The notes under the pieces: generated by a model | What the model was told of the DNA's origin: nothing | The model's database searches: none | The model's input: the letters and a program-made list of their open reading frames with translations, nothing else | From: an uncultured delta proteobacterium | GTDB taxonomy: Bacteria > Desulfobacterota > Binatia > UBA9968 | NCBI GenBank assembly: GCA_963745035.1 | Contig: CAVUVW010000015.1 | Span: 288,001 to 352,000 of the forward strand | Direction of reading: 5' to 3' | Length of the DNA: 64,000 nt | Program-made: the position numbers and the translations under genes | Shown: positions 1-64,000 of the stretch, one piece after another | How positions within the stretch are numbered: the stretch's first letter is position 1 | How the letters are laid out: the number at the start of each line of letters is the position of its first letter

Positions 1-593
1 AGTTCACGAAACGCCGGCCTGGGAGCCGATGCGACACCGGCGTCGACTAGACCTCGATCCAAGGAGACGAAGATTTCCGGCAGCGCGCCGTGATGGACGA
101 ATTTCGTGTCCTTTTCAGCGACGCCTGCCTTTCTCAACGCCGCTCTGGTGGTGGTGTGAGTCGCCGAGCCCGGAGCGCTGACGCCGATGTTTTTTCCCGC
201 CAGATCGGCCATGCTTCTTATCGGCGAATCCTTCCGCGTCCAGATCGAAAGAACGACGTAGTTGCTCTGCGCGCCGACGAAGACCAGATCGCTGCCGCTG
301 AGATTGGCGGAGATCACCGAAGGCCCGGCGAAATGTCCAAGCTCGACGGTGCCGCCGGCTAGCGCCTGGATCGGCGATGCGCCCCGGCCATGAACGATCT
401 GAACGTCGAGGCCGTATTTTTCGTAAAGTCCGTGATCGCCGGCCAGCCAAACCGGTCCGTTCGAGGCCGTCAACGCGCTGTAAATGATTTTGATCGAGGC
501 TTTCTTGCTCGCAGCGGGCTGAGCCTGCGCATAGCACACCAGCGCCTGCGACAGAAGAAGGTTGATCGCGAGAGCGAGCAGAACAGCTCTCAC
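1..593 (-). CDS. ABC-type substrate-binding protein, SsuA/THI5(NMT1)-like; runs off the window edge, frameshift near 420
   Basis: Manual translation from GTG 593 (overlapping the VOC stop): MRAVLLALAINLLLSQALVCYAQ...IIYSALTASNGPVWLAGDHGLYEK/YGLDVQIV...DLAGKNIGVSAPGSATH. Shows a signal peptide plus family motifs, with an extra A in a homopolymer run. Confidence 0.8.
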   Translation of the reverse strand, partial: MRAVLLALAINLLLSQALVCYAQAQPAASKKASIKIIYSALTASNGPVWLAGDHGLYEKYGLDVQIVHGRGASPIQALAGGTVELGHFAGPSVISANLSGSDLVFVGAQSNYVVLSIWTRKDSPIRSMADLAGKNIGVSAPGSATHTTTRAALRKAGVAEKDTKFVHHGALPEIFVSLDRGLVDAGVASAPRPAFRE

Positions 594-1009
594 GGGTAGG
601 GCCTGTAGATTTCCGACTCCGGCGGTATCTCCATGAGCTCGATGCTGTTGCCGTCCGGATCGGAGATGAACGCGATGCGTTGCTTGGCGCGGCCGATGAA
701 TTTTCTCTCCGGCTTGACGTTCATCTTCTCCAGATGTTCGAGGGCTTGTTCCAGATCGTCCAAAACTACGCAGAAGTGTATGTAGCCGATCGGATCCGGC
801 GGCGACGGCAGCATGTTTTTCCCGCCGGTAAATAGCTCTATGCATTGGCCCGTGGAAAACTCCAAAAACATGAGCTCGGGCCGATCCCCCTGCGCCTCGG
901 CGTGATATATTTTTTTGGCGCCGAAGGCATCGGCGTACCAGCGCACGCTGCGCTCGGCATCGGCTACTTTGAAAGCCACGTGTCCAAAACGAAGCCCTGC
1001 AATCGACAT
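590..1009 (-). CDS. VOC (glyoxalase/bleomycin resistance) family protein
   Basis: GHVAFKV, IELF, HFCVVLDD and FISDPDGNSIELME give the H/E/H/E metal-binding pattern of the VOC fold. Confidence 0.88.
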   Translation of the reverse strand: MSIAGLRFGHVAFKVADAERSVRWYADAFGAKKIYHAEAQGDRPELMFLEFSTGQCIELFTGGKNMLPSPPDPIGYIHFCVVLDDLEQALEHLEKMNVKPERKFIGRAKQRIAFISDPDGNSIELMEIPPESEIYRPYP

Positions 1010-1027
1010 AGCTCTTTCTCCCTATCG

Positions 1028-2065
1028 CTAGTTTTGATCCTTCAACGAATAAAACTCGACGCAATTATCCCGCAGGATACGCCTTTTGACTGGCTCCGAG
1101 AGGTCTTCTCGCGCCTGGAAGCGCGGGATGTCTTTCAAAAATTCCTCGAGGGTCGGCCGCTCGTGCGGATAGTCCGATGGATAGAGAAGCTTCTTTTCCA
1201 AACCCAAGCCGACGACGTAGGGAATCAGCCTCTCCTCGAGCTCGCATGAAAAATAGATCGGACAGTTGAGAACATAGTAACTCGGCTCTTTGCTGAGCAG
1301 CGGCGCCTGCTGCGAAAGTTTCTCGAATTTTTCGTCGAGCCGTTCCATGAGATAGGGCACCCAGCCGACACCCGCCTCGAGAAATGCCATCTTCAAAGTC
1401 GGAAAGCGTACCGGCGCGCCGTCGAGAATATAGCTGGTGAAATGAATCTGCTGCGCGACCGCATGTTCCATCACCAAAATCTTGATGAATGAATCATAGA
1501 GGTCGAGCCCCAGTCCCTGACTCGAGCCGCCGTGAACCGCCAGCGGCACGTTGAGCCGTACCGCGGCTTGATACAAAGGGTCGTACATGGGATGGCCAAG
1601 TCCGCGCGACAAGCCCGCTGCGGGAATCACGCCGCCGACCATGCCTAACTCGCTGACACAGCGCTCGAGCTCTTCCGCCGCCGCCGCGATATCCTGAATC
1701 GGCAGCAACGCTACTCCCCACAGTCGTTTCGGCTCCTGCTTCAGATACTCGCCATAAAGATAGTCGTTGTAACAGCGCGCCATCACCGACGCCCATTTCG
1801 TGTCCTTGATGTGCGCCATAGCCAAGCCCATGGTCGGATAGAGCACCGAGCCGGCCACACCGGAACCATCCAAGAACGTGCGCCACTTTTGCAGACAAGG
1901 CGTAGAGTCCGGCGCTTTTCTCGTACTGCGCGGCCAGCCATCGAGCGACGGAAACAACGCGGTCAGCGCGCGCCGCCCTTCGAACGGCGGCGGCAAGTAG
2001 CGGCGCAATTCTTCGTCGGTTTCCATGACATGCCCGTCGGCATCGATGGGAGCGTAGTCGGCCAT
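1028..2065 (-). CDS. Amidohydrolase_2 family metallo-hydrolase/decarboxylase
   Basis: IDADGHVME, AVHGG, FLEAGVGW and YPSDYPH motifs; AGGAG RBS before ATG 2065. Confidence 0.88.
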   Translation of the reverse strand: MADYAPIDADGHVMETDEELRRYLPPPFEGRRALTALFPSLDGWPRSTRKAPDSTPCLQKWRTFLDGSGVAGSVLYPTMGLAMAHIKDTKWASVMARCYNDYLYGEYLKQEPKRLWGVALLPIQDIAAAAEELERCVSELGMVGGVIPAAGLSRGLGHPMYDPLYQAAVRLNVPLAVHGGSSQGLGLDLYDSFIKILVMEHAVAQQIHFTSYILDGAPVRFPTLKMAFLEAGVGWVPYLMERLDEKFEKLSQQAPLLSKEPSYYVLNCPIYFSCELEERLIPYVVGLGLEKKLLYPSDYPHERPTLEEFLKDIPRFQAREDLSEPVKRRILRDNCVEFYSLKDQN

Positions 2066-2079
2066 TTTTTCAACTCCTG

Positions 2080-3087
2080 TCACTTGCCCCAGAGGGATTT
2101 GTAAAAACCCTCGCTGATCAGCTCTTGCACGAGGCTGTTGTCATAGAACTGCTCGGCGGCGAGGTCTTTGGCTTTCGGATTCTTGACCGCTTCCTGTTCG
2201 AGCACAACCTGCACGCCCTCGCGTCTGACCAACGGGATCTTCTCGGTGAAATCCTGGGCGTATTTCAAGCTGCCTTCGAGCATGCCCGGGTCCTCGACTT
2301 TGGTATACTTAGCGAGAATCGTCTTCGCCGCATCACGCTGTTGAAACATCGCGTGGGTGGCTCGACCGAAGGCACGCAAGAATGCTTTGGCATCGCGGCG
2401 ATTCTCCTTCAGATAACGGCGCGACGTCGTCAGTCCGGCGATGACAAAATAGATTCCTTCATTCGCGAGATTGGCCAAAACCCGATTGCCGCGTTGTTCG
2501 GCAACGTAGGACATGGGCGAGGAGAGCGGCGCGGCGCTGATCGCGCCGCTGCTGAGAGCCGCCGCCAGTTCCGGCATGCCGCCGGATTGAATCACCGTAA
2601 CATCGCGGCCCGGTTGGAGCTTGTTTTTCTGGAGATACTCGCGGACAGCGAAGTCGGAAGACGAGCCGAGGCGGGTCACGCCGACGCGTTTCCCTTTGAG
2701 ATCTTGGACACCCGCGATCTCCGGCCGCGCAATGATGTAAAAAGCCGTCGTGTTGATCACGGCGCCCATCAAGACCAAGTCGCCGCCTTGCAGGCCGCTG
2801 CTCACGACACTCGAGCTGTTGGCGGTCGAGATCACGACCTCGCGCGCGAACATCGACTGCGCCATCGTCGTGGAGCTCGGAATGTAAACGAGTTGGACGT
2901 CCAATCCTTCCTTCTTGTAGAAGCCCATCTCCTTGCCGATCCAAAACGGCAGAAACACCGACGTGACAGAGGAATAACCAACAACGGTCGTCTGCGCGGC
3001 AACGAAGTTACACGGCAACGAGCACAGCGTTACAATGAGCAGCGCGATTCTTAGGAAATGCGCCCGTCCTTTTTGTGCGCTCATCAT
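2080..3087 (-). CDS. ABC-type substrate-binding protein, SsuA/THI5-like
   Basis: Signal peptide; GFYKKEGLDVQLV and DLKGKRVGVTRLGSSSD motifs. Confidence 0.88.
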   Translation of the reverse strand: MMSAQKGRAHFLRIALLIVTLCSLPCNFVAAQTTVVGYSSVTSVFLPFWIGKEMGFYKKEGLDVQLVYIPSSTTMAQSMFAREVVISTANSSSVVSSGLQGGDLVLMGAVINTTAFYIIARPEIAGVQDLKGKRVGVTRLGSSSDFAVREYLQKNKLQPGRDVTVIQSGGMPELAAALSSGAISAAPLSSPMSYVAEQRGNRVLANLANEGIYFVIAGLTTSRRYLKENRRDAKAFLRAFGRATHAMFQQRDAAKTILAKYTKVEDPGMLEGSLKYAQDFTEKIPLVRREGVQVVLEQEAVKNPKAKDLAAEQFYDNSLVQELISEGFYKSLWGK

Positions 3088-3185
3088 CGCTTTTCCTTAC
3101 TCTGGAGCAAAGAGATTGTCCAGGTATCCCGCGCCGCTGATCGCTTGGCTTCGGGACTTCGCCCGAATCAACGAACAAATCTTCT

Positions 3186-3214
3186 TTGACAGCTAATTCG
3201 TTCTGGACTATCTA
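3186..3214 (+). promoter_or_regulatory. Putative sigma70 promoter of the LVIVD-rhodanese-copCD operon
   Basis: TTGACA-N17-TATCTA upstream of the AAGGAGGA RBS and ATG 3282. Confidence 0.45.
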
Positions 3215-3281
3215 CGGAACAACATCGACCGTGGTGTACGAGATCGATCTAGTCATACACTGCCCGAAGGAGGATACTGAA

Positions 3282-4686
3282 ATGAATCATCTCGCAAACT
3301 TCCACCGTTCTTTAATCGGTGCATTCTTATTGCTTCTCCTTTGCACGGTGCCCGAAGTCTCCGGCCAATCGTCGATTCTCGGTGGCGCCCAAGGACGGCA
3401 ACCAAGTTATGGCGAACTGGAGAATTTTACGATTCTCTCCTACACCGATCTCGATGGCTGGGACCAAGCGGCCGAGTTTCGCATCAGCAAAGACGGCAAG
3501 CACGCCTATATTTCGAATTATCAAGGCTTCAGCATCGTCGACGTCAGCGATCCAGCTAAACCGCGCGATTATCTCCAAGGTCAAGAACCATCCCAGCGTG
3601 CAGAGCCAGTATATCGATGTGCTGGGAAATCTCTTAGTCATCAATCAGGACGGAGTGCGTGACCAAAAGACCTGGGAAGGCGGCATCCGCCTCTATGATA
3701 TCAGCGATCCGGCCAAGCCGCGTGAGACTGCATTTTTCAAAACCGACGTGTCGCCGCGCCGAGGCGTCCATGGATTTTGGCTGCACGAAGATCCCAAAGC
3801 AAGGAAAGTTCGCTTTCATTGCCACCACCAAGGAAGGCTACTACGATAATATTTTGATGATCATCGACATCAACGATCCCGCCAATCCGAAAGAAGTCGC
3901 GCGCTGGTGGTTTCCCGGGCAATGGACCGCCGGAGGCGAAAAACCGGGAGAAGATTGGGTCGAGCCGGACGGCGGCCTGCGTCAAGGGCTGCCGAAAATC
4001 TGGGTCGCGCTGCACGACATCACGACTTACAAAGACCGCGCCTACCTCGCCTATCGCGACCAAGGCGTGATCATTCTGGATATCAGCGACGTGCGCAAGC
4101 CGACCATGATCAGCCAGATCAAATGGTCGCCGCCCGAAGAGGGAAACACGCACAGCATCGGCATCGTAGTTCCGTCGCACGGCGGCAGGCCCGATATCAT
4201 TGTCGCCGGGGACGAGATTAGTCCGTCCCGAAAATTGTCCCTTCGGGTACATGCACATGATCGACGTCCGCAACGAGAAAAATCCGGTGCAGATTTCGAC
4301 ATTCAGGCTGCCCTTGAACAAGTTCTGTCCTCCTGATCGTCCCGGCCGCCGCTTTGGCATCCACGATGTCGACCGGATGATCAAAGGGGAATATCGTTTT
4401 CAGCGCCTGGGAGAATTCCGGCTTTTGGGCCGTCGACATTTCCGATCCTCACGCGCCTAAGGCCGTCGGCCATTTCGTGCCGCCGGTGTTTCGCCGAGTG
4501 AATTCGGACGCCGGCCACGCCGACGATGTTTTCGTGCACGACAACGGCTTGGTTTTCTTCAGCTCGTCCGATCCCGGCGGCGGCTTCTGGATTACGCGCT
4601 ACACGCCCGGCGTAAAAGGGACGGTGTCGTGGACGCCGGATAATAAAAATGTCACCGTGAAGTATGAGAAGCGGCAGGAGAATTGA
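3282..4686 (+). CDS. Exported LVIVD-repeat beta-propeller protein (about 4 frameshifts, probably sequencing errors)
   Basis: Repeats FSIVDVSDPAKP, IRLYDISDPAKP, LMIIDINDPANP, VIILDISDVRKP, MHMIDVRNEKNP and FWAVDISDPHAP across consecutive ORF fragments; signal peptide; strong RBS. Confidence 0.85.
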
Positions 4687-5094
4687 TTCAAGGCGGACTG
4701 CTTCCACTACTGTCGTTCGTCTCTCTTGCTCCCAGTCGCGGCTCTTGCCGGTCATGGAATTGAAGACACCATCGACATGCTTCCCGCGGAAAGGGTGAAG
4801 CAGCTCATGGATGCCGGCGAGAAGCTTGTCTTTATCGACATGCGCCCGGCGAAGGAGTATCAGCAGAATCGATTGCCGGGAGCGCGCTCGCTGCCGATCG
4901 CCGAAGTGGCGAACCGCTTTAGTGAGATCCCGAAAAGCGGCCGCGTGGTTCTCTACTGCGACTGCAAGACCTACGACATCGCCGATCGCGCCGTGTTCCT
5001 GGAGTATCGCGGCTATCGAAATATTTTCGTCATGCCGGAAGGTTATTCGGGCTGGGTGAAGCGCGGCTATCCGATCGAAACCAAATCTCGCTGA
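4683..5094 (+). CDS. Exported single-domain rhodanese with C-x-C active-site loop (start uncertain)
   Basis: FIDMRPAKEY...RLPGA...VVLYCDC...GYRNIFVMPEGYSGWVKRGYP; hydrophobic N-terminus ending ALA-GHG. The ORF track starts at 4726; a TTG at 4683 plus one indel gives a fuller signal peptide. Confidence 0.82.
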
Positions 5095-5450
5095 TGATTC
5101 GGTGGAGCGCCGCTCTATTCTTGTCGTTGCTAGCGCCGTCGCCGCTTTCGGCTCACGCCTATCTGGTCAAATCCGTCCCCGCCCAGCGCGCCGTGTTGTT
5201 CCGCGCGCCGGATAAGATCCAACTCTGGTTCAACGAACGCCTAGAGCCGCGCTATTCCTCGATCACGGTGAGCGACGCCGAGGGCAGGCCGGTGGACGCC
5301 GGCAAAGCCGAGGTCAACGCGCAAGATCCTAAGCAGCTCTCCGCGTCGATCAAATCCCTGCCTGCCGGCCGCTATTTCGTCAAATATCGCGTGCTCTCGG
5401 TCGACGGTCACATCGTTCAAGATCAATTTCCCTTCACCGTCAAACAATGA
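5094..5450 (+). CDS. copC: Periplasmic copper-binding protein CopC
   Basis: Signal peptide followed by mature N-terminal His (A-HAYLVKSVPA); C-terminal VLSVDGH motif; LWFNE. Confidence 0.92.
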   Translation: MIRWSAALFLSLLAPSPLSAHAYLVKSVPAQRAVLFRAPDKIQLWFNERLEPRYSSITVSDAEGRPVDAGKAEVNAQDPKQLSASIKSLPAGRYFVKYRVLSVDGHIVQDQFPFTVKQ

Positions 5451-7460
5451 CCGACCTTGCGGCAGTCGTTCGATTTGTTCATGTGACGGCTGCCGTGCTT
5501 TTAGCCGGTGCTTTCAGCTTCACCTTGCTCATCGCGCGGCCGGCCTTTCGGCGTGCTGGCCGATGAATCGCGCGCTGAATTCGCGGCGTTCTTGCATATT
5601 CAGTTGCGCATCGCCCGCTGGTGCTGGCTCGCGCTCGTCGCATCCGCTTTGCTTGGGCTCTGGCTGCAAACCGCCGCAGTCAGCGAGTCCGCCGATTTTC
5701 GCGGAATTCTTACTCTCCTCCGGGAAACGCAGTACGGCAACGTCTGGTCGGCGCGGCTGATCCTAGCGCTCATCTTGCCACTTATATTTCGGTTCGAGTC
5801 GAAGCGCCGCGGAAACGATGCCGGCATTCTTACCGTGGTCGGATTTATTCTAAGCGCTGCTTTGCTCGCATCGCTGGCGCTCGCAGGCCACGCCGCCGCT
5901 GCCGAAGGTAGAGCGCTGATCGCCCAGGTCTCAGTCGATGCTCTGCACCTTCTGGCCGCGGGAATCTGGCTCGGCGGTCTTCTGCCGCTTGCCCTCATGC
6001 TGCGCGAATGCAACCGCAAAAGCGCTGCTGTGACACTTGCCGTCGCCGGGGCAGCGACACAGCGTTTTTCTACTCTCGCGATGGTATGCGTCGGCACCGT
6101 AATGGTGACCGGCGCCTACAACGCGTGGACGTTGGTTGGTGGCTTTCCGCCTTTGTTTGGCACCGCTTATGGCCGGTTGCTGCTGCTGAAACTTGCTTTG
6201 CTCTTGCCACTGCTCGCTGTCGCGGCCGTGAATCGCTTGCGGTTTAAGCCGAAAGTCGTCGAAGCAAGTTCCTATCAAAGCAACTCAACGCTCGTGAGAA
6301 AACTCATCCACAACGTCTTTCTGGAAACAAGTCTCGGCGTCGGCATTTTGCTTATCGTCGGCTATATGGGTGTCACGCCGCCGGCGCGTCACGTCCAAGT
6401 GGACTGGCCGTTTTCAACGCGCTGGGATTGGAGCGTGCTGGACAAAGCGCCCAAGGCCCAAGCAGAAGTCGAGCGCGGTATTGTTTGGGCGGCGATCGGC
6501 GGCGTCGCCCTGATAACCACTCTGGTGCGGCGCCGTCGTCGGATCGTGACGGCTGTCATTGGACTCGGCGCGTTAGCGTACGCCGGCCGCGTGGCGGTCG
6601 ATGCGGTTTCCACCGACGCTTATCCGACCACCTACAAGCGTCCGGCCGTGGCCTATCAAGCGATCTCCGTCGCCAACGGCAAGCAGCTTTACGAGGATAC
6701 CAGCTGCGTCTCCTGCCACGGACCGGCCGGCTATGGCGACGGACCACTGGCGGAGGAGTTGCGCCCCAAACCCGCCGATCTCACCGCGCCTCACGCCAAC
6801 ACGCACACCGCCGGCGATCTTTTTTGGTGGGTCAGCCATGGCGTCAAAAATACCTCGATGCCGGGCTTCGAGCAGAGCCTCGGCGAAGAGGAGCGCTGGG
6901 ATCTGATCAATTTCATGCGCGCGCTATCGACCGGCGACCGCGCGCGCTCCCTCGCGCCGGTCATCGAGAACGAGCCCTGGCTCATCGCGCCGGATTTCAC
7001 TTACGTGACGAATGCCGGTGAAGCCAAGACGCTCCGAGATCACCGGGGCGCCAGAATCGTCCTGCTGATCTTGCTCGATGTGAAAGCAACGGAGCAGCGT
7101 CTGAAGGAGCTCGTTGGCGCCTTACCCGCCCTCCGATCGGGAAATGTCGAGGTGATCGTAATTCCCAATCTCATCGACCTGCAAAACGTAGCCGATCGCC
7201 TGCCGGGACTCATCGTCAGCGAAGGCATCCGGGAAATCTCCGAAACCTACAAGCTGTTCGCTCGCTCCTTCTCCGATGAAGGCCTGGTCAGCGGCACGCG
7301 CCATGTGGAATTTCTGATCGACAAACAAGGCTACATCCGCGCCCGCTGGCTGCCGGCGGAGAACGAAGGCTGGAAGAGGATTGAGATCTTACTCAAGCAA
7401 ATCGATCTGCTGCGCAAGGAAAGACCTCGCGCTCCCGCGCCCGATGAGCATGTGCATTAG
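5447..7460 (+). CDS. copD: CopD-family copper transport membrane protein fused to a cytochrome c domain and a C-terminal redoxin-like domain (frameshift near 5560)
   Basis: ATG 5447 overlaps the copC stop. CopD motifs LAGHA, LHLLAAGIWLGGL, RFS and TAYGRLLLLKL; heme motif CVSCH with distal MPGF; C-terminal APDF...FLIDKQGYIRARW. Confidence 0.85.
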
Positions 7461-7521
7461 CCTTCGATCGATCTTGATGAGCGAACCCGCGGAGGTAAGA
7501 AGAACGTTTGACAGGCAGCCG

Positions 7522-9498
7522 TCAATCGAGCAGCTTTCTCGTATCCAGGTGAATAAACCGCGCGCCGCGGTCTTTGGCGCGCTCGACCATGTCCTCGGTG
7601 CCGCCCGGCCCGTCACCGGTGGCGCCGTTCCACAATGCGATCAGGGTAAGATGATCCTGCGACAGGGCTAGCGCGTTGTGAAGCATCCACAAATTGGACC
7701 GCTGCCAAATGTTGTAATTCTTTTTCGCTCGCAACCAGCGCGGCAATCGATCCGAATCGGCGAGGATTCTTGGCGTGAGCTTTTCATAGAGCCGGTTGAA
7801 TCGCTCGACCCACTCCGGCCCGCTGTCCGCCACCGAGGCCTTGATGTAGTCTTTTTTCGGCAACACCAGATACATCTCGCTCGGAATCTTCAACTCCTCG
7901 CACACTTCGTGAAAAAGAATATCGCCGCCGGACGCGCCGCCGGTCAGGCCCACCAGCTTGCCATCGGTCTTTTCCTTCTCCCTGCTCACAGCGTCCAAAA
8001 TCATTGCCCTGGCCTGTTTTTCCTTGGCGGCGGGAAAGCGCGGCGTGGAACGGTTCGGTCCGTCGATACGATGTCCCGTAAACAGGATTACCCGCGGCGG
8101 AGGCTCTTTCGAGTAGCCGACGACCGGCGCAATCTGGTCCAGCCCTGCCTGGATATTGTCTTTCAAAACACCGAGACGCTGATAGAGCAGTAGCTGCCGT
8201 CGCACCGCGTCGCGCGCCTGCTCGGAGACGTCCGCCAGCGCCTTTCTATACGCTTGCCCCACGCGATTGGGGCGGCTCGACGTCAAGCAGAGCAGGTCGG
8301 CCGCGCTAATATCCGCCCATGCATCGGTCTTGCCTGTTCGCTGTAGCGCAAACTGCTTAGACTCGACGGCCAATCTGACGCCGGAAGCAAGATCGCCGCG
8401 TAGCTCTTTCAACGCGCGCAGTCTCTGCGCCGCTTCGTCCTTGGAGTCGAAATTGTCTTCCCAGGTCGCCGGCTGGGCTTGAGCCAGCTCCGTCAACATG
8501 GTCACCATCGCCAGGGCGTTTAAACCGGAATAAAAATGATTCCGGTCTTCGATGAAGCCTCGACGGTAAAGTTCCAAAGATTGCTCGACGAAGGGCGATG
8601 TGAGCGCGGCTTTCTGTGCCTCTTCGACCGGCGCGATCGCGGCCCAACTCCGCTCCCAGTGGTTCTTTGCGTTGCGTCCCATCAGAGCGCGGATCTCCGC
8701 CCGTTCGGCGGCTGAGCTTCCCCTGCTCTGCAGCGCGCGCTCCACCGCCTGGTCCGAGCTCACCGAGTCGCCGAGCCTTTGAAAGATCGTGGCGAGCAGC
8801 GTGTTCGCCTCGACGTCCATGTCGTCGTAATCGCGCACGGCTTGCCACGTGACCTTCGCGCCTGCCCAATCTTTCAAGGCAAATTGCCCATGGCCGACCA
8901 GACGCAGGCCGGTGGCGCGCCAATCAAAGTCGTCGATCTCCGCGGCCAAGAGCTGCAGGTCGCCGCCATGGTTCGCCGCCTCGGCCCGCTCGATTTCCTC
9001 GCGAAAATCCGCCGGCACGGCGATCACGGTATCCGGGTCCGCCGGTTGCAGGTTAGGCAGCAATTGATACACCGGGCTGTCGGCGTTTTGGGAATCCAAC
9101 GTCAGTTTGAGCGCCGCCGCCAGAAGGTCCAGAGCCCCGCGCGGGTCGTTGGCATCATAGGCCAGATACCTGTCCGTCTTGAGGTCGAAAGGTACGTCGC
9201 TTTCGTTCGCCGCGCTCGACTTGATCAGAAACGTCCGTTTGTCGCGCAGCGCATGGCGAATGCCCAGCTCATAGAAAACATTGGCGTTGTGAATCGAGAT
9301 ATCGGCAATCACCAGATCGGCGATGAGCAGCTGCTCGAACATGTCGGTGCGGATGTTTCCTTGCTGAAGAAATTCGCCCGTGGTTCCTCCGGTGAGCCCG
9401 GCCTGTTCCATCGCCGGGCGAATCAACTCTCCTTCCACTTTGTCAAAATCGATACCGCCTTTGGCGCCGAAGGGCCGCACGATAAATACGTTCAGCAT
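7522..9498 (-). CDS. Deoxyribohydrolase/NDT-like domain + TPR-S (DUF4071/MAP3K TRAF-binding-like) + C-terminal SLOG-like domain protein
   Basis: N-terminal FIVRPFG...ADLVIADISIHNANVFYELGIRHALR...PFD; middle MGRNAK, YRRGF...YSGLNA and DAWA; C-terminal LFTGHRID...PRFP, GGASGGD and LWNG..GDGPGGT..MV. Intact ORF of 658 aa from ATG 9498. Confidence 0.75.
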   Translation of the reverse strand: MLNVFIVRPFGAKGGIDFDKVEGELIRPAMEQAGLTGGTTGEFLQQGNIRTDMFEQLLIADLVIADISIHNANVFYELGIRHALRDKRTFLIKSSAANESDVPFDLKTDRYLAYDANDPRGALDLLAAALKLTLDSQNADSPVYQLLPNLQPADPDTVIAVPADFREEIERAEAANHGGDLQLLAAEIDDFDWRATGLRLVGHGQFALKDWAGAKVTWQAVRDYDDMDVEANTLLATIFQRLGDSVSSDQAVERALQSRGSSAAERAEIRALMGRNAKNHWERSWAAIAPVEEAQKAALTSPFVEQSLELYRRGFIEDRNHFYSGLNALAMVTMLTELAQAQPATWEDNFDSKDEAAQRLRALKELRGDLASGVRLAVESKQFALQRTGKTDAWADISAADLLCLTSSRPNRVGQAYRKALADVSEQARDAVRRQLLLYQRLGVLKDNIQAGLDQIAPVVGYSKEPPPRVILFTGHRIDGPNRSTPRFPAAKEKQARAMILDAVSREKEKTDGKLVGLTGGASGGDILFHEVCEELKIPSEMYLVLPKKDYIKASVADSGPEWVERFNRLYEKLTPRILADSDRLPRWLRAKKNYNIWQRSNLWMLHNALALSQDHLTLIALWNGATGDGPGGTEDMVERAKDRGARFIHLDTRKLLD

Positions 9499-9677
9499 GG
9501 ATTTCCCGTCTTGACCGGAACACTTTTCCGCAAGGCTCAAGTCTAGCGTTCTCGGGCGGTGCCCGACAAGCGCAATCTTTGCGATCGCCTTGACGTTGCG
9601 CATCTCGGGCGGCTATAAGCGGCGAGCACAACAAGTAAACCCTGGGTATGAAAGATTCCGGCCACAGGAGGTCGCTT

Positions 9678-11214
9678 ATGCGCTTCAAAGAAGCAACGAT
9701 TGATCGCCGCATGTTTCTGACAAAAAGCGCGGCCTTCGGCCTGGGCCTGTGCGCTCCGCTACCATTCACCGGACAGGCTTCGGCCGCCTCCCGCGACCGC
9801 GTCGTGGTTTTTCAGGGCGTCGGCTTGGATTCGCTCCATCCCTACGCCTACAGCGGCGGCGGCATCAGCGGCATCTGGCAGCACGTCATCGAGCCGCTGA
9901 TCGAGATGGATTTTTCGCGCAACGAGTACGCCGGCGTATTGGCCGAATCGTGGGAGTTTCAAGGTCGCAAATGGATTTTTCGCCTGCGAAAAAACGTGCG
10001 CTTCCACGACGGCTCGCCGTTTACCTCGAAGGATGTGCTGTTCTCGCTCGACCGCATGGTCAACGACAAAAAGAGCCTGCAGGCGTCCAACTTTATAGAA
10101 GTCACCGGCGTCGAGGCGCCGGACGAGCACACCGTGGTGATCTCGACCAAACAACCCAGCGCGGTCCTGCTGGAGCGGTTGAACAACCGTTTTATCGTCA
10201 GCCAGTCGGCGGTCGAGAAGAACAACAACCAGCTCGACAATTATAAAATCGGCACGGGAGCATACAAAATCACGAGCTGGCAAAGAGACGGCCTGTTGGT
10301 GCTGGCACGCAACGACGATTATTGGCGCGCCAAACCGGAGATCAAGGAAGCGATCTTCAAGACCGTAAAGGAAGAGGCGGCGCGCGTCTCCGGCCTGCTC
10401 GCCGGCCAGGCGGATGTCATCAGCAATCTGCCCATCGAAGAGATTCCCCGTGTCGCCAAGCACCCGCGCACGCGCGTGGAAAAAGTTCCCGGCTACCGCA
10501 TGTATTTTTTGGCGATGAACGTCACCCACAAGCCATTCGACAACAAGCTCGTGCGCCAGGCGTTCAACTATTCCATCGACCCGGTCGTGATCCTGAAACA
10601 TATCTATGAAGGCAACGGCTACGTCTTGAACGGCCCGCTGAGCTCCAACATGGTCGGCTACGATCCGGCGATCAAGCGCTACCCGTTCGACCCGAAAAAA
10701 GCCCGCGAGTTGCTCACCCAGGCCGGCTTTCCCAACGGTTTGGAAGTTAAGCTCCACTTGGCCCCCGATCGTCACCTCAAGGGCAAGGAAGTCTGCCAGG
10801 TAATCGCGCGCCAGCTCAACGAGAGCGGCATTAAGGTCGAATTGACGCCCCAGGAGTATCCGATTTACTGGGGCCGGGACGGCGTCAACGGCGGCAAGCT
10901 GCGCTTTCTATTATGCCGGCAGATCAGCTTATGACGCGGACACCTTCTACGATCAGTATTTTCACACCGGCGTCACCAAGCGCACCGGCTACAGCAATCC
11001 CGATCTCGACAAGCTCATCGAGGAAGAACAGCGCACCGGCGATGCGAAAAAGCGCTTGGCGGTCCTGCAGCAGGCGGGGCGGATCATCATGGAGGAGGCG
11101 CCGATCGTGCCGCTCTACACTCTGGCGGAGATTTATGGCGTGGCGCGAAACATCGTCTGGAAGGGCAACCCGAATAACGAGATCATCGTCTCGGATATGA
11201 AGATCAAGGTTTAG
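9678..11214 (+). CDS. Tat-exported ABC substrate-binding protein, family 5 (DppA/OppA/NikA-like); frameshift near 10905
   Basis: DRRMFL twin-arginine signal; LAESWE, FRLRKNVRFHDGSPFT, GTGAY and DNKLVRQA motifs; shifted-frame C-terminus QQAGRIIMEEAPIVPLY. Confidence 0.88.
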
Positions 11215-12709
11215 ATCGGCTAAAGAAATATTCGAGCAGCGCGCGGCCGAAGCGCGACGCGTGAATGCCGTGGGCGGCGAAATCATCGGCAAAGGCATCC
11301 AACGCCCAGCGCGCCGCATCTCGATACCGCGCATCGCCCGAAGCACGCCAAAGTCGTAGTAAAGAAGATTGCGGCCGCGCCGTTTTGATCCAAATCGGTC
11401 AGACGGAAATTTCCGTAAGGCCGATCTCTCCGCCGCTGCAAATCGAAATAACCGCCTGCGGGATTTCTTAGCCGCGCGCTGATGAAATCCGCCAGTTCGC
11501 GCGCGCGCTCGAGATATCGCATCGCCGCCGGCGAAATATGCTTGAACCAGCGCGGTGCCCACTTGCGCTTGATCTTCGAGCAGCCCGGGCACCGGGGTGC
11601 GCCATCGTGATAGTGAAACATCCCTTGCGCCGGGCGTGCGGCAGCAACTCCAAAGAAACTCGAGAACGCTTAACGCCCGCTCGTTGCAATCGGGACGACC
11701 CAAAAGCGTCGCGGCGTCGAGATATGCGCTAACCGCCTGAGCGTTGGCGTCGCTGTAAATGCACTCGTCGATGATGGTAAAAAATTCTTCGGTGGAAGAG
11801 CTTCCGGCGCCTTCGCGGCGCAAAAAATCTTCGCAGCCGAAGAAGATGCCGCGCTGGGAGTCAAAAAGTTTGTTATTCAGATAGTCGATGATCTCTTCGG
11901 CCATATGGGCCGTATTCGGCCCGCCCGGTCAGGCGAAACACTTGGAGACAATTCGGCAGCAGGCCCGCATGCTCGCCCAAAAGCTTTTCGCGATGCGGCT
12001 GGCTCCAATCCGCCCCGCTCGTCGTGCGAAAATAGCCGCCTTCCTTCGCATCGTGAATTTGACCTTCGCGCATACCGTCGAGCGTCCGGCAAGCATGCTC
12101 GAGATATGCGACCTCTCGCGTCGCCTCGTAGAGGGCAAGCAAAAAATCGTTTGCGGCCGGATGAATAAATTTTTGACCCTGCCCATAGCCGCCGTGAATG
12201 CCATCGGCCTGGCCCATGATCGAGCGCGTAATCTCAGTCAAGCATTTCCGCATGGGAGCGCTTGCGCTCTCGCGCCGACGTTGCTGGTCGTTGCAGAAGG
12301 CGCTGCCGTCAGACGCTGTTCGAGGTTTTTCGCCTGATAACTCATGTAGACATTGAGCAACAAGTCCTTGAATTCCTCGACGGCAAGGTAGTTTGTCGCG
12401 GCAAGCAGCTCGCCGCCGGGAGTGAAAAACGCGATGTCGGCCAGCCGTTCAGATTATAGCGCGCGTCGATGTCGGGCCGCGTGGCGTTTTCGACTCGAAG
12501 CGCAATGAAGTAAGCATTCAGCAGACGCCATGTTTTCGCGGTCAGAAAGCGCGCCTTCATCCATGCGCTGGCAATAGCGGCACCAAAACGCCGACAAGAA
12601 AAGCATCACCGGCTTGTCTTGCTCGCGCGCGCGCTTTGAGAGCGTCGTCCTCCCATTCGAACCAGCGGATGAGATGAGCAAGATTTGGATTAGGCGAAAA
12701 CCGCAGCAT
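11204..12709 (-). CDS. DUF255/YyaL (SSP411-like) thioredoxin-domain plus alpha-toroid protein; many frameshifts
   Basis: Fragments IRWFEW...AREQDKPVML..SAFWCRYCQRMD, RPDIDARY..GWPT, IHDAKEGGYFR, HREKLL and GLLEDQA. Confidence 0.75.
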
Positions 12710-12898
12710 GAGTGAATCCGGTACCCTGCATTCTTAATACTCAATATCACCCTTTTGCATCCAGGAAAAACCAGCCCCCACATTTGAACTACAGCAAACT
12801 GCGGCAGGCTCAGAAAAGTAATCGATAACCGGGCCGCTGCCATCTCGAACAAGAGAGAGACTATTCAATACAGCGTGCCGCGCTTCGAACCTCGTGCG

Positions 12899-12928
12899 TT
12901 GACAAGCTTCTCCGCCAAGGCATAAGAT
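12899..12928 (+). promoter_or_regulatory. Putative sigma70 promoter of the grdE/grdB-like pair
   Basis: TTGACA-N18-TAAGAT, ending 38 nt upstream of ATG 12967, with a GGAG RBS in between. Confidence 0.55.
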
Positions 12929-12966
12929 TCCGTACTTGGCGGCGCTTCACGCTTTCGGAGAGAATC

Positions 12967-14248
12967 ATGCAACTGACCTTGGCCAATCATCCGATCACAA
13001 ACATGCGCTTCGGCGCGCCGGCGCGCCTCGAAGGCACCGATCTGGTCGTCGATGCCGACGAGCTGCGCCGTATCGTGCTCGACGACGATGCCGTCGTCAG
13101 CGTCGACTTCGAAATCGTTCGTCCGGGCGAGAGCTGCCGCGCCGGGCCGATCTTCGATGTGATTGAACCGCGAGCCAAGGAGCCCGGCTACGGCGCCGAT
13201 TTCCCCGGCATTTTGGGCGCGCCGCTTACGGCGGGAATGGGCACGACACATGTTCTAAGCGGCGCGGCGGTATCGGTGCTCGCGGAAATCTCCCCGATCT
13301 TACGAGAAGCGCCACCGGGCGCGTTCTCGAAATGAGCGGCGCTCCGGCTGAGGCGAGCGCCGTATTCCGCGCTCACGCACCTGCTCGTGATTCCGCACAC
13401 CAAACCAGATTTGCCGCGCCAAGCGATTGAAAAAGCTTATCGCATCGCCGGCATTCGAGTCGCGGTGCGCTGTCGCGCGACTCGCTCTAAGACCGCGCCG
13501 CGGATCGCGGCACCAGTTCGAGCCGGTCGGGCCGGCGCGGCAAGCCGCGCAGGTCTGCCGCGCGTCGCCTACATCGGACAGATTTTTTCCCGCCAGCGCA
13601 AACCCGCCGTCGACGAGCCGATTCTTTACGGCGCCAATACCGACGGCATGCTGCCGATCATGCTCCATCCCGATGAATGGCTCGACGGCGCCATCGTGCC
13701 GTCGCTGCATTCATGGTTCGGCGGCACGGAAACTTATTTCTATCAGAATCATCCGATCATTCTCGATCTCTATCGGCGCCATCAGGCGCGCGAAATAAAT
13801 TTCGTCGGCACGGTCGCCACCATCGCCGGCTCGGACAATTTCGACCGCGAGCGCCACTGCAAGGCGGCCGCCAATCTGGTGAAATGGAATTTGCAAGCCG
13901 ACGGCGCGGTGCTGTCCAAATACGGCGGCGGCTTGCCCCACGCCGATCTGGCGGAAACTGCGCGTCTGCTCGAAGACATGGGCGATAAAAACGGCGGTGA
14001 TGGTTTCCGACGTGTCGCGCGACCGGCGAGTCGAGTCGGCGCTGCTTTTCAATGTCCCGGAAGTCAACGCCATCGTCTACAACGGCGGCAACGGCACGTA
14101 TTGGGAAGTGCCAAAAGTGGATCGCGTCGTCGCCGCGACCGCGGAATTTACCGAACTGCTGGCCGGCCCAATGAAGATCGACGCGGCCAATATCGTCGGC
14201 GTAACCAACCAGCAAGGCGCATCGAAAATGAGAGCATTGGTGTACTAG
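12967..14248 (+). CDS. Glycine/sarcosine/betaine reductase component B proprotein-like subunit (GrdE/GrdG/GrdI family); frameshifted
   Basis: IVRPGESCR...DVIEPRAK...FPG, LPRVAYI, LPIMLHPDEWLDGAI and YQNHPII..LY..H..EINFVG match the GrdE-type family. Confidence 0.82.
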
Positions 14249-14256
14249 AAGGCCAC

Positions 14257-14323
14257 GAGGCGAAAGGCGTGAGGCGTGAGTGAGGATTCATACTCATGCC
14301 TCGCGCCTCAAGCCTCATGCCTT
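14257..14323. repeat. Inverted heptamer tandem-repeat hairpin (GAGGCGT)n...(CTCRYGC-like)n
   Basis: GAGGCGA AAGGCGT GAGGCGT GAGT ... ACTCATGC CTCGCGC CTCAAGC CTCATGC, between the grdE-like stop and the grdB-like RBS. Confidence 0.7.
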
Positions 14324-14334
14324 GAGGAGCTTCC

Positions 14335-15625
14335 ATGCGAGTCGCACATTACTTGAATCAGTTCTTCGGCGGCGTCGGCGCTGAGGAGCATGCCGGCAAG
14401 GGTTTGGAGATCCACGACGGCGCGGTCGGGCCCGGCCGGCTGCTGGAACAGTTGCTCGGCGGCAGACGCGCGCGTCGCATTGACTTTTGTCTGCGGCGAT
14501 AATTTCGCGGTCGAAAATCAAGATGAGTTGACCGCCGCCGTGCTGGAAAGGCTCCGCGCCGCGAGCATTGATCTGTTCGTCGCCGGTCCATGCTTCGATG
14601 CCGGACGCTACGGCATGGCGGCCGGCGCGCTTTGCCGCGCCGTGCAAAGCGAACTCAAGATTCCCGTAATCACCGCGATGAGCGAAGAAAATCCCGGCGT
14701 CGATCTCCACCGCGACGCGCTCTACATCATCGACTCGGGAACGAATGCGGCAAAAATGCGCGACGTGCTCGGCAAGATGGCCGAGCTCTCGGCCAGAAAC
14801 TTGTCGCCAACGCGCCGATCGGTTTGCCCGGCCGAGGAAGGCTATTTGCGGCGCGGTTGGCTGCGCGATCAACTGGTCGAAAAAACCGCGGCGACCCGGC
14901 TCGTCGACATGCTGCTTGGCGAAAATGAGCGGCGCGCCGTTCGAATCCGAAATGCCGGCCACGTCGTTCGCGCCCGTGCCGATACCGGCGGCGATGCAGG
15001 ATCTATCGAAAGCCAAGGTGATGTTGATCACCGACGGCGGCCTGGTTCCCAAGGGCAATCCGGATCGGATCGAGGGCACCGCCGCGACGCGTTGGGGCGC
15101 TTACAACATCGAAGGCCGCGACGATCTGCGCGGCGAAGAATACGAAGTTTCCCACGGCGGCTACGACACGCGATTTGTTCAGGAAGATCCCGATCGGCTG
15201 GTTCCGCTCGACGCCATGCGCGAGATGGAAAAGAACGGCGTCATCGGTAAGCTCCACGATGAATTCATTTCCACCTGCGGCCGCTCCAATCCGCTGTCGA
15301 ATACGCGCCGGCTCGGCCGGGAGATCGCCGACAAGATCAAGAAGGACGGCGTCGACGCGGTCATCCTTACGTCGACGTGAGGTACCAGCACTCGCAGCGG
15401 CGCTGCGATCACGACCGAGCTGGAGAAGGCGGGCATTCCCGGTCGTGCAAATCACCTCCGCCCTGCCGATTGCCAAAATGGTCGGCTCCAACCGGGTGGT
15501 TCTCGGCGACCGGCATCGTCCACGTGACCGGCGACGCCAAGCTTCCGCCCGCCGACGAAAAGGACCTGCGGCGAAAGTTCGTCCAGCAAGCGCTCGACGC
15601 GCTGCAGTCCGACAAGACACAGTAG
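14335..15625 (+). CDS. Glycine/betaine/sarcosine/D-proline family reductase selenoprotein B (GrdB-like); Sec UGA at 15378-15380, also frameshifted
   Basis: MRVAHYLNQFFGGVG, CGDN, AGRYG, MSEENPG, LITDGGLVPKGNPDRIE, HGGYD, DPDRLVPLD, then VDAVILTST-TGA-GTSTRSGAAITTELEKAGIP continuing in frame. The UGA sits at the family's known Sec position. Confidence 0.88.
15392..15408 (+). promoter_or_regulatory. Putative bacterial SECIS element of the GrdB-like gene
   Basis: Perfect stem TCGCAGC/GCTGCGA with a GGC loop, starting 11 nt after the in-frame UGA. Confidence 0.7.
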
Positions 15626-15783
15626 CCGCTCCTCGTTCTGAACGAGCTTCCCGGGATTGGCGTGAGGCGGGCAACGGGGCTTGCGTCAGCGTCAACCCTT
15701 GATTGCTCGCCTGCAGGTCACGCCGCGCTCTACACAAACGGTGAATTTATCGTTAGAATCTTCTCGGCCTGCAGTTTTTATTT

Positions 15784-16434
15784 ATGGATGCGTCAAAAAC
15801 CAAGTTTCTCTTGCTTGGCCTGGGCGTCGTCGGTCTGGGCATCGTCCTGGGCACCGCCCTTTGGCTCAGAGTCGGGGCGCCGCAGGGACCGTGGGGCCAC
15901 GCTTCGGGCAACTCGGCTGAGAGTCTCGAACAGTATGGCGCGGTGCCCGATTTCGCATTGACGGAAAGAAACGGCAATGCCGTCGGCCTCGACGAGCTGC
16001 GCGGCAAGATTTGGATCGCGGATTTTATCTACACGACCTGCACGGACACCTGCCCATTGCAGACCGCGATGATGGCCAAGCTCCAGCAAGAATATGCCCA
16101 CAAGCCTGAGGTACAGTTCGTTTCGTTTACGGTCGACCCGGAGCGGGACACGCCGGAAGTGCTGACGGCTTACGGCGCCAAACACCAAGCCGACGCCGCG
16201 CGCTGGTATTTCTTGACCGGCCGGCGCGATCGCATCATGCGCTTGATCCAGGATGGGTTTCACCTGGCGGTGGCGGCGCTGCCGGTCGATGCCGCGCCCG
16301 GCGGCATGATCCCGCACAGTCCGCGCTTTGTCTTGGTCGACAAGCAATCCCGCATCCGCGGCTACTATGACAGCCGCGACCTCGAGGCATTCGCGCGCCT
16401 CAAGAACCACATCGATACTTTGTTGAAGGGGTAG
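15784..16434 (+). CDS. SCO1/SenC family copper chaperone
   Basis: N-terminal TM anchor; FIYTTCTDTCP (CxxxC), FTVDPERDTPE and IPHS. Confidence 0.92.
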   Translation: MDASKTKFLLLGLGVVGLGIVLGTALWLRVGAPQGPWGHASGNSAESLEQYGAVPDFALTERNGNAVGLDELRGKIWIADFIYTTCTDTCPLQTAMMAKLQQEYAHKPEVQFVSFTVDPERDTPEVLTAYGAKHQADAARWYFLTGRRDRIMRLIQDGFHLAVAALPVDAAPGGMIPHSPRFVLVDKQSRIRGYYDSRDLEAFARLKNHIDTLLKG

Positions 16435-16440
16435 ATAGAG

Positions 16441-17313
16441 ATGGCCAACGAGAAAAGCAAGAAAGGCAAGCAACCGGCTGCCGCGGGACTCGTGCGCGAG
16501 GGGCCGAACTGGCCGCTGTTTGTGCTGGCGGTTCTCGGCATGGCCTTGTCGGGATATCTCACGTTTTCCGCGTGGCAAGGAGACCGCGCCGCGTTCTGCG
16601 CCGAAGGAGCCGGCTGTGATGTCGTGCTCAGCAGCCGCTGGGCGACGCTCCTAGGCATGCCGACCTCATTCTGGGGTTTTCTAACTTACGCGCTGCTCGG
16701 CGCCGTCGCGTGGAATCGCGATGCCGCCAATCAATGGCGCTGGGCTTGGGTGATTTCCCTGTTCGGTCTGTTTTTCAGTCTGTATTTAACCGGCGTCTCG
16801 TTTTTGTCATTGCAGGCAGCCTGCCCCTACTGCCTGGGTTCGCTCGGGCTGATGACGGCTATTTTTCTTCTGACGACGTTGCAGCGACCGAAGAACTTGC
16901 CGAAGTTTTCCTGGGGACCGTTCCTGGGAAAAAGCGTCGGTGCCGCGGCGCTCGTCATGATCGCGCTGCATCTGCACTACGCCGGCTACCTGGGCAGCGC
17001 TCCCAAACCCGAGGACCCCTGGATTCGCGCCTTGGCGGAGCATCTGTCCAAGACCGACGTGAAGTTTTACGGCGCCTCGTGGTGCCCTCACTGCACCGAG
17101 CAGAAACACCTCTTTGGCAGCTCGGAAAAGCGCATCCCTTATGTCGAATGCAGCCCGGGTGGATCCAAGGGACCCCAGGCGCCGGCTTGCAAGGAGAAAA
17201 ATATTCAGAGCTATCCGACCTGGATCATCAACGGACAGCGCTATACCGGCATCCAGCCGTTGGATGCGCTCGCGCGGTTCAGCAACTTTCAATATCAAGG
17301 AGACAAACGATGA
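16441..17313 (+). CDS. Vitamin K epoxide reductase (VKOR) family protein fused to a thioredoxin-like domain (disulfide-bond formation)
   Basis: C-x5-C..VLSS loop, CPYC in the TM region, then FYGASWCPHC, YVEC, AC..IQSYPTW. Same architecture as cyanobacterial VKOR-Trx. Confidence 0.92.
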   Translation: MANEKSKKGKQPAAAGLVREGPNWPLFVLAVLGMALSGYLTFSAWQGDRAAFCAEGAGCDVVLSSRWATLLGMPTSFWGFLTYALLGAVAWNRDAANQWRWAWVISLFGLFFSLYLTGVSFLSLQAACPYCLGSLGLMTAIFLLTTLQRPKNLPKFSWGPFLGKSVGAAALVMIALHLHYAGYLGSAPKPEDPWIRALAEHLSKTDVKFYGASWCPHCTEQKHLFGSSEKRIPYVECSPGGSKGPQAPACKEKNIQSYPTWIINGQRYTGIQPLDALARFSNFQYQGDKR

Positions 17314-17783
17314 TCGCGCTCCGGATGCAACAAAGCGGTGGCGCCGCTCTCGTGAGCTTGGCGCTGACAATTTTTTCGATCGGACCGGCGCACGCGGATC
17401 CTTCCAAATATCCGGCCTTCGCCCAGCAGTCGCTGCCGCAAGATATCAAGCCGGAATTTATCGGCATCGAGGATCTCGTCAAAGAGATCCAGGCGGGCGC
17501 CAAGCCGGTGATCATCGACGTGCGCACGGTCGAAGAATTTCACGAGGTGCATATTTTGGGCGCGGTTTCCGCCCCGCTCGCGGAGTTCAAGGATTATGTG
17601 AAGAGCATTCCGCGCGATCGCCCGGTCGTGCTCTATTGAGCTTGCCCCCATCACCTGGCCAGTCTGGCCTACGGCATGCTCTACGAAAACGGTTATCGCA
17701 ACATGAAGATCCTCGACGAAGGAATCGTCGGATGGTACCAAAAGCGCTATCCGATGGAAGGGACCAAAACGCCCCGCTCCTGA
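17310..17783 (+). CDS. Exported rhodanese-like selenoprotein with a U-x-C active site; Sec UGA at 17637-17639
   Basis: AAGGAGA RBS and ATGA overlap with VKOR; signal peptide ..GPAHA; IIDVRT.EEF..HILGA; VVLY-TGA-ACPHHLASLAYGMLYENGYRNMKILDEGIVGWYQKRYP completes the rhodanese fold in frame; the second stop lies 3 nt before queC. Confidence 0.85.
17640..17679 (+). promoter_or_regulatory. Putative bacterial SECIS element of the rhodanese gene
   Basis: Apical stem GGCCA/TGGCC (17657-17669) with a GTC loop (G is 23 nt after the UGA); lower stem GCTTGCC/GGCATGC. Confidence 0.6.
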
Positions 17784-17786
17784 GCT

Positions 17787-18483
17787 ATGGCCGCTAAGAA
17801 CGCCGTGATCCTGCTGAGCGGCGGCATCGACTCCGCCACCGCCGCCGCCGTCGCGAAACGGGACGGCTACGATCTGCATGCGTTGACCTTCCACTACGGC
17901 CAGCGCCACGAGCGGGAGATCGAGTGCGCCGGGAAAATTGCCGCATTCTTGGGGGCAAAAACACAAAAGGTCATGCGCTTCGACTTGCGAGCGATCGGCG
18001 GCTCCGCTCTCACCGACGACATCGCGGTGCCCAAGGAACGGAGCGAGGACGAGATCGCGGCCGGCGTGCCGATGACCTACGTGCCGGCGCGCAACACCAT
18101 CTTTCTGTCGTTCGCATTGGCGCTCGCCGAGCGCATCGGCTCCCAGGATATTTTTTTCGGCGCCAACCAATTGGACTACAGCGGCTATCCGGATTGCCGC
18201 GACGAATACATCCGGGCGTTTGAAAAAATGGCGAATCTGGCCACCAAGGCCGGAGTGGAGGGCAAGAGCCGGATGAGCGTTCACGCGCCGCTACTGCAAA
18301 TGACCAAGGCGGAGATCGTCAAGCTCGGTGATTCCCTCGGTCTTGACTTCGGTTTGACCTGGAGCTGCTACGATCCGCGACCGGGCGGGCGGGCGTGCGG
18401 CCAGTGCGACAGCTGCCGGCTCCGGCTGAAGGGCTTCCGCGAAGCCGGCCGCAGTCGATCCGCTCGCCTACGCCGAAGACTGA
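17787..18483 (+). CDS. queC: 7-cyano-7-deazaguanine synthase QueC (indel near 18450 fuses it artefactually to the next gene)
   Basis: LLSGGIDS, YGQRH, TYVPARN, YSGYPDCR and TWSCY...CGQCDSC; the canonical end VDPLAYAED* lies in the shifted frame. Confidence 0.93.
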
Positions 18484-18494
18484 AGTGTTTGTCC

Positions 18495-19385
18495 ATGTTG
18501 TCCACTCCGTTCACCGCCGAATTTCTCAGTCAGCTCGAAGCGCTGCGCTTGCGCACGCGAAAGGAATTTCTCGGCAGCCACCCGGGCAGCTACTCTTCAC
18601 CGCGGCGCGGCACGAGCTTGGAGTTTTCCGACTATCGCCGCTACTCTCCCGGCGACGATCTGCGCTACATCGATTGGGGCATCTACGCGCGCAGCGACCG
18701 GCTGTTCATCAAAGTTTTTCGCCAGGAAGTCGATCTCTTCGCCTACGTCTTCATCGACACCAGCGCGTCGATGGCGTTTCCCTCGCGCGCGGAGAAATTC
18801 TTGCCCGCAAGCCATGTCGCGCTGGCGCTTTCCTACGTGGTCCTGGCCAATCACGATCACGTCAAGCTGCATTTGCTCCAAAACACGAGCAACACCGCGT
18901 CCCAGTTCTATCGCGGCCGGCGGCGCATGCGCGATTGCGTGGAATTTGCCACCTCCGCTGCCCCGGGCGGATCGCTGGATCTGGCGTTCGCGTTGAGCGA
19001 ACATCTCCAGCGGGTGCGCCGGCCCGGCAAGGCCATTCTGATTTCCGATTTCCTGATGCCGGCGGCGTCTTACCAGCAGGGACTCAACCTGCTGCGCGCG
19101 TCGAATCTCGATGTGGTGGCGATTCAGGTGCTGTCGCGCCACGAAGTCGATCCGCCCTTTCCCAACGGCAGCGTGGCGTTGATCGACAGCGAAAGTCAAA
19201 ATGAGATCAAGCATCAGTGGAGCGCGGCGGCGCGGCGCGAATACCAGGCGAGGCTCGCCCATCATAACTTGGAGATTCGCAGTTTCTGCCACCAGAGCGG
19301 CATGCACTATTCGCTCTACGTGACCGATCGCGATCTCGGCGATTTTGTCTTCGCCACCTTGCCGGCCATCGGCCTGTTCAAATAG
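18495..19385 (+). CDS. DUF58 family protein (MoxR-associated, VWA-like)
   Basis: GTSLEFSDYRRYSPGDDLRYIDW..YAR, IDTSASM and LISDF. Confidence 0.9.
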   Translation: MLSTPFTAEFLSQLEALRLRTRKEFLGSHPGSYSSPRRGTSLEFSDYRRYSPGDDLRYIDWGIYARSDRLFIKVFRQEVDLFAYVFIDTSASMAFPSRAEKFLPASHVALALSYVVLANHDHVKLHLLQNTSNTASQFYRGRRRMRDCVEFATSAAPGGSLDLAFALSEHLQRVRRPGKAILISDFLMPAASYQQGLNLLRASNLDVVAIQVLSRHEVDPPFPNGSVALIDSESQNEIKHQWSAAARREYQARLAHHNLEIRSFCHQSGMHYSLYVTDRDLGDFVFATLPAIGLFK

Positions 19386-19387
19386 TC

Positions 19388-21212
19388 ATGGAGTTTCTCA
19401 ACCCTGCCGCCCTGCTCGGGCTGCTCGCCCTGCCGCTGCTGCTGATTCCTTACCTGGTAAGGCGCAAGCCGCGCCGCATGGTATTTTCAAGTCTCCTGCT
19501 TTTTCTCGAGGGCGGCACCCGCGCCAGCCGCCCTCTCGGACGCATCAATCTGCCGCCGCTGTTTTTTCTCCAGCTGCTGCTGCTGGCGCTGCTGATCTTG
19601 GCGCTGAGCGAGCCGGTCTTTTCGGTCCGGCCGACCAACGTCGCCTTGGTCCTGGACAACTCGGCGAGCATGCAAGCCGTGGAAGACGGCAAAGCCAGAT
19701 TCGATCTCGCCAAAGAAAAACTCGGCGCCGTCGCCGGCGAGCTCAGCCCGTCCGGGTTGATCGATCTCTACCTGACCGTGCCGCAACTGGCGAAATTCAA
19801 TCGCGACCCGTGGAGCCCGGCCCAGGCGCTCGACGCTGTGGGCAAGCTCGGCGCCTATGACCTGGGCGATGCGCCGATCGACTATGATCAGGCCTTGAAC
19901 CAATTGGTCCGCGAGCAAAAGTACCAGCGCGTTTATTTATTCACCGACCATCCCGCGGCCGAGCAAAGCGCGACAATTCGAGTCGTTTCCATCGGCCGGC
20001 CGCGCGCGAATCTCGCCGTCACCGGCTTTGAGGTTCACCGCAGCTCGCTCGTCGACGCGCGCATGGAGGCAAGCGCGGCCGTGGCCAACTTCTCCGGCCG
20101 TGACGAAAAGATTCAGGTTGTGCTCAAGGCCGGCGACGCCACGTTGGCCAGTCGGGAGATCGCCGTTCCCGCCGACAAGACCTCGACGGTGAATTTTGCC
20201 GGGTTTGCGGAGCGGCCGTACTACGAAATCGAGATCGGCGCGCGCGATGCCTTGGCCCTCGACAATCGCCGTTTCGCCGTCGCTCCCAGATCGCGCAGCC
20301 TGCGCATCCTCGCAGTCACTCCGCGTCCCCAGGCCGCCGCGAGCCTCAAGACCATTCAAGGCGTCAGCGTGGACACGGCGGCCCCCGCCGAATACGGCAA
20401 CGTCGTCCGCGGCGGGCATGATCTTGAGATTTTCCATTACTCGTCGCCCGCGCGCCTGCCGGAAAGCCCCGCGCTGTTTATTTTGCCGCCGGAGAACAGC
20501 TCGCTGGTCGATTTGGGCGCGCCGATGTCAAAGCCCCAGATTTCCGGTTGGCGCGAGCCGCACCGGCTCACCCGTTACGTGAATTTCAGCCTGCTCCGAC
20601 CGACTTACGCCCGGCCGTTGCGGCCGCAAACCGCCGGCCAGGTGATCCTCGAAGGTCCGGGCGGCGCGCTCGCCTTCGCCGTCGAGCAGCGCGGCATCCG
20701 CTATCTCACCCTCGGATTCGATCCCCTGCCGTATCTCGGGCCGCGACAATTTGCCGATGTCGATCTTTACCCTCAACCTTCTCGATTGGTTCTTCGAGAG
20801 CGCCGGGGCGCGGGCTCAGGCGACCGGAGAACCGATTCCGCTCGGCTCCGTCGAGCCGGGCGACTCGCTCACGACTCCCGCGGGTCAAGACGTCGGCCTC
20901 AAGCGCGGCGCCGGCTATTTCCAGCCCACCTTTCAGCAGGGAATTTATCGGCGCAGCCGGGCCGGCGTAAGCGACCTATTCGCCCGCAACTTGGGGGCTA
21001 TCGGCGAATCGGACCTGCGCCACACCACGCCCATCGAGTTGCGCGGCCAGGCGGCGGCCGCCGCCAGCGCCTCGACGCTGTTTTCCTTCTGGCCCTACCT
21101 CGTGCTCGCTTCGCTGCTGCTTTTCATGCTTGAATGGTTTCTCTACCCGCGCTCGCCGCCGGCGCTGTCTGGAGCGCGCCGGGGCTGGCGGCAGATGGTG
21201 GCGCGCCGATGA
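19388..21212 (+). CDS. BatA N-terminal double-TM domain + VWA protein (frameshift near 20750)
   Basis: MEFLNPAALLGLLALPLL...FSSL..LLILALSEP, LVLDNSASM (MIDAS), LFTD; C-terminal ESDL and a TM helix ending LEW in ORF 20751-21212. Confidence 0.82.
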
Positions 21213-23761
21213 CTGCGATGTTCGCGGATATCGTTTTCGCCAAACCGGCCTTTCTCTGGCTGCTTGTGCTCCTGCCGCTGCTTTGGCTGCGCGCGCGCCA
21301 GCGCCGTTTCGCGGTGGTGATCGCCCGCACTTTGATCCTCGCCCTGGTGATTCTCACTCTCGCCGATCCGCAGTCGGCGAGCCAACATTCGCGCCGCCAG
21401 GAGCGCGTCTTCGCCTTCGATGCCTCCGACAGTATTCCCGCTTCGGTGCGGCAGTGGATGAAAAACTCACGCAACGGTCTGTCGGCGCCCGGCAGTGGCG
21501 ATCGCGTTTTCATCTTCGGCTCGAGCGCGGCCGAGGTCGCCGATTGGAGCGCACACCTCGACGGCGACCGATCGAAGGCAGTCGCGATCCAACCCGGGAA
21601 AACCAACCTTGAGAGTGTGTTGCAGGCTGTCTTGGCGCTGCCGCCGGCGCCGCGCAATCTTTACCTGTTCACCGACGGGTGGGAAACCGAAGGAAATATC
21701 GAACGGGTGCTGCCGGCGGTGGCCGCGGCGGGGATCAGAATTCATCCGATAGTACCGGCCGGCCGGCCGGCGATTCCAAATATTGCCGTGACCAAGCTGC
21801 TGGCGCCGACCCAGGGCAGCAGCGGCGAGAGCCTGAACCTCAAAGTCGTGGTCGAGAATCAAAGCGACCAGCCGATCGATGGGACATTGGCGCTGGCGCG
21901 CAACGGCCAGACATTCAAGACCGAGACGGTCAAGGTGGATCCGGGAAGCCAGGTTTTTTCCTTTCAGACTACGCCGGCGGAAGGCGCTTTGACTTCTTTT
22001 CAGGCGGCGTTTACTCCGCGCCAAGCCAACCTCGACAGCTACCCGGCCGACAACCGCGCTTTGGCGTGGGTTTCGGTGCGCGCCAAAGCCAAAGTTCTGC
22101 TGATTAACGGTGCGAGCGGCGCCGGCCGCCACTTGGAAGAAATTCTCAAACGGCAGGGTCTCGACGTCACCGTGCGCGCGCCTGAGAACTCGCCGGCTCC
22201 CACCGGTTATAAAGTTGTCATTTTTAATAACGCCGAGCGCGACAAGTTTTCTTCCGCTTATCTCGCGGCGGTGGAAAAGCACGTCGCCGCCGGCAATGGC
22301 TTTATCATGCTCGGCGCCGATGCGAGCTTTGCGCCCACCAGTTACCGCCAGACGCCGATCGAGCGGGTCTTGCCGGTGGAGCCGAGAGAGCCGCCCAAGC
22401 GCGAAGAAAAAAACCGCGCGATCGTTCTGGTCATCGACAAGTCGGGCAGCATGCGCGACGACAACCGGATCGTCTATGCCAAGGAAGCCGCCAAGGCGGT
22501 CGCGCGCCAACTCAGGGACATCGATCTGCTTGGCGTCGTGGGATTCGATGATGCGCCGTTCGTGGTCGTCTATCTGGAAACCATGGCGCGCCTGCGCGGC
22601 GTGATCGAAACCCAGATTGATAGGCTCAAGCCCGGCGGGCAAACCTACTTTCTCCCTGCCATTCTGGAGGCGAGACGGCAGCTCGAACGGGCCAACGCGA
22701 CGCGTAAGCATATTATTCTGTTGAGCGATGGAGTGACCCGTGGCAGTCAGGGCGAGCTCGTCGATCTGGTCAGCTCGATGAAGAATGATTCCAAGATCAC
22801 GGTTTCAGCCGTGGCGATCAGCACCGAGGCCGACGTCCGGATCATGAAGCGGCTGAGCCAATATGGCGGCGGGTTGTTTCACCACACGATCGACCCCTCG
22901 AGCTTGCCCCAAATCGTTTTGGATCAGCTTCAAGACAAGCCCAAAGATGAGCCGCAGAACGAGGGACCCTGGACGCCCATTCCCGACCGCGGCTCGGAAC
23001 TGTTGGCGGGAGTCGCCGCCCGAGCTTATCCGAGCGTTCTCGGATTTATGGAAACTGACCTCAAGAAGGGCGCACGGATGGACTTGGCGGTCCAGCGCCA
23101 GGATCGCCGCCTGCCGCTCTTGGCGTCGTGGCGCTATGGCCAGGGCAAATCGATCGCATTCACCATGGACTTGGAGGGCCGCTGGAGCCGGAACTGGATT
23201 CCGTGGAGCGGCCTGCAAGGTTTTTGGAATCGGCTCTTGGAATGGCTCGCGCCGCCCGAAGAAAATCTGGTTCCGGCCCATGAAGCCCGGGTGACCTTTT
23301 CGGAAAATCAGTCGGTTCTCGACCTCTCGATCTATGAAGAGGTCGCTGCCAACAGCCAGTACCGTTTCACCCTCAGCGGCAAGTCCAAGGCCGAAGGTAC
23401 GCTTACCAAGCTGGCACCGGGACACTATCAAACTGTCCTGCCGGCGACGGAGCCAGGCGACTACCGGATCGACGTCTCGGAGGATCGGGGTGGCCGGCGG
23501 ATCGCCTTTCCGCCGGTCGGCTATAGCCTTGCCTACTCGTTGAATGGCGAATTGCCGCGGCCGGATTTCAACACGCGCCTGCTCGCCCGCATGGCCGAAG
23601 CCACCGGTGGCGAGATCAACCCGGCCTCCAGTCAGACACAGGCGCAGGTCAGCACAACTAAAAGCTATGCACCGCTGAAACAGCCGTTGATTATCCTGGC
23701 GTTTTGCCTGTTCTTGGTCGAAGTGGCGCTGCGGAAGTTTGTCTTTGCCGAGCCCGATTGA
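21209..23761 (+). CDS. Membrane-anchored double-VWA protein with a GATase-like (DUF1355-type) domain
   Basis: FDASDS, LFTDG.ET, IDKSGSM, LLSDG and LLASWRYGQGKSIAF; N- and C-terminal TM segments. Confidence 0.85.
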   Translation: MTAMFADIVFAKPAFLWLLVLLPLLWLRARQRRFAVVIARTLILALVILTLADPQSASQHSRRQERVFAFDASDSIPASVRQWMKNSRNGLSAPGSGDRVFIFGSSAAEVADWSAHLDGDRSKAVAIQPGKTNLESVLQAVLALPPAPRNLYLFTDGWETEGNIERVLPAVAAAGIRIHPIVPAGRPAIPNIAVTKLLAPTQGSSGESLNLKVVVENQSDQPIDGTLALARNGQTFKTETVKVDPGSQVFSFQTTPAEGALTSFQAAFTPRQANLDSYPADNRALAWVSVRAKAKVLLINGASGAGRHLEEILKRQGLDVTVRAPENSPAPTGYKVVIFNNAERDKFSSAYLAAVEKHVAAGNGFIMLGADASFAPTSYRQTPIERVLPVEPREPPKREEKNRAIVLVIDKSGSMRDDNRIVYAKEAAKAVARQLRDIDLLGVVGFDDAPFVVVYLETMARLRGVIETQIDRLKPGGQTYFLPAILEARRQLERANATRKHIILLSDGVTRGSQGELVDLVSSMKNDSKITVSAVAISTEADVRIMKRLSQYGGGLFHHTIDPSSLPQIVLDQLQDKPKDEPQNEGPWTPIPDRGSELLAGVAARAYPSVLGFMETDLKKGARMDLAVQRQDRRLPLLASWRYGQGKSIAFTMDLEGRWSRNWIPWSGLQGFWNRLLEWLAPPEENLVPAHEARVTFSENQSVLDLSIYEEVAANSQYRFTLSGKSKAEGTLTKLAPGHYQTVLPATEPGDYRIDVSEDRGGRRIAFPPVGYSLAYSLNGELPRPDFNTRLLARMAEATGGEINPASSQTQAQVSTTKSYAPLKQPLIILAFCLFLVEVALRKFVFAEPD

Positions 23762-23868
23762 CACAACATCTTTAGAGTTCCGCCAATCGCCTTAAACCGC
23801 CAGACTCTCTGTTTTTTCGTTTGACACCAAAGCCGAAACCAATTAAAACTCAAAAATCCTTTTTAATT

Positions 23869-25293
23869 ATGCGGCTTAGGTCGACAGCAAGGCAACTCAT
23901 CCCAGTGGCTCTCCAAGCGGAGGCGCGGCGGGATTTTTTTCACGGCCAGATTAACAAACTGGCATGGTTTTTTGCTGTGGCCGCGGCTTTTGCTGTCAAC
24001 GCCCCCGACGCCCACGCTTCCAAGCAACAAGCCGCTCGCAAAGAAGCCGTCAAAAGCAAAACCAACCCAGCGCCCTCGTCGACCGGAAAGATCGCGTCGG
24101 CGCAACCGCGAAAAACCTGGATGCGTTCACCCCTGCCGGAGCCGATTGATCCGTTTGAGACCCGCGAGCACACGCTGCACCGGGTGCGGCAGGGTGAAAC
24201 AGTCTCCGACATGCTCGGTCGCTACGCGCTTCCGGAAGTTGAGAAGCGACTCTGGCTACGCGCCCTCACCCGTGACATTGGCCGGCGGCCCCTGCCGGTG
24301 GGCAGGGAAGTTCATCTTTATTTCGCCAAGCCCACTCTGACCCGGGCTAAACCGGGCTCTCCCGGCCAGCTAAAGGCCCTGGAGTTCGACCAAGACGACG
24401 CCTTCACCCTCGCCTGGGAAAAAGGCATGAGAGGAATTCTTTTTCAGCGCCGGGAAAAGCCCTACGACGTTGAAATCAAATCGATCAGCGCCGAGGTCGA
24501 AACCTCGTTGTTCGAAGACGGCCGCAGGGCCGGGGTGCATCCGGCTTTGCTCTCGCAGCTCGCCGACATCTTTACCTGGGACGTCGACCTGAGCAAAGCC
24601 GTGGGCAAGGGCGATACCTTTAAGATCCTTTACGAGCAGCGCAGCCGAAAGGGCCGGGAGAGCAATCTGGCGATGCGCATCCTCGCTGCCGAGCTCAACA
24701 ATGCCGGCCAAAAGCACACCGCGGTTTATTTCGAGAAGCAAAAGGGCCAGGGTAATTATTACAACTTGGAAGGCCGCAGCCTGGCGCGGGCCTTCCTCCG
24801 CTTTCCGCTTGAGTTCACGAGCATTACTTCGCATTTCACCGAATCTCGCTTTCATCCCATTTTAAAGACTACCTTGCCGCACATGGGGGTGGACTTCGCC
24901 GCTCAAAGAGGCACGCCGGTCCGCGCCGTCGGTGACGGCGTCATCAGCGAAGCGGGCTGGAACGGTCGCTACGGCAAGACAATCGATATCAAGCACGACG
25001 CCACGTACACCAGCCGCTATGCCCATTTGCACGGTTTTGCCCCGGGAATTCAGGCGGGGACAAGCGTCATCAAAGGACAAATTATCGGCTACGTCGGCTC
25101 GACCGGCAGAGCCACTGGCCCGCATCTTCACTTCGAGCTCTACAAAGACCAGCAGTTTATTGACCCCCTGAGCGTCGATTTTCCCGCCGAAGAAAGCATC
25201 GAGCCAGCGTTGCAAAAGATCTTTGAGACTCAAACTCACACGTATCTCGTCGAGCTTTCCGCGCTTCCCCTGGTCTCCTCTCCGCAATCGTAA
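23869..25293 (+). CDS. M23 family peptidoglycan DD-endopeptidase (MepM-like); start uncertain
   Basis: RFHPIL, HMGVDFAA..GTPV, YAHL and TGPHLHFE. The TTG at 23821 is more likely a -35 box (TTGACA-N17-TAAAAC). Confidence 0.9.
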   Translation: MRLRSTARQLIPVALQAEARRDFFHGQINKLAWFFAVAAAFAVNAPDAHASKQQAARKEAVKSKTNPAPSSTGKIASAQPRKTWMRSPLPEPIDPFETREHTLHRVRQGETVSDMLGRYALPEVEKRLWLRALTRDIGRRPLPVGREVHLYFAKPTLTRAKPGSPGQLKALEFDQDDAFTLAWEKGMRGILFQRREKPYDVEIKSISAEVETSLFEDGRRAGVHPALLSQLADIFTWDVDLSKAVGKGDTFKILYEQRSRKGRESNLAMRILAAELNNAGQKHTAVYFEKQKGQGNYYNLEGRSLARAFLRFPLEFTSITSHFTESRFHPILKTTLPHMGVDFAAQRGTPVRAVGDGVISEAGWNGRYGKTIDIKHDATYTSRYAHLHGFAPGIQAGTSVIKGQIIGYVGSTGRATGPHLHFELYKDQQFIDPLSVDFPAEESIEPALQKIFETQTHTYLVELSALPLVSSPQS

Positions 25294-25420
25294 GTCCGTA
25301 CCGGTGGCTAGCCGTCTCGCGGCCGTCCCGGAAACTGTAAAATCATTGCGCCTAATGCTTGCGTGCCTGGGCAGAGAATCGGTTTCGCGACCGCCAGGGT
25401 GCCGTCAATCCTAATTGAGC

Positions 25421-25891
25421 ATGCGTCAAATCATACGTAATTTTATCCTGCTGCTCGCGAGCGGCGCCGGAATCGGTTATTTGCCGCGCATGCCCGGCAC
25501 CTTGGGAACGTTGGTTGGCCTGCCGGTGTCACTCGCCATCAACCGCTTGGAGCAGGCCTACCCGCTGCTTGGCATGGGCGCGCTCGTGGGCCTGGCCGTC
25601 GTCGCGATCGTTGTCGCCGGCCATGCGGCACGTCTTTTGAGCGCGAAAGATCCGCAAATCATCGTCATCGATGAAATCGCCGGCTTCGCCCTGGCCAACT
25701 TTCTCAGCGACACTGCGACGGCGATCGTTGGCGCGTTTGTCTTGTTTCGTCTTTTTGATATTGCCAAAGTATATCCCGCGCGCCGGCTCGAAAGACTGAC
25801 CGGCGGCGCCGGAGTCGTATTGGATGATCTGCTCGCGGGACTTTACGTTTTCGTGATTTTACGCCTGCTTTCCTGGATGGGGCTGCTATGA
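25421..25891 (+). CDS. pgpA: Phosphatidylglycerophosphatase A
   Basis: PGTLGT, KDPQIIVIDEIAG, FRLFDIAK and GVVLDDLLAG. Confidence 0.93.
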   Translation: MRQIIRNFILLLASGAGIGYLPRMPGTLGTLVGLPVSLAINRLEQAYPLLGMGALVGLAVVAIVVAGHAARLLSAKDPQIIVIDEIAGFALANFLSDTATAIVGAFVLFRLFDIAKVYPARRLERLTGGAGVVLDDLLAGLYVFVILRLLSWMGLL

Positions 25892-27126
25892 AGACCAGCG
25901 CGGTAATCCTCAGCACCGGCGACGAGCTCACCACCGGCAGGGTCGTGGACACCAACTCGGCCGTAATCGCGGAACGCCTCTACTCGGTCGGGATCAATGT
26001 CGCCGCCGTGCTCAAAGTCGGCGACGACCGGGAAAGACTCGGCTGGGCGTTGGATCAGGCCCGCAACCTGGGCGATGTGATCATCGGCACGGGTGGACTC
26101 GGCCCCACGGCCGATGATTTAAGCGCCGCAGCGGTGGCGGAATTTCTCGGCTGCCGGTTAGTGCAAGACGAGGCGGTGGCACGGGGCCTCAAGGAACGCT
26201 TTAAAGCGCGCGGCATCCCCTGGACGGAAAACAACCTCAAACAGGCGCTTTTCCCGCAAGGCGCGCTCATCATCGCCAACCCCGTCGGCACCGCGCCGGG
26301 ATTTCGCGTGAGCGTGGCGCCCGGCAAAGATCTCGTTTGGCTCTCCGGCGTGCCCGAGGAAATGACCGCCATGTTCGATGCCACGGTCATGCCCTGGCTC
26401 CGCTCAGAGTGCGGAGAGAGAAATGAGATTTACTCCCGCGCATTTAAAATCTATGGACTGACGGAATCGAAGCTCGACAGTCTGGTAAGACCGATCGCCT
26501 TGTCTTCCCGTGAAAAACTTTCCTTTCGCGCCCACTTTCCGGACCTGACCCTGCGCTTGACGGCACTGGGAGAGCGCCGCGACGAGGGGAATTTCGTCAC
26601 GCGCTGCGAGCAAATTCGCGGCGTTCTCGGCTCGCACATCTACGCCGAGGGCGACGTGACGATGGAGGAAGAGGTCGGACGGCTCCTGGCGGAAAAAAAA
26701 TCTACTCTTGCCCTGGCGGAGTCCTGCACCGGCGGTTTGATCAGCCGGCGCATCGCGCGCATCGCCGGCAGCTCGGCCTATTATCTGGGCGGCGTGGTGA
26801 GTTATGCCAACGGCGCCAAGATCGAGTTGCTCGGCGTCAAGCCTGACACTTTGGAAAAATACGGCGCGGTGAGCGAGCAAACGGCTAAGGAAATGGCGCG
26901 GGGCATACGCGAAAGAACCGGCGCGACCGTCGCGCTCAGCGTTACCGGCATCGCCGGCCCCTCGGGCGGAAGCCCGGAAAAGCCGGTGGGAACCGTGTGG
27001 ATGAGCATCGCCCAAGCGGGCGGCGAAGAAGCGCGCCGGTTTCATTTTTTCGGCAACCGCGAGCGCGTCATTCTCGGCGCCTCCCAAGCCGGCCTCAACT
27101 GGCTGCGAGCCGCTCTCCTGACCTAG
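25888..27126 (+). CDS. cinA: Competence/damage-inducible protein CinA (MoCF-like + NMN deamidase)
   Basis: GDELTTG..DTN, GGLGPTADD, GTAPG, AESCTGG, GAVS and TGIAGPSGG. Confidence 0.94.
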   Translation: MKTSAVILSTGDELTTGRVVDTNSAVIAERLYSVGINVAAVLKVGDDRERLGWALDQARNLGDVIIGTGGLGPTADDLSAAAVAEFLGCRLVQDEAVARGLKERFKARGIPWTENNLKQALFPQGALIIANPVGTAPGFRVSVAPGKDLVWLSGVPEEMTAMFDATVMPWLRSECGERNEIYSRAFKIYGLTESKLDSLVRPIALSSREKLSFRAHFPDLTLRLTALGERRDEGNFVTRCEQIRGVLGSHIYAEGDVTMEEEVGRLLAEKKSTLALAESCTGGLISRRIARIAGSSAYYLGGVVSYANGAKIELLGVKPDTLEKYGAVSEQTAKEMARGIRERTGATVALSVTGIAGPSGGSPEKPVGTVWMSIAQAGGEEARRFHFFGNRERVILGASQAGLNWLRAALLT

Positions 27127-27136
27127 CCGTTTTGCC

Positions 27137-27700
27137 GTGATTCGCGCCTTCATTGCAGTCACACTCAACTCCGCGGTCATCGAAAAAATCGCTGGCGCAA
27201 GCACACAGCTTAGAGCGGAAATCCCTGGGGTGCGCTGGGTGGCACCTGCGAATTTTCATTTGACGGTCAAATTTTTGGGTAGCATCGACGAGGCGTTGAT
27301 CGAGCGAATCCAGAAGACCCTCGAGCAGCAACTTCGCCTCTTTCCGCGCTTCACCATTAGTGCTAAAGGACTAGGAGTATTTCCTGGCCCCAAACGACCG
27401 CGTGTGTTATGGGTCGGCTTGAATAGCGACCGTCTGATTTCGTTGGCTTCGCGAGTGGAATCTGCGCTGCAGCCGCTTGGCTTTGCGGCGGAGAGCAGAG
27501 CGTTCACGCCGCATTTAACGATCGGACGCTGGCGTCAGACCGATGTTCCGCCGGAATCATTGGGGCGGCAATTGGAAAACTGGAAGGCGTATGACTTCGG
27601 CGCATCCCGTGTGGAATGCGTGAAGGTCATTCAAAGCCTGCTCAAACCCGACGGCGCAAGTTACGCCGATTTAGCTACGATTCCGCTCAAGGTAGAATGA
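27137..27700 (+). CDS. thpR: RNA 2',3'-cyclic phosphodiesterase (2H family)
   Basis: RAFIA; two HxT motifs ([15 protein letters not shown]); PRVLWVG. Confidence 0.92.
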
Positions 27701-27725
27701 ACCGGCGCGGCGAAGGAGACGACTG

Positions 27726-28790
27726 ATGGATGTAAATCGAGAAAAGGCAATCGACTTGGCGGTCAGCCAGATCGAGCGGCAGTTCGGCAAAGGCGCCATC
27801 ATGAAGCTCGGCGAGGGCGGCGTGGTCAAAGATGTGCCGGTGGTTTCGACCGGGTCGCTCGGTCTCGATATCGCGCTCGGGATTGGCGGCGTGCCGCGCG
27901 GCCGCGTAGTGGAGATCTATGGCCCTGAGTCGTCGGGCAAGACGACGCTGGCGCTACAAATCGTTGCGGAAGCGCAGAAACTCGGCGGCATGGGCGCATA
28001 CATCGATGCCGAGCACGCGTTGGATCTAGGTTATGCGAAGAAACTCGGCGTCCAGACCGATGACCTGCTCGTCTCACAACCCGATCATGGCGAGCAGGCT
28101 TTAGAGATCGCCGAGACTCTGGTGCGCAGCGGCGCCATCGACGTGCTCGTGATCGATTCCGTGGCCGCTCTCGTCCCCAAAGCGGAAATCGAGGGCGAGA
28201 TGGGCGATTCCCATATGGGCCTGCAAGCGCGGCTCATGTCGCAGGCTTTGCGAAAATTGACCGGAACCATTGCCCGCTCGATGACGGTCGTCATCTTCAT
28301 CAACCAGATTCGCATGAAGATCGGCGTGATGTTCGGCAATCCGGAAACTACAACGGGGGGCAACGCCCTCAAATTCTACGCGTCCGTGCGCATGGACATC
28401 CGACGTATCGGCGCGCTCAAAGACGGCGACAATGTGATCGGCGGACGAACCCGCGTGAAAGTCGTAAAGAACAAAGTGGCGCCGCCGTTCAAGGAAGCCG
28501 AATTCGATATTCTTTACGGCGTGGGCATTTCCCGCGACGGCGAGATTGTCGACCTCGGCAGCGAGAGCGGCATCGTCGAGAAAAGTGGCGCATGGTACTC
28601 CTACGGGAGCGAGAGAATAGGCCAAGGCCGGGAAGCCGCGAAGCAGTTTCTTAAGGACCACCCGGAGACCGCAAGCGAGATCATGGGTAAAGTTATGGAA
28701 AAAACAGGCGTGAAACGGACCGCGCCCGAGGCTCCTGCGGCCAATACTCCCGCTGGAGCGGATAAAAAGGAAAAGGCCAGGGGAAGATAG
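27726..28790 (+). CDS. recA: Recombinase RecA
   Basis: [16 protein letters not shown] and [28 protein letters not shown]. Confidence 0.99.
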
Positions 28791-28830
28791 TTTTCAACCT
28801 ATTCTGGCTAGAAGAAAAGAGAGAAGCAGC

Positions 28831-29304
28831 TTGGAGCTGCCCGGCTCCGAAGCAGATGCGTTGCGAGTGGCGCTGCGCTACCTAGGATACCGCTCACGCA
28901 GCGAGGCCGAAGTTCGACGGTATCTAAGCCGGCGCGGTTGCGCGCGTGGCGCCGCCGATTCAGTCATCGAAAAACTGCGTTCCCTGCACTATTTGAACGA
29001 CGAGAGTTTCGCGCACGGCTGGGCGCTCGGGCGCGCTCGAGAGCGCGGTTACGGTCCTCATCGGATCGAGCAGGAATTGAGGAGCAAGGGTATCGGCCTA
29101 CCTCTGATCCGGGACGCGCTGCGCGATACCTTCGACCAAGTCGACGAAACGGAGCGCGCCAAAGGGCTCTTGGCCAGACATTTCAAAGGCAGCGATCTTA
29201 CCGAGCCCAGAATATTGCGCCGCGCGGCGGCCTTTTTACACCGCCGCGGCTATGGCAGCAAAGTGATTTTTAATTTGCTACGCTATTCTATAGAAGATGA
29301 TTGA
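28831..29304 (+). CDS. recX: Regulatory protein RecX
   Basis: Directly after recA; ALRYLGYRSRSEAE, YLNDESFA, IEQELRSKGI and FLHRRGY. Confidence 0.9.
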   Translation: MELPGSEADALRVALRYLGYRSRSEAEVRRYLSRRGCARGAADSVIEKLRSLHYLNDESFAHGWALGRARERGYGPHRIEQELRSKGIGLPLIRDALRDTFDQVDETERAKGLLARHFKGSDLTEPRILRRAAAFLHRRGYGSKVIFNLLRYSIEDD

Positions 29305-29311
29305 CAGAGCC

Positions 29312-31948
29312 ATGACTACGGGAAACCAAATTCGCAAGTCTTTTTTGGATTTTTTCGCCAGGCAGGGCCATACCGCGGTGCGCAGCTCATCGCTCGTGCC
29401 CGACAAGGACCCGACTCTGCTATTCACCAACGCCGGCATGGTCCAGTTCAAAAATGTTTTTTTGGGCCAGGAGCGGCTTCCCTACGTGCGTGCCACGAGC
29501 GCGCAAAAATGCCTGCGCATCAGCGGCAAGCACAACGACCTCGAGGCCGTCGGGCGCGACACCTATCACCACACGTTTTTTGAAATGCTCGGCAACTGGT
29601 CGTTCGGCGACTACTACAAAGCCGAGGCGATCGAATGGGCTTGGCAACTGTTGACCAAGGAATGGGGGCTGCCCAAGGACAAACTTTACGCCACGATCTA
29701 TGTCGACGACGATGACGCCGAGAAACTCTGGTACAAGATCAGCGGGCTGCCGCCCGAGCGGGTGAGTCGCTTTGGCGAGAAGGAAAATTTTTGGGAGATG
29801 GGCGAAACCGGCCCCTGCGGCCCGTGCAGCGAGATCCATCTCGACCGCGGTCCGGCCGCTTGCGACAAACAGGGCGTCACCGGCCACGTGTGCCGGGTCA
29901 ACGGCGACTGCGCGCGCTACATCGAGCTGTGGAATCTGGTGTTCATTCAGTACAACCGCGAAGAAGACCGAAGTCTTGAAGAGCTGCCGTCCAAACACGT
30001 CGATACCGGCATGGGCATGGAGCGCATCACCGCAGTCTTGCAAAATGTTTTATCCAATTACGACATCGACTACATGCGCGCGCTCACCGCGACCACGGAA
30101 AAGCTCACGGGCAAGAAATACGGCGCCGATCCGGCGGCGGATATTTCCTTTCGCGTCATCGACGACCACGCCCGCGCGGTGAGCTTTCTGATCGCCGACG
30201 GCGTCATGCCGAGCAACGACGGACGCGGCTATGTGCTGCGCCGCCTGCTGCGGCGCGCCGCCCGTCACGGCCGCTTGATCGGCCTCGAACAGCCTTTCTT
30301 GCACGAAGTCGCCAAAACCGTCTCGGCGGTGATGGGCGATGCTTACCCGGAACTCCGCGCCGAAGAGCAGCGCATCCGCGAAGTCATTCGCAGCGAAGAA
30401 GAACGCTTCGGCGAGACCCTGGAAAAAGGATTGGCTCTTCTCGAAGAAGCGACGGCGAAACTCAAGAAAGAAAAGAACCAAGTGCTGTCGGGCGATGTGG
30501 CGTTCCGGCTCTACGACACCTTCGGATTTCCCCTCGATCTCACGGAAGACATCTTGCGCGGTGAATCCATGTCCGTGGACCAAGCGGGCTTTGAAGAGCT
30601 CATGCAGGCGCAGCGCACGCGGGGACGTGAAGCGCGCGAGACGGCCAGCATGGAATCGAAGATTCAGCTGGACCGAGAAGTCCGTTTTATCGGCTACGAT
30701 CGGCTCGAAGGGGAGTCATCCGTTTTGGCCATTTACGCCAACGGCGCGGGCCGAAACGAAGCCGTGGAAGGCGATGAGATCGAGCTGCTCACGGCCGAGA
30801 CGCCTTTTTACGGCGAATCAGGCGGGCAGATCGGCGATCGCGGCACGATCACGACCGCGCGTGGAGATGTGATTGAAGTCATCGACACGCATCATCCTAC
30901 GCCGCAACTTACCGCCCATCGCTCGCGAGTCAAAAAAGGCCGCGTCCAAGTCGGCGACAAAGTTCAATTGGCCGTCGATCCGAAACATCGCCAGAAAACC
31001 AAGCTCAATCACTCCGCCACCCATATTCTCCATTCCGTCTTGCGCCGGGAGTTGGGTCAACATGTCCGTCAGGCCGGCTCGTTGGTCACACCCGAGCGAC
31101 TGCGCTTCGACTTCAACCACGGCGGCGCGATCGCGGATGAACAACTCGCACTCATTGAAACACACGTCAACCAGCACATTCGCGAGGATGCGGACGTCTC
31201 GATTCAGGAAGTGAGCTACGACGAGGCGATCCGCCACGGCGCCCTCGCCTTTTTCGGCGACAAGTACGGCGATCGAGTGCGCGTCGTCAAAATAGGCGAC
31301 ATTTCCACCGAGCTTTGCGGCGGCACCCATGTACGCGCTTCCGGGGAGATCGGCATATTCAAGCTCCACTCCGAAGGCGGCGTGGCCGCCGGGGTGCGGC
31401 GGGTCGAGGCCTTTACCGGCCAGGGCGCGTTGGATTTGATTCACAGCTACGAGCAGCGCCTCAAAGAGATCGGCCAGTTGGTGCGCGGCGGCAGCGACGA
31501 TGCGGTGGATAAAATCAAGAAACTCTTGGAGCGCCAAAAAGAGCTTGAGAAGGAAATCGACAAGCTGCGCGGCCAATTTGAAAAGGACCAGATCCCCGAG
31601 CTGCTGGCGAGGCAAAGGTCCGTCAACGGCACCAAGTTTCTCGTCAGCCAAGTCGACGGCGTCGACGCCAAACAGCTCCGCGATCTCGCCGACCAGCTCA
31701 AAGAGAAACTCGGCGCCGCGGTCATCGTCCTGGCGAGCGCCGGCCAAACGAACGTCAACCTGGTCGCCTCGGTCGGCGGAGAGCTCACTAAGCAATATCA
31801 TGCGGGAAACATCATCAAGGAGCTTGCCGGCATGGTCGGCGGGGGAGGGGGAGGCAGGCCGGATTTTGCTCAGGCCGGCGGCAAGGACCCGACCAAGATC
31901 GACGCGGCGCTCAAGCGCGCAGAAGAGCTGGTTCGCCGCGGAAAATGA
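29312..31948 (+). CDS. alaS: Alanine--tRNA ligase
   Basis: DPTLLFTNAGM, HHTFFEMLGN, DTGMGMER, NHSATH, ELCGGTH and GGGGGRPDFAQAGG. Confidence 0.99.
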   Translation: MTTGNQIRKSFLDFFARQGHTAVRSSSLVPDKDPTLLFTNAGMVQFKNVFLGQERLPYVRATSAQKCLRISGKHNDLEAVGRDTYHHTFFEMLGNWSFGDYYKAEAIEWAWQLLTKEWGLPKDKLYATIYVDDDDAEKLWYKISGLPPERVSRFGEKENFWEMGETGPCGPCSEIHLDRGPAACDKQGVTGHVCRVNGDCARYIELWNLVFIQYNREEDRSLEELPSKHVDTGMGMERITAVLQNVLSNYDIDYMRALTATTEKLTGKKYGADPAADISFRVIDDHARAVSFLIADGVMPSNDGRGYVLRRLLRRAARHGRLIGLEQPFLHEVAKTVSAVMGDAYPELRAEEQRIREVIRSEEERFGETLEKGLALLEEATAKLKKEKNQVLSGDVAFRLYDTFGFPLDLTEDILRGESMSVDQAGFEELMQAQRTRGREARETASMESKIQLDREVRFIGYDRLEGESSVLAIYANGAGRNEAVEGDEIELLTAETPFYGESGGQIGDRGTITTARGDVIEVIDTHHPTPQLTAHRSRVKKGRVQVGDKVQLAVDPKHRQKTKLNHSATHILHSVLRRELGQHVRQAGSLVTPERLRFDFNHGGAIADEQLALIETHVNQHIREDADVSIQEVSYDEAIRHGALAFFGDKYGDRVRVVKIGDISTELCGGTHVRASGEIGIFKLHSEGGVAAGVRRVEAFTGQGALDLIHSYEQRLKEIGQLVRGGSDDAVDKIKKLLERQKELEKEIDKLRGQFEKDQIPELLARQRSVNGTKFLVSQVDGVDAKQLRDLADQLKEKLGAAVIVLASAGQTNVNLVASVGGELTKQYHAGNIIKELAGMVGGGGGGRPDFAQAGGKDPTKIDAALKRAEELVRRGK

Positions 31949-32013
31949 CTCCGATCGCCTGTCGCAAAAGCCGCGCACAAAACGGACGTCGGAATCCGGG
32001 GTATTAAACTAGC

Positions 32014-32442
32014 GTGCTCAAGATTCGCGCTTACAAACTCTCCGAAAAGACCGCCGGCTTCTGCGATATCATCGACATCACTGCCAAAGTTCGCCAGCAC
32101 CTGGAAAAAGAATCGATTCAGAACGGCCTCGCCACATTATTCGTTTCCGGCTCCACCGCCGCGCTTACGACCATCGAGCATGAGCCGGGTCTGATCCAGG
32201 ATCTAAAGGAGTTCGTCGAAAAAATCATTCCCTCCGATCGCCGTTACCACCACGACGACCGCTGGGGCGACGACAACGGTTTTTCTCATGTGCGCGCTTC
32301 CCTCTTCGGGCCGTCCCTGGCCATTCCGATCGAGCACGGCCAACTCTGTCTCGGCACTTGGCAACAGATCGTCCTGCTCGATTTTGACAATCGTGCGCGC
32401 ACGCGGGAGATCACCGTCCAACTCATGGGAGAAAGCGAGTGA
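32014..32442 (+). CDS. YjbQ/UPF0047 family protein
   Basis: GSTAALTTIE, NGFSHVRASLFG and LGTWQQI..DFD. Confidence 0.9.
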   Translation: MLKIRAYKLSEKTAGFCDIIDITAKVRQHLEKESIQNGLATLFVSGSTAALTTIEHEPGLIQDLKEFVEKIIPSDRRYHHDDRWGDDNGFSHVRASLFGPSLAIPIEHGQLCLGTWQQIVLLDFDNRARTREITVQLMGESE

Positions 32443-33461
32443 AAGACGAAAAGAAGCAAAGCGCCGGGATCGTGACCGAAGTCGGCGTCAACTTTCTCGA
32501 ATTTCACGATCCCCGTTTGTTCCGCGATCTGCTGGGACAACACGACCAGCACGTCAAGATTCTCCAGCACACGCTGCAGGTAAAAATTCGCGTGCGTGGC
32601 GCGGGGCTGGAAGTCGAAGGCGATCCGCTGCAAGTGGAGCTCGCCAGCCAGATTCTGCGCCAGCTCTACGGCCTTTTGGAAAAGGGCTATCCGGTCTACG
32701 CGAGCGACGTCGACTACGCCGTGCGCATCCTGAGCGGCGACTCGCGCGCCCGTTTGCAGGATATTTTTCTCGACACGATCTATATCTCGGCGCACAAGCG
32801 CACGATCACGCCGAAGAGCATCGCGCAAAAGGCGTACATCGACGCGATTCGCCGCTATGACATCGTCTTCGGCATCGGCCCGGCGGGCACCGGCAAGACG
32901 TATTTGGCCATGGCGATGGCCGTCGCCGAATTGATGAAAAATAATTACGTGCGCATCATCCTCACGCGGCCGGCGGTGGAAGCCGGTGAAAAGCTCGGCT
33001 TTTTACCGGGCGACCTCGCCGAGAAGGTCAACCCGTATCTGCGCCCGCTGTACGACGCGCTCCACGACATGGTCGACTTCGATCGCGCCCGCAAGATGGT
33101 CGAGCGCGGCACCATCGAGGTCGCGCCGCTGGCGTTCATGCGCGGCAGAACGTTAAACGATTCTTTCGTGATTCTCGACGAGGCGCAGAACACCACGCCC
33201 GAGCAGATGAAGATGTTTTTGACCCGCCTAGGCTACGGCTCGAAGGCCGTGATCACCGGCGACGCGACGCAGATCGATTTGCCGGCGGGAAAGCCGTCCG
33301 GGTTGAAAGAAGCGTCGCGCATCCTGAAGGGCGTGCACGGCATTCGTTTCGTCACCTTCACGGAAAAGGACGTTGCGCGCCACCACCTCGTGCAGGAGAT
33401 CATCGCCGCCTATGAGCGCGACGACAATCAGTCGGCGGCCCGCGAACCGTCGGAGAACTGA
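32439..33461 (+). CDS. phoH: PhoH family ATPase (YbeZ-like)
   Basis: GPAGTGKTYLA, RPAVEAGEKLGFLPG, FMRGRTL, DEAQN and TGD..QIDL. Confidence 0.95.
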   Translation: MKDEKKQSAGIVTEVGVNFLEFHDPRLFRDLLGQHDQHVKILQHTLQVKIRVRGAGLEVEGDPLQVELASQILRQLYGLLEKGYPVYASDVDYAVRILSGDSRARLQDIFLDTIYISAHKRTITPKSIAQKAYIDAIRRYDIVFGIGPAGTGKTYLAMAMAVAELMKNNYVRIILTRPAVEAGEKLGFLPGDLAEKVNPYLRPLYDALHDMVDFDRARKMVERGTIEVAPLAFMRGRTLNDSFVILDEAQNTTPEQMKMFLTRLGYGSKAVITGDATQIDLPAGKPSGLKEASRILKGVHGIRFVTFTEKDVARHHLVQEIIAAYERDDNQSAAREPSEN

Positions 33462-33485
33462 GCGCAACACCGCATCGGCGAGCCG

Positions 33486-34623
33486 TTACTGGATCGCCTC
33501 GAGCGCAACCTTCGCCTGGACGGTCTTGCCGTCGCGCAGCAGCGCAACCGTCACGACATCACCGATCTTATATTTCTCCAGCAGCAAGTATAGATCATTG
33601 GGAGTGGCGACCTTCTTGCCGTCGACGGCGCTGATGATATCGCCCAGACGCAAGCGGCCTTCGGCGTCGCGCCGGGTCGGCTGAATGCCGGCCTTGGCGG
33701 CCGCGCTGCCGCGCGCGACGTCGACCACCAGCACGCCGCTCACGCCGAGCCGCTGGGCGATCTGCTCGTCGGCGATCTGGATGCCCAGACCGGGGCGAAT
33801 GATCTTGCCGTTGCGGATCAGCTCGGGAGCGATGCGATTGACTGTGTCCACCGGGATGGCAAAGCCGATTCCCGCCGATGCTCCCGATGGGCTGTAGATC
33901 GCGGTGTTGACGCCGATCAAGCGGCCCGCGCTGTCGAGCAGCGGCCCGCCTGAGTTTCCCGGGTTGATCGCGGCGTCGGACTGAATCACGCCTTGGATCG
34001 GGCGGCGCGTTATCGACTCGATCTCGCGATTGAGCGCGCTGATTACCCCTGTCGTCAAAGTCTGGTCGAGTCCGAACGGGTTGCCGATTGCAAAGACGCT
34101 CTGGCCTACTTGCAAGTCTTTCGACGTCCCGATGGGAATGGGGTGTAGCCGATTTGCCGGCGCGTCGATGCGCAGCACGGCGAGGTCCTTGTCCGGCGCG
34201 ACGCCGACGACGCGCGCTTTCCAGTTCGATTGATCGGCGAGGGTGACCTGAGCGGCGTCGGCATTTTGAATGACGTGGAAATTGGTGATGACGTTGCCGC
34301 TGTTGTCCCAAACAAAACCCGAGCCCGTGCCTTGGGGAATCTGGTAGAGGTTCAAGGTAAAAAAATCACGCTGCACGCCGATGGCCGTGATGTTCACCAC
34401 CGCCGGCGATGCTTGGCGGAATAGCGCAATGATCGATTTTTCACCGCTCGAGAGATCGCCCCGCGCTGTCACGGCGCGTGGCGCGGCGCGGGGATCGTTC
34501 AACGACGCGCCGCCGACCCAGGCGTCGCGTAACAATACTACGCCCAGCGCGGCGAACGCGACAACCACCGTCACGGTTGTCCAGACGGATCTGCGGCCAG
34601 GGATGAAGATTCTTATTCAGCAT
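33486..34623 (-). CDS. HtrA/DegP-like trypsin serine protease with one PDZ domain; N-terminus uncertain
   Basis: GTGSGF, TNFHV, DLAVL and DAAINPGNSGGPL; PDZ motif GLGI. Confidence 0.92.
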
Positions 34624-34895
34624 CCGTTCGTCGTTCCGCGATCTATGGTCGCGAGCGGTCGCTTGATTGGCAGCTATTCATAACATATCTCCTCGGAGAA
34701 ATCCCAAACTCGCGCAACGCGACGAGTGATTTCGTTTTTTGAAGGCTCTCAACTGAGTTTATGCCGGAGCAGGCGAAGAGCTGGACTACGAATCTCGGAA
34801 GAATCATTTTCGAACTCGAGACACTGCGAGTTGAATGAGTCACTAATGCTGCGCGGCGGCGAGTTATCGCGCAGCACTCGGCAGCTTTGCAGGCC

Positions 34896-34925
34896 AAAAA
34901 AAAGGCGCCGGATTTCTCCGGCGCC
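34896..34925 (-). terminator. Rho-independent terminator of groESL
   Basis: Minus strand reads GGCGCCGGA-GAAA-TCCGGCGCC followed by T8. Confidence 0.9.
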
Positions 34926-34948
34926 CTTTGTTTATGTTTGTTGTCCCT

Positions 34949-36587
<1,639 letters not shown>

Positions 36588-36878
36588 TTATTCAACAACT
36601 CCGAGGATGTCATCTTCGCGCATGATCAGATGCTCCTCGCCGTCCAATTTGATTTCCGTGCCGGAGTATTTTCCAAAGAGAATTTTGTCACCCGTTTTTA
36701 CTCCCAAAGGTATCAGTTTGCCATCCTCATATTTACCCGGACCCGCCGCGACCACTTTCCCTTCCTGGGGCTTCTCCTTCGCGGTGTCCGGGATGATGAT
36801 GCCTCCCTTGGTCTTCTCCTCTTCTGCAATACGTTTCACAATCACCCTATCGTGTAGGGGACGAATCTTAGTCGCCAT
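36588..36878 (-). CDS. groES: Co-chaperonin GroES
   Basis: [23 protein letters not shown] and KYSGTEIK. Confidence 0.99.
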
Positions 36879-37007
36879 AACACCCTCCTAAAATAAAACA
36901 AAGATTTAGAATCCTGCTAGAACAGGTTGGATGCGGCAAATTTAATCTCAGATCCCTGATCGTCAAGGGGGATCTTGAAAAAATTTATTCTTTTCCAAGT
37001 AGACGCC

Positions 37008-37373
37008 CTAAGGCTTATACGGCGGCACGGCCAATGTGCGGATATAGATAACGATGTCGCGCACCTGTTTTTCATTCAACGAGGTTCCCCACGCGGGCAT
37101 AAAGGGGGATTTCCCTGTTCCACCGCCGCCCTTTGAAATCACGTCCACCAGGGCTTGGTCGGTCATTGAATTCATCACCGCACCGTTTGTATGGTCCTTC
37201 GGCTTGACCGGCAGCGAACTAGCCGCCACCCCATCACCTTTGCCCTTCTCGCCGTGGCAACTGGCACAATAACTGGCATAGAGTTTTCGTCCTTCTGTTT
37301 GGTCTTGCGCCGTCGCCAATAACGGCAAAGCAACTACCGACATCAACCCGATTGAGAAAATGATACGTTTCAT
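37008..37373 (-). CDS. Periplasmic monoheme c-type cytochrome
   Basis: Signal peptide; CASCH; distal Met in MPAWG. Confidence 0.92.
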   Translation of the reverse strand: MKRIIFSIGLMSVVALPLLATAQDQTEGRKLYASYCASCHGEKGKGDGVAASSLPVKPKDHTNGAVMNSMTDQALVDVISKGGGGTGKSPFMPAWGTSLNEKQVRDIVIYIRTLAVPPYKP

Positions 37374-37524
37374 TGAACCAGCCTTCCACCTTTGATGCTG
37401 CGCCGTTCCCTATCAGAAATCGTACGAAACTGACAGAGGCGTGAAACATTGGTCCGCAGACCTAGGCATTCACCGGAAAGGGTGATAAACAGCGGGTGAA
37501 AAACTGTCAGCGGAGGCTACGACC

Positions 37525-38145
37525 ATGATCAAGATCTGGGGCAGAACCGATTCTTCCAACGTACAAAAAGTGCTTTGGTGTCTGGGCGAGCTGGGGTTGG
37601 AGTTCGACCGGCTGGACTGGGGCGGAAAATTCGGCGGCAATGACGATAAGACTTATCGCGAGATGAATCCCAACGGCCTGGTCCCGACCATGAAGGACGG
37701 TGACTTTATCCTTTGGGAGTCCAATAGCGTGATGCGCTATCTGAACGCCAAATACGGCGCCGGGAAGCTCTTGCCCGCCACTCCCGAAGGCATCGGCGAT
37801 GCCAATCGCTGGATGGACTGGCAGCTTTCGACCTTCAATGCGGCGATCGTGCCGCTATTCTGGAACTTGATCCGCACTCCGGCGGACAAGCGCGATCCCA
37901 AAGCGGTTGAAGCCGCGCTGGAAAAAACCGCCAAGGCCTGGCGGACGGTGGAAAATCACTTGGTGAAAAACCGCTACCTCGGCGGCGCCGAGTTCTCCCT
38001 GGGCGATATCCCCCTCGGGGTGTGGGCCTATCGATGGTTCAATCTGCCGATCGACCGGCCCGATTTTCCCCACGTCAGCGGCTGGTACGAACGACTCAAG
38101 GAACGTAAGCCCTACCAAACGCATATTATGCTCCCGCTCAGCTAG
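37525..38145 (+). CDS. Glutathione S-transferase (GstB/YliJ-like)
   Basis: WGR..SSNVQKVLW, NPNGLVP, LWESN and FSLGDI. Confidence 0.92.
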   Translation: MIKIWGRTDSSNVQKVLWCLGELGLEFDRLDWGGKFGGNDDKTYREMNPNGLVPTMKDGDFILWESNSVMRYLNAKYGAGKLLPATPEGIGDANRWMDWQLSTFNAAIVPLFWNLIRTPADKRDPKAVEAALEKTAKAWRTVENHLVKNRYLGGAEFSLGDIPLGVWAYRWFNLPIDRPDFPHVSGWYERLKERKPYQTHIMLPLS

Positions 38146-38334
38146 CGGTCGGCGTGGCGGATGGCCGGCAGGCCGCTACGCCTCGTTTCAGATCAGCGGA
38201 ATAGTCCCAGATTCTAGGGTAGCACTCGGCGCGGTTCCGCGAGGCGCGATCCTGGAGTCGTGAAGACACTCAAAGGGCGCGGCCGCAAAGTCCTCTCGCA
38301 CCTGGCAAGCCTTCTCCGCAGAAGCAGTGCTGTT

Positions 38335-39753
38335 TCATATATCGCCGGCGGCGGGGAGCGTGATTTCCACCTTCGTGCCGAAGCGCGCGCCTTTGCCGAT
38401 CGCGATCGAGCCGCCGTTGACCTCGATGAATTTTTTCGCCAACGGCAAGCCAATGCCCGTGCCATGCGGTTTCGTGGTGAAAAACGGCTCGAAGACACGG
38501 GGAAGATTCTCTGCGGGAATACCCTCGCCGCTGTCTTCGACGAAAATATGAATCGCCTTCGCGCCGGCATCGGGCGGTGAAGAGCGCGTCCGAACGGCGA
38601 CCGCGCCGCCGTGCCCGGTCGCCTCCACCGCATTGGTCAACAGCCCCATCAACGCCTGCTCCAAATGACCGAGATCGGCCGTGACGTTCGGAAGATCGGG
38701 CGCGAGATCGAGCTGCGGCTGGATTTCAGTTTCGGCAAAACGCGAGCGCATGGTCGCCACCGCGTCGCGCACCAGGCTATTGACGTCCACGGAACCCAAC
38801 CGCGGCTCGAGCGGCTTGGCAAAATTCAGCAGACCTTGCATCCTTTTTTGTACCCGGTCTACTTCGCGCACGATGTTTTGGAGATTCCCGGCAATCTCAT
38901 GAGTCGTCGCGCCGTCACCTCCATGACCGGCTTGCAGCAATGCCACCTGAGCGGCCGCGCGAATCGACGACAGCGGATTGCCGATGCCGTGGGCGACCGC
39001 GCCGGCCGTTTCACCCATCGCCGCCATCCGCTGCGAAGCGATCAGCTCGGATTGCATCTTGAGCAGGTTCGCTTGCTGTTCATCGATCTGGCGCGCGGCC
39101 TGGCGCACCATGGCGAACAAGGAAATGTAGATGAGCAAGCCGCCGGCAACCGCGGTGAGCAAGACCACGAGGCGCGCTTCGCCCACGTGCCGCAGCACCG
39201 CATCGGCCCGCCGGTAGGTCTGGAACACGCCTAAAAGCTGCCGGTCTTTCTCCGCATAGACCGGCACATAGACTTCGACAATCTTACCCGGCGAGCCGGG
39301 AGCCGAAACGCTTTTTCCTGCCGTCAAAGAGCTCAGATTGGCGATCACCTCGCCTCGAAGCGCCCTTTGCAGCTGGACATCGTCGCCGAACGATTTGCCG
39401 ACAAGCTGTTTGTCGTCCGACCAGATGACGACCGCGTTCGGATTGTAGACCTTAAAGCGCACGATCGCCGGCGAAAGCCGCATGTGCTCGAGCAGCGCGG
39501 TGAACTTGTGGCCGACAGACTTGCGGTCTTTAGCTTGAAAATCGTAAGCCTCGAGAAATTTCCGCACGTCGGCCTGCACCAACTGCGCGGTCGTTTCCCA
39601 CTCGCGCTCGAGGATTTGCTTGACCAGATAGTTGGAAACGATCAGCCACAAGACCGCCGTCATCAGTCCGATGCAAACAAAGCTATAGACGGCGAAGCGC
39701 GTGGTAAGGCTGCCGGCAAGAAACGATCTAAGCCAGGCGTAACCGTTGATCAT
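38335..39753 (-). CDS. Membrane sensor histidine kinase (orphan in this window)
   Basis: Two TM helices flanking a periplasmic domain; H-box AHGIGNPL; NAVEA, DSGEGI and FEPFFTTK..GTGIGL. Confidence 0.9.
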   Translation of the reverse strand: MINGYAWLRSFLAGSLTTRFAVYSFVCIGLMTAVLWLIVSNYLVKQILEREWETTAQLVQADVRKFLEAYDFQAKDRKSVGHKFTALLEHMRLSPAIVRFKVYNPNAVVIWSDDKQLVGKSFGDDVQLQRALRGEVIANLSSLTAGKSVSAPGSPGKIVEVYVPVYAEKDRQLLGVFQTYRRADAVLRHVGEARLVVLLTAVAGGLLIYISLFAMVRQAARQIDEQQANLLKMQSELIASQRMAAMGETAGAVAHGIGNPLSSIRAAAQVALLQAGHGGDGATTHEIAGNLQNIVREVDRVQKRMQGLLNFAKPLEPRLGSVDVNSLVRDAVATMRSRFAETEIQPQLDLAPDLPNVTADLGHLEQALMGLLTNAVEATGHGGAVAVRTRSSPPDAGAKAIHIFVEDSGEGIPAENLPRVFEPFFTTKPHGTGIGLPLAKKFIEVNGGSIAIGKGARFGTKVEITLPAAGDI

Positions 39754-39873
39754 GGGACGCGGCAATTTACCGGAGCTGTTCCATCGCGTCGCTTTACCGG
39801 TTAGCAAACAATTTCGCGCAATCGGCGCGCGATCGAGAGAAGCAACGCCGCGCAGCAAACATGAAGAATCCGC

Positions 39874-40899
39874 TTACGGAAGCTTGCCGCCCTCGGCGAG
39901 CCGCATCACCGCGTCGACGATTTGATCGACGTCGGGAATCATCGCGTCGACGAGCGGCGGGCTATGTGGCGGCGGGATCGGCTGCGCGCCGATGCGCACC
40001 ACCGGCCCTTTCAGATCGGCAAACAAATTTTCCTGGATCATGGCCGCCAGCTCCGCCGAGATGCCGCCGAGCATCGGACCCTCGTCGAGCACGATGGCGC
40101 GCTTGGTCTTCGCCACCGAATTGAGTATCGTTTCCTTGTCGAGGGGCGCGAGCGAGCGCAGGTCGACGATCTCGACTGCGATGCCTTTTTCTTTCAATTG
40201 ATCCGCAGCGGCGTCGGCCTTCAAAACCATGCCGCCGCAGGTGACGATCGTGAGATCTTTTCCGGAGCGTCTGACGACAGCCACACCGATCGGCACCGTG
40301 TAATCGCCTTCGGGGACCGGGCCGCGCTGGCCGTAGAGGTGATGGCTTTCGAAGCAGAGCACCGGGTTAGGATCGCGGATGGCTGCGAGCAATAATCCTT
40401 TGGCGTCCGCCGGCGTGGTCGGCATGATGATCTTCAGCCCGGGAAAATGAATGAACGCACCGTGATTGCAGCTCGAATGGCTCGGCCCGCCGCCCGCCCT
40501 GGTGGCGAACTTGTTGCGCACCACCATCGGCACCGACACCCGCCCGCCGGTCATGTAATGGTAGCGTGCGGCGTGGCTGGCGAGCTGATCCATCGCCAAT
40601 GGCAAGAGATCGGAGAATTGGATTTCGACCACCGGGCGCATGCCGTTGATCGCGGCGCCGACGGCGAGACCGACCAGCGCCGACTCGGAGATCGGCGTGT
40701 CCAACACGCGCCGCTCGCCGAACTCCTGCATCAGTCCGCGCGTCACGCCGTATGCGCCGCCGAACAGCGCGACATCTTCGCCCATGACGAAAACGCGCTC
40801 ATCGCGCGCCATCTCGTAGCGGAGCGCCTCGCGCAAGGCTTCCTGGATGCGCATCTCTTTGGTGGGAGCCTGCGATTCCGTCGCTATTGACTTAGCCAT
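39874..40899 (-). CDS. 2-oxoacid/acetoin dehydrogenase E1 beta subunit
   Basis: MGEDV..GG, DTPISE, EIQFSD and VDLRSLAPLD. Confidence 0.92.
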   Translation of the reverse strand: MAKSIATESQAPTKEMRIQEALREALRYEMARDERVFVMGEDVALFGGAYGVTRGLMQEFGERRVLDTPISESALVGLAVGAAINGMRPVVEIQFSDLLPLAMDQLASHAARYHYMTGGRVSVPMVVRNKFATRAGGGPSHSSCNHGAFIHFPGLKIIMPTTPADAKGLLLAAIRDPNPVLCFESHHLYGQRGPVPEGDYTVPIGVAVVRRSGKDLTIVTCGGMVLKADAAADQLKEKGIAVEIVDLRSLAPLDKETILNSVAKTKRAIVLDEGPMLGGISAELAAMIQENLFADLKGPVVRIGAQPIPPPHSPPLVDAMIPDVDQIVDAVMRLAEGGKLP

Positions 40900-41872
40900 G
40901 GGCCGCCTCCGTCGTCGCGTAGATGCTGTTCAAATCGACTTCTTTCTTCGGCAGCGGCGCGGCTTCGGCGCGCTTGGCGACTTCATCGAGCTCGGCGTAG
41001 ACCTGCGCCGACATTTTGTCAAATTCCTGCTCGGTCAACGCGCCCTCGTGAATCAACTTTTCCTTGAGCCGTTTGATCGGGCATTTTTGCTTCCATGATT
41101 CGATCTCTTCCTTACTGCGATAAGCCGTGCCCGGATCGCCGCCGAAATGGCCATCCCATCGATAGGTGATGCATTCCAGAAGCGTCGCCCCGCCGCCGCT
41201 CCGTCCTTTCGCCGCGGCCGCCGCCGTAGCCTCGTACACGGCTTCTACGTCATTGCCGTCGATCGTCTTGCCTTCGAAGCCGTAGGCCGCCCCGCGCGCG
41301 CTTAATTGTTTGATCGCCACGCTCTTTTCCAAGCTCACGGTCATGGCGTACTGATTGTTTTCGCAGACATAGATTACCGGCAGCTTCCATACGCCGGCGA
41401 GATTCATGGCTTCATGGACGACGCCCTGGTTGGCCGCTCCGTCGCCGAAAAAACTCACGACAACTTCGTTGGATCCCCGGACTTTCGCCCCCAGCGCGGC
41501 GCCGGTGGCGGTCGGAACCGTGCCACCGACGGTGCCCGTGTTGCCGAGAAAACCGAAACCCATATCGCCCATGTGCATCTTGCCGCCGCGGCCTTTCGAA
41601 TAGCCGTCAGCGCGCCCCATGCACTCGCACAGCAGCAGATAAAGATCGGCGCCTTTGGCGAGCAGGTGGCCTGTGCCGCGATGGTAGCTGGCAATGAGAT
41701 CTGTAGACTGCAATGCCGAACAGACGCCGACGGCGATCGCCTCCTGACCGCGGTAGGAATGGGTGCTGCCGAACATCGCCTTACGTTGGTAGAGCTCTTC
41801 TAGTTTTTCTTCGAACGCCCGCACCAGAATCATCTGGCGCAGCATGCCTTTTTGCTTCGCCGTATCGAGCAT
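40892..41872 (-). CDS. TPP-dependent 2-oxoacid/acetoin dehydrogenase E1 alpha subunit
   Basis: GQEA, YHRG, GRGGKMH, TPP motif FFGDGA...ENNQY and TYRWDGH..D; AGGAGG RBS. Confidence 0.92.
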   Translation of the reverse strand: MLDTAKQKGMLRQMILVRAFEEKLEELYQRKAMFGSTHSYRGQEAIAVGVCSALQSTDLIASYHRGTGHLLAKGADLYLLLCECMGRADGYSKGRGGKMHMGDMGFGFLGNTGTVGGTVPTATGAALGAKVRGSNEVVVSFFGDGAANQGVVHEAMNLAGVWKLPVIYVCENNQYAMTVSLEKSVAIKQLSARGAAYGFEGKTIDGNDVEAVYEATAAAAAKGRSGGGATLLECITYRWDGHFGGDPGTAYRSKEEIESWKQKCPIKRLKEKLIHEGALTEQEFDKMSAQVYAELDEVAKRAEAAPLPKKEVDLNSIYATTEAAHG

Positions 41873-41961
41873 CGACACCTCCTCGCAGGGACGTGACGGA
41901 ATCTTGGTTCTAGTTATTTCGCGCGCTCCGACTTGTCAAGGCAAGATGCGGCAGATCGAAC

Positions 41962-42001
41962 AATGGAGTGCTGGAGCGTTGGAGTCGTAGAGTGTTGGGT
42001 A
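41962..42001. repeat. Degenerate octamer tandem repeat (NTGGAGYG)n
   Basis: ATGGAGTG CTGGAGCG TTGGAGTC GTAGAGTG TTGGGTAG, downstream of nuoN. Confidence 0.55.
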
Positions 42002-42085
42002 GGAATATCGCCCATCACTCGCTGGCAATCGCAAACCCTCCAGCGCAAACCGCCGGATAACCGCGGCGGAATACACACAAGCCGA

Positions 42086-43576
42086 TTATTTTACGAAGAA
42101 GCGAAGCGACTCGCTGGTATATCGCAGCAGGGGGGCGAAATAGATGCCGAACACGACCGTCAGGAGCGTGAGGGGCGCGAGAAGGGTGAAATTAAAGTCG
42201 CCGGCGCCGAGGGATACTGTTTTATCCTCCGGGTTGGGCGCATCCAAAAACATCGTCTTGATGATCTTGGCGTAGTAATAGAGCGACACGACGCTGTTCA
42301 TGACCGCAACGAGAGCCAAGAGGACGAACACCCCGCCTTCTTTGAGAACCGCAGCGAACAAGAAAAACTTGCCGATGAATCCGGCGAACGGCGGCAAGCC
42401 GGTCAAAGAAAGTAAAAAGATCGCCAGGCAGACCGCGGGTACGACGGCGCCGCGCCAGGCCAGACCGCGGTAGCTCTCGATGTCTTCGCCGCCGGTGACG
42501 TTGGCGATCATGCCGACGACCAAAAACGCGCCGAGATTCATGATGAGGTAAACGACCACGTAAAACAAAATCGCCGAGAGCCCTTCGTTGTTCAGCACCG
42601 CCAGGCCCATCAGCATATAGCCGGCATGCGCGATCCCCGAGTAGGCGAGCATGCGCTTTAAATTACGCTGGTTGAGAGCGCAGAGATTGCCGACCGTCAT
42701 CGTGATCATGCTCACGAACAACAGCACATGCGGCCACTCCACACCGGAGATGAATGCCCATTCCCCGCCCGGAACCATGCGCGAGACGCCGGGAAAAAAG
42801 AATCGGATCATGATCGCTATGCCGGCGGCGTTGGAGGCGACGGAGAGAAACGCCGTGAACGGCGTTGGCGCGCCCTGGTAGACATCGGGCGACCACATGT
42901 GGAAAGGCACGAAAACGATCTTGTAGCCGAAACCCGCCATGATGAAGACAAACGCGATAAACAGCGCCGCCTTGTTGATCTCGGGTTGCGCCAGCGCGAC
43001 TTGAATGGCGGCGTAGTCCAGGCTGCCGGTCATGCCGAAGATCCAGCTCATGCCGTAAATCATCGTGCCGGACGCGACGCCGCCGTAGATCAAGTATTTC
43101 AGCGCCGCTTCGCTGGAGCGACGATTGCGCGGCAGGAAGCCCGTGAGAACATAAGAAGTCAAGCTCACCAGCTCGAGCGAGAGATAGGCCATCAGCAAAT
43201 TGCTCGACGAGGCCATGAAAAACATGCCGAGCGTGCAAGTGAGCAGCAGCGCGTAATACTCGCCCTGGTAAACTTGCTTGATTTCGTTGCTGCCGAGCGA
43301 CATCAAGATGCAAAGAATCGCCGCTGCCAGGGCGAGGACTTTAAAAAACAAACTGAAGCTGTCGAGGATTATCATCCGGTGAAAAAGCCAACCGGGTTGC
43401 GCGCTATAAAGATCGAAAGTGGCGATCAGAGCGGCGACGCTGCCGGCGAGCGCGATCAGAGCCAGCCGATCCTTGGCGCGCACGAGCAGGTCGAGAACGA
43501 TGATCAACAGGATCGTTCCCGAAAGGATGAACTCCGGATAAAAGAAGCTGAGACTGCCGATGTTCTTTAAGTCCAT
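42086..43576 (-). CDS. nuoN: NADH-quinone oxidoreductase subunit N
   Basis: EAALKY, KIVFVPFHMWSPDVYQGAP, KRMLAYS and GLPPFAGFIGK. Confidence 0.95.
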   Translation of the reverse strand: MDLKNIGSLSFFYPEFILSGTILLIIVLDLLVRAKDRLALIALAGSVAALIATFDLYSAQPGWLFHRMIILDSFSLFFKVLALAAAILCILMSLGSNEIKQVYQGEYYALLLTCTLGMFFMASSSNLLMAYLSLELVSLTSYVLTGFLPRNRRSSEAALKYLIYGGVASGTMIYGMSWIFGMTGSLDYAAIQVALAQPEINKAALFIAFVFIMAGFGYKIVFVPFHMWSPDVYQGAPTPFTAFLSVASNAAGIAIMIRFFFPGVSRMVPGGEWAFISGVEWPHVLLFVSMITMTVGNLCALNQRNLKRMLAYSGIAHAGYMLMGLAVLNNEGLSAILFYVVVYLIMNLGAFLVVGMIANVTGGEDIESYRGLAWRGAVVPAVCLAIFLLSLTGLPPFAGFIGKFFLFAAVLKEGGVFVLLALVAVMNSVVSLYYYAKIIKTMFLDAPNPEDKTVSLGAGDFNFTLLAPLTLLTVVFGIYFAPLLRYTSESLRFFVK

Positions 43577-43584
43577 GGGCGCGT

Positions 43585-45097
43585 TTAAAGGTGCGGCATA
43601 ATCGCTTGATTGATCTGATCCAACGAAGCGCGCAGCATGTCCAAGACCGCATTGGGGTAAATACCCACGATGATCACGATGGCGCCCAACGGCACCAAGG
43701 TGAACATTTCCCGGCCGTTGATTTCCGACAGCTTCAGATACTTTTCATTGGGTGGGCCGAGATAGACGCGCTGGATGGTCCAGAGCAGGTAACCCGCGGT
43801 CAGGATCACACCGCTGGCGCCCAGGATCGTCAAGACCGGATATTTCTGCCAGGTGCCGAGCAAAACCAGGATTTCCGAGATGAAGCCGGAAAGCCCGGGC
43901 AAACCCATGGAGGCAAAAAAGGCCAGGGCGGTCACACCCGTGTAGACCGGCATAATCGCCGCGAGGCCGCCGAAGCCGTCAATCTCACGGTGATGCGCCC
44001 GGTCGTAGATGACCCCGACCAAAAGGAAGAGCATGCCGGTGATCGTGCCATGATTGAACATCTGCAGCACGGCGCCGTTGATTCCCTGGGTGGTGAAGCT
44101 CGCCATGCCGAGCATGACATAGCCCATATGGCTCACGCTCGAATAAGCGACCAACTTCTTGAGGTCTTTTTGCGCCATGGCGCAAAGAGCGCCGTAAATG
44201 ATGTTCCATACGCCGAGAGCGCCCAAAAACCAAAACGCCAGGTCCGCGGTCGCCGCCGGCAGCATCGGAAAATTGACGCGCAGAATGCCGTACGTGCCCA
44301 TCTTCAAAAGCACGCCGGCGAGAATGACCGAGATAGCGGTCGGCGCCTCGACGTGGGCATCCGGCAGCCAGGTATGAAACGGAAACGCCGGTATCTTGAT
44401 CGCAAAGCCGATGAACATGCGCCATCCAGACCGCGTGCTGGAAACCCCAGCCGAGCTGATTGAACGGCCACATCGGCAGCGGCTCGGTGCCGAATTTGCC
44501 CGCCTGCGCCATCATGACCGTCATGTCGAAGGTGTGCGGTTCAACCGAAAAATACAGCGCGAGGATGGAGATCAGCATGAAAGCGCTGCCGAAAAACGTG
44601 TAGAGAAAGAACTTGATCGCGGCGTACTCGCGCCGCGGCCCGCCCCATATGCCGATCAGGAAGTACATGGGCAGCAGCATCACTTCCCAGAAAACAAAGA
44701 ACAGGAAAAAATCGAGGGCGCAGAAAACTCCCATCATGCCGGCGTCGAGCATGAGAAACAGCGCGAAGTAGCCTTTGACCGCTTTATCGATGCCAAAAGA
44801 AGCGAAGATGCAGAGAAAGCTCAACAGCGCGGTCAACAAAACCATGGAGATGCTGAGGCCGTCGACGCCCATGTAGTAGCTGATGTTGAAGGCGGGAATC
44901 CATTGATACTTCTCGACGAACTGAAAACCTGCTTGCTTGCGATCAAAGTTGGCGAACAGCCAGACTGCCATCAAGAGCGGCGGCACGGTCGCGGCGGCGG
45001 AGACCCAACGAATCAGCTTGGCGTTGTTCGGCAGCGCCAGCACGATCGCCGCTCCAGCGACCGGAATAAAGGTCATGTAGGTGAGCAAGTTTTCCAT
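43585..45097 (-). CDS. nuoM: NADH-quinone oxidoreductase subunit M (frameshift near 44420)
   Basis: GVDGLS, FWEVMLLPMY, FPFHTWLPDAHVEAP and AYSSVSHMG. Confidence 0.95.
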
Positions 45098-45118
45098 TTC
45101 CGAGATTCTCCCTAGAAA

Positions 45119-47155
45119 TCAGCTCCAGTAGCGGAGCTTGACAATGATCGCCAGCGCCACGGCGATCAAAATCCCATAAAGATAGCTGTTGATATTGCCG
45201 GTCTGAACTCGGCGAAACTTGTTGCCGGCCCAAAACGTGATGTTGGCAACCGCGTTGACGATGCCGTCGATGATGTAAGCATCGAACAGGCCGTTCAACC
45301 AGGAAATGAATCGGGTCACGCTCGCCGAGCCATTGACGATGCCGTCGATGACGTAGGCATCGAACGCGGACAAAACTTTGGCGAGCAGCAAGGAGCCGTT
45401 GACGAACAGAACCTGATAAATCTCGTCGACATACCACTTGCGGTCGAACAGCCGATAAAAAAACCCGCCCGCAAGATTGGCGAATACTGCCGGCGAAATG
45501 CTCTCGCGCCGGTACATGAGGTAGGCGACGAAGGCGCCGCAGCGATGCCACGCCGACGGAGAGTGCCATCAAACCCCATTCCAAAGCATGGGAGCCGTGG
45601 TGCTCTTCGTGATGAATCACCGGCTCGAGCCAATGCGCGAACTGGCTGCCGCCCAACACCGCCGGCAGGCCGATGAATCCGGCGAGCACAGCGCCGGCCG
45701 CCAAGCACGACAAGCGGCATCGTCATCACCGACGGCGATTCATGGAGGTGTTCCTGGGTATGATGGTCGGCGCGGCAGTCGCCGTAGAAGGTCATAAAGA
45801 GCTGGCGGAACATGTAGAACGCGGTCATGCCGGCACCGCACAGGGCAAAGAACCAGATTTCCCAGTGGTGACCGGAAGCGGCGAGCCAGAGAATCTCGTC
45901 CTTGGAAAAGAACCCCGCGAACGGCGGGAAGCCGGCAATGGCGAGCACAGAAATAAAAAACGTCGCAAAAGTGATCGGCATCCATGTCTTGAGCCCGCCC
46001 ATTTTGCGCATGTCCTGCTCATGATGCATGGCGTGGATCACGCTGCCGGAGCCGAGGAACAAGCAGGCTTTGAAGAACGCGTGGGTCATCAAATGAAAAA
46101 CCGCCGCGGCATAGCCGCCGACGCCGACGCCGATAAACATGTAGCCGAGCTGGCTGACCGTGGAATAGGCTAGGACTTTCTTGATGTCGTACTGGGTGAG
46201 CGCAATCGTTGCGGCGACCAGCGCGGTGGCGACGCCGATGACGGCGATCACATTCAAAGTGTCCGGCGCCATGGAAAAGAAAACGTTCATGCGCGCGGTC
46301 ATGTAAACGCCGGCGGTCACCATGGTGGCGGCATGGATGAGCGCGCTCACCGGCGTCGGCCCGGCCATGGCGTCGGGAAGCCAGACAAACAAGCGGAATC
46401 TGCGCCGATTTACCAGTCGCGCCGACAAAGAGGAACAGGGTCGCCACGGTCGCCACCGGCATGCCCCAGATCATCATGTCCTTGATCGACGGCGCCCATT
46501 TCACCATATCGCGAAACGTCAAGGTGCCGTGCCCCTGCGCGTCGAGCGACCAGAACAGCAAAAACATGCCGAGGACGAAACCGAAGTCGCCGACCCGGTT
46601 GACGATAAAAGCTTTATTGCCGGCGCGAGCGTTGGCATGGTCGGTGTACCAAAAGCCGATCAGCGCGTAGGAGCACAAACCGACGCCCTCCCAGCCGACA
46701 AACAACAGCAGCAGGCTGTCGCCCAATACCAAGGTCAGCATGGCCGCGGTGAACAAATTGAGATAGGCGAAGAAGCGCCAGAACGCCTTGTCGTCGTGCA
46801 TGTAGCCGGTGGCGTAGATGTGAATCAAGCCGCCGATGCCGGTGACGATGAGGATCATGACGGCCGAGAGCGGGTCGACCATGAAGGCCATGTCGACCTT
46901 CAGCGAGCCGAGATCGATCCAGCGATAGAGATTATCGATGAGAAAGCGCTTTTCCGGTTCGAGACCGACGAGAATGAAGAACGCCCAAACCGACAGACCG
47001 AAGGCGATCACCACCGGCGCGCACGCGATCAGTCCGATGGCGCCTTTGCCCATGCTCTTCTGGATCTTCGCGCCTAATAGGCCGTTAACGATCGCGCCGA
47101 GCAACGGCAAGAAAACGATCCAGCGAATAAAATCTGTCTGTATCGGGTTTTCCAT
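45119..47155 (-). CDS. nuoL: NADH-quinone oxidoreductase subunit L (about 3 frameshifts)
   Basis: [46 protein letters not shown] and QTGNINSY. Confidence 0.93.
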
Positions 47156-47266
47156 AGAGTTACAGTGAGAAGAAGTCCGTGAACAGTGAACCGCGCATAG
47201 ATTCAACTTTAATGTGCGTCTGGAATCTCCTCACGCCTCACTTCTCACAACTTAACCTTCACTACT

Positions 47267-47578
47267 TTACTCTTTCAGCGTTTCCGCCGCTTCGACATCG
47301 ATGGTATTGAAGAGCTGGAAGATCGCGAGCACGATGGCCAAGCCGACCGCCGCCTCCGCGGCGGCCAGCATGATCACGAAAATCGCATAGATCTGCCCGT
47401 CGGCGTTGCCGCTACCAAAATGCGAGAACGCGACATAATTGATATTAGCGCTGTTGAGGATAAGCTCGACGCCCATCAACACGCTGATCGCATTGCGCCG
47501 CGTCAACACGGTGAAAAGTCCGAGGGCGAAGAGAATCGCGCCGATGATGAGATAAGAAGAGAGGTCGTTCGGCGACAT
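47267..47578 (-). CDS. nuoK: NADH-quinone oxidoreductase subunit K
   Basis: RRN..LMGVELILN and AAAEAAVGLA. Confidence 0.95.
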   Translation of the reverse strand: MSPNDLSSYLIIGAILFALGLFTVLTRRNAISVLMGVELILNSANINYVAFSHFGSGNADGQIYAIFVIMLAAAEAAVGLAIVLAIFQLFNTIDVEAAETLKE

Positions 47579-47579
47579 G

Positions 47580-48080
47580 CTACTCTTTGATCTCCTTGCG
47601 CGACAGCACGACCGCGCCGATCATGGCCGCAAGCAAAACCAAAGAGGCCAGCTCGAACGGAAGCAGATAGGTGTAGAGAAAAAGATCGCCGATCTTTCCC
47701 GCCGTGGCTTCGTAAACCAGTTGCTTCGCCTTGACCCATGGGGTTTCCATGGCGGTGTCGATCAAGAGATAAGCGAGGACGCCGACAACGATCAGCGCGG
47801 GAATTGTTCCGGCGGATCGGTTGGTGACCTGCACGTCGGTTATGCGGTGGGTCAACATGACCGCGAATAGAATCAGCACGAGAATGCCGCCGACATAAAT
47901 CAGCACTTGAACCGCCGCCACGAAGTCGGCGCCGAGGAAAACATAAAGCCCGGCGACGCCCATAAACGTGCCGAGCAGAGAGAACGCCGAGTAAATAATA
48001 TTGCGGGAAAACGCCACCATCGCGGCGGAACCCACCGTAATGAGAGCGATTAGATAGAAAACCGCCGTCGAAACGTCCAT
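47580..48080 (-). CDS. nuoJ: NADH-quinone oxidoreductase subunit J
   Basis: QVLIYVGGI..LFAVML and PFELAS. Confidence 0.95.
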   Translation of the reverse strand: MDVSTAVFYLIALITVGSAAMVAFSRNIIYSAFSLLGTFMGVAGLYVFLGADFVAAVQVLIYVGGILVLILFAVMLTHRITDVQVTNRSAGTIPALIVVGVLAYLLIDTAMETPWVKAKQLVYEATAGKIGDLFLYTYLLPFELASLVLLAAMIGAVVLSRKEIKE

Positions 48081-48201
48081 ATCATTCTATAACTGTTGGG
48101 ATCGCGGAAAGTTGAAGATGTTTTCGGTCACTTACCGGAAGATCCGACTCGAATCAAGGGGTAAAAACGCGGCACTTCTTTCGCTACCCCGCATCAGCGT
48201 A

Positions 48202-48769
48202 TCAACTGCCGCCCTCCTCTGCTGCGGCCCCTCCACCGTCCGGCGTGGCAAACTCATCGAGGTACTTCTGTCCGATATCGACTTTCGTAGCGAGCTTTGG
48301 ATCGGTCTCGCCACCCTTCTTCGGCTTGTAAAGGTTCTGCATCTGCGGCGCGAAGTGGCGCACCAGGCCGGCCGGGTTGTAGCTCGCGCCTTCAAATTCT
48401 TGCGAATGGCGAATCGATCCGGTCGGACAGACTTCCGAACACAGCCCGCAATACATGCATTTGCAAACATCGATGTCGAAGTGAGTGAACTGGCGTTGCT
48501 TGGTTTCCTTATTCTGCGTCGATGCCGATCGTGATGCAGGTGATCGGACACACTCTTTCGCAGGCCAAACAGCCCGTGCAGATGTCGAGATCGACTTCAA
48601 GAATACCTCGGTAGCGGAGCGGCAAAGTATCCTGAATCGGCACCGGAATCTTGTCCGGATACTGAATCGTCATGGGACGGCGTATCAAATGCGAAAAAGT
48701 GATCGACATTCCCTCGAACGTCGAAGCGATCACTTGGCAAATATCTTTTCCGTAACTTAGAACACCCAT
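48202..48769 (-). CDS. nuoI: NADH-quinone oxidoreductase subunit I (frameshift near 48515)
   Basis: TIQYP; two 4Fe-4S motifs CTGCLACERVCP and CMYCGLCSEVCP. Confidence 0.92.
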
Positions 48770-48782
48770 AAAACCTCGATCC

Positions 48783-49980
48783 CTAGATATGCGGTTTAAA
48801 GTATAGCTCGGGCCGGGCGTTGTCGATCTGAAATTTCACCCGTATGACGAATAGGATGACGATTGCGATACCGAAGCCCAAGGTCGCCGCGCCGATGACG
48901 CGACGCAGGTCATCGGGCACGAACATAAATCCGATGGTACCGAGCAAGCAGACAAACGACAGCGGCACCATATATTTCCAACAAAGCCCCATCAATTGAT
49001 CGACGCGCACGCGCGGCAAAGTCGCGCGCACCCACATGGCGACAAAAACCCACAAATACGCCTTTAAGAAAAACGTTGTGAACTGCGCGATGCCGAGCAG
49101 CACCGGACTATTTTCGAAAATCGGCAGCGGCGGCACCTGCCATCCGCCCAAAAAGAGCGTGGTCGCGACCGCGCCGATGACGTAGAGATTGCCCCACTCG
49201 GCGAAAAAGAAGAACAGAAAGCGCATGCCGCTGTATTCGGTGACATAGCCGGCGACGAGCTCCGATTCGGCTTCGGGAATGTCGAACGGCGTGCGGTTGC
49301 CTTCGGCGAGCGCCGCGGTGAAGTAGAGAAAAAACGCCGCAAAAGTGAATGGATTATGGAACAGGAACCAATCCCACGGTCCCCAACCTTGCGCCTTGAT
49401 GATGCCCTGCATGCTCATCGTGCCGGCAAGAAACACGATCGTCACGATCGATACGCCCGCGGGAATTTCATAGCTGACGATCTGTGCCGCCGAGCGCATG
49501 CCGCCGAGCAGCGACCATTTGTTGTTCGACGCCCAGCCCGCCATGAGGATGCCGACGACCACCAGCGACGTGACCGCGAGAACGTACAGGATACCGATGT
49601 TGAGATCGGCGACGATCAGAGCTTGCGCCGAAGGGAATGACGACGAAGGTGCAGAGAAAGCCCATGAACACGATATACGGCGCCAGAGAAAACAGCTTGG
49701 AATCGGCCGCGGCAGGAATCAAATCTTCCTTGAGCAGATTCTTGATGCCGTCGGCGAGCCACTGAAGAATCCCTTGCGGCCCGACCCGGTTGGGCCCGAC
49801 CCGCGACTGCATGCGCGCCCAAACCCGCCGTTCGAGCCAACTGGTCACGCCGGCAAGCGGCGCGACGAAAACCGAAAGCACGACGAAGGCGACGAGCACC
49901 ATCGCAAGCGCATAAACGACTTCTTTCGGCATACCGGCGAAGGCGCCGTCTTGAATCAACTGATCAATATAAGGTTGCAT
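48783..49980 (-). CDS. nuoH: NADH-quinone oxidoreductase subunit H (frameshift near 49620)
   Basis: ERR..RVGPNRVG, ADGIK..KE, SYE and NRTPFD.PEAESELVAG..EYSG. Confidence 0.95.
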
Positions 49981-50000
49981 GATTTATCTACGACTCGAAT

Positions 50001-51142
50001 TCAGCGATCGATCTCGGGCGCGTCGACATCGAGACTGCCGATCAAAGCGATCAGGTCCGCGAGCATGATACCCTTGCTGAGCTTATCGATGATGGCCATA
50101 GCGGTAAACGATCCCGTGCGGATACGCACCCGGTAAGGATACTCGCTGCCGTCGCTGACGACGTAAAAGCCCATGTCGCCGCGCGGCGCTTCGACCCGAG
50201 CGTAGCATTCGCCCGCCGGCGGTCTGAACTTGCGCGGCACCTTCGAAATCGCCGGCCCCTTGGGCATCATCTTCAGACACTGGCGTAAGATTTTGCAGCT
50301 TTCCTGCATTTCGCGGATGCGCACCCAGTAACGATCGAAGCTGTCGCCGAGCGTGCCCACGTGCGCGGTGCCGATCGGCACTTCGAATTCCAATTCAGGA
50401 TAGACGGAATAAGGAATATCGCGCCGGATATCCCATTTGATCCCCGAGCCGCGCAGGTTCGGCCCGACCAGATTGTACGAAAACGCGTCTTCTCTGCTGA
50501 CGATCGCGACTCCGGCCAAGCGCTCAATGAAAATCTTATTGCCCGACAGCAGACGATTGAACTCATCGACGATCGGCTCGAGATGATCGATAAACTCGCC
50601 GATCTTGGCGAGCAAGTCTCCGGAACGATATCGTAGCCGACGCCGCCGATGCGGATATAATTGTAGGTCAGCCGCGCGCCGCAGATCTCTTCCATCAAGT
50701 TATTGACGGTTTCCCGCTCTCTGAGCGCGTGCACGAACGGCGTCATGGCGCCGATGTCCTGACCGAAAGTGCCGACGGAGATCAGATGGCTGGCGATGCG
50801 GTTGAGCTCGCAGGCGATCACGCGGCAAAACTCGCCGCGCCGGGTCACCTCGGTGCCGGCAAGCTTTTCCGCCGCCATGCAGAACGCCTGATTGGCGAAC
50901 ATCGCGGCTAGATAATCGGCCCGATCGGTATACGGCACGTAGCCGTGATAGGTCACCTTCTCGCCGATTTTCTCGATCGAACGATGCAGATAGCCGACGT
51001 CGGGGATGGCCTCGCTGATGACTTCACCGTCGGTCTTGACCACAAAGCGCAGCACGCCATGGGTGCTCGGATGCTGCGGCCCGACACTGATGGTCATGTC
51101 TTCGGTATTTAGACCGGTCCCTGTTTCAATCGATTCGTTCAT
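50001..51142 (-). CDS. nuoD: NADH-quinone oxidoreductase subunit D (frameshift near 50615)
   Basis: [26 protein letters not shown] and C-terminal EIDR. Confidence 0.95.
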
Positions 51143-51145
51143 AAT

Positions 51146-51653
51146 CTAGCGCAGCAGTTTTTCCACCAATGGCGCGCGTTGCGTGCTGATGCCGTCGTAT
51201 TCTTCCTGTTCGACGTAGTCTTTGCGCAGCGGATAGCCCGTCCAATCTTCGGGCAACATGATGCGTCTAAATCGCTGTGGCCGTCGAAAATCACGCCGAA
51301 CAAGTCATAGATTTCGCGCTCGAACCAATTGGCGACCTTCCAGACACCCTCGACGGTTGCGAGCTTCGGGTTGTCGCGCGGCAGATCGACTTTGAGCACG
51401 ATCTGATGATTATGCTTGTAAGAAAACAGGTGATAGACGACTTGAATTTTTTCGTCTTTCGGCCAATCGAGCGCGGTCAAGTCCGAAAGAACTTCGAAAT
51501 CCATCCCGGCGCGGTCGCGCAGAAAACGGCAGACCTCCACGATCGACGATCCGTCGCGACGGTCAAATAGGGCTCCAAGACCTCGGCCTTTAGATCGCTG
51601 ACTTGACCGGGGAATTGCTGCTCTAAAGCGGCGTAAATCTCTTGTGCGTCCAT
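51146..51653 (-). CDS. nuoC: NADH-quinone oxidoreductase subunit C (frameshifted)
   Basis: LSDLTALD, ANWFEREIYDLFG and (shifted frame) PEDW.GYPLRKDY. Confidence 0.92.
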
Positions 51654-51667
51654 TGGCCGGGTCCGGC

Positions 51668-52183
51668 CTACGCCTCAGCGGCCCGCTCCTCCGCCGGACG
51701 CGACGGCTTGACCAGCCAGCGCTCGCGCATCATTTTGTCTTGAATCCGCAGCAGCCCTTCGGTCAGCGCCTCCGGCCGCGGCGGACATCCCGGCACGTAA
51801 ACGTCGACCGGAATGATCTTGTCCACGCCTTTGCAAACCGAGTAGGCCAGCTGAAAGAGCCCGCCGCAGTTCGAGCAACTGCCCATCGAAATGACGTACT
51901 TCGGATCGGGCATCTGGTCGTAGAGCAGCTTGGTTCGCTTGGCCATCTTGTAAGTCAGCGTGCCCGCGACGATCATCAGATCGGATTGCCGCGGCGTAGC
52001 GCGCGGCACCGCGCCAAAACGATCCAAGTCCGCCCGCGGCCCGCCGGTCTGCATGAGCTCGATGGCGCAGCAAGCCAGGCCGAAAAGCATGTACCACTGA
52101 GACGAAGCTCGGCCCCAGTTGAGAATGTCATCAACTTTCGTTGTGAAAACCGTCTCCGGCAGGGAATTGATCAAAGGTTTCAT
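51668..52183 (-). CDS. nuoB: NADH-quinone oxidoreductase subunit B
   Basis: [18 protein letters not shown] and [10 protein letters not shown]. Confidence 0.97.
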
Positions 52184-52202
52184 CCCACGTCTCCTGACAG
52201 GA

Positions 52203-52589
52203 TCAAGCCCGGACCTTTTTTATCCAATCCAGATCTCCCTTGACCCAGGCGTAAACCAACCCGAGAAAAAGAATGCCGACGAAAATCAGAATCTCAATCA
52301 ACGCGAATACACCCACTCCGCCTTCGACCCAGCGCCGAAACACCGAAGCCACAGGGAAGAGAAAGGCGATTTCAACTTCGAAAATGATAAAGATCAGCGC
52401 TACAAGGTAAAACCGGATGTTGAAGTTGACCCAGGCGCTGCCCATCGCCGGCTCGCCACATTCATAGGTCGACAATTTACGGGCTTGGGGATTGGATGGG
52501 CGCAGCAAGCGCCCGATCAGCAGATTGACTCCGACAAACCCAAGCCCTAATGCCGTAAACACTAGGACATTAGCAAAATCAAATAACAT
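52203..52589 (-). CDS. nuoA: NADH-quinone oxidoreductase subunit A
   Basis: YECG and [18 protein letters not shown]. Confidence 0.95.
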
Positions 52590-52807
52590 CGCAATTTTCC
52601 GAAATTACACCGAGAGAAGAGTCTATCATCTTAATAACCACAAAAGCTCCGCAGAATCAACCGATTGCGCGGTGAGCGGACGACCGTTTTGTTTGCCATG
52701 CCGCGCTTTTTTGACTAGAGTCAGCGCCAATTCCTATAGATATTGTTTCACAGTGCCCCACACATGCCAAGCACGCGTCCGTTCAACGAAAAAGGAGCCA
52801 GGAAGCC

Positions 52808-53773
52808 GTGACACTGGGGTCGAAAGCCTGGACGGCAATGCTGATTCTCGCGGCATATTGCGCCGTCGCGGTCGCGGCCGCTCATGGTCAAGATCGCTTG
52901 CCCATAGTTCGCACCGCCTACAGCGCCCTTTCGGCGGGGATAGGCACGCTCTGGCTGACCCAGGAAGATGGACATTTTAGGAAGCATGGTCTCGATTCCA
53001 ATTTGATCTATATCCGCGGCGGCACCACCGCGGTCCAGGCGCTTCTCGCCGGAGAAATCCAGTTTGGCCATCTGTCCCCCGCGCCGATGATGACCGCCTG
53101 GGCACAGGGCGCCGACTTTGTCTGGATCGGCACGACCACACACCAGATGGTTTTCACCCTGCTCGCCGAACCCACGATCACGAAAGGTTCCGATCTCAAG
53201 GGCAAGCGAATCGGCATCACGCGCATCGGCTCGGCCAGCGATCTGGCCGTGCGCACGGCGCTCGAACAATTCGGTCTCGGACCCAAGGATGCCACGATGA
53301 TTTCGCTGGGCGGCATTCCCGACATCCTCGCCGCCATGCGCGCGGGGGCAGTGAACGCCGGAATTTTGTCGCCGCCGACCTCGACCGCTGCGCGCGACTT
53401 AGGCTACCGGCCTTTGCTGCATATTCCTGACCTGGGCAGGGAATTCACTTTTTCCGGGATTGCCGCCCGCCGTTCCTTCGTTCAAAGCCAACCTGGGATC
53501 GCGCGCGCTTACATGGCGTCACTGACCGATGGCGCAAAAATCTATCGCGAAGACAGCCGCGCCGCGTTGCGTGTCTTGCGAAAATACTTGCGCGCCGACG
53601 AGCGCATTTTGGAAGGCGGTTACAAGGAATACGACGCGGCGATTACGAGCCCGCCATATCCCGGCCTCAAAGGCCTCGAGGCCGTGCGCGACAGTCTTGT
53701 GGATTCCACACCCCAGCTCAAGGGAGTTGATTTGCGAAAATTCGTCGACGATCGTTTCGTCAAAACAAAATAG
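52808..53773 (+). CDS. ABC-type substrate-binding protein, SsuA/THI5-like
   Basis: Signal peptide; FRKHGLD and DLKGKRIGITRIGSASD; possible promoter TTGACT-N18-TATAGA at 52711-52740. Confidence 0.88.
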   Translation: MTLGSKAWTAMLILAAYCAVAVAAAHGQDRLPIVRTAYSALSAGIGTLWLTQEDGHFRKHGLDSNLIYIRGGTTAVQALLAGEIQFGHLSPAPMMTAWAQGADFVWIGTTTHQMVFTLLAEPTITKGSDLKGKRIGITRIGSASDLAVRTALEQFGLGPKDATMISLGGIPDILAAMRAGAVNAGILSPPTSTAARDLGYRPLLHIPDLGREFTFSGIAARRSFVQSQPGIARAYMASLTDGAKIYREDSRAALRVLRKYLRADERILEGGYKEYDAAITSPPYPGLKGLEAVRDSLVDSTPQLKGVDLRKFVDDRFVKTK

Positions 53774-53801
53774 TCTTGGTCTTCGCATCCGAGATCTGAC
53801 G

Positions 53802-53831
53802 TTTGAACCTTGAACATTTGAACTTTTGAAC
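53802..53831. repeat. Short tandem repeat (TTGAAC core) x4
   Basis: TTTGAAC CTTGAAC ATTTGAAC TTTTGAAC, directly upstream of the hydrolase RBS. Confidence 0.6.
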
Positions 53832-53845
53832 CGGCCGGAGGCCAG

Positions 53846-55058
53846 ATGAGAATCGAAACCGAACGTAAAATGCGTCGCTGGCGCGAGCAGCGCTGGATCC
53901 TGGATCAGGTGATCCAAACCCGCGGCATCGACTGGGACCAGGGCCGGACCGGCAAAATCATCCGCAACTGCGGCCCGGGCGTAGAAGCCGATCTGCAAGA
54001 AATTTGCCGGCGCATCCAAAAATTCGTCGATATCCCGCGCGAGTTCTCCAGCGCGGCGGCGCGGCGCGAGGAACAAGGGCGCGCGGCCGAATCTTCCGGC
54101 AATCTCGCTCAAGCGCGCGAGCACTACTATATCGCCGCCTGCTTCTACACCAACGCCATGTGGGCGATCTACGAAGACGGCAATCCGCAGCGCATCGCCT
54201 GGCAGGAGCGCAAGCGCGCTTGTTACGACAAGTTCATCAAGTACGCCGGCCGTCCCATCGAGCGGGTCGGGCTGCCGTATGGAGACAAAAAGATCCAGGC
54301 GATTTTGCATCTGCCGCCGAATAGAAAATCCAGCGAGAAAGTGCCGTGCATCATGTACATTCCGGGCATGGACGGCGTCAAAGAAGACAATCCGGCGAGC
54401 GGCGATCCGTTCATCGAGAAGGGCTTTGCCGTGCTCGCGATCGATGGCCCCGGACAGGGCGAGACGCGCGAAGGCGGCATTCCCTGCACCGCATCGAACT
54501 ACGCAGACGCCGGCAAGCTCGCCTGCGATTATTTGGTGAAGCGCCCGGAGATCGACGCCGATCGGCTCGGCGTCATGGGCTCGAGCATGGGATCGTACTG
54601 GGCCCCGCGCGTCGTCGCCGAAGAAAAACGCTTCAAGGCCTGCGCCGTGAGCGGCGTGTGCATGGAGCCGGGCCAATACGCGATTTTCAACATGTCGTCG
54701 CCGACCTTCAAGCTCAATTACATGTACATGTCTGGCTACGACGACGAAACCGAGTTCGATGAATTCTGCTAAAACGCTTTCGCTCCGCGGCGTGACCTCG
54801 AGAATCACCTGCCCCTACATGGTCGTCGCCGGCGAGGACGACGAGCACTGCGACATGAAGTTCGTCTATGAGCTCATGGGGGAAATTCCCGCGCCGAAAC
54901 TCCTCTACGTCTTCGAAGGCGAACGCCATTCGATCCGCAATCCCAAGGCACGTCCTCTCGTCGTGAACTGGCTGGTGGACACTTTGCTCGGCAAACCTTT
55001 CAAATCGGAAATCGTCCGCATCGACACCAGCGGCAGGGAAGAGCGCCGGGGATGGTAA
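53846..55058 (+). CDS. Alpha/beta hydrolase, FrsA/2,6-dihydroxy-pseudooxynicotine hydrolase-like (frameshift near 54770)
   Basis: PGMDGVKE, IDGPGQGE, nucleophile GSSMG, VAGEDD and GERH. Confidence 0.85.
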
Positions 55059-55063
55059 AAAGA

Positions 55064-55125
55064 CCGAGGATGGAGAATGGAGGATCGAGGATGGCGATCT
55101 TCTATCCTCTATCCTCGATCTTCGG
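55064..55125. repeat. Inverted heptamer tandem-repeat hairpin (GAGGATS)4...(ATCCTCN)4
   Basis: GAGGATG GAGAATG GAGGATC GAGGATG ... ATCTTCT ATCCTCT ATCCTCG ATCTTCG. Confidence 0.8.
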
Positions 55126-55155
55126 CCAATGGTCGATCCTTCGCCGAGGCGAGCG

Positions 55156-56319
55156 GTGAAGATCGCCTACGGTGAGCTCATCGGCGGCGTGAGCGGCGAT
55201 ATGTTCGTCGCCGCGCTGCTCGATCTCGGCCTGTCGCTAAATAAGATCCGCTCGGAATTAAGGAAGATTCCGACGCTCAAATTCGAGCTCAAGGCCGCAA
55301 GGAAACACGTCCACTCGATCCGCGCCACGCAGTTTCACGTCATTTGCGCCAAAGATGAAGCGCCGCGCTCGTGGAAACAAATCCGCGATCTGATCACGCG
55401 CAGCAAGCTCGATCCTCGGATCAAGACCACCGGCCTCGAAATATTCGCTGGCCTCGCCCAAGCCGAAGCGAAAGTCCACGGCATCGCCGTGGACAAAGTG
55501 CACTTCCATGAAGTCGGCGCCACGGATTCCATCGTCGACATCATGGCGGCGGCAATCGGCGTCCATGAACTCGGCATCGATGCCTTTCATTTTTCACAAA
55601 TTCCGTTAGGCCGCGGCATCACCCGTTCCCAGCACGGCCCGCTGCCGGTGCCCGGCCCCGCCACTCTGGAACTGCTCAAAGGACTCCCCGTCTTCGGCGT
55701 CGAGATCGAGGCTGAAACGGTAACCCCCACCGGCGCCGCGCTTGTCCGCGCCTTGGGGAAAAATTTCGACGCTCAACCCGCTATGACGATCGACAAAATC
55801 GGCTACGGAACGGGCCAAAAAGATTTTCCGACTCGCCCCAATCTGTTTCGCCTGGTCGTCGGCGCTACTGACGCCGGCTGGTCACAGGAACAAATGCTTG
55901 TGATCGAAACCAACATCGACGACATGAATCCGCAGTTCTACGATCACGTCATGGAGCGGCTCTTCGCAGCCGGCGCCCGCGATGTTTTTCTTGCGCCGAT
56001 TCAGATGAAGAAAAGCCGCCCGGGGACCTTGCTCAGCGTCATTGCCGAACCTCGCGATCGGGAAAAGCTCGCGAGAATTATCTTCCACGAGACATCTACC
56101 ATCGGCATTCGCCACTACCCAATCGGCCGAATCATCTTGCAACGCGAATCGAAGAAGATAAAAACCCGCTACGGCGAAGTCGCGGTGAAGATCGTCGAGC
56201 AGCCGGACGGGCGCAAGCGAGCGATGCCGGAATACGACGACATCAAGCGCATCGCTGCGGCGAAGAATTTGCCCATCAAATTGATCCACGACGAAGTTAT
56301 GCGCGTCGCCGGTAGCTAG
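55156..56319 (+). CDS. larC: Nickel pincer cofactor biosynthesis protein LarC
   Basis: GVSGDM, AEAKVHG..VHFHEVGA.DSIVDI, HG.LPVPGPA, TPTGAA, ETNIDD, MKKSRPG and PEYDD. Confidence 0.93.
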   Translation: MKIAYGELIGGVSGDMFVAALLDLGLSLNKIRSELRKIPTLKFELKAARKHVHSIRATQFHVICAKDEAPRSWKQIRDLITRSKLDPRIKTTGLEIFAGLAQAEAKVHGIAVDKVHFHEVGATDSIVDIMAAAIGVHELGIDAFHFSQIPLGRGITRSQHGPLPVPGPATLELLKGLPVFGVEIEAETVTPTGAALVRALGKNFDAQPAMTIDKIGYGTGQKDFPTRPNLFRLVVGATDAGWSQEQMLVIETNIDDMNPQFYDHVMERLFAAGARDVFLAPIQMKKSRPGTLLSVIAEPRDREKLARIIFHETSTIGIRHYPIGRIILQRESKKIKTRYGEVAVKIVEQPDGRKRAMPEYDDIKRIAAAKNLPIKLIHDEVMRVAGS

Positions 56320-56340
56320 CGCCGGGCCGATAACCGCCCA

Positions 56341-57612
56341 ATGTCCGATGCTTCGTCCGGCAGCACTGACCGCTCTGAATCGCTTCCACCCTGGGCGTCG
56401 CTGCGTTACCGCGACTACCGTTTTTTGTTTTTGCTGGCGCTGTTCGCCACCAGCGCGCAGCAAATGCGCCAGGCGCAAAATTTTTACCAGGTCTACGAGC
56501 TTTCCGGTTCCGCGTTTCTTTTGGGGCTTACAGGTTTAGCCCAGGGAGTGCCAATTTTCGCTCTCGGCTTGTTCGGCGGTACCCTGGCGGACTTTCTTGA
56601 TCGCAGGAAAATTCTTCTGATCACGATTTTCGGGAATCTTCTCGTCGCCATCATCCTGGGCTTCCTGACTCTCGCCGGGCTGATTCAGGTCTGGCACATT
56701 CTCGCCGCCACAGCGCTCACCTCGGCGCTCAACATCGTGCTCAACCCGACGCGCATGGCGCTCATCTCCCACCTTGTGCCGCGCTCGCACTTGACCAACG
56801 CCGTGGCGCTCAACTCCAGCGTTTCGCAAGGCGCCCACTTCGTCGGGCCCATGCTCGGCGGTCTCAGCCTGGCGTGGATGAGCACGGGAAACGCGTATTT
56901 GTTCAATGCCCTCTTTTATCTTCCCGCCGCCATCGCCATCGTTCTGCTCAAAATTCCGGCGGTCGACAAGACCGCGCGAGAGAAATTTTCTCTCGTTAGT
57001 TTTCTGGGCGGGCTCAAATTTCTTTTTTCCGAGCCGGTTATTTTGACGCTGGTCTTGCTCGATTTTATCGTCATCGGGTTCGGTTATTATCGGCCGCTGC
57101 TGCCGATCTTTGCCAAAGACATTCTCTTCGTCGGTCCTGCCGGTTTCGGCATGCTCTCGTCCGCTCCGGCGATCGGCGGCGTCCTTGGCACTTTCACTCT
57201 GCTAGCCATCGGCGACGTCAAGGGCAAAGGGCTGCTCGCACTCTGGTCTTTTCTCGCCTACGCGCTTGCGCTCGGCGTTTTTGCGATTTCGACGAGCTTC
57301 TGGCTGTCGCTTCTTTTGCTCGGCATCATGGGCTTGGCTAATTCGCTGCAGGCGGTCATGCGCCAGACGAGCTTTCATCTTTTGACGCCCGATCACATCC
57401 GCGGCCGCGCCTTCTCGGTCTTCAACATGTTTTCGCAAGGCGCGAATTCCGTCGGCGCCACCGAGGTGGGCTTCATGGCCGCGCTCCTCGGCGCACCGGG
57501 CTCGCTCCTCTTCGGCTGTGCGGTGGGCGGGATGCTAACGCTGGGCTGTTGGATCTTGATGCCGGGCCTGAGAACCTTCGGAACAGAAACGCGCCGCCCC
57601 AGTCGCTCCTGA
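56341..57612 (+). CDS. MFS transporter (EntS/MFS_3-like)
   Basis: About 12 hydrophobic segments; GGTLADFLDRRK, NAVALNS and PDHIRGR. Confidence 0.9.
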   Translation: MSDASSGSTDRSESLPPWASLRYRDYRFLFLLALFATSAQQMRQAQNFYQVYELSGSAFLLGLTGLAQGVPIFALGLFGGTLADFLDRRKILLITIFGNLLVAIILGFLTLAGLIQVWHILAATALTSALNIVLNPTRMALISHLVPRSHLTNAVALNSSVSQGAHFVGPMLGGLSLAWMSTGNAYLFNALFYLPAAIAIVLLKIPAVDKTAREKFSLVSFLGGLKFLFSEPVILTLVLLDFIVIGFGYYRPLLPIFAKDILFVGPAGFGMLSSAPAIGGVLGTFTLLAIGDVKGKGLLALWSFLAYALALGVFAISTSFWLSLLLLGIMGLANSLQAVMRQTSFHLLTPDHIRGRAFSVFNMFSQGANSVGATEVGFMAALLGAPGSLLFGCAVGGMLTLGCWILMPGLRTFGTETRRPSRS

Positions 57613-57705
57613 TCGACAACCGATCATCCGCGATGGAAAGGAAGTGTCCGCTGCGAAGCAATCGCGCTGTGGAAGGGCAGTCGCCCCGACTATCTTGCTC
57701 GGAGG

Positions 57706-58662
57706 CTACGGCATCGTAAAAACGATCAGCTGGTCGGTGACTCCGCCGGAGCCCGGCTTGAGGGATCCCGCAGCGAGATAAACGCTTCCGCCCGCGCTCG
57801 CTGCACTGGTGCCGTGTCTTCCGGCGGGCATGGGTGCCAACGTCCGCCAAGTTTTTGTCTTGGGATCGTACGCTTCGTTCTCGGCAAATGTGTTGGGCGG
57901 AACTTCACCGCCCAAGATGAGAATAAGGCCGCGATATAACGTATAAGCGAGACCGCTGCGCGCCGTCGGCAGCGGCGGACCTGAGGTCCACGAATTGGTC
58001 GCCGGATCGTAGATATCATGCATGTCGGTCTTGTCGCTGGAGGCGCCGAAGCGCCCGCCTATCGCGTGGAGTTTTCCCTCGGCAGCAACCAGCGCCAAAT
58101 GATCGCGCGCTTTGGGCAGCGGCGCGCGCTCGCTCCAGCTGTTGCTCGCCGGATCGTAGACCTGATGCGTCGCGACGGTTTCGCCCGCCGGATTGCGTCC
58201 GCCCACCGCGTGGATCTTGCCCTCGAGGACAGCGACCGCCACCGAGCCGAGGCCGGACTTGAGCGGGGTCAACTCGCGCCATTTATCGTCTGCGGGATCA
58301 TACTCGAGAACATGCGGCTGGCCGTCCTTGTGCACGGAGCCGACGAAGCCGCCGACGGTGTAGATCTTGCCGTTGAGAACCGCCGTGCCGATGTGATCGA
58401 GACCGTAGGGCAGCGGCGCGCGCGGACGCCAACGATCGGTGGCCGGATCATACTCATCATGGTAGGTCCCGGCCACGCCCTTGACCCCACCGCCGATCAC
58501 GTGGACCTTTCCGCCCGCCGCAGCGAGCGCCACCTCGTTGCGCGCCAGCGGGATCGGCGCTTTCGTCGTCCAGCTTCCCTGCGCGTAAGTGTCGGCCGTC
58601 AACGCGCCGACTGCGATGCAGGCGCCGGCAAACATCAAAAGCTTCAGCAGTTTTGCATTCAT
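57706..58662 (-). CDS. Exported six-bladed Kelch-repeat protein
   Basis: Signal peptide from ATG 58662; repeated KxxxxGG...YDPxxxxW motifs. Confidence 0.88.
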   Translation of the reverse strand: MNAKLLKLLMFAGACIAVGALTADTYAQGSWTTKAPIPLARNEVALAAAGGKVHVIGGGVKGVAGTYHDEYDPATDRWRPRAPLPYGLDHIGTAVLNGKIYTVGGFVGSVHKDGQPHVLEYDPADDKWRELTPLKSGLGSVAVAVLEGKIHAVGGRNPAGETVATHQVYDPASNSWSERAPLPKARDHLALVAAEGKLHAIGGRFGASSDKTDMHDIYDPATNSWTSGPPLPTARSGLAYTLYRGLILILGGEVPPNTFAENEAYDPKTKTWRTLAPMPAGRHGTSAASAGGSVYLAAGSLKPGSGGVTDQLIVFTMP

Positions 58663-58772
58663 CGTCGCCTCCGATCTGCTCTGATTTCGTATGTTTGACC
58701 GTCCTTTGACACAACGCCTAACGAAACATTTGTATTCTAGTTCAGAAAAAAGTCCTGGGTGGTAGAAGATTT

Positions 58773-59729
58773 CTAGCGCAGTTCCTTCTGCACTTCCCGC
58801 AGCAACGTAAGATCGCGAACCTGAGCGAGCGGAATCGGCTTGTCCGCCCGTACCGTCGCTTTGCGCGACTCGATGGCGAACTCGTAGGTTTTGTCGACGG
58901 TGCCGCCGTCGGCGCTGAACGACGGCAGAATGGAGTCGTAGGAATCCCGCGCCACGTCGGCCGTTTGGCTCAACCAACGGCTCATGATCTGAATCGTATC
59001 GTCTCTCCGCTCGTGCATGAACCTAAGTCCGCGCAAGACCGCGCGTAAAACCTTCTTGGTTTCGTCGCGGTTGCTCTTCAGTCGGGAATCGGTGACCGCC
59101 ACCGAAGAGATCGGGCTGCCTATTTTGAGATCTTTCGGCCCACCGAGCAGATTGTAACCCTCGCGGGTGAGGCGCACCGGACCCGGAGGCACGGTGCAAA
59201 TCGCGTCGACAAGTCCTTTTCTAAGAATCTCGACGCGCACCGGCTCGTCGCCGCCCAAGGTCACGAACTGGACTTCCTTGAGATCAATGCCCTTGGCTTG
59301 AAGAATCGCTTCGGCGGCGAGCTGGTCGGAGCCGCCGATCCGCTGGGTGCCGATGCGCTTGCCGCGCAGATCGTTGATCGTCTTGATTTCCGGTTTCGCA
59401 ACCAGGCTGTGCAGCGGCTTGTCGGTCAATACCGCGAGAATTTTGAACGGCATGCCTTGCATGGCGCCGGCGACGATATTGCCGAAGCTCAGGGTGTAAT
59501 TCACCTCGCCGCTCATCAGCGCCGGCACCGCCACCTGGCTGCGCATCTGGATCAGTACAGGTTCGAGATTCTCGTCTTTGAAAAATCCGCGGGCGACGGC
59601 GACCTGCGCCGGCAAAAACGCGTAACTCCGGCTGCTGTACGAGATAATCACTTTATCGGCGCCGTAGCCGGGGCTTGGCGGCCAAAGAGCGATTAGGAGC
59701 GTAATTCCGAGCAAGTGGCGAAATTTCAT
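58773..59729 (-). CDS. ABC-type substrate-binding protein, SsuA/THI5-like
   Basis: Signal peptide; GFFKDENLE and DLRGKRIGTQRIGG. Confidence 0.88.
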   Translation of the reverse strand: MKFRHLLGITLLIALWPPSPGYGADKVIISYSSRSYAFLPAQVAVARGFFKDENLEPVLIQMRSQVAVPALMSGEVNYTLSFGNIVAGAMQGMPFKILAVLTDKPLHSLVAKPEIKTINDLRGKRIGTQRIGGSDQLAAEAILQAKGIDLKEVQFVTLGGDEPVRVEILRKGLVDAICTVPPGPVRLTREGYNLLGGPKDLKIGSPISSVAVTDSRLKSNRDETKKVLRAVLRGLRFMHERRDDTIQIMSRWLSQTADVARDSYDSILPSFSADGGTVDKTYEFAIESRKATVRADKPIPLAQVRDLTLLREVQKELR

Positions 59730-59763
59730 GCGCGCTTGTTTACCTCATCATCATAAGAATATT

Positions 59764-60480
59764 TCATCGCGTCGCCAAAAACGGCTGCAGCAATCGAGTG
59801 TCGAATTCCTGTTCGAATAGATCGAACGGCAAAGTCTTCTGAGTTTCAGTCGTCTCGATAAAGGGAAAATCACCGAGGCAGGGCACGCCGGTCAACCCTG
59901 ACAGAACCTGGCGATTGGTCTCAGCCGCGGGAGAACTTTCATTTGAGAGACGATTGAGCACGTAGCCAAGCACGCTCAAACCTTTACAGCTCGCGTGCTC
60001 CACGGTGAGCAAAAGATGGTTAAGAACACCGAGTTTGTTGGCCGCGACCACCAGAAGAGGCAGTTTCAAAACACGTGCAAAGTCAGCGTACGTATAGCTT
60101 GGCAACAGCGGCACCATCAAACCACCCGCTCCTTCGACCAGCGTAATATCATATTCGGCACTAATCTCGCCGTAGGTGGTCAGCAGGAGATCGACATCGA
60201 TCTTCCGGCCGGCCCGTTCAGCCGCGATGCTCGGCGCCACTGGCTCGGCAAATCGATAGGGGCAAATCTTCTCGATGGGCTCGGCGCAGCCTGAAGCCTC
60301 CTTGAGTCGCACCGCATCATTCGGGATCAGCGTGCCATTTGTTTCCGTGCAGCCGGTTTCCACGGGCTTCAGCACCCCGATCCGGTAACCGCAGGCGCGG
60401 AGGTAAGCCGCAAGCGTTGCAGCGACAAGAGTCTTGCCCACGCCAGTGTCCGTGCCGGTGATGAAAATACCCTTTCCCAC
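59764..60480 (-). CDS. bioD: Dethiobiotin synthase
   Basis: ITGTDTGVGKT, KPVETG, VEGAGG and LGVLNH. Confidence 0.96.
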   Translation of the reverse strand: MGKGIFITGTDTGVGKTLVAATLAAYLRACGYRIGVLKPVETGCTETNGTLIPNDAVRLKEASGCAEPIEKICPYRFAEPVAPSIAAERAGRKIDVDLLLTTYGEISAEYDITLVEGAGGLMVPLLPSYTYADFARVLKLPLLVVAANKLGVLNHLLLTVEHASCKGLSVLGYVLNRLSNESSPAAETNRQVLSGLTGVPCLGDFPFIETTETQKTLPFDLFEQEFDTRLLQPFLATR

Positions 60481-60493
60481 TCAAACCCCTTCA

Positions 60494-60562
60494 GTCGAGT
60501 ATCGAGGATCGAGGATGGAAGATTGGTATGCCATCCTCAATCCTCTATCCTCCATCCTCGAC
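60494..60562. repeat. Inverted heptamer tandem-repeat hairpin, same family as 55064-55125
   Basis: GTC GAGTATC GAGGATC GAGGATG GAAGATT ... ATCCTCA ATCCTCT ATCCTCC ATCCTCG AC, between bioA and bioD. Confidence 0.8.
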
Positions 60563-60569
60563 ATAATAT

Positions 60570-61928
60570 TCACGCCTCCGTCACCGCGCGAATAGACTCA
60601 TAAACGACGTCGAGCAAAGTCGTCAACTCCGCGCCGCTAATCGTCAGCGGCGGCATCAGAATCACAATATCGCCGAGCGGGCGGATCAGCACGCCGCGCT
60701 TGCGCGCCTCGAGGATGACTTTATGTCCGATCCTGCGATCCGGCGCGATAGTTTTTGCGGTTTTCCTTAGCTTCCACCAGCTCGATGCCAACCATGTAGC
60801 CCCACTGGCGCACATCACTCACGTGCGCCAGCGTGCGAAACTCCCGCAGGCGCTCTGCCAGGCAACGAATGCCCGGCGCCATCTTGGCGATGATATCGTC
60901 GCGTTCGAAAAGCTCGAGATTGGCGAGCGCCGCCGCGCAACCGAGAGGATTGCCGGTATACGTATGCCCGTGGAAAAAAGTCTTGTACTCGTGATATTCG
61001 CCAAGGAACGCGGAGAATATTTCTTCCGTGGCCAAAGTCGCGGCGAGCGGCAGATAGCCGCCGGTGATGCCCTTGGCCAAGCATAAGAATATCCGGCGCC
61101 ACCCCGGCGTGCTCGCAGGCGAACATCTTACCGGTCCGGCCGAAACCAGTGGCGACCTCGTCAAGAATGAGAAGGATCCCGTTTCGCCGGCACATTTCGC
61201 TCAATGCATGGACATACTCGACCGGCTGCGCCCACATGCCGGCCGCGCCCTGCATCAGCGGCTCCATCACCAAGGCGGCGAGCCGATCTTTATTTTCTGA
61301 AAGTTTCTGCTCCGCGTCTTTGAGCGCCGCTTCGAGCGCGTCCCCATCGCTCATCCGCTGGTAGTAGCGAAACACGTGCGGCGGGGTGAGGCGCAGCACG
61401 GGGAACAGCAGGCTCTTGTGAATAACGATGGAAAGTTTCCGAGTAGCCCATGCTCATCGAGCCCACGGTGTCGCCGTGATACGACTCCGCAAGCGAAGCG
61501 ATCAAAGTGCGCTCTGTCGCGCCTTTGAGTTGCCAATACTGCACAGCCATCTTGAGCGCGATCTCGACGGCCGTGGCGCCGCTGTCGGAGTAGAAAACGC
61601 GCTTTAATCCAGGCGGGGCAATGCCGATCAATTTTTCCGCGAGCTGAATGCCGGGCGCATGGCTTAAACCGAGAAACGTCGAGTGGCCGATCCGATCGAG
61701 CTGATCTTTGATCGCGTCGTCGATCTCCTTTTTTCGGTGACCGTGCACGTTGCACCAAAGCGACGACACGCCATCCAAATATTTTTTTCCCTGCACATCG
61801 ATCAAATAATGGCCGTCGCCGCGGCTGATGATGACGGGCTCCTCGGCCATCCATTCCTGCATCTGCGTGAACGGGTGCCAGAGATAAGTATGGTCGAGCT
61901 GCTTGAGCTTCTCGTGCTCGGTCGTCAT
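60570..61928 (-). CDS. bioA: Adenosylmethionine-8-amino-7-oxononanoate aminotransferase (frameshifted)
   Basis: [56 protein letters not shown] and HGHTYTGNP. Confidence 0.94.
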
Positions 61929-63093
61929 CGGAGTCGCGCCGACTTCTGTGAAAACGGCGAGGGCGCGCTCGATGTGCGCCCGCGTATGGGTCGCCATCAA
62001 GGTAATTCGCAGACGCGACGTTCCCTCGGGCACGGTCGGCGGGCGAATCCCCTGGGCGAAAACCCCGCGCTCGAAGAGTTGCTCGGAAAAGCGCATGCAC
62101 TTGGCAGCCTCGCCGATAATCAGCGGCAAAATCGGGCTGGCGCTCTCGCCGATGTGAAATCCGAGCGCGCGCAAGCCTGTCGCCAGCCTGCGGCAGTTGT
62201 CCCATAGCGCTTCGCGCCGCTCCGGCTCGCTTTGCACCAGATCGAGCGCCGCGATTGCCATCGCCATGACCGCGGGCGGAAGCGCGGTGGTGAAAATAAA
62301 GCTCCGGCAGCGGTTGATCAAAAGCTCGCGCAGCGCGCGGCTGCCGGCTACGTAGGCGCCGAAGCCGCCAAGCGCTTTGCCCAACGTCCCCATCTGCACG
62401 AGCACGCGATCGCCCAGCCCGAGCTTTGCGACCACGCCGGCGCCGCTCGGCGCCAAAAAGGCCCGTGGCGTGCGCCTCATCGACCATGACCGAGGCGCCG
62501 TATCGTTCCGCGAGCTCGACGATGGCGGCGAGCGGCGCTTCGTCGCCGTCCATGCTGAAGATCGATTCGGTGACGATCAACTTGCGCCGGCAGCGCTCGG
62601 CCTGCTTGAGCAGTGATGCCAGCCGATCGAGGTCGCAGTGCGGATAGACAAAAGTCTTTGCCCGCGACAAGCGGCAGCCGTCGATGATGCTCGCATGGTT
62701 CAGCGCGTCACTGAGAATCGCGTCGCCGTCGCCTGCCAAAGTCGAGAGAATACCGACGTTGGCTTGAAATCCGGAGTTGAAGACCAGCGCGGCTTCGCTG
62801 CCTTTGAATTCGGCGATACGCCTCTCCAGCTCTTCGTGCAGCGTCATGTTGCCCGAGATCAGACGCGACGCGCCCGAGCCGCAACCGTAGCGATCGATCG
62901 CCTCCTTGGCTGCGGCGGCGAGCTTGGGATGATTGGCGAGACCGAGGTAATTGTTGGAGGAAAAATTCAAAACTTCGCGGCCATCGACCGTCAAGACCGG
63001 TCCCTGGTCGCCCTCAACGGCCCTCAGCGTGCGATAGAGCGCGGCATTCTTAAGCTCCTGCAGCTCCCATTGAATAAAATCTTCGGCACTCAT
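61925..63093 (-). CDS. bioF: 8-amino-7-oxononanoate synthase (frameshift near 62455)
   Basis: [44 protein letters not shown] and IRPPTVP. Confidence 0.94.
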
Positions 63094-63205
63094 GGGTTGG
63101 AATTAGATAATATACACATGGCGGCGTCGCAACACGACCGCGACGCGCGCTCTGGTTACATCTTGAGAGACGCTCTTTTTCGAAAAGAATCTCCGGCTGG
63201 GGAAG

Positions 63206-63850
63206 CTAACCGGCTTTACCGAGTTTTAGCTTGCGGCGGATTGCTTTCATGTCGTCCACGAGGCGGTCGAACTCGCGCTCGCGTTCGCTGCTTTCCTGCA
63301 AACGCAGAATAGCCGAAGGATGAACCGTGATAAACGCCTCGCGCGAATCGAGAGGAATAAATTTTCCGCGTTCCTGGTTGATCCTGACGGCACGGCCCAA
63401 CACGGCGTGTGCCGCCGTGGAGCCCAACGCGGCGATGATTTTGGGTTGGATGACTTCGATCTCCGCCTCGAGCCACGGCTTGCACGCCATCACTTGGCGG
63501 ATCAGCGGTTTTTGGTGCAAGCGACGTTTGCCGCGCTGGATGAATTTGAAATGCTTCACCGCGTTGGTGACGTAGGCTTGCTGTCGAGGAATCCCCGCCG
63601 CTGCGAGCGCCTTGTCCAAAAGACGGCCCGCCGGCCCGACGAACGGTTGCCCCTGGCGGTCTTCCATATCGCCCGGCTGCTCGCCGACGAACATGATGCT
63701 CGCCCTCTCCGATCCTTCGCCGAAGACTGTCTGGGTCGCATCCCGATAGAGGTCGCAGCCCTTGCAGGATGCGGCGGCGGCTTGCAAATCCTCAAAGCTA
63801 AACCGCTTGGGCAGGAACTCGGCAGCCGAAGAGGTCGATCGCACAGCCAT
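63206..63850 (-). CDS. udgX: UdgX-type uracil-DNA glycosylase / uracil-DNA-binding protein
   Basis: CxxC Fe-S ligands, GEQPG, TNAVKHFKF, R-loop KRRLHQKP and TVHPS. Confidence 0.88.
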   Translation of the reverse strand: MAVRSTSSAAEFLPKRFSFEDLQAAAASCKGCDLYRDATQTVFGEGSERASIMFVGEQPGDMEDRQGQPFVGPAGRLLDKALAAAGIPRQQAYVTNAVKHFKFIQRGKRRLHQKPLIRQVMACKPWLEAEIEVIQPKIIAALGSTAAHAVLGRAVRINQERGKFIPLDSREAFITVHPSAILRLQESSEREREFDRLVDDMKAIRRKLKLGKAG

Positions 63851-64000
63851 GAATTCAAAGCTAACACTCCAACTAGCCTGCGCCTAGATGATCCAGATGC
63901 GATAAACCCTTCGTGTCCTTTTTTTGAAAATAACAGGTAGAGAAAGATTTCTCACGGAGTTTATCGAGCATTGCCGAAGGGTTCGAAATGACAGGATTCT

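Follow-up and report, generated by a model that had tools for sequence, protein, structure and literature searches.

We find that four genes within the 64,000-nucleotide stretch of DNA analysed here (the window), encoding an LVIVD β-propeller, a rhodanese with a CxC motif, CopC, and a fusion of CopD with cytochrome c, form one translationally coupled periplasmic operon in a Binatia-type soil bacterium. Because the propeller is homologous to a binuclear-metal hydrolase and the aligned ligands are invariant, it is, as judged from sequence comparison, very probably a metal-binding enzyme. We further infer, tentatively and at slightly less than an even chance, both that the CopC/CopD-cytochrome c module serves the propeller-rhodanese pair in the periplasm as a kit serves its client and that what it supplies or manages is copper.

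The coordinates of the operon are collected in Table 1. The initial annotation had described four abutting or overlapping envelope genes behind one promoter; the domains are confirmed by Pfam, and the overlaps lie where they had been placed. The rhodanese ATG at 4664 falls within the LVIVD gene by 23 nt, the LVIVD stop codon occupying 4684-4686. At the next junction, the rhodanese stop and the CopC start have one base in common (TGATG at 5092-5096), and the CopC stop and the CopD start, with its ATG at 5447, overlap as ATGA. A Shine-Dalgarno sequence, GAAGGAGGA, precedes the LVIVD start at 3266-3274. The single promoter, on the other hand, is only putative: a consensus scan places no sigma-70-like site in 3088-3281 (4 were found across 2900-7800, versus 2.1 expected), and the promoter and terminator scan returned nothing useful in the operon leader.

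Table 1. Features of the operon and of its upstream flank, in window positions.
Feature	Position	Strand	Basis or context
NMT1-like binding-protein gene, divergent	2080..3087	minus	Pfam annotation
Intergenic leader	3088..3281	+	between divergent NMT1-like gene and LVIVD start
LVIVD propeller gene	3282..4686	+	three-frame translation, tblastn against intact orthologues, DNA alignment, Pfam LVIVD
CxC rhodanese gene	4664..5094	+	Pfam Rhodanese; orthologue starts
CopC gene	5094..5450	+	Pfam CopC
CopD-cytochrome c fusion gene	5447..7460	+	Pfam CopD and Cytochrom_C
CopD membrane domain of fusion	5447..6395	+	Pfam CopD, NCBIfam copper_CopD, tblastn
Mono-haem cytochrome c domain of fusion	6591..6902	+	Pfam Cytochrom_C; coordinates from HMM run on genome
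C-terminal thioredoxin-fold domain of fusion	6918..7460	+	AlphaFold model, Foldseek, alignment

In the deposited sequence, three of the four genes are broken by seven single-base insertions, which the initial annotation had overlooked. Four are in the LVIVD gene (near 3566, 3792, 4217, and 4390), two in the rhodanese leader (near 4694 and 4721), and one in copD (near 5555/5556), where it puts the first ~36 codons out of frame. The reading path of the LVIVD gene follows frames 0>1>2>0>1 in the three-frame translation, and its segments match intact orthologues at 66-95% identity each in tblastn (frames 3/1/2/3/1), which also splits copD between frames 2 and 3. The insertions were checked against near-identical contigs, available from up to three of four further studies, and the extra base was missing in all covering runs (2/2 at 3566 and 3792; 3/3 at 4217, 4390, 4694, 4721, and 5555/5556). 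One such contig, X6, from a single run, also has one base fewer at 3236 and one at 3239, in the leader. In the corrected frames, 29 of the 40 strain differences listed are synonymous, among them 15 of the 19 that fall in the propeller gene, and the window copy of the propeller keeps every invariant residue of its family. At least six more frame breaks, relative to orthologues from short-read-style assemblies, affect four other genes of the window, and long-contig assemblies of relatives are broken at other positions (L003, L013, L029, L030, L034, L062, L094, and L119).

The seven breaks are thus most likely insertion errors of a long-read assembly, because contigs of other studies lack the extra bases, the differences are mostly synonymous, and other genes of the window are broken as well; by this comparison, the operon would be intact in the living organism. 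It is very unlikely that they are real mutations and the operon genes pseudogenes in the source strain. Decay would account for the presence of the insertions in the deposited sequence, for all seven being insertions clustered within 2 kb, and for the exact sequence occurring in no run (top share of words, 0.71), but it is opposed by the same contigs and assemblies and by the lack of further disabling changes. A programmed frameshift or another genetic code was rejected, as these are simple extra bases, in unrelated sequence contexts, that are missing in near-identical DNA. In practice, a frame break in this assembly should not be taken as the mark of a pseudogene.

With the breaks read through, the LVIVD product is a secreted seven-bladed β-propeller of ~467 aa. 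Against Pfam LVIVD (PF08309; cut-off 20.2), two fragments from the window reach 21.5 and 38.1 bits, and intact orthologues 65.5 and 76.5 bits. The top Foldseek match of the propeller model (pLDDT 87, pTM 0.85) is Sb-PTE, the haloalkylphosphorus hydrolase/phosphotriesterase of Sphingobium sp. TCM1 (PDB 5hrm; E 2.9e-17, TM 0.60), with generic WD40 proteins at ~1e-9. Sb-PTE (5hrm/5ioj) is also the sole solved structure reached by sequence, the family profile matching it at E 1e-19. In VIA, it gives the longest alignment (360 residues, 21% identity, Z 29.4), but generic seven-bladed propellers (Z ~31) rank above it in the wide search, so what VIA contributes is limited to the fold and this long alignment with Sb-PTE.

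Like Sb-PTE, the LVIVD propeller has seven blades, and the ligands and a cysteine pair align, at an overall identity of only 18-21%. Counted from the printed profile alignment, H175, H302, E323, C330, and C360 align with Sb-PTE His258, His389, Glu407, Cys411, and Cys443. The first three of these Sb-PTE residues are reportedly metal ligands and Cys411-Cys443 a disulfide (Mabanglo et al. 2016). All five LVIVD residues are present in the window copy and invariant in 39 sequences. The remaining Sb-PTE ligands are presumably His317, His475, and a bridging Glu201. Two further invariant histidines, H256 and H372, lie in poorly aligned or unaligned stretches and are candidate further ligands, while the column matching Glu201 is variable in the LVIVD family. 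We know of no rhodanese or copCD partner of Sb-PTE.

Together, these comparisons suggest a hydrolase-type metalloenzyme rather than a known copper propeller. With four histidines and carboxylates, the putative ligand set of the Sb-PTE-related propeller matches that of hydrolytic binuclear centres. The initial annotation had pointed to copper propellers such as methanethiol oxidase and N2O reductase, a kinship that does not look close: among solved structures, a manganese hydrolase is the nearest relative, the SBP56/methanethiol oxidase family of Pfam reaches 22.3-22.5 bits over 20 residues (cut-off 34), and neither N2O reductase, thiocyanate dehydrogenase, nor SBP56 is among the Foldseek and VIA matches listed for the model. 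The propeller is not a member of NCBIfam choice_anch_B (33.9 bits; cut-off 100), and the ESM Atlas yielded LVIVD and 'choice-of-anchor B' clusters only, with no functional lead. Among the candidates scored, 3372 relatives are found at E<=1e-5. Their distribution is patchy: among 251 genomes sampled evenly from the order to which one Burkholderiales-labelled MAG belongs, the centre genome alone has a full-length match at E<=1e-100. Our literature search on 'LVIVD' and 'copper' found no such protein described; cadB1 is an LVIVD protein in a chloranilic-acid degradation cluster, reported without biochemistry.

The second gene encodes a periplasmic single-domain rhodanese (Pfam PF00581, 55 bits; cut-off 22.2). 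A canonical rhodanese has an active-site loop of six residues after the catalytic cysteine, of the C-X5-R/T type. Here, the loop reads YC[DATE]C-K/P, with two invariant cysteines in an invariant Y-C-x-C (LYCDC in the window) and neither Arg nor Thr at +6. Alignment A2 gives H31, C99, and C101 as invariant, and an invariant histidine sits in a G-H-G directly after the signal peptide. The best NCBIfam match is NF041203 'LYCAU' (E 3.4e-13), a rhodanese-related (seleno)protein family whose name we read as LYC-A-U, the spacing seen in LYCDC. The operon protein is not a member (49 bits; cut-off 115), has cysteine instead of selenocysteine, and is periplasmic. It would act as a helper in redox chemistry or metal handling, not as a classical sulfurtransferase, and the propeller and its neighbouring rhodanese may be an obligate working pair. 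Of the sulfur or redox input proposed in the initial annotation, the linkage survives, being conserved within the clade, while the CxC motif appears to depart from a canonical sulfurtransferase loop. The complex prediction for the two proteins (0.01, against a mark of 0.32) counts neither for nor against the pairing.

Of 34 loci on genome contigs, 14 have the rhodanese after the propeller and 9 have the full operon. Within the close clade (>=65% identity, metagenome contigs), the rhodanese is present in 28/30 loci, CopC in 13/18, and CopD in 5/10, counted over loci with enough downstream DNA. The neighbourhood of LVIVD, rhodanese, and copCD is thus conserved within the clade, but copCD is linked to the propeller in 0/23 loci of the 30-49% identity class. 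Even in long-flank loci with the propeller-rhodanese pair, copCD can be missing (L014, L017, L079, and L082), and it has shrunk to a CopC remnant in L011, L072, and L073. The copCD link is confined to one clade and is dispensable even there. An alphaproteobacterial 510-aa membrane protein and a small cupredoxin-like protein were considered as relatives of CopD and CopC, respectively, but showed no relation to them (hhalign probability <1% for both).

CopC scores 85 bits against Pfam PF04234 (cut-off 23.3), and an orthologue reaches 81 bits against NCBIfam copper_CopC, under the cut-off of 95. Predicted cleavage at LSA|HAYLV would leave a histidine as the mature N-terminus; a D-G-H (VDGHIV) lies near the C-terminus, and the mature protein contains no methionine, the Met-rich Cu(I) site being absent. 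These features fit the C0-2 class with a predicted His-Asp-His Cu(II) site, such as excerpts of PMC8689200 describe for the CopC family. The CopD domain scores 83.8 bits against Pfam PF05425 (cut-off 32.1), with an orthologue at 186 bits against NCBIfam copper_CopD, slightly under the cut-off of 195. It is followed by a cytochrome c domain with CxxCH (Pfam PF00034, 51.7 bits), in which C34, C37, H38, and M86, the methionine of AMPGF, are invariant (alignment A3).

The C-terminal domain of the fusion (AlphaFold pLDDT 74) has the thioredoxin fold of peroxiredoxins, ResA, and TlpA. Its top Foldseek matches are peroxiredoxins, Bcp1, ResA, and TlpA (E 3e-6 to 6e-6), with a target-normalised TM of ~0.7 for ResA and Bcp1, and it scores 20 bits against Pfam AhpC-TSA (cut-off 26). 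Unlike these thioredoxins and peroxiredoxins, one of which, TlpA, has a solved structure together with the copper chaperone ScoI (4txo title), it has neither CxxC nor a peroxidatic cysteine; no cysteine occurs in any of 22 sequences, so thiol-disulfide exchange by the domain itself is ruled out. The fusion ends in an invariant H-x-H (APAPDEHVH). As in E. coli YobA-YebZ-YebY and B. subtilis YcnJ/YcnI, a His-Asp-His CopC accompanies a CopD membrane protein, and fusions occur frequently, according to excerpts of PMC8689200, PMC12362106, PMC13344008, and PMC11923076. Unlike in those systems, the CopD described here is part of a fusion with cytochrome c and with a thioredoxin-fold domain that lacks cysteine and terminates in H-x-H, and it is embedded in enzyme-rhodanese clusters. 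The literature searched contained no description of a CopD-cytochrome c-thioredoxin-fold architecture.

In the mechanism that we propose, a Sec-exported, seven-bladed propeller would carry a histidine/carboxylate centre of the Sb-PTE type, which would make it a metalloenzyme. CopC would capture Cu(II), and the CopD fusion, with its cytochrome c and cysteine-less TlpA-like domain, may reduce the copper, which it would then either hand on or move through the membrane. The CopC/CopD-cytochrome c module would be a kit common to enzyme-rhodanese pairs, and the logic of kit plus client fits because the same kit accompanies other secreted metalloenzymes: in related genomes, it flanks secreted pairs of Amidohydro_3 and rhodanese (6 of the 11 family loci fetched, as well as L055/L056), and it adjoins a bicupin in L058. 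The initial annotation had cast the LVIVD protein as a client copper enzyme; Sb-PTE homology, invariant ligands, and clade linkage favour a client metalloenzyme, while copper as its cofactor is hypothetical.

Evidence on copper itself points both ways. Copper-resistance contexts independent of copCD surround a distant Tat-type propeller homologue in L033 (multicopper oxidase, DsbD-like protein, MerR regulator, and P1B ATPase) and a second one in L040 (multicopper oxidase, cupredoxin, CusF, and P1B ATPase). Against copper, the nearest solved relative binds manganese (PDB title of 5ioj), the Amidohydro_3 superfamily does not, to our knowledge, use copper, copCD is absent or a remnant in several propeller-rhodanese loci, and the surroundings of most distant homologues contain no copper genes. 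As a precedent for copper supply, the Thioalkalivibrio thiocyanate dehydrogenase (TcDH) cluster places a periplasmic propeller metalloenzyme, in that case a copper enzyme, beside copC and copD, which excerpts of PMC5744179 report as co-induced and propose as copper suppliers. There, however, copCD are divergent and unfused, and the same excerpts describe no rhodanese partner. CopD, moreover, is regarded in excerpts of PMC8689200 as a putative importer into the cytoplasm, not a donor to periplasmic proteins.

An importer role for CopD would also suit an alternative that we consider somewhat unlikely, namely that the propeller and Amidohydro_3 are ordinary Mn/Zn/Fe-dependent periplasmic hydrolases that receive no copper from the kit. 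Their adjacency to it may then reflect release of copper from organic or sulfur-bound complexes by the pairs for uptake by CopC/CopD, shielding of mis-metallation-prone enzymes from copper by the kit, or mere co-regulation. Homology to a manganese hydrolase with conserved ligands is what such enzymes would show, the HxH motifs of the Amidohydro_3 partners are intact, the same slot beside the rhodanese is filled by two unrelated hydrolase folds, and propeller and Amidohydro_3 occur together without the kit in L031, L038, L116, L133, and L140. Ordinary hydrolases would nevertheless not account for the Tat-type homologues in the company of CusF, copper ATPases, and a multicopper oxidase; there is no candidate substrate for such hydrolases; and one rhodanese per hydrolase suggests a partnership closer than co-regulation requires.

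It is improbable that the propeller is itself a protein of copper homeostasis or resistance, for example one that binds or transforms copper in the periplasm, rather than an enzyme with a copper cofactor. CopC and CopD entered the literature as copper-resistance proteins, and Pfam describes them likewise. Such a role would agree with the copper-resistance islands of L033 and L040, with the MerR-family regulators that adjoin in L032, L033, and L149, and with the outer-membrane and CusB-like efflux genes in L031, L108, and L117. Copper genes are nevertheless absent near most of the distant homologues examined, no efflux pump or oxidase gene lies beside the Binatia operon, and the invariant, apparently hydrolase-like site and putative disulfide argue for catalysis.

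Returning to the proposal that the kit serves enzyme-rhodanese pairs, its broadest form, which we regard as rather doubtful, is a modular periplasmic kit of Binatia-type bacteria, comprising the CxC rhodanese, CopC, and the CopD-cytochrome c-TlpA-like fusion, that captures and reduces Cu(II) and hands it to Sec-exported enzymes of two unrelated hydrolase folds, the Sb-PTE-like LVIVD propeller and Amidohydro_3, each with a dedicated rhodanese. If the kit does hand copper to both folds, there would be copper-dependent members of superfamilies so far known only with Mn, Zn, or Fe, as well as copper chaperones of a new, rhodanese-fold class. If, instead, CopC functions downstream of the hydrolases, the system would extract copper from organic complexes in soil. 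Should the relation of kit to client hold, it would give a function to the large secreted LVIVD propeller family and a role to periplasmic CxC rhodaneses, would define a copper transporter of new CopD architecture with built-in electron input through cytochrome c, and would bear on how periplasmic enzymes acquire their metals and on what CopC and CopD actually do.

The region 3282–7460 carries four genes on the same strand with overlapping ends, an arrangement confirmed both by the sequence and by the Pfam domains of the products (table below). The rhodanese ATG lies 23 nt inside the LVIVD gene, the rhodanese stop codon and the copC start have one base in common, and the ATG of the copD fusion overlaps the copC stop. 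The initial annotation had also placed the genes behind one promoter, which is not established, as a consensus scan of the operon leader gave no promoter. A minus-strand gene, whose 693-aa product has a TPR-S sensor domain, separates the operon from a family-5 solute-binding-protein gene; in two related loci (L002 and L009), the binding-protein gene is directly 3' of the operon.

Features of the operon, its 3' flank and other frame-broken genes (window numbering)
Feature	Position	Strand	Basis or remark
Ribosome-binding site, strong, GAAGGAGGA	3266-3274	+	precedes LVIVD gene
LVIVD-repeat protein gene	3282-4686	+	sequence; Pfam LVIVD
Rhodanese gene	ATG 4664, stop 5092-5094	+	sequence; Pfam Rhodanese 55 bits
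copC	5094-5450	+	sequence; Pfam CopC 85 bits
copD fusion	5447-7460	+	sequence; Pfam CopD 84 bits, Cytochrom_C 52 bits
TPR-S domain protein gene	7522-9603	-	
Family-5 solute-binding-protein gene	9648-10934		
Frame-broken gene	12964-14245		vs orthologues; one break near 13985
Frame-broken gene	14290-15368		vs orthologues; two breaks near 14445, 14918
Frame-broken gene	43588-45100		vs orthologues; one break near 44419
Frame-broken gene	45122-47155		vs orthologues; two breaks near 45500, 46391

On three-frame translation, the LVIVD gene in the window passes through frames 0>1>2>0>1. In genomes of the same genus its orthologues are uninterrupted frames (478–513 aa when counted from the earliest possible start codon) that are collinear with the window pieces at 66–95% identity, and DNA alignment with them reveals one extra window base at each break. 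To positions 3200–7500 we aligned contigs of four public runs from four different studies, comprising soil, rhizosphere and winery metagenomes and one run without an organism label; these contigs are low-depth consensus sequences (depth 2.4–14), none of which is identical to the window (best share of words 0.71). One base is absent in both covering runs at 3566 and 3792 and in all three covering runs at 4217, 4390, 4694, 4721 and 5555/5556, while base absence at 3236 and 3239 is found in a single run only. The sole length difference 3' of 5556 is an in-frame GCT at 6023, an insertion in copD in two other runs that constitutes a codon-length polymorphism between strains.

In the corrected frames, 29 of 40 strain differences are synonymous (among the 40 of 68 listed), as are 15 of the 19 listed for the LVIVD gene, and the window propeller copy retains every invariant family residue. 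Six further frame breaks occur in four of nine other window genes compared with orthologues, a fraction not usable as a rate given that the nine were picked for their suspicious look. The source genome consists of 28 contigs, the largest of 1.97 Mb, and long-contig assemblies of relatives have breaks in these operon genes too, at other positions. Because the covering contigs lack the extra bases, and the synonymous differences, the intact invariant residues and the broken genes elsewhere in the window point the same way, the operon genes are most likely broken here through assembly error; indel errors in the window assembly seem to be patchy. Real gene decay in the source strain, as the other source of such breaks, is very improbable.

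The propeller family is large: of 7671 candidates, 3372 are relatives at E ≤ 1e-5, and those that have a name are nearly all "hypothetical". The AlphaFold model of the orthologue from genome G017, whose numbering we use, is a seven-bladed propeller (pLDDT 87.4, pTM 0.85). Its top Foldseek match is Sb-PTE, the manganese phosphotriesterase of Sphingobium sp. TCM1 (5hrm, E 2.9e-17), followed by generic WD40 proteins at about 1e-9, and Sb-PTE is also the only match of the family profile to solved structures (E 1e-19). Positions that do not vary among 39 aligned members (identity down to 37%) include H175, H256, H302, D322, E323, C330, C360, H372 and D426. By profile alignment with positions counted, H175, H302, E323, C330 and C360 align to His258, His389, Glu407, Cys411 and Cys443 of 5ioj, the PDB title of which names "the binuclear manganese center". 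We take the two His and the Glu to be three ligands of this center and the two Cys to form one disulfide; the position aligned to Glu201, presumably the bridging residue of Sb-PTE, is not conserved. Given the fold, the profile match and the aligned ligands, the protein is best described as a putative Sb-PTE-like metalloenzyme. The copper propellers named in the initial annotation do not appear to be close: the SBP56 score is 22 bits, below the Pfam cut-off of 34, and neither N2O reductase nor thiocyanate dehydrogenase is among the structure matches listed.

The remaining proteins make up what we refer to as the kit: the CxC rhodanese, CopC and the CopD fusion. Across 16 rhodaneses, including two paralogues, we observe two invariant features: a His within G-H-G just past the signal peptide, and the motif Y-C-x-C, which reads LYCDC in the window. 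In NCBIfam, the "LYCAU" rhodanese-related (seleno)protein model comes closest (49 bits, below the cut-off of 115). The loop appears to differ from the classical sulfurtransferase loop, and the predicted role is in redox chemistry or metal binding. Mature CopC has an N-terminal His and a D-x-H motif and no methionine, and is of the His-Asp-His Cu(II) type reported for YobA (PMC8689200). In the fusion, a cytochrome c domain with CxxCH, a distal Met and two more invariant His lies between the CopD membrane domain and a C-terminal domain; it and the C-terminal domain were modelled together at pLDDT 74. In a structure search with the model, the C-terminal domain ranks with the thioredoxin folds of peroxiredoxin, Bcp, ResA and TlpA (E 3e-6 to 6e-6). 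It lacks cysteine in 22 of 22 sequences, and His234 and a terminal H-x-H are invariant.

We called neighbouring genes with HMMs built from the operon proteins, and the resulting counts are raw, with related genomes being kin rather than independent samples. In genome contigs of species representatives, the rhodanese directly follows the propeller in 14 of 34 related loci and the full operon is present in 9; at the 18 more distant of these loci we find no kit genes with these HMMs, which derive from close sequences and which divergent CopC or CopD can escape. Loci L014 and L017, with 6 kb or more of DNA downstream, contain the propeller–rhodanese pair alone, and L019 (72% identity) has neither rhodanese nor kit beside the propeller. 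The metagenome set comprises 80 loci, tallied only where there is enough downstream DNA. At 65% identity or above, the rhodanese is present in 28/30, CopC in 13/18 (two being remnants) and CopD in 5/10, and rhodanese occurrence is 1/8 at 50–64% identity and 0/23 at 30–49%. The source genome has a single kit, that of the window; its five distant LVIVD paralogues lie elsewhere and lack one. From these genome and metagenome counts, the tight unit is the propeller–rhodanese pair; copCD often accompanies it, but only within one clade, and is dispensable. This comparison is the neighbourhood check that the initial annotation called for: the link of LVIVD to the rhodanese and copCD is conserved within the close clade, and none was found at 30–49% identity. 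In three loci of G017's species (L011, L072 and L073), only a 26–39-codon copC remnant follows the pair, and then a solute-binding-protein gene, in what looks like a recent copC/copD deletion; G017 holds another kit on a separate contig (L055).

Of 81 sampled family genomes, 21 contain the CopD fusion (a tally including genome G045), and we inspected eleven of these loci. The propeller operon accounts for three. Six instead contain genes for secreted Amidohydro_3-like proteins with a CxC rhodanese gene after each, up to five such pairs surrounding a single CopC gene and a single CopD fusion; in the other two the contig ends too near to be informative. In two further loci, L055 and L056, Pfam confirmed Amidohydro_3 (E 7e-43 and 4e-44), and rhodaneses and signal peptides were confirmed as well. 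Tandem-pair clusters are seen in L063–L065, L067, L069, L071, L055 and L056. The propeller also adjoins Amidohydro_3 genes without a kit (L031, L038, L116, L133 and L140). A rival reading takes the enzymes as ordinary Mn, Zn or Fe hydrolases whose action precedes that of the kit, which the kit shields or which simply share its regulation; we consider this rather unlikely. In L058 (G008:C9, 4616–9269), a bicupin gene precedes a cytochrome b561::CopC fusion and a CopD–cytochrome c fusion, a second way to join an electron-transfer module to CopC/CopD. At least 10 scattered paralogues of this bicupin are found in genome G000 (contigs C5, C13, C14, C16, C17 and C19).

Among homologues at 39–48% identity, 14 loci encode a classical twin-arginine leader (MNRRRFLQ…). 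In the rhodanese clade RRxFL occurs in 0/14, with RRSLI in two and RRALL in one. The Tat-type propellers of L032–L040 and L108–L120 share a near-identical leader ending in …GAGWAFH[DN]D, and if it is cleaved after Ala, His would be residue two of the mature protein. Clear copper islands surround two of the Tat-type genes. That of L033 contains cytochrome c, a redoxin, a multicopper oxidase, a DsbD-like membrane protein, the propeller, a MerR regulator, a pyridine-nucleotide disulfide oxidoreductase and a P1B ATPase with an HMA domain, and that of L040 a multicopper oxidase, a cupredoxin, CusF, an AraC regulator, the propeller and a P1B ATPase with YHS and HMBD domains. Homologues also adjoin MerR regulators (L032, L149) and outer-membrane and CusB-like efflux genes (L031, L108, L117), and many distant loci have no metal genes nearby. 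We consider it improbable that the propeller is a copper-homeostasis component. Alphaproteobacterial propeller genes (L025–L027, L029, L098, L105 and L109) have another conserved neighbourhood, in which three genes follow: one for a secreted protein of ~130 aa that carries H-x-H motifs and weakly resembles cupredoxins (23 bits, below the cut-off of 27), one for a ~510-aa membrane protein with His at the start of its mature end (HA[FY]GERYDLP) and one for a metallo-beta-lactamase-fold protein. An hhalign comparison revealed no relation of the first to CopC or of the second to CopD.

On the basis of homology and gene neighbourhood, from which all functional statements here derive, we propose that CopC would bind Cu(II), that the cytochrome c domain would provide an electron to yield Cu(I), and that the copper would then be passed on, to the enzyme or into the cell, by the rhodanese, CopD and its thioredoxin-like domain, with the enzyme–rhodanese pair as client of the kit. 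That copper actually serves the propeller is the likeliest of the readings considered, though short of probable. A similar logic is seen for thiocyanate dehydrogenase with copCD (PMC5744179), although that enzyme does not appear to be related to the propeller. In a limited literature collection, we found no description of the CopD–cytochrome c–thioredoxin-like architecture, of a one-to-one pairing between CxC rhodaneses and secreted enzymes of hydrolase fold, or of LVIVD proteins linked to copper. The tandem Amidohydro_3-like/rhodanese pairs around the kit represent an expanded system that may merit separate study.

Follow-up and report, generated by a model that had tools for sequence, protein, structure and literature searches.

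SCO, VKOR-thioredoxin and a very probable selenocysteine-containing rhodanese encoded in an envelope gene cluster that is conserved within one order of soil bacteria

Related systems and organization of the locus

Rhodanese-like selenoproteins are tabulated as forms 1-5 in a 2026 review of the prokaryotic selenoproteome (PMC13188914). According to passages of that table, they share with the protein described here a rhodanese domain carrying selenocysteine (Sec) in or beside the active-site loop. Form 3 (NF041203, rhodanese_LYCAU) was the best NCBIfam match of our rhodanese. The form 3 motif is CxU, whereas that of our protein is its mirror image UxC, with Sec at the position of the catalytic Cys and Cys at +2, and the score of 60.1 bits against a cut-off of 115 places it outside this family. 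A form 3-type member (L-Y-C-S-U) is encoded in the same genome as well. No UxC rhodanese was found in the passages of the PMC13188914 table or in NCBIfam. TsoB (NF045694), a rhodanese/DsbD fusion-like selenoprotein, likewise joins a Sec-containing rhodanese to a membrane thiol-redox protein, but its motif is UxxxxU and its membrane partner is the reductive DsbD instead of the oxidative VKOR; our rhodanese scored 17.9 bits against the TsoB cut-off of 805.

Proteins of the VKOR-thioredoxin family make disulfides and pass the electrons to quinone. The Synechococcus VKOR-thioredoxin protein (3kp9, 4nv2) has the same two-domain architecture as the VKOR-Trx protein of our locus, in which all of its redox cysteines are conserved; unlike the Synechococcus protein, ours is encoded between genes for SCO and a Sec-rhodanese. 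SCO chaperones such as YpmQ (1xzo) and Bradyrhizobium ScoI Blr1131 (4wbj) share the thioredoxin fold, the CxxxC motif with a His and the membrane anchor with our SCO protein. TlpA, a thioredoxin-like reductant of SCO, is a precedent for SCO needing a dedicated redox partner. In contrast to the SCO/TlpA systems, no oxidase genes are adjacent here, and in place of a TlpA-type reductant the SCO gene has those for an oxidising VKOR-Trx and a rhodanese beside it. Escherichia coli PspE (PDB 2jtq, match with E 2.4e-8) is also a small exported single-domain rhodanese, but it has a single Cys and no Sec and is not encoded with SCO or VKOR. Judging by the title of a paper, PspE overexpression reportedly restores disulfide formation without DsbA, in which case cross-talk of the Dsb system with a periplasmic rhodanese would have a precedent.

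The list of open reading frames (ORFs) and the Pfam assignments placed the SCO1/SenC, VKOR-Trx and rhodanese genes consecutively on the + strand of the window, i.e. the whole stretch of 64,000 nucleotides that was analysed. The features are as follows:

4726-5094, + strand: paralogous rhodanese with the motif L-Y-C-D-C (context gene)
5094-5450, + strand: CopC, its start overlapped by the L-Y-C-D-C rhodanese gene
5508-7460, + strand: CopD-cytochrome c fusion, following CopC
15731..15759, + strand: promoter-like site 5' of the SCO gene, TACACA-17-TAGAAT, 9/12 consensus matches, weak
15784..16434, + strand: SCO1/SenC-family protein, predicted to be membrane-anchored, 216 aa (Pfam PF02630, E 4.5e-29)
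16441..17313, + strand: fusion of a VKOR membrane domain with a periplasmic thioredoxin-like domain, 290 aa (Pfam PF07884, E 4.2e-24)
17310..17783, + strand: predicted exported single-domain rhodanese, TGA read as selenocysteine, 157 aa (PF00581, E 1.4e-15)
17638..17681, + strand: SECIS-like hairpin directly 3' of the UGA, from folding energy and conservation
17787..18480 (end approximate), + strand: QueC, 7-cyano-7-deazaguanine synthase (Pfam QueC, E 5e-75, residues 6-220)

The tight coupling of the three genes that an earlier note on this DNA had described was confirmed: the SCO and VKOR genes are separated by 6 nt (16435-16440), and the VKOR and rhodanese genes overlap in an ATGA (17310-17313). 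The redox and metal motifs are also present as claimed, namely CxxxC and His in SCO, CPYC and WCPHC in VKOR-Trx and U-A-C in the rhodanese. All three products appear to be envelope-targeted, as judged by reading the sequences: SCO by its anchor, VKOR as a membrane protein and the rhodanese by a signal-like peptide. Neither a cytochrome oxidase nor a DsbA gene was found among the window ORFs scanned with Pfam, in line with the same note. Scanning the region for promoters and terminators gave weak consensus matches only; promoter-like sites numbered 2 against a mean of 0.6 in shuffled sequences, and there is no evidence that the match at 15731..15759 is functional. Both internal junctions of the trio are spanned by contigs from RNA libraries, SCO/VKOR by X18 record 14 and VKOR/rhodanese by X17 record 6 and X20 record 22, a hint of expression which does not prove a single transcript since such contigs can contain DNA. 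None of the RNA-library contigs listed joins the rhodanese gene to queC, but this does not show that a transcript ends there.

The SCO protein scored 101.5 bits against the PF02630 profile (cut-off 22.8), and the solved structures nearest to it are SCO proteins (4hde with E 5e-26, Bacillus subtilis YpmQ and Blr1131). Its N-terminus seems to form a hydrophobic anchor. The ligands C86-T-D-T-C90 (16039-16053) and H178 (codon 16315-16317) are present, and an alignment of 30 orthologues shows no exchange at C86, C90 or H178. By these sequence features, the product is a copper chaperone of the SCO type in which no Cu ligand is missing. The genome contains six SCO-family matches and three CuA-domain (COX2) matches; none of the latter lies in the window, and one is on another contig, where about 0.65 kb separates it from a different SCO paralogue. 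VKOR-Trx scored 85.6 bits against PF07884 (cut-off 27.5), and its residues 26-284 align to the Synechococcus VKORC1/thioredoxin protein with E about 2e-48. The CPYC motif comprises C128 and C131 and the WCPHC motif C215 and C218; these four cysteines together with C53, C59, C237 and C250 are invariant in 19 orthologues. VKOR-Trx is the sole VKOR match in the genome (92.6% completeness), in which no match to DsbB was found. It is not a dedicated paralogue but probably the general disulfide-forming enzyme of the cell, and its position in the cluster may reflect this general role.

Selenocysteine in the rhodanese

The in-frame TGA of the rhodanese gene (17637-17639) corresponds to residue 110 and is followed by C112 (17643-17645); the stop codon is at 17781-17783. 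The loop reads L-Y-U-A-C-P-H-H within the Sec-spanning stretch VVLY-U-ACPHHLASLAYG. The signal-like peptide (17310-17396), which ends with AHA followed by DP, is kept in all 45 homologues listed. The read-through protein scored 58 bits against PF00581 (cut-off 22.2, residues 57-144), and its AlphaFold2 model (mean pLDDT 84) is predicted to have the alpha/beta rhodanese fold. The best Foldseek matches of the model are single-domain rhodaneses, e.g. 3nhv (E 2e-8, TM 0.61/0.71, rmsd 1.7), and in alignments with rhodaneses of known structure, such as 3tp9, the UGA codon falls on the catalytic Cys. Structure searches with the rhodanese returned generic single-domain rhodaneses only, with no CxC-type structure among the matches, and the protein-cluster search with the natural Cys homologue P0058 likewise gave only generic 'rhodanese-like' clusters.

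Of the 46 related loci, 45 have the TGA at this codon, and the remaining one is cut before the site. An orthologue-level match was found in 80 of 121 genomes of the window's order, and 79 of these 80 have the TGA. Conservation runs on for 47 residues beyond this codon, and the retention of the in-frame TGA is far beyond chance. The SECIS-like hairpin at 17638-17681 (-18.1 kcal/mol, z -2.46) contains the apical stem-loop GGCCA-GUC-UGGCC (17657-17669), the 5-bp stem of which is kept in all 42 sequences with one compensatory and seven G-U changes. The synonymous-codon entropy is 0.31 bit in codons +5..+10, compared with 1.29 upstream and 1.05 further downstream. Cys occupies the Sec position in the homologues P0058, P0165, P0194, P0224 and others, and 505 of the 513 stretches matching the pattern [IV][VI][TLA]YC[AG]CPH in metagenomes were confirmed as relatives of the family. 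The genome possesses selA (592 bits), selB (347 bits) and selD (385 bits), all above the cut-off and clustered on contig 17, and it encodes one tRNA-Sec. Contigs from RNA libraries cross the UGA unchanged (X17 record 7, X19 record 19). A UGA at the catalytic Cys position with a conserved hairpin after it marks the rhodanese as a selenoprotein with a U-x-C-P loop, and the UGA very probably encodes Sec.

If the TGA were a true stop, the product would be a 109-aa truncated rhodanese and the downstream conservation would come from another ORF or a pseudogene. Public gene calls do end at this codon: among the best 120 database homologues listed, 118 are gene calls of 97-112 aa, and all 17 truncated homologues that were aligned stop at VVLY (IVLY in one). 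However, a rhodanese ending before the catalytic loop would have no active site, the frame remains open and strongly conserved for 47 further codons in 45 loci, full-length Cys-containing homologues exist, the hairpin is conserved, and the genome encodes the full Sec machinery. We consider termination at this codon extremely improbable. The Sec-rhodanese thus appears to be a widespread mis-annotated selenoprotein, for which gene callers nearly always give the 109-aa fragment.

Conservation of the cluster and its neighbours

Among 39 loci of the window's type, 37 contain all three of the SCO, VKOR-Trx and rhodanese genes, and the remaining two are cut by contig ends. The SCO and VKOR genes lie 1-16 nt apart in 35 of 37 loci, and the 4-nt overlap of the VKOR and rhodanese genes is kept in 35 of 39. 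The synteny, which the earlier note had seen in the source genome, was also found beyond it: in a second family of the same order, both loci fetched contain the trio in the same order with different flanks. In a third family, SCO directly adjoins the Sec-rhodanese, and VKOR is absent from both genomes (95% and 81% complete). The genomes titled 'Entotheonella' have no VKOR either (5/5), and the Sec-rhodanese stands alone in all six such loci. Conversely, the rhodanese was not found in five genomes (three genera) of the window's family, in four of which SCO and VKOR are still adjacent. In a phylum-wide sample, the Sec-rhodanese occurred in one of 151 genomes, the window's own, a count that reflects the sampling of a few genomes per family; the order-level search is the informative one. 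As an envelope gene cluster the trio is real, and it is conserved within one order of soil bacteria. In the literature searched, SCO, VKOR-Trx and Sec-rhodanese were not found described together, so the view that it was previously undescribed stands to that extent.

QueC is a cytoplasmic tRNA-modification enzyme. Its gene starts 3 nt after the rhodanese stop codon, and its frame runs on into DUF58 (ORF 17787-19385). The distance between the two genes is 2-10 nt in 34 of the 38 measurable loci of the window's family, in which queC is probably in the same transcription unit as the trio. In the second family queC is absent downstream of the trio, where the next gene encodes a GST; queC is not part of the conserved core. 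Since queC is linked as tightly as the three genes are to one another, tight spacing alone shows no shared function. The DUF58-BatA order further downstream is conserved as well.

Upstream of the trio, the second selenoprotein gene of the earlier note is present as a GrdB-like gene with a TGA at 15378-15380, spread over several frames in the assembly. This gene was next to the trio in none of the 46 related loci and was rejected as a member of the module. Cox11-like genes, a second SCO and a DUF4382 gene precede the trio in 13 of 39 loci of the window's type and in both loci of the second family. These neighbours provide a contextual copper link for the proposed maturation of a copper enzyme, but nothing specific to a Cu-S enzyme was found.

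Among the paralogues encoded in the genome, the L-Y-C-D-C rhodanese at 4726-5094 is closest to the Sec-rhodanese (38% identity); its loop reads C-D-C-K-T-Y and it is linked to CopC. In the wider rhodanese family, the Cys at +2 and the Pro at +3 after the catalytic position are invariant, whereas the two His after the CxCP core are not conserved. The U-x-C-P-H-H form is that of the window's family; two other families carry P-R-H, the rhodanese retained in one genus lacks both Sec and Cys (Y-G-N-R-P-R-H), and Cys-type relatives carry P-H-E, P-N-H or P-H-A. Dihaem cytochrome c-rhodanese fusions were found in 24 of the 38 focal metagenome ORFs scanned, and the fact that the Cys-type (CxCP) relatives are mostly fused to dihaem cytochrome c suggests redox chemistry. 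SCO genes flank a Cys-type relative in two metagenome contigs (L056 and L057) and are about 30% identical to the window's SCO. When 80 metagenome loci of Cys-type relatives, most of them cytochrome c fusions on short contigs, were searched by tblastn with the window's SCO, VKOR, CopC and Cox11-like proteins, SCO was detected in two only and VKOR in none. The literature on rhodaneses with dihaem cytochromes or CopC/CopD yielded only papers on sulfur oxidisers and thiocyanate, not on this family.

Possible roles of the cluster

We tentatively interpret the locus as an SCO-centred cluster for periplasmic thiol/selenol redox and copper handling, in which the Sec-rhodanese is a redox partner of the neighbouring thioredoxin-fold proteins; this explanation has not quite an even chance of being correct. 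Sec110 and Cys112 would form a redox pair alternating between selenol/thiol and selenenylsulfide, and with such a pair the rhodanese would serve in periplasmic redox reactions and not simply carry sulfur. Its partners in electron exchange would be the thioredoxin-fold products of the neighbouring genes: SCO as the constant one and, where VKOR is encoded, the VKOR Trx domain, which would provide a link to the quinone pool. In relatives, fusion of the same CxCP domain to two c-type haems may take the place of this link. It is more speculative that the cluster keeps the copper-ligand cysteines of SCO or of its client copper proteins correctly redox-poised during copper-centre assembly; such a role would agree with the frequent occurrence of Cox11-like, second-SCO and DUF4382 genes ahead of the trio. 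Generalized further, the U/C-x-C-P rhodanese might be an unrecognised periplasmic two-electron redox module, cycling a selenenylsulfide or disulfide and wired to quinone through VKOR-Trx or to two c-type haems; in the order of soil bacteria studied here it would provide a Se-dependent redox step on SCO-type chaperones during copper-centre assembly. We regard this generalization as unlikely.

The reading of the trio as a dedicated module is only partly supported: the three genes form a conserved unit, but VKOR-Trx is the sole copy, VKOR or the rhodanese can be lost while SCO stays, and queC is linked equally tightly. The same observations, together with the lack of a DsbB match, the six SCO-family matches, the solitary rhodanese in 'Entotheonella' and the DUF58-BatA order, which indicates a generally conservative gene order in this lineage, are compatible with inherited gene order and no dedicated module. 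VKOR-Trx would then be a general equivalent of DsbA/DsbB, SCO one of several copper chaperones, and the Sec-rhodanese an independent periplasmic, PspE-like sulfur (or selenium) transferase, all sharing a housekeeping operon with QueC. Such an origin has a real but minor chance, for the trio but not queC is kept between different flanks in the second family, the adjacency of SCO and rhodanese recurs after the loss of VKOR and again with the distant SCO around a Cys-type relative, and the 4-nt VKOR/rhodanese overlap is widely kept. A plain PspE-like carrier is also hard to reconcile with an invariant second Cys and with fusions to cytochrome c.

The two remaining explanations assign a different chemistry to the rhodanese, and both appear improbable. 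The scaffold might bind Cu(I) through Sec110, Cys112 and His114/His115 and exchange it with SCO. Selenolates bind Cu(I) very tightly, and the copper-chaperone neighbourhood, the paralogue beside CopC/CopD and the U-x-C-P-H-H motif of the window's family are in agreement with copper binding. The variation of the His pair in the other families and in the Cys-type relatives, the C-D-C-K-T-Y loop of the CopC-linked paralogue and the lack of any metal-site rhodanese among the solved-structure matches argue against it. Alternatively, the CxCP/UxCP rhodanese might oxidise periplasmic sulfide or persulfide/thiosulfate, its Se-S (or S-S) pair taking up sulfane sulfur and being re-oxidised via VKOR-Trx and quinone or via the fused haems into the respiratory chain. 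Sulfide:quinone reductase and flavocytochrome c offer an analogy, and flavocytochrome c sulfide dehydrogenase has a dihaem subunit arrangement similar to that of the dihaem cytochrome c fusions. Sec stands at the persulfide-forming position of the rhodanese fold, and a quinone-linked oxidant is encoded next door; but no other sulfur-oxidation genes were found in the window or the flanks examined, the constant neighbour is a copper chaperone, and there is no flavin or other cofactor domain.

The SCO-centred redox interpretation places selenium beside a copper chaperone and disulfide-forming machinery and points to a possible selenium-copper link, of which no description was found in the selenoprotein and copper-homeostasis literature searched. 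The wider family of CxCP rhodaneses, many of them fused to dihaem cytochrome c, looks like a class of periplasmic redox enzymes that is still uncharacterised. The Sec-rhodanese is abundant in soil and rhizosphere metagenomes, with 657 homologous protein clusters, and near-identical rhodanese DNA occurs in sequencing runs from nine studies.

The SCO, VKOR-Trx and rhodanese genes

The group of three genes is a real feature, beyond chance:

15784-16434, + strand: SCO1/SenC gene, 216 aa (Pfam E 4.5e-29)
16441-17313, + strand: VKOR-thioredoxin fusion (VKOR-Trx) gene, 290 aa (Pfam VKOR E 4.2e-24), 6-nt gap after the SCO gene
17310-17783, + strand: rhodanese gene, 157 aa with TGA read as U (Pfam Rhodanese E 1.4e-15 on the read-through protein)

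The coordinates of the open reading frames confirmed the tight coupling described in the earlier note, in which the rhodanese ATG (17310) overlaps the VKOR-Trx stop TGA (17311-17313). All the motifs which it named were found in the translated genes: C86-T-D-T-C90 and H178 in SCO, CPYC and WCPHC in VKOR-Trx, and L-Y-U110-A-C112-P-H-H in the rhodanese. The SCO protein, one of six SCO-family matches in the genome, keeps all its copper ligands. None of the three CuA-domain (COX2) matches in the genome lies within the window; one of them, on a separate contig, has a different SCO paralogue at a distance of about 0.65 kb. Residues 26-284 of VKOR-Trx match the Synechococcus VKOR-thioredoxin structure (E about 2e-48), and the protein keeps the eight invariant cysteines. 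Since it is the sole VKOR match in the 7.4-Mb genome (92.6% complete), in which DsbB had no match, the simplest reading is that VKOR-Trx acts as the general disulfide-forming enzyme and not as a paralogue dedicated to the rhodanese.

Metagenomes of soil, rhizosphere and winery origin contain near-identical DNA; in 16 runs, half or more of the sampled words were present. Among the contigs assembled from four RNA-library runs, the SCO/VKOR junction is spanned by one (X18 record 14, 16348-16538) and the junction between VKOR and rhodanese by two (X17 record 6, 17272-17534; X20 record 22, 17230-17471). Two run across the UGA, and neither is reported to differ at 17637-17639 (X17 record 7; X19 record 19). 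These contigs, which could stem from contaminating DNA and do not establish a single transcript, are a weak hint of expression.

The in-frame UGA as a probable selenocysteine codon

Under translation table 11, the rhodanese frame stops after 109 codons at TGA 17637-17639; in alignments, solved rhodaneses have their catalytic cysteine at this position. The fold in the AlphaFold model of the protein is that of an ordinary rhodanese, with a mean pLDDT of 84. The database search yielded 657 homologous clusters with E ≤ 1e-3 from 939 candidates. In the list of the best 120 homologues, 118 gene calls are 97-112 aa long, and each of the 17 truncated homologues that were aligned ends in ...VVLY or, in one case, IVLY. 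At the UGA position, the two longer homologues have Cys (P0058, L-Y-C-A-C-P-H-H) and W (P0007), respectively. In the scan of genome contigs, the TGA codon was kept in 45 of the 46 related loci, the sequence of the remaining one (L055) being cut before the site, and the frame runs on into ACPHHLASLAYG...GYRNMKVL...GW...YP. Of 121 genomes sampled from the order to which the window belongs, 83 gave a match at E ≤ 1e-10 and 80 listed genomes an orthologue-level one (E ≤ 3e-27), with TGA inside the match in all of these 80 except G220; these tallies take in four genomes marked unpublished (G257, G225, G247 and G230).

The hairpin at 17638-17681, beginning one base past the UGA, has a folding energy of −18.1 kcal/mol (z −2.46), and 5 of 200 shuffles fold as well. 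Its apical stem-loop GGCCA-GUY-UGGCC is present in all 42 aligned segments (of 43 distinct 72-nt segments; L047, rearranged in its 3' part, was omitted), with seven G-U variants and one compensatory C-G at one pair. The mean synonymous-codon entropy among 37 distinct sequences of the window's family, from which the broken copies L046 and L047 were dropped, is 0.31 bit at codons +5 to +10, as against 1.29 bit over the 24 codons that precede the UGA and 1.05 bit at +14 to +39. In L046 the VKOR and rhodanese matches are frame-shifted, and the L047 rhodanese diverges 21 codons past the UGA.

The genes selA, selB and selD, all exceeding curated cut-offs, are adjacent on contig 17 of the window's genome, which also encodes one tRNA-Sec (Aragorn). 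Besides selD, two other evident UGA-containing genes were found in this genome (G000):

contig C10:50873-51178, − strand: membrane-domain-rhodanese, L-Y-C-S-U (known CxU form), UGA-containing
contig C13:193147-193359, − strand: AhpC/redoxin-like protein, W-U-P-A-C, UGA-containing
contig C17:318816-319742: selD, one TGA inside

Several independent lines, namely the homologues, the kept TGA, the hairpin, the frozen synonymous sites, the Sec machinery and the other selenoproteins, thus agree in predicting selenocysteine at the rhodanese UGA. A plain stop, as which the codon is read under table 11, is very unlikely.

The Sec-rhodanese passed no model of NCBIfam release 20.0; its best match was NF041203 'rhodanese_LYCAU' with 60.1 bits against a cut-off of 115. 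Its U-x-C motif matches none of the five rhodanese-like forms (UxxS, UxxG, CxU, UxxG and UxxxxU) tabulated in the consulted part of a 2026 review of prokaryotic selenoproteomes (PMC13188914). There, 'UxC' is confined to a Cu/Zn efflux transporter and a thioredoxin-like protein, and the review's text lacks the word 'Binatia'. The rhodanese-type selenoproteins in the consulted part of the GOS paper are without the U-x-C motif as well. A literature search for 'Binatia' and 'selenocysteine' returned no paper. The Sec-rhodanese appears to represent a known kind in a form not yet catalogued, though an earlier listing may exist.

Conservation of the cluster and its copper context

Thirty-nine loci (L010-L048) are of the window's type. 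By tblastn, 37 of them have SCO, VKOR-Trx and rhodanese genes in that order, and two are cut off by a contig end within VKOR or immediately ahead of it. The SCO-to-VKOR distance is 1-16 nt in 35 of 37 measurable loci, VKOR and rhodanese genes overlap by 4 nt in 35/39, and QueC follows at 2-10 nt in 34/38 (−4 in two more). The unit in the window's family is SCO-VKOR-Rhd-QueC, followed past a gap by conserved DUF58-BatA genes. Gene order is thus generally conservative in this lineage, and tight spacing alone is weak evidence of shared function; the other families of the order are more informative. In the window, a single open frame of 532 aa (17787-19385) spans QueC and DUF58, probably through an assembly artefact or the loss of a stop; related loci have two separate genes, mostly about 140-520 nt apart, with several kb between them in three.

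Arrangements in other lineages
Second family, f78 (G190, G194): Cox11-like(-DUF4382), SCO, VKOR-Trx, Sec-rhodanese (U-A-C-P-R-H), then a GST gene instead of QueC
Third family, f77 (G165, G168): Sec-rhodanese directly after SCO; no VKOR match in either genome (95% and 81% complete)
Genera of the window's family lacking a rhodanese match (5 genomes tested): SCO-VKOR adjacent in 4/5, QueC directly after VKOR in 2
G220 (L137): SCO, inserted DsbH-like (DUF255) thioredoxin-domain protein, VKOR, rhodanese orthologue in the same operon position (6210-6683, − strand) with Sec and +2 Cys both lost (Y-G-N-R-P-R-H), then QueC
Six Entotheonella/Tectimicrobiota-titled loci: Sec-rhodanese alone between unrelated genes; VKOR match in 0/5 of those genomes

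In G165, the 200-nt spacer between SCO and Sec-rhodanese (L139 4035-4234) translates by eye to about 25 C-terminal VKOR-Trx residues and looks like a deletion remnant. The synteny thus extends beyond this genome to the window's family and f78. Since SCO stays where either is missing, it is the constant element within the order; VKOR and rhodanese each occur with it and each can be lost.

Upstream of the three genes, 13 of 39 loci contain one to three Cox11-like genes, a second SCO gene and a DUF4382 gene, accompanied in 12 of the 13 by a methyltransferase gene. A Cox11-like gene is present in both f78 loci. In the window their place is taken by a GrdB-like gene, which is absent from all 46 related loci. 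The closest rhodanese paralogue (38% identity), 8 kb upstream, overlaps the CopC start:

4726-7460: rhodanese paralogue (L-Y-C-D-C), CopC and CopD-cytochrome c fusion genes

A Cys-type single-domain relative (Y-C-A-C-P-H-E) in the metagenome contigs L056 and L057 has on its flanks SCO genes that share only about 30% identity with the SCO of the window. The copper and thiol-redox theme of the operon is supported by this gene context.

Relatives and possible function of the rhodanese

Scanning metagenomes with the pattern [IV][VI][TLA]YC[AG]CPH gave 513 stretches, 505 of them confirmed relatives, and 80 were kept. An ORF was placed on the motif in 74 of these, and 38 focal ORFs were Pfam-scanned. 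In 24 (about 365-530 aa), cytochrome c-family matches over two N-terminal stretches, read as two putative cytochrome c domains, precede the rhodanese; 12 comprise the rhodanese only, some cut by contig ends, and two were mis-picked. A WXXGXW-repeat protein gene lies just upstream of 12 of the 24 fusions. The loci L060-L132 represent a large family of dihaem cytochromes c with a C-terminal Y-C-[AG]-C-P-H rhodanese, often preceded by a small WXXGXW-repeat protein; no description of it was found in the literature.

The first Cys (or Sec), the +2 Cys and the +3 Pro are invariant family-wide, and the following positions vary (H-H, R-H, H-E, N-H, H-A). The fixed vicinal second cysteine and the recurrent haem fusions argue for redox chemistry, which would suit this active site better than simple persulfide carriage. 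The variable positions argue against a strict His-dependent metal site.

What is established comprises three proteins whose catalytic residues are intact, a Sec codon accompanied by an RNA element, and the way in which these are conserved. Beyond this, we put forward a composite reading tentatively. Sec110 and Cys112 would cycle between selenol/thiol and selenenylsulfide, and the rhodanese would trade electrons with thioredoxin-fold partners. SCO, encoded most consistently beside it, is the candidate partner, VKOR-Trx, where present, may provide a route to quinone, and the fused haems of relatives a route to the respiratory chain. More speculatively, the cluster might adjust the redox state of cysteines that ligate copper while copper centres are being assembled. 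The cycling of the Se-S bond by VKOR-Trx proposed in the earlier note is only one of several possibilities. The main rival, that the genes merely share an inherited housekeeping operon with no dedicated relay, accords with the conservative gene order and the single VKOR; set beside the redox-type active site and the recurring SCO neighbour, it seems less likely than the composite reading. A Sec/Cys copper-binding rhodanese would fit the Cox11-like and CopC neighbours, and with the residues after Pro so variable it seems improbable. A periplasmic sulfide or persulfide oxidase, for which the rhodanese fold and haem fusions could speak, is similarly improbable beside the copper-related gene context.

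L136 (G173 contig 12, 98000-117900) and L138 (G235 contig 19) each contain an array of at least five rhodanese paralogues of the CxC type (L-Y-C-[DG]-C). In L136, the locus covered by the Pfam scan, they are interleaved as a repeated gene pair with Amidohydro_3 proteins of about 580-620 aa, and the array adjoins a CopD-cytochrome c-AhpC fusion. The CopD-cytochrome c protein of the window has a thioredoxin/AhpC-like C-terminal part. The GrdE/GrdB-like glycine-reductase-type gene pair (12967-15625; in-frame TGA 15378-15380) jumps among at least four frames. Assembly indel errors look a more likely cause than decay, because other window genes are also in pieces (Cpn60 fragment, 34949-35761; several nuo genes, 42086-52183).

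Follow-up and report, generated by a model that had tools for sequence, protein, structure and literature searches.

A predicted exported rhodanese-like selenoprotein with a U-x-C active site, encoded beside SCO1 and VKOR-thioredoxin genes in an uncultured delta proteobacterium

Introduction

Catalytic rhodaneses (thiosulfate sulfurtransferases) possess a six-residue loop, C-R-x-G-x-[R/T], at the catalytic residue. Under the spacing rule applied by bSECISearch, the bacterial SECIS element that accompanies a selenocysteine (Sec) UGA codon is a stem-loop located shortly 3' of the UGA, with G or U at its apex. Sec-containing rhodaneses have been tabulated in five forms in a 2026 review, and U-x-C is not among these tabulated forms (PMC13188914). 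In the same table, Sec is also found in the rhodanese active-site loop of forms 1, 2 and 4 (UxxS, UxxG) and of form 5, TsoB (UxxxxU), and 'rhodanese-like form 3', whose motif is CxU, corresponds to the curated family NF041203, 'rhodanese_LYCAU'. The UxC selenoproteins that this review mentions include a Cu/Zn efflux transporter (PMC13188914).

Two further groups of periplasmic proteins are relevant here. Exported single-domain rhodaneses are represented by PspE of Escherichia coli, which together with DsbC has been described to replace DsbA/DsbB and drive disulfide formation, a redox role and not sulfur transfer (PMC5403849). In copper-center assembly, TlpA is reported to reduce ScoI and CoxII, and PCuAC to act as a Cu(I) donor (PMC6696091). 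In this study, we analyzed a rhodanese-like gene in a stretch of 64,000 nucleotides (the window) from an uncultured delta proteobacterium of the Binatia and compared it with these systems.

Results and discussion

Structure and product of the gene

The gene (17310..17783, forward strand) encodes an exported single-domain rhodanese-like protein of 157 codons plus stop if TGA is translated as Sec. In this translation, residue U110 corresponds to the TGA at 17637..17639 (+), and the terminating TGA is located at 17781-17783; queC starts at 17787, 3 nt past that stop. The initial annotation had suggested that the annotated ORF ends exactly where rhodaneses carry their catalytic Cys and that the same frame continues through a normal rhodanese C-terminus to a 157-aa product ending just before queC, and both parts were borne out. 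The Pfam Rhodanese match (PF00581; residues 57-144, E 1.4e-15, 58 bits versus a gathering score of 22.2) spans the TGA, and when the profile is aligned to solved rhodaneses such as 3tp9 ('YCRTGGRS'), the U position coincides with their catalytic Cys. The AlphaFold model of the product had a pLDDT of 84.4, and its nearest solved folds in Foldseek were single-domain rhodaneses, with E values down to 5e-9.

The active-site loop is U110-A-C112-P-H-H, within the motif L-Y-U-A-C-P-H-H. The codons for C112-P113-H114-H115 occupy 17643..17654 (+) and place a partner Cys at +2, followed by P-[H/R]-H. In alignment A2, C112, P113 and H115 were conserved in at least 90% of sequences, and position 114 was either His or Arg. 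The C-R-x-G-x-[R/T] loop of catalytic rhodaneses is absent from both the product in the window (U-A-C-P-H-H) and that of family f3 (U-x-C-P-R-H). The alternation of His and Arg at position 114 fits anion binding better than copper ligation, which speaks against a role in copper binding.

A predicted Sec-type signal peptide of 29 residues (17310..17396, +) precedes the mature protein and comprises an n-region Arg, a hydrophobic core and A-H-A, followed by the conserved mature N-terminus D-P-x-K-Y-P. The same architecture was observed in all orthologs with a complete N-terminus (10-residue hydropathy maximum 1.9-3.85, a heuristic measure). AxA occupies positions -3/-1 in most orthologs; some have other residues at -3, and AxG or AxS is found in family f3.

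None of the NCBIfam models was reached at its cut-off, which, together with the absence of UxC from the five tabulated forms (PMC13188914), agrees with the proposal that the family is uncatalogued. The best-scoring curated family was NF041203 (60.1 bits with hmmscan and 53.3 in the genome scan, versus a cut-off of 115). Both are small rhodanese domains with chalcogens at loop positions i and i+2 and then Pro, but their order is reversed: U-A-C here, with Sec at the canonical catalytic position and Cys at +2, versus C-A-U in NF041203. The loops also continue differently (P-[H/R]-H-L-A-S versus P-D/N-E), and the present family is further marked by its signal peptide and SCO1/VKOR context. A true NF041203 member identified in a relative reads 'FYCAUPDEF' and scored 151.5 bits, and the genome under study itself contains C-x-U Sec-rhodanese domains in unrelated fusions. 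By the motifs tabulated in the review, U-A-C-P would be a UxxP with Cys at +2, distinct from forms 1, 2 and 4 (PMC13188914). TsoB (NF045694) gave 17.9 bits versus a cut-off of 805, and the present protein is a single domain and not a rhodanese/DsbD fusion. PspE is likewise an exported single-domain rhodanese, but it contains only one Cys and lacks both Sec and the Cys at +2, and its models gave 28.2 bits versus cut-offs of 102 and 126.3.

Conservation of the UGA codon and Sec machinery

An ortholog could be identified in 44 of the 61 genomes of the order, 43 with TGA and one without. All 43 TGA-bearing orthologs, from three families of the order, have the TGA in one column, and the protein downstream of it is strongly conserved. 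This agreement is far beyond chance. The counts are drawn from kin and therefore do not represent independent events. At the U column, 63 of the 80 species genomes examined from a public collection had TGA, 16 had TGC and one had GGA; the expected alternation of a conserved TGA with Cys codons was thus found. The 16 TGC forms read 'YCACPHH'. Cys forms of Kofleriaceae are fused to a di-heme cytochrome c, which supports an exported location. Among database proteins, P0055 is a full-length CACPHH homolog, P0253 is a Cys-bearing homolog and a single entry, P0004, has Trp in the U column. A profile search of 1.84 billion representatives was swamped by multi-rhodanese proteins, and its useful single-domain rows were P0137 and P0253 only. 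A quick tree (80 rows, 108 columns), which left out the shortened loci L100 and L102 and whose careful search was unfinished, needed three label changes and does not separate a single from multiple origins of Sec.

A base-call error, which the initial annotation had named as a possible refutation, could be ruled out: contigs bridging 17637-17639 from four runs (two DNA and two RNA-library runs, four studies) showed no difference at these positions. It should be noted that the RNA-library contigs bridging the UGA speak to the RNA level and to neither translation nor Sec. The genome also has the complete Sec machinery, comprising a tRNA-Sec (76.7 bits, anticodon TCA), selA, selB and selD, the last of these itself containing a TGA. 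SelA was found in 56 of 61 relatives, so its co-occurrence with the gene is non-discriminating.

Truncation by gene callers was also confirmed, as 118 of the best 120 listed database proteins were 97-112 aa long. The family appears to have been missed by both selenoprotein catalogs and NCBI annotation models, and hundreds of public gene calls (∼110 aa) therefore end just before the active site.

SECIS-like hairpin

The hairpin with a G-led loop noted initially after the UGA does exist. In the minimum free energy fold, a SECIS-like stem-loop extends over 17638..17681 (+), with an upper helix formed by GGCCA (17657-17661) and UGGCC (17665-17669) around the loop GUC (17662-17664). This upper hairpin follows the UGA at a distance of 17 nt and has the consensus GGCCA-GUY-UGGCC. 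The lower helix (17638-17646/17673-17681) is kept only within the genus. Considered alone, the window hairpin was not significant, having a z score of -0.72, with 48 of 200 shuffles folding equally well; the single-sequence fold was therefore rejected as evidence, and the weight of the hairpin lies in its conservation, not in its fold energy.

Across 42 distinct sequences, the upper helix was 98.6% paired, and pair counting detected no compensatory changes in it. Only one pair of the entire structure had changes on both sides; it belongs to the lower stem, 31 of the 42 sequences leave it unpaired, and shuffles matched the observed scores. Because pair counting gave no covariation, we used synonymous-site analysis and a Cys-form control. 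Synonymous entropy was 0-0.9 bit at codons 115-120 and mostly 1-2 bits elsewhere at four- and six-fold codons. Within this segment, GCC (39/39) and AGT (39/39) were frozen, whereas neighboring four- and six-fold codons varied. In the Cys form at locus L111, the same peptide is encoded by CTC GCG AGC CTC GCC and the hairpin is lost. An HLSRLAF subclade, of which one sequence was folded, has a shifted hairpin instead. RNAalifold with 43 sequences predicted other weak pairs and did not recover the hairpin, and no Rfam match was found for the hairpin region at E ≤ 10.

On the basis of these sequence comparisons, the gene almost certainly encodes a genuine selenoprotein, namely a single-domain rhodanese-like protein exported by the Sec pathway, with UGA-encoded Sec at the catalytic Cys position and a U-x-C-P-[H/R]-H loop, for which the putative SECIS hairpin within the coding sequence would recruit SelB and Sec-tRNA.

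Genomic neighborhood

Directly upstream lies a gene (16441..17313, +) whose product joins a VKOR membrane domain to a thioredoxin-like domain with CPHC (Pfam VKOR, E 4.2e-24). The sequence ATGA contains both the stop codon (TGA) of this gene and the start codon (ATG) of the Sec-rhodanese gene, which is translationally coupled to it. The VKOR-thioredoxin gene is preceded by a gene (15784..16434, +) for a copper chaperone of the SCO1/SenC type, which has a membrane anchor and C-x-x-x-C plus His (Pfam SCO1-SenC, E 4.5e-29). Among the 63 TGA-form loci, VKOR was directly upstream in 56, SCO1 was upstream in 53 and both were present in 52, and the linkage to SCO1 and VKOR-thioredoxin holds down to ∼40% identity. 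In family f2, VKOR is gone and SCO1 is still beside the Sec gene. A thioredoxin-like remnant between SCO1 and the Sec gene at locus L106 was considered and rejected, as no ORF of at least 60 aa is present there.

In 12 of 15 f3-type loci, a Cox11/CtaG-domain gene is found just upstream of SCO1. The 'CFCF' of Cox11 is the Cu(I)-binding C-x-C motif of this oxidase assembly factor; compared with the U-x-C of the Sec-rhodanese, a putative copper site, it would belong to the same proposed pathway on an unrelated fold. No Cox11 gene is adjacent to the Sec gene in the window, and Cox11-like genes are located on another contig. PCuAC was not found in the same genome and was found in only one of the 61 relatives searched.

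SCO1, VKOR and Cox11 were found near none of the 16 Cys-form loci, whose neighbors are unrelated (Fur, ADH, Rho and PD40). In particular, no copper or redox genes were seen near the Cys forms of Kofleriaceae, Rokubacteria and WOR-3.

The window also contains a Cys-x-Cys paralog (VVLYCDC), 30% identical to the Sec-rhodanese and with Cys at the position of U110. Its existence had been noted correctly, but the interval initially given for it, 4683-5094, has stops inside, and the ORF is 4726..5094 (+). The paralog is the first gene of a CopC/CopD-cytochrome c cluster, whose other genes follow downstream (5094-5450 and 5508-7460). Eight further genomes of the genus (L141-L148) share the gene order LVIVD-paralog-CopC(-CopD).

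Possible function

The initial suggestion of redox, sulfur transfer or metal binding was too open-ended. Gene context, that is, SCO1, Cox11 and VKOR-thioredoxin around the Sec gene and the paralog with CopC/CopD, narrows it to the biogenesis of copper centers, by inference. As a whole, a selenoprotein with a copper/oxidase role is the explanation that we consider probable. Taken separately, the function itself, a periplasmic selenol/thiol center serving copper delivery to an oxidase, stands at about even chances, gene neighborhood being the one line of evidence that points to it.

In the proposed mechanism, the U110/C112 pair would be a selenol/thiol center that closes to a selenenylsulfide and/or binds Cu(I). 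Its partners would be the co-transcribed VKOR-thioredoxin protein and SCO1, with Cox11 added in one family, and it might either maintain the proper redox state of the chaperone or oxidase cysteines or pass Cu(I) on. The setting would be copper-center assembly of a heme-copper oxidase, for which TlpA and PCuAC do such jobs in other bacteria. These periplasmic Sco partners would be functional analogs and not homologs: TlpA has a thioredoxin fold and PCuAC a cupredoxin-like fold, whereas the present protein has a predicted rhodanese fold. Its gene lies where a Sco partner of this kind would be encoded.

Under an unlikely alternative, Sec is genuinely inserted, yet the protein works as a common sulfurtransferase of the periplasm, with Sec110 forming a persulfide or selenosulfide from thiosulfate or polysulfide, like PspE or GlpE, and with the copper genes incidental. 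The canonical rhodanese fold and catalytic position would suit such an enzyme, as would the H/R alternation at +4, which recalls the cationic cradle of rhodanese loops; the C-x-U domains of the same genome in unrelated fusions and the Cys forms of other phyla without copper neighbors point the same way. However, the classic C-R-x-G-x-R loop is missing, and a second chalcogen is present at +2 in at least 90% of rows. Linkage to SCO1 and VKOR-thioredoxin down to ∼40% identity, linkage to Cox11 in family f3 and the paralog within a CopCD operon also argue against incidental copper genes, and sulfur-oxidation genes were not seen beside the Sec gene in the annotated loci.

It is quite improbable that the protein acts in a general oxidative-folding relay without a copper tie, in which VKOR-thioredoxin would oxidize the U-x-C site and disulfides would pass to many periplasmic substrates, as with DsbA or PspE/DsbC. 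Translational coupling to VKOR-thioredoxin, the presence of VKOR upstream in 56 of 63 loci and the PspE precedent (PMC5403849) favor this possibility, and the Kofleriaceae fusion to a di-heme cytochrome c suggests that electrons pass out of the CxC site. Yet family f2 loses VKOR and keeps SCO1 and the Sec gene together, family f3 adds Cox11 to the cluster, and 17 of the 61 genomes of the order lack the gene, which would be odd for a housekeeping folding catalyst.

Finally, that the TGA is a true stop (pseudogene, assembly error or two ORFs) or another residue in a variant code is refuted for practical purposes: gene callers end at it, P0004 has Trp there and the neighboring GrdB-like gene of the same assembly has frame breaks, but the single TGA column in 43 of 43 orthologs with a conserved in-frame C-terminus, the identical base call in independent assemblies and the dedicated Sec machinery contradict a stop, and an alternative genetic code was rejected because TGA terminates flanking genes, ending both the VKOR gene and the Sec-rhodanese gene itself as a normal stop in this genome.

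With regard to the copper/oxidase reading, we tentatively raise the further possibility that this is the first selenoprotein dedicated to assembling the copper centers of heme-copper oxidases, with the U-x-C rhodanese, as a soluble protein of the periplasm, giving Cu(I) to SCO1 and Cox11 and/or reducing them. It would then be a candidate for the missing soluble Sco/Cox11 partner in this PCuAC-poor soil lineage, relatives of which are recorded as Candidatus Binatia. If so, aerobic respiration of these soil bacteria would depend on selenium, and soil respiration and the handling of copper in soil would be linked to how much selenium is available. The C-x-U and U-x-C rhodaneses of one genome might likewise define a general 'chalcogen pair' redox/metal site on the rhodanese scaffold, and the present family, if recognized, would be a sixth, mirror-image form of Sec-rhodanese. 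The operon of SCO1, VKOR-thioredoxin and Sec-rhodanese, with Cox11 in one family, is widely conserved and could be used for probing the role of selenium. Within family f3, the Sec-rhodanese is present in 10 of 19 genomes, and thus the gene is not essential for respiration in that family.

Reading frame and conservation of the in-frame TGA

When the TGA at 17637-17639 is decoded, window positions 17310-17783 (+) form a single frame of 157 codons. The ORF call under table 11 terminates at ...PVVLY-TGA, and past this codon the same frame continues as A-C-P-H-H-L-A-S-L-A-Y...G-Y-R-N-M...E-G-I-V-G-W up to a second TGA (17781-17783), 3 nt ahead of the queC start (17787). The Rhodanese model of Pfam covers residues 57-144, TGA included (E 1.4e-15), and alignment of the family profile to solved rhodaneses places the TGA column at their catalytic Cys. 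An ordinary single-domain rhodanese fold was predicted by AlphaFold (pLDDT 84.4; top solved-structure matches 3nhv, 6mxv and 3tp9).

Of 61 genomes belonging to this order, one of them the source genome, 44 had an orthologue-level match (E <= 1.8e-28), 43 with the TGA and one (G036) without. In the 44 extracted loci, the TGA column was identical in 43/43 TGA-bearing orthologues, within the motif L-Y-U-x-C-P-[H/R]-H-L-[A/S]-x-L-A-[Y/F] and at protein identities as low as 38%. With this query, the other 17 genomes gave no orthologue; nine of these are among the 19 genomes of one family (f3). A second, independent scan, in which each species was represented by a single genome and which overlaps the first set, yielded 80 loci with TGA (63), TGC (16) or GGA (1) at this column. 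The TGA-form records were mostly labelled 'Candidatus Binatia' or carried older deltaproteobacterial names, with one Entotheonella, and the TGC forms ('YCACPHH') came from Kofleriaceae/Myxococcota, Rokubacteria/Methylomirabilota and WOR-3. Where genomes G005 and G035 are counted, the numbers draw partly on unpublished assemblies; the conclusions are the same without both. The G036 orthologue reads G-N-R at the U-x-C site, so that both the U and the C are gone. The gene with this naturally 'dead' active site (L049 / L107) still encodes a signal peptide and still has VKOR and queC as neighbours, and SelA is present in its genome.

The codon was unchanged in bridging contigs from two DNA and two RNA-library runs of four studies, and the nearby differences (17642, 17645, 17672 and 17684) were all synonymous. 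These data exclude a base-call error but are no proof of expression, because they come from contigs and an RNA library may include DNA. The source genome contains tRNA-Sec (76.7 bits, anticodon TCA), selA, a SelB wing domain and selD, the last with an in-frame TGA of its own, and SelA occurs in 56 of 61 relatives. Since TGA terminates both the VKOR gene and the rhodanese gene, the genome shows no global reassignment of TGA.

A hairpin, GGCCA-GUC-UGGCC (17657-17669, +), lies 17 nt past the UGA, and its lower stem takes in the GA of the UGA. In the 43 Sec orthologues, codons 115-120 are, in order, CAC (42/43), invariably YTG, GCC (39/39), AGT (39/39), invariably YTG, and either GCC or GCT. At four- and six-fold codons in the rest of the gene, entropy is mostly 1-2 bits. 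Only two positions of the hairpin vary, a loop base and the closing pair (G-C/G-U). In one Rokubacterial Cys form the same peptide, H-H-L-A-S-L-A-Y, is encoded with CTC GCG AGC CTC GCC, with which the hairpin cannot form. In the H-L-S-R-L-A-F subclade the fold is instead a shifted hairpin of 7 bp that has a GUCC loop and a bulged U (one sequence folded). We read this codon-usage pattern as pointing to an RNA-level constraint limited to UGA forms, that is, a putative SECIS. The single-sequence fold was unremarkable (z -0.72), RNAalifold did not select the hairpin, Rfam gave no match for it and its upper helix had no compensatory change, the sole both-sided change lying in the poorly paired lower stem. 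Summed metagenome-contig depth was approximately four-fold higher only over 17615-17696 (X1: 28-33 vs 7.5); short contigs of other organisms matched the SECIS/active-site region at >=90% identity, which illustrates conservation at the nucleotide level.

The initial annotation had claimed, from sequence alone, a hidden exported rhodanese with a U-x-C site. Its readthrough frame is confirmed by the conserved TGA column and the Rhodanese match across the TGA. On the basis of this column, the Sec machinery in the genome and the codon constraint, the gene almost certainly encodes a selenoprotein.

Relationship to other Sec-containing rhodaneses

Of the best 120 of 654 database protein matches, 118 were 97-112 aa long, and two short proteins inspected both end at ...VVLY. 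Among the matches listed, the TGA is rendered as W in one entry, and another naturally has Cys there; the entries carry names such as 'hypothetical protein' or 'rhodanese-like domain-containing protein'. None of the NCBIfam models reached its cut-off, the top one being NF041203 'rhodanese_LYCAU' (60.1 bits vs 115). In a relative, a true member of LYCAU has C-A-U-P, whereas the window rhodanese reads U-A-C-P. The U-x-C family is therefore the mirror image of the C-x-U arrangement in LYCAU-type domains, and its Sec occupies the catalytic position. Three Sec-rhodanese forms were listed in a 2022 review (PMC9312934), and the accessible part of a 2026 review gives five (UxxS, UxxG, CxU, UxxG, UxxxxU) and no UxC rhodanese (PMC13188914). 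Literature searches for a selenoprotein rhodanese with SCO1, or for selenoproteins or selenocysteine in Binatia/Binatota, returned nothing relevant, although mention in supplements is possible. The U-x-C family is a sixth Sec-rhodanese form; it is exported and linked through its operon to copper chaperones.

Two further TGA-bearing rhodanese domains of the C-x-U type occur in the source genome (G000:C10:50873-51190 (-) and G000:C27:202997-203326 (+)), reading C-S-U-P (LYCSUP) and C-A-U-P (FCAUP). The LYCSUP domain is fused to a DedA-like and the FCAUP domain to a cation/proton-exchanger-like membrane domain, and several relatives have TGA-bearing orthologues.

In a quick tree (80 rows, 108 columns, two truncated loci left out, rapid search only), Kofleriaceae and WOR-3 Cys forms fell outside a group of all Sec forms plus two Rokubacterial Cys forms, and three label changes were required. 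Such a topology would be compatible with a single origin of Sec or with more than one.

Export, genomic context and possible function

A 29-residue signal peptide ending in A-H-A, followed by a conserved D-P-x-K-Y-P, was predicted heuristically, and the same heuristic found this design in all orthologues with complete N-termini. In Kofleriaceae, a protein that also has two cytochrome c domains carries the Cys form as its C-terminal domain (L126:2242-3363, L128:2275-3429), which independently places the rhodanese domain outside the cytoplasm.

An ATGA overlap joins the rhodanese start codon to the stop of the preceding VKOR-thioredoxin-like (CPHC) gene, just upstream of which lies SCO1. At set thresholds, the 63 TGA-form loci had VKOR upstream in 56, SCO1 in 53 and both in 52, and several of those lacking them are contig ends. 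Downstream queC was found in 41 TGA-form loci, in family f1 only. Family f2 has lost VKOR, with SCO1 still directly ahead of the Sec gene. In two closed f3 genomes, the gene ahead of SCO1 has a CtaG/Cox11 domain; such a gene was present in 12 of 15 f3-type loci, the others being one split match, one contig end and one without it.

PCuAC is the usual soluble Cu(I) donor. It was not found in the source genome (92.6% complete) and occurred in only one of the 61 relatives searched, closed genomes among them. A second cluster (3659-7460, +) comprises, in conserved order, an LVIVD-repeat protein, a Cys-x-Cys rhodanese paralogue (4726-5094), CopC (5094-5450) and a CopD-cytochrome c domain fusion (5508-7460), an order shared with eight further genomes of the genus (L141-L148). 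The VVLYCDC paralogue cited in the initial annotation exists, with 30% identity to the Sec rhodanese, but its ORF is 4726-5094 rather than 4683-5094.

Published work shows that, besides Sco, assembly of CuA depends on TlpA as periplasmic reductant and on PCuAC as Cu(I) donor (PMC6696091), and that thiol-disulfide chemistry is within the reach of a periplasmic rhodanese (PMC5403849). Because of these precedents, the SCO1/VKOR/Cox11 context, the rarity of PCuAC and the CopC/CopD paralogue cluster, we propose that U110 and C112 might form a selenol/thiol centre, working either through reversible selenenylsulfide formation or as a Cu(I) site, and that this centre would serve SCO1/Cox11-dependent oxidase maturation. 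We give this reasoned biochemical role about an even chance. However, the SCO1/VKOR/Cox11 neighbours were found in 0/16 Cys-form loci, position 114 switches between His and Arg, and the Sec gene is dispensable in many relatives.

Beside SCO1, a glycine/sarcosine/betaine reductase B-like region (13387-15700, +; Pfam Gly_reductase, GRDB) carries a TGA (15378-15380) at the canonical '...ILTST-U-GT' position, marking a second selenoprotein gene; its frame is broken several times, reflecting either a pseudogene or assembly indels. A single 532-codon ORF at 17787-19385 (+) holds queC at residues 6-220 and a DUF58 protein at residues 282-494; in relatives the two genes are separate, 80-400 nt apart. 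The joined frame is either a genuine fusion or the result of an indel or a lost stop in this assembly. The Cox11/CtaG domain of f3 lies in a 512-572-residue protein that also has a DUF4382 domain (L172:4658-6196, L173:8685-10403), and some f1 genomes have only the DUF4382-like part upstream of SCO1. SCO1-family matches in the source genome total six, and a separate contig has tandem Cox11/DUF4382-like and SCO1-like genes (G000:C14:346683-351986).
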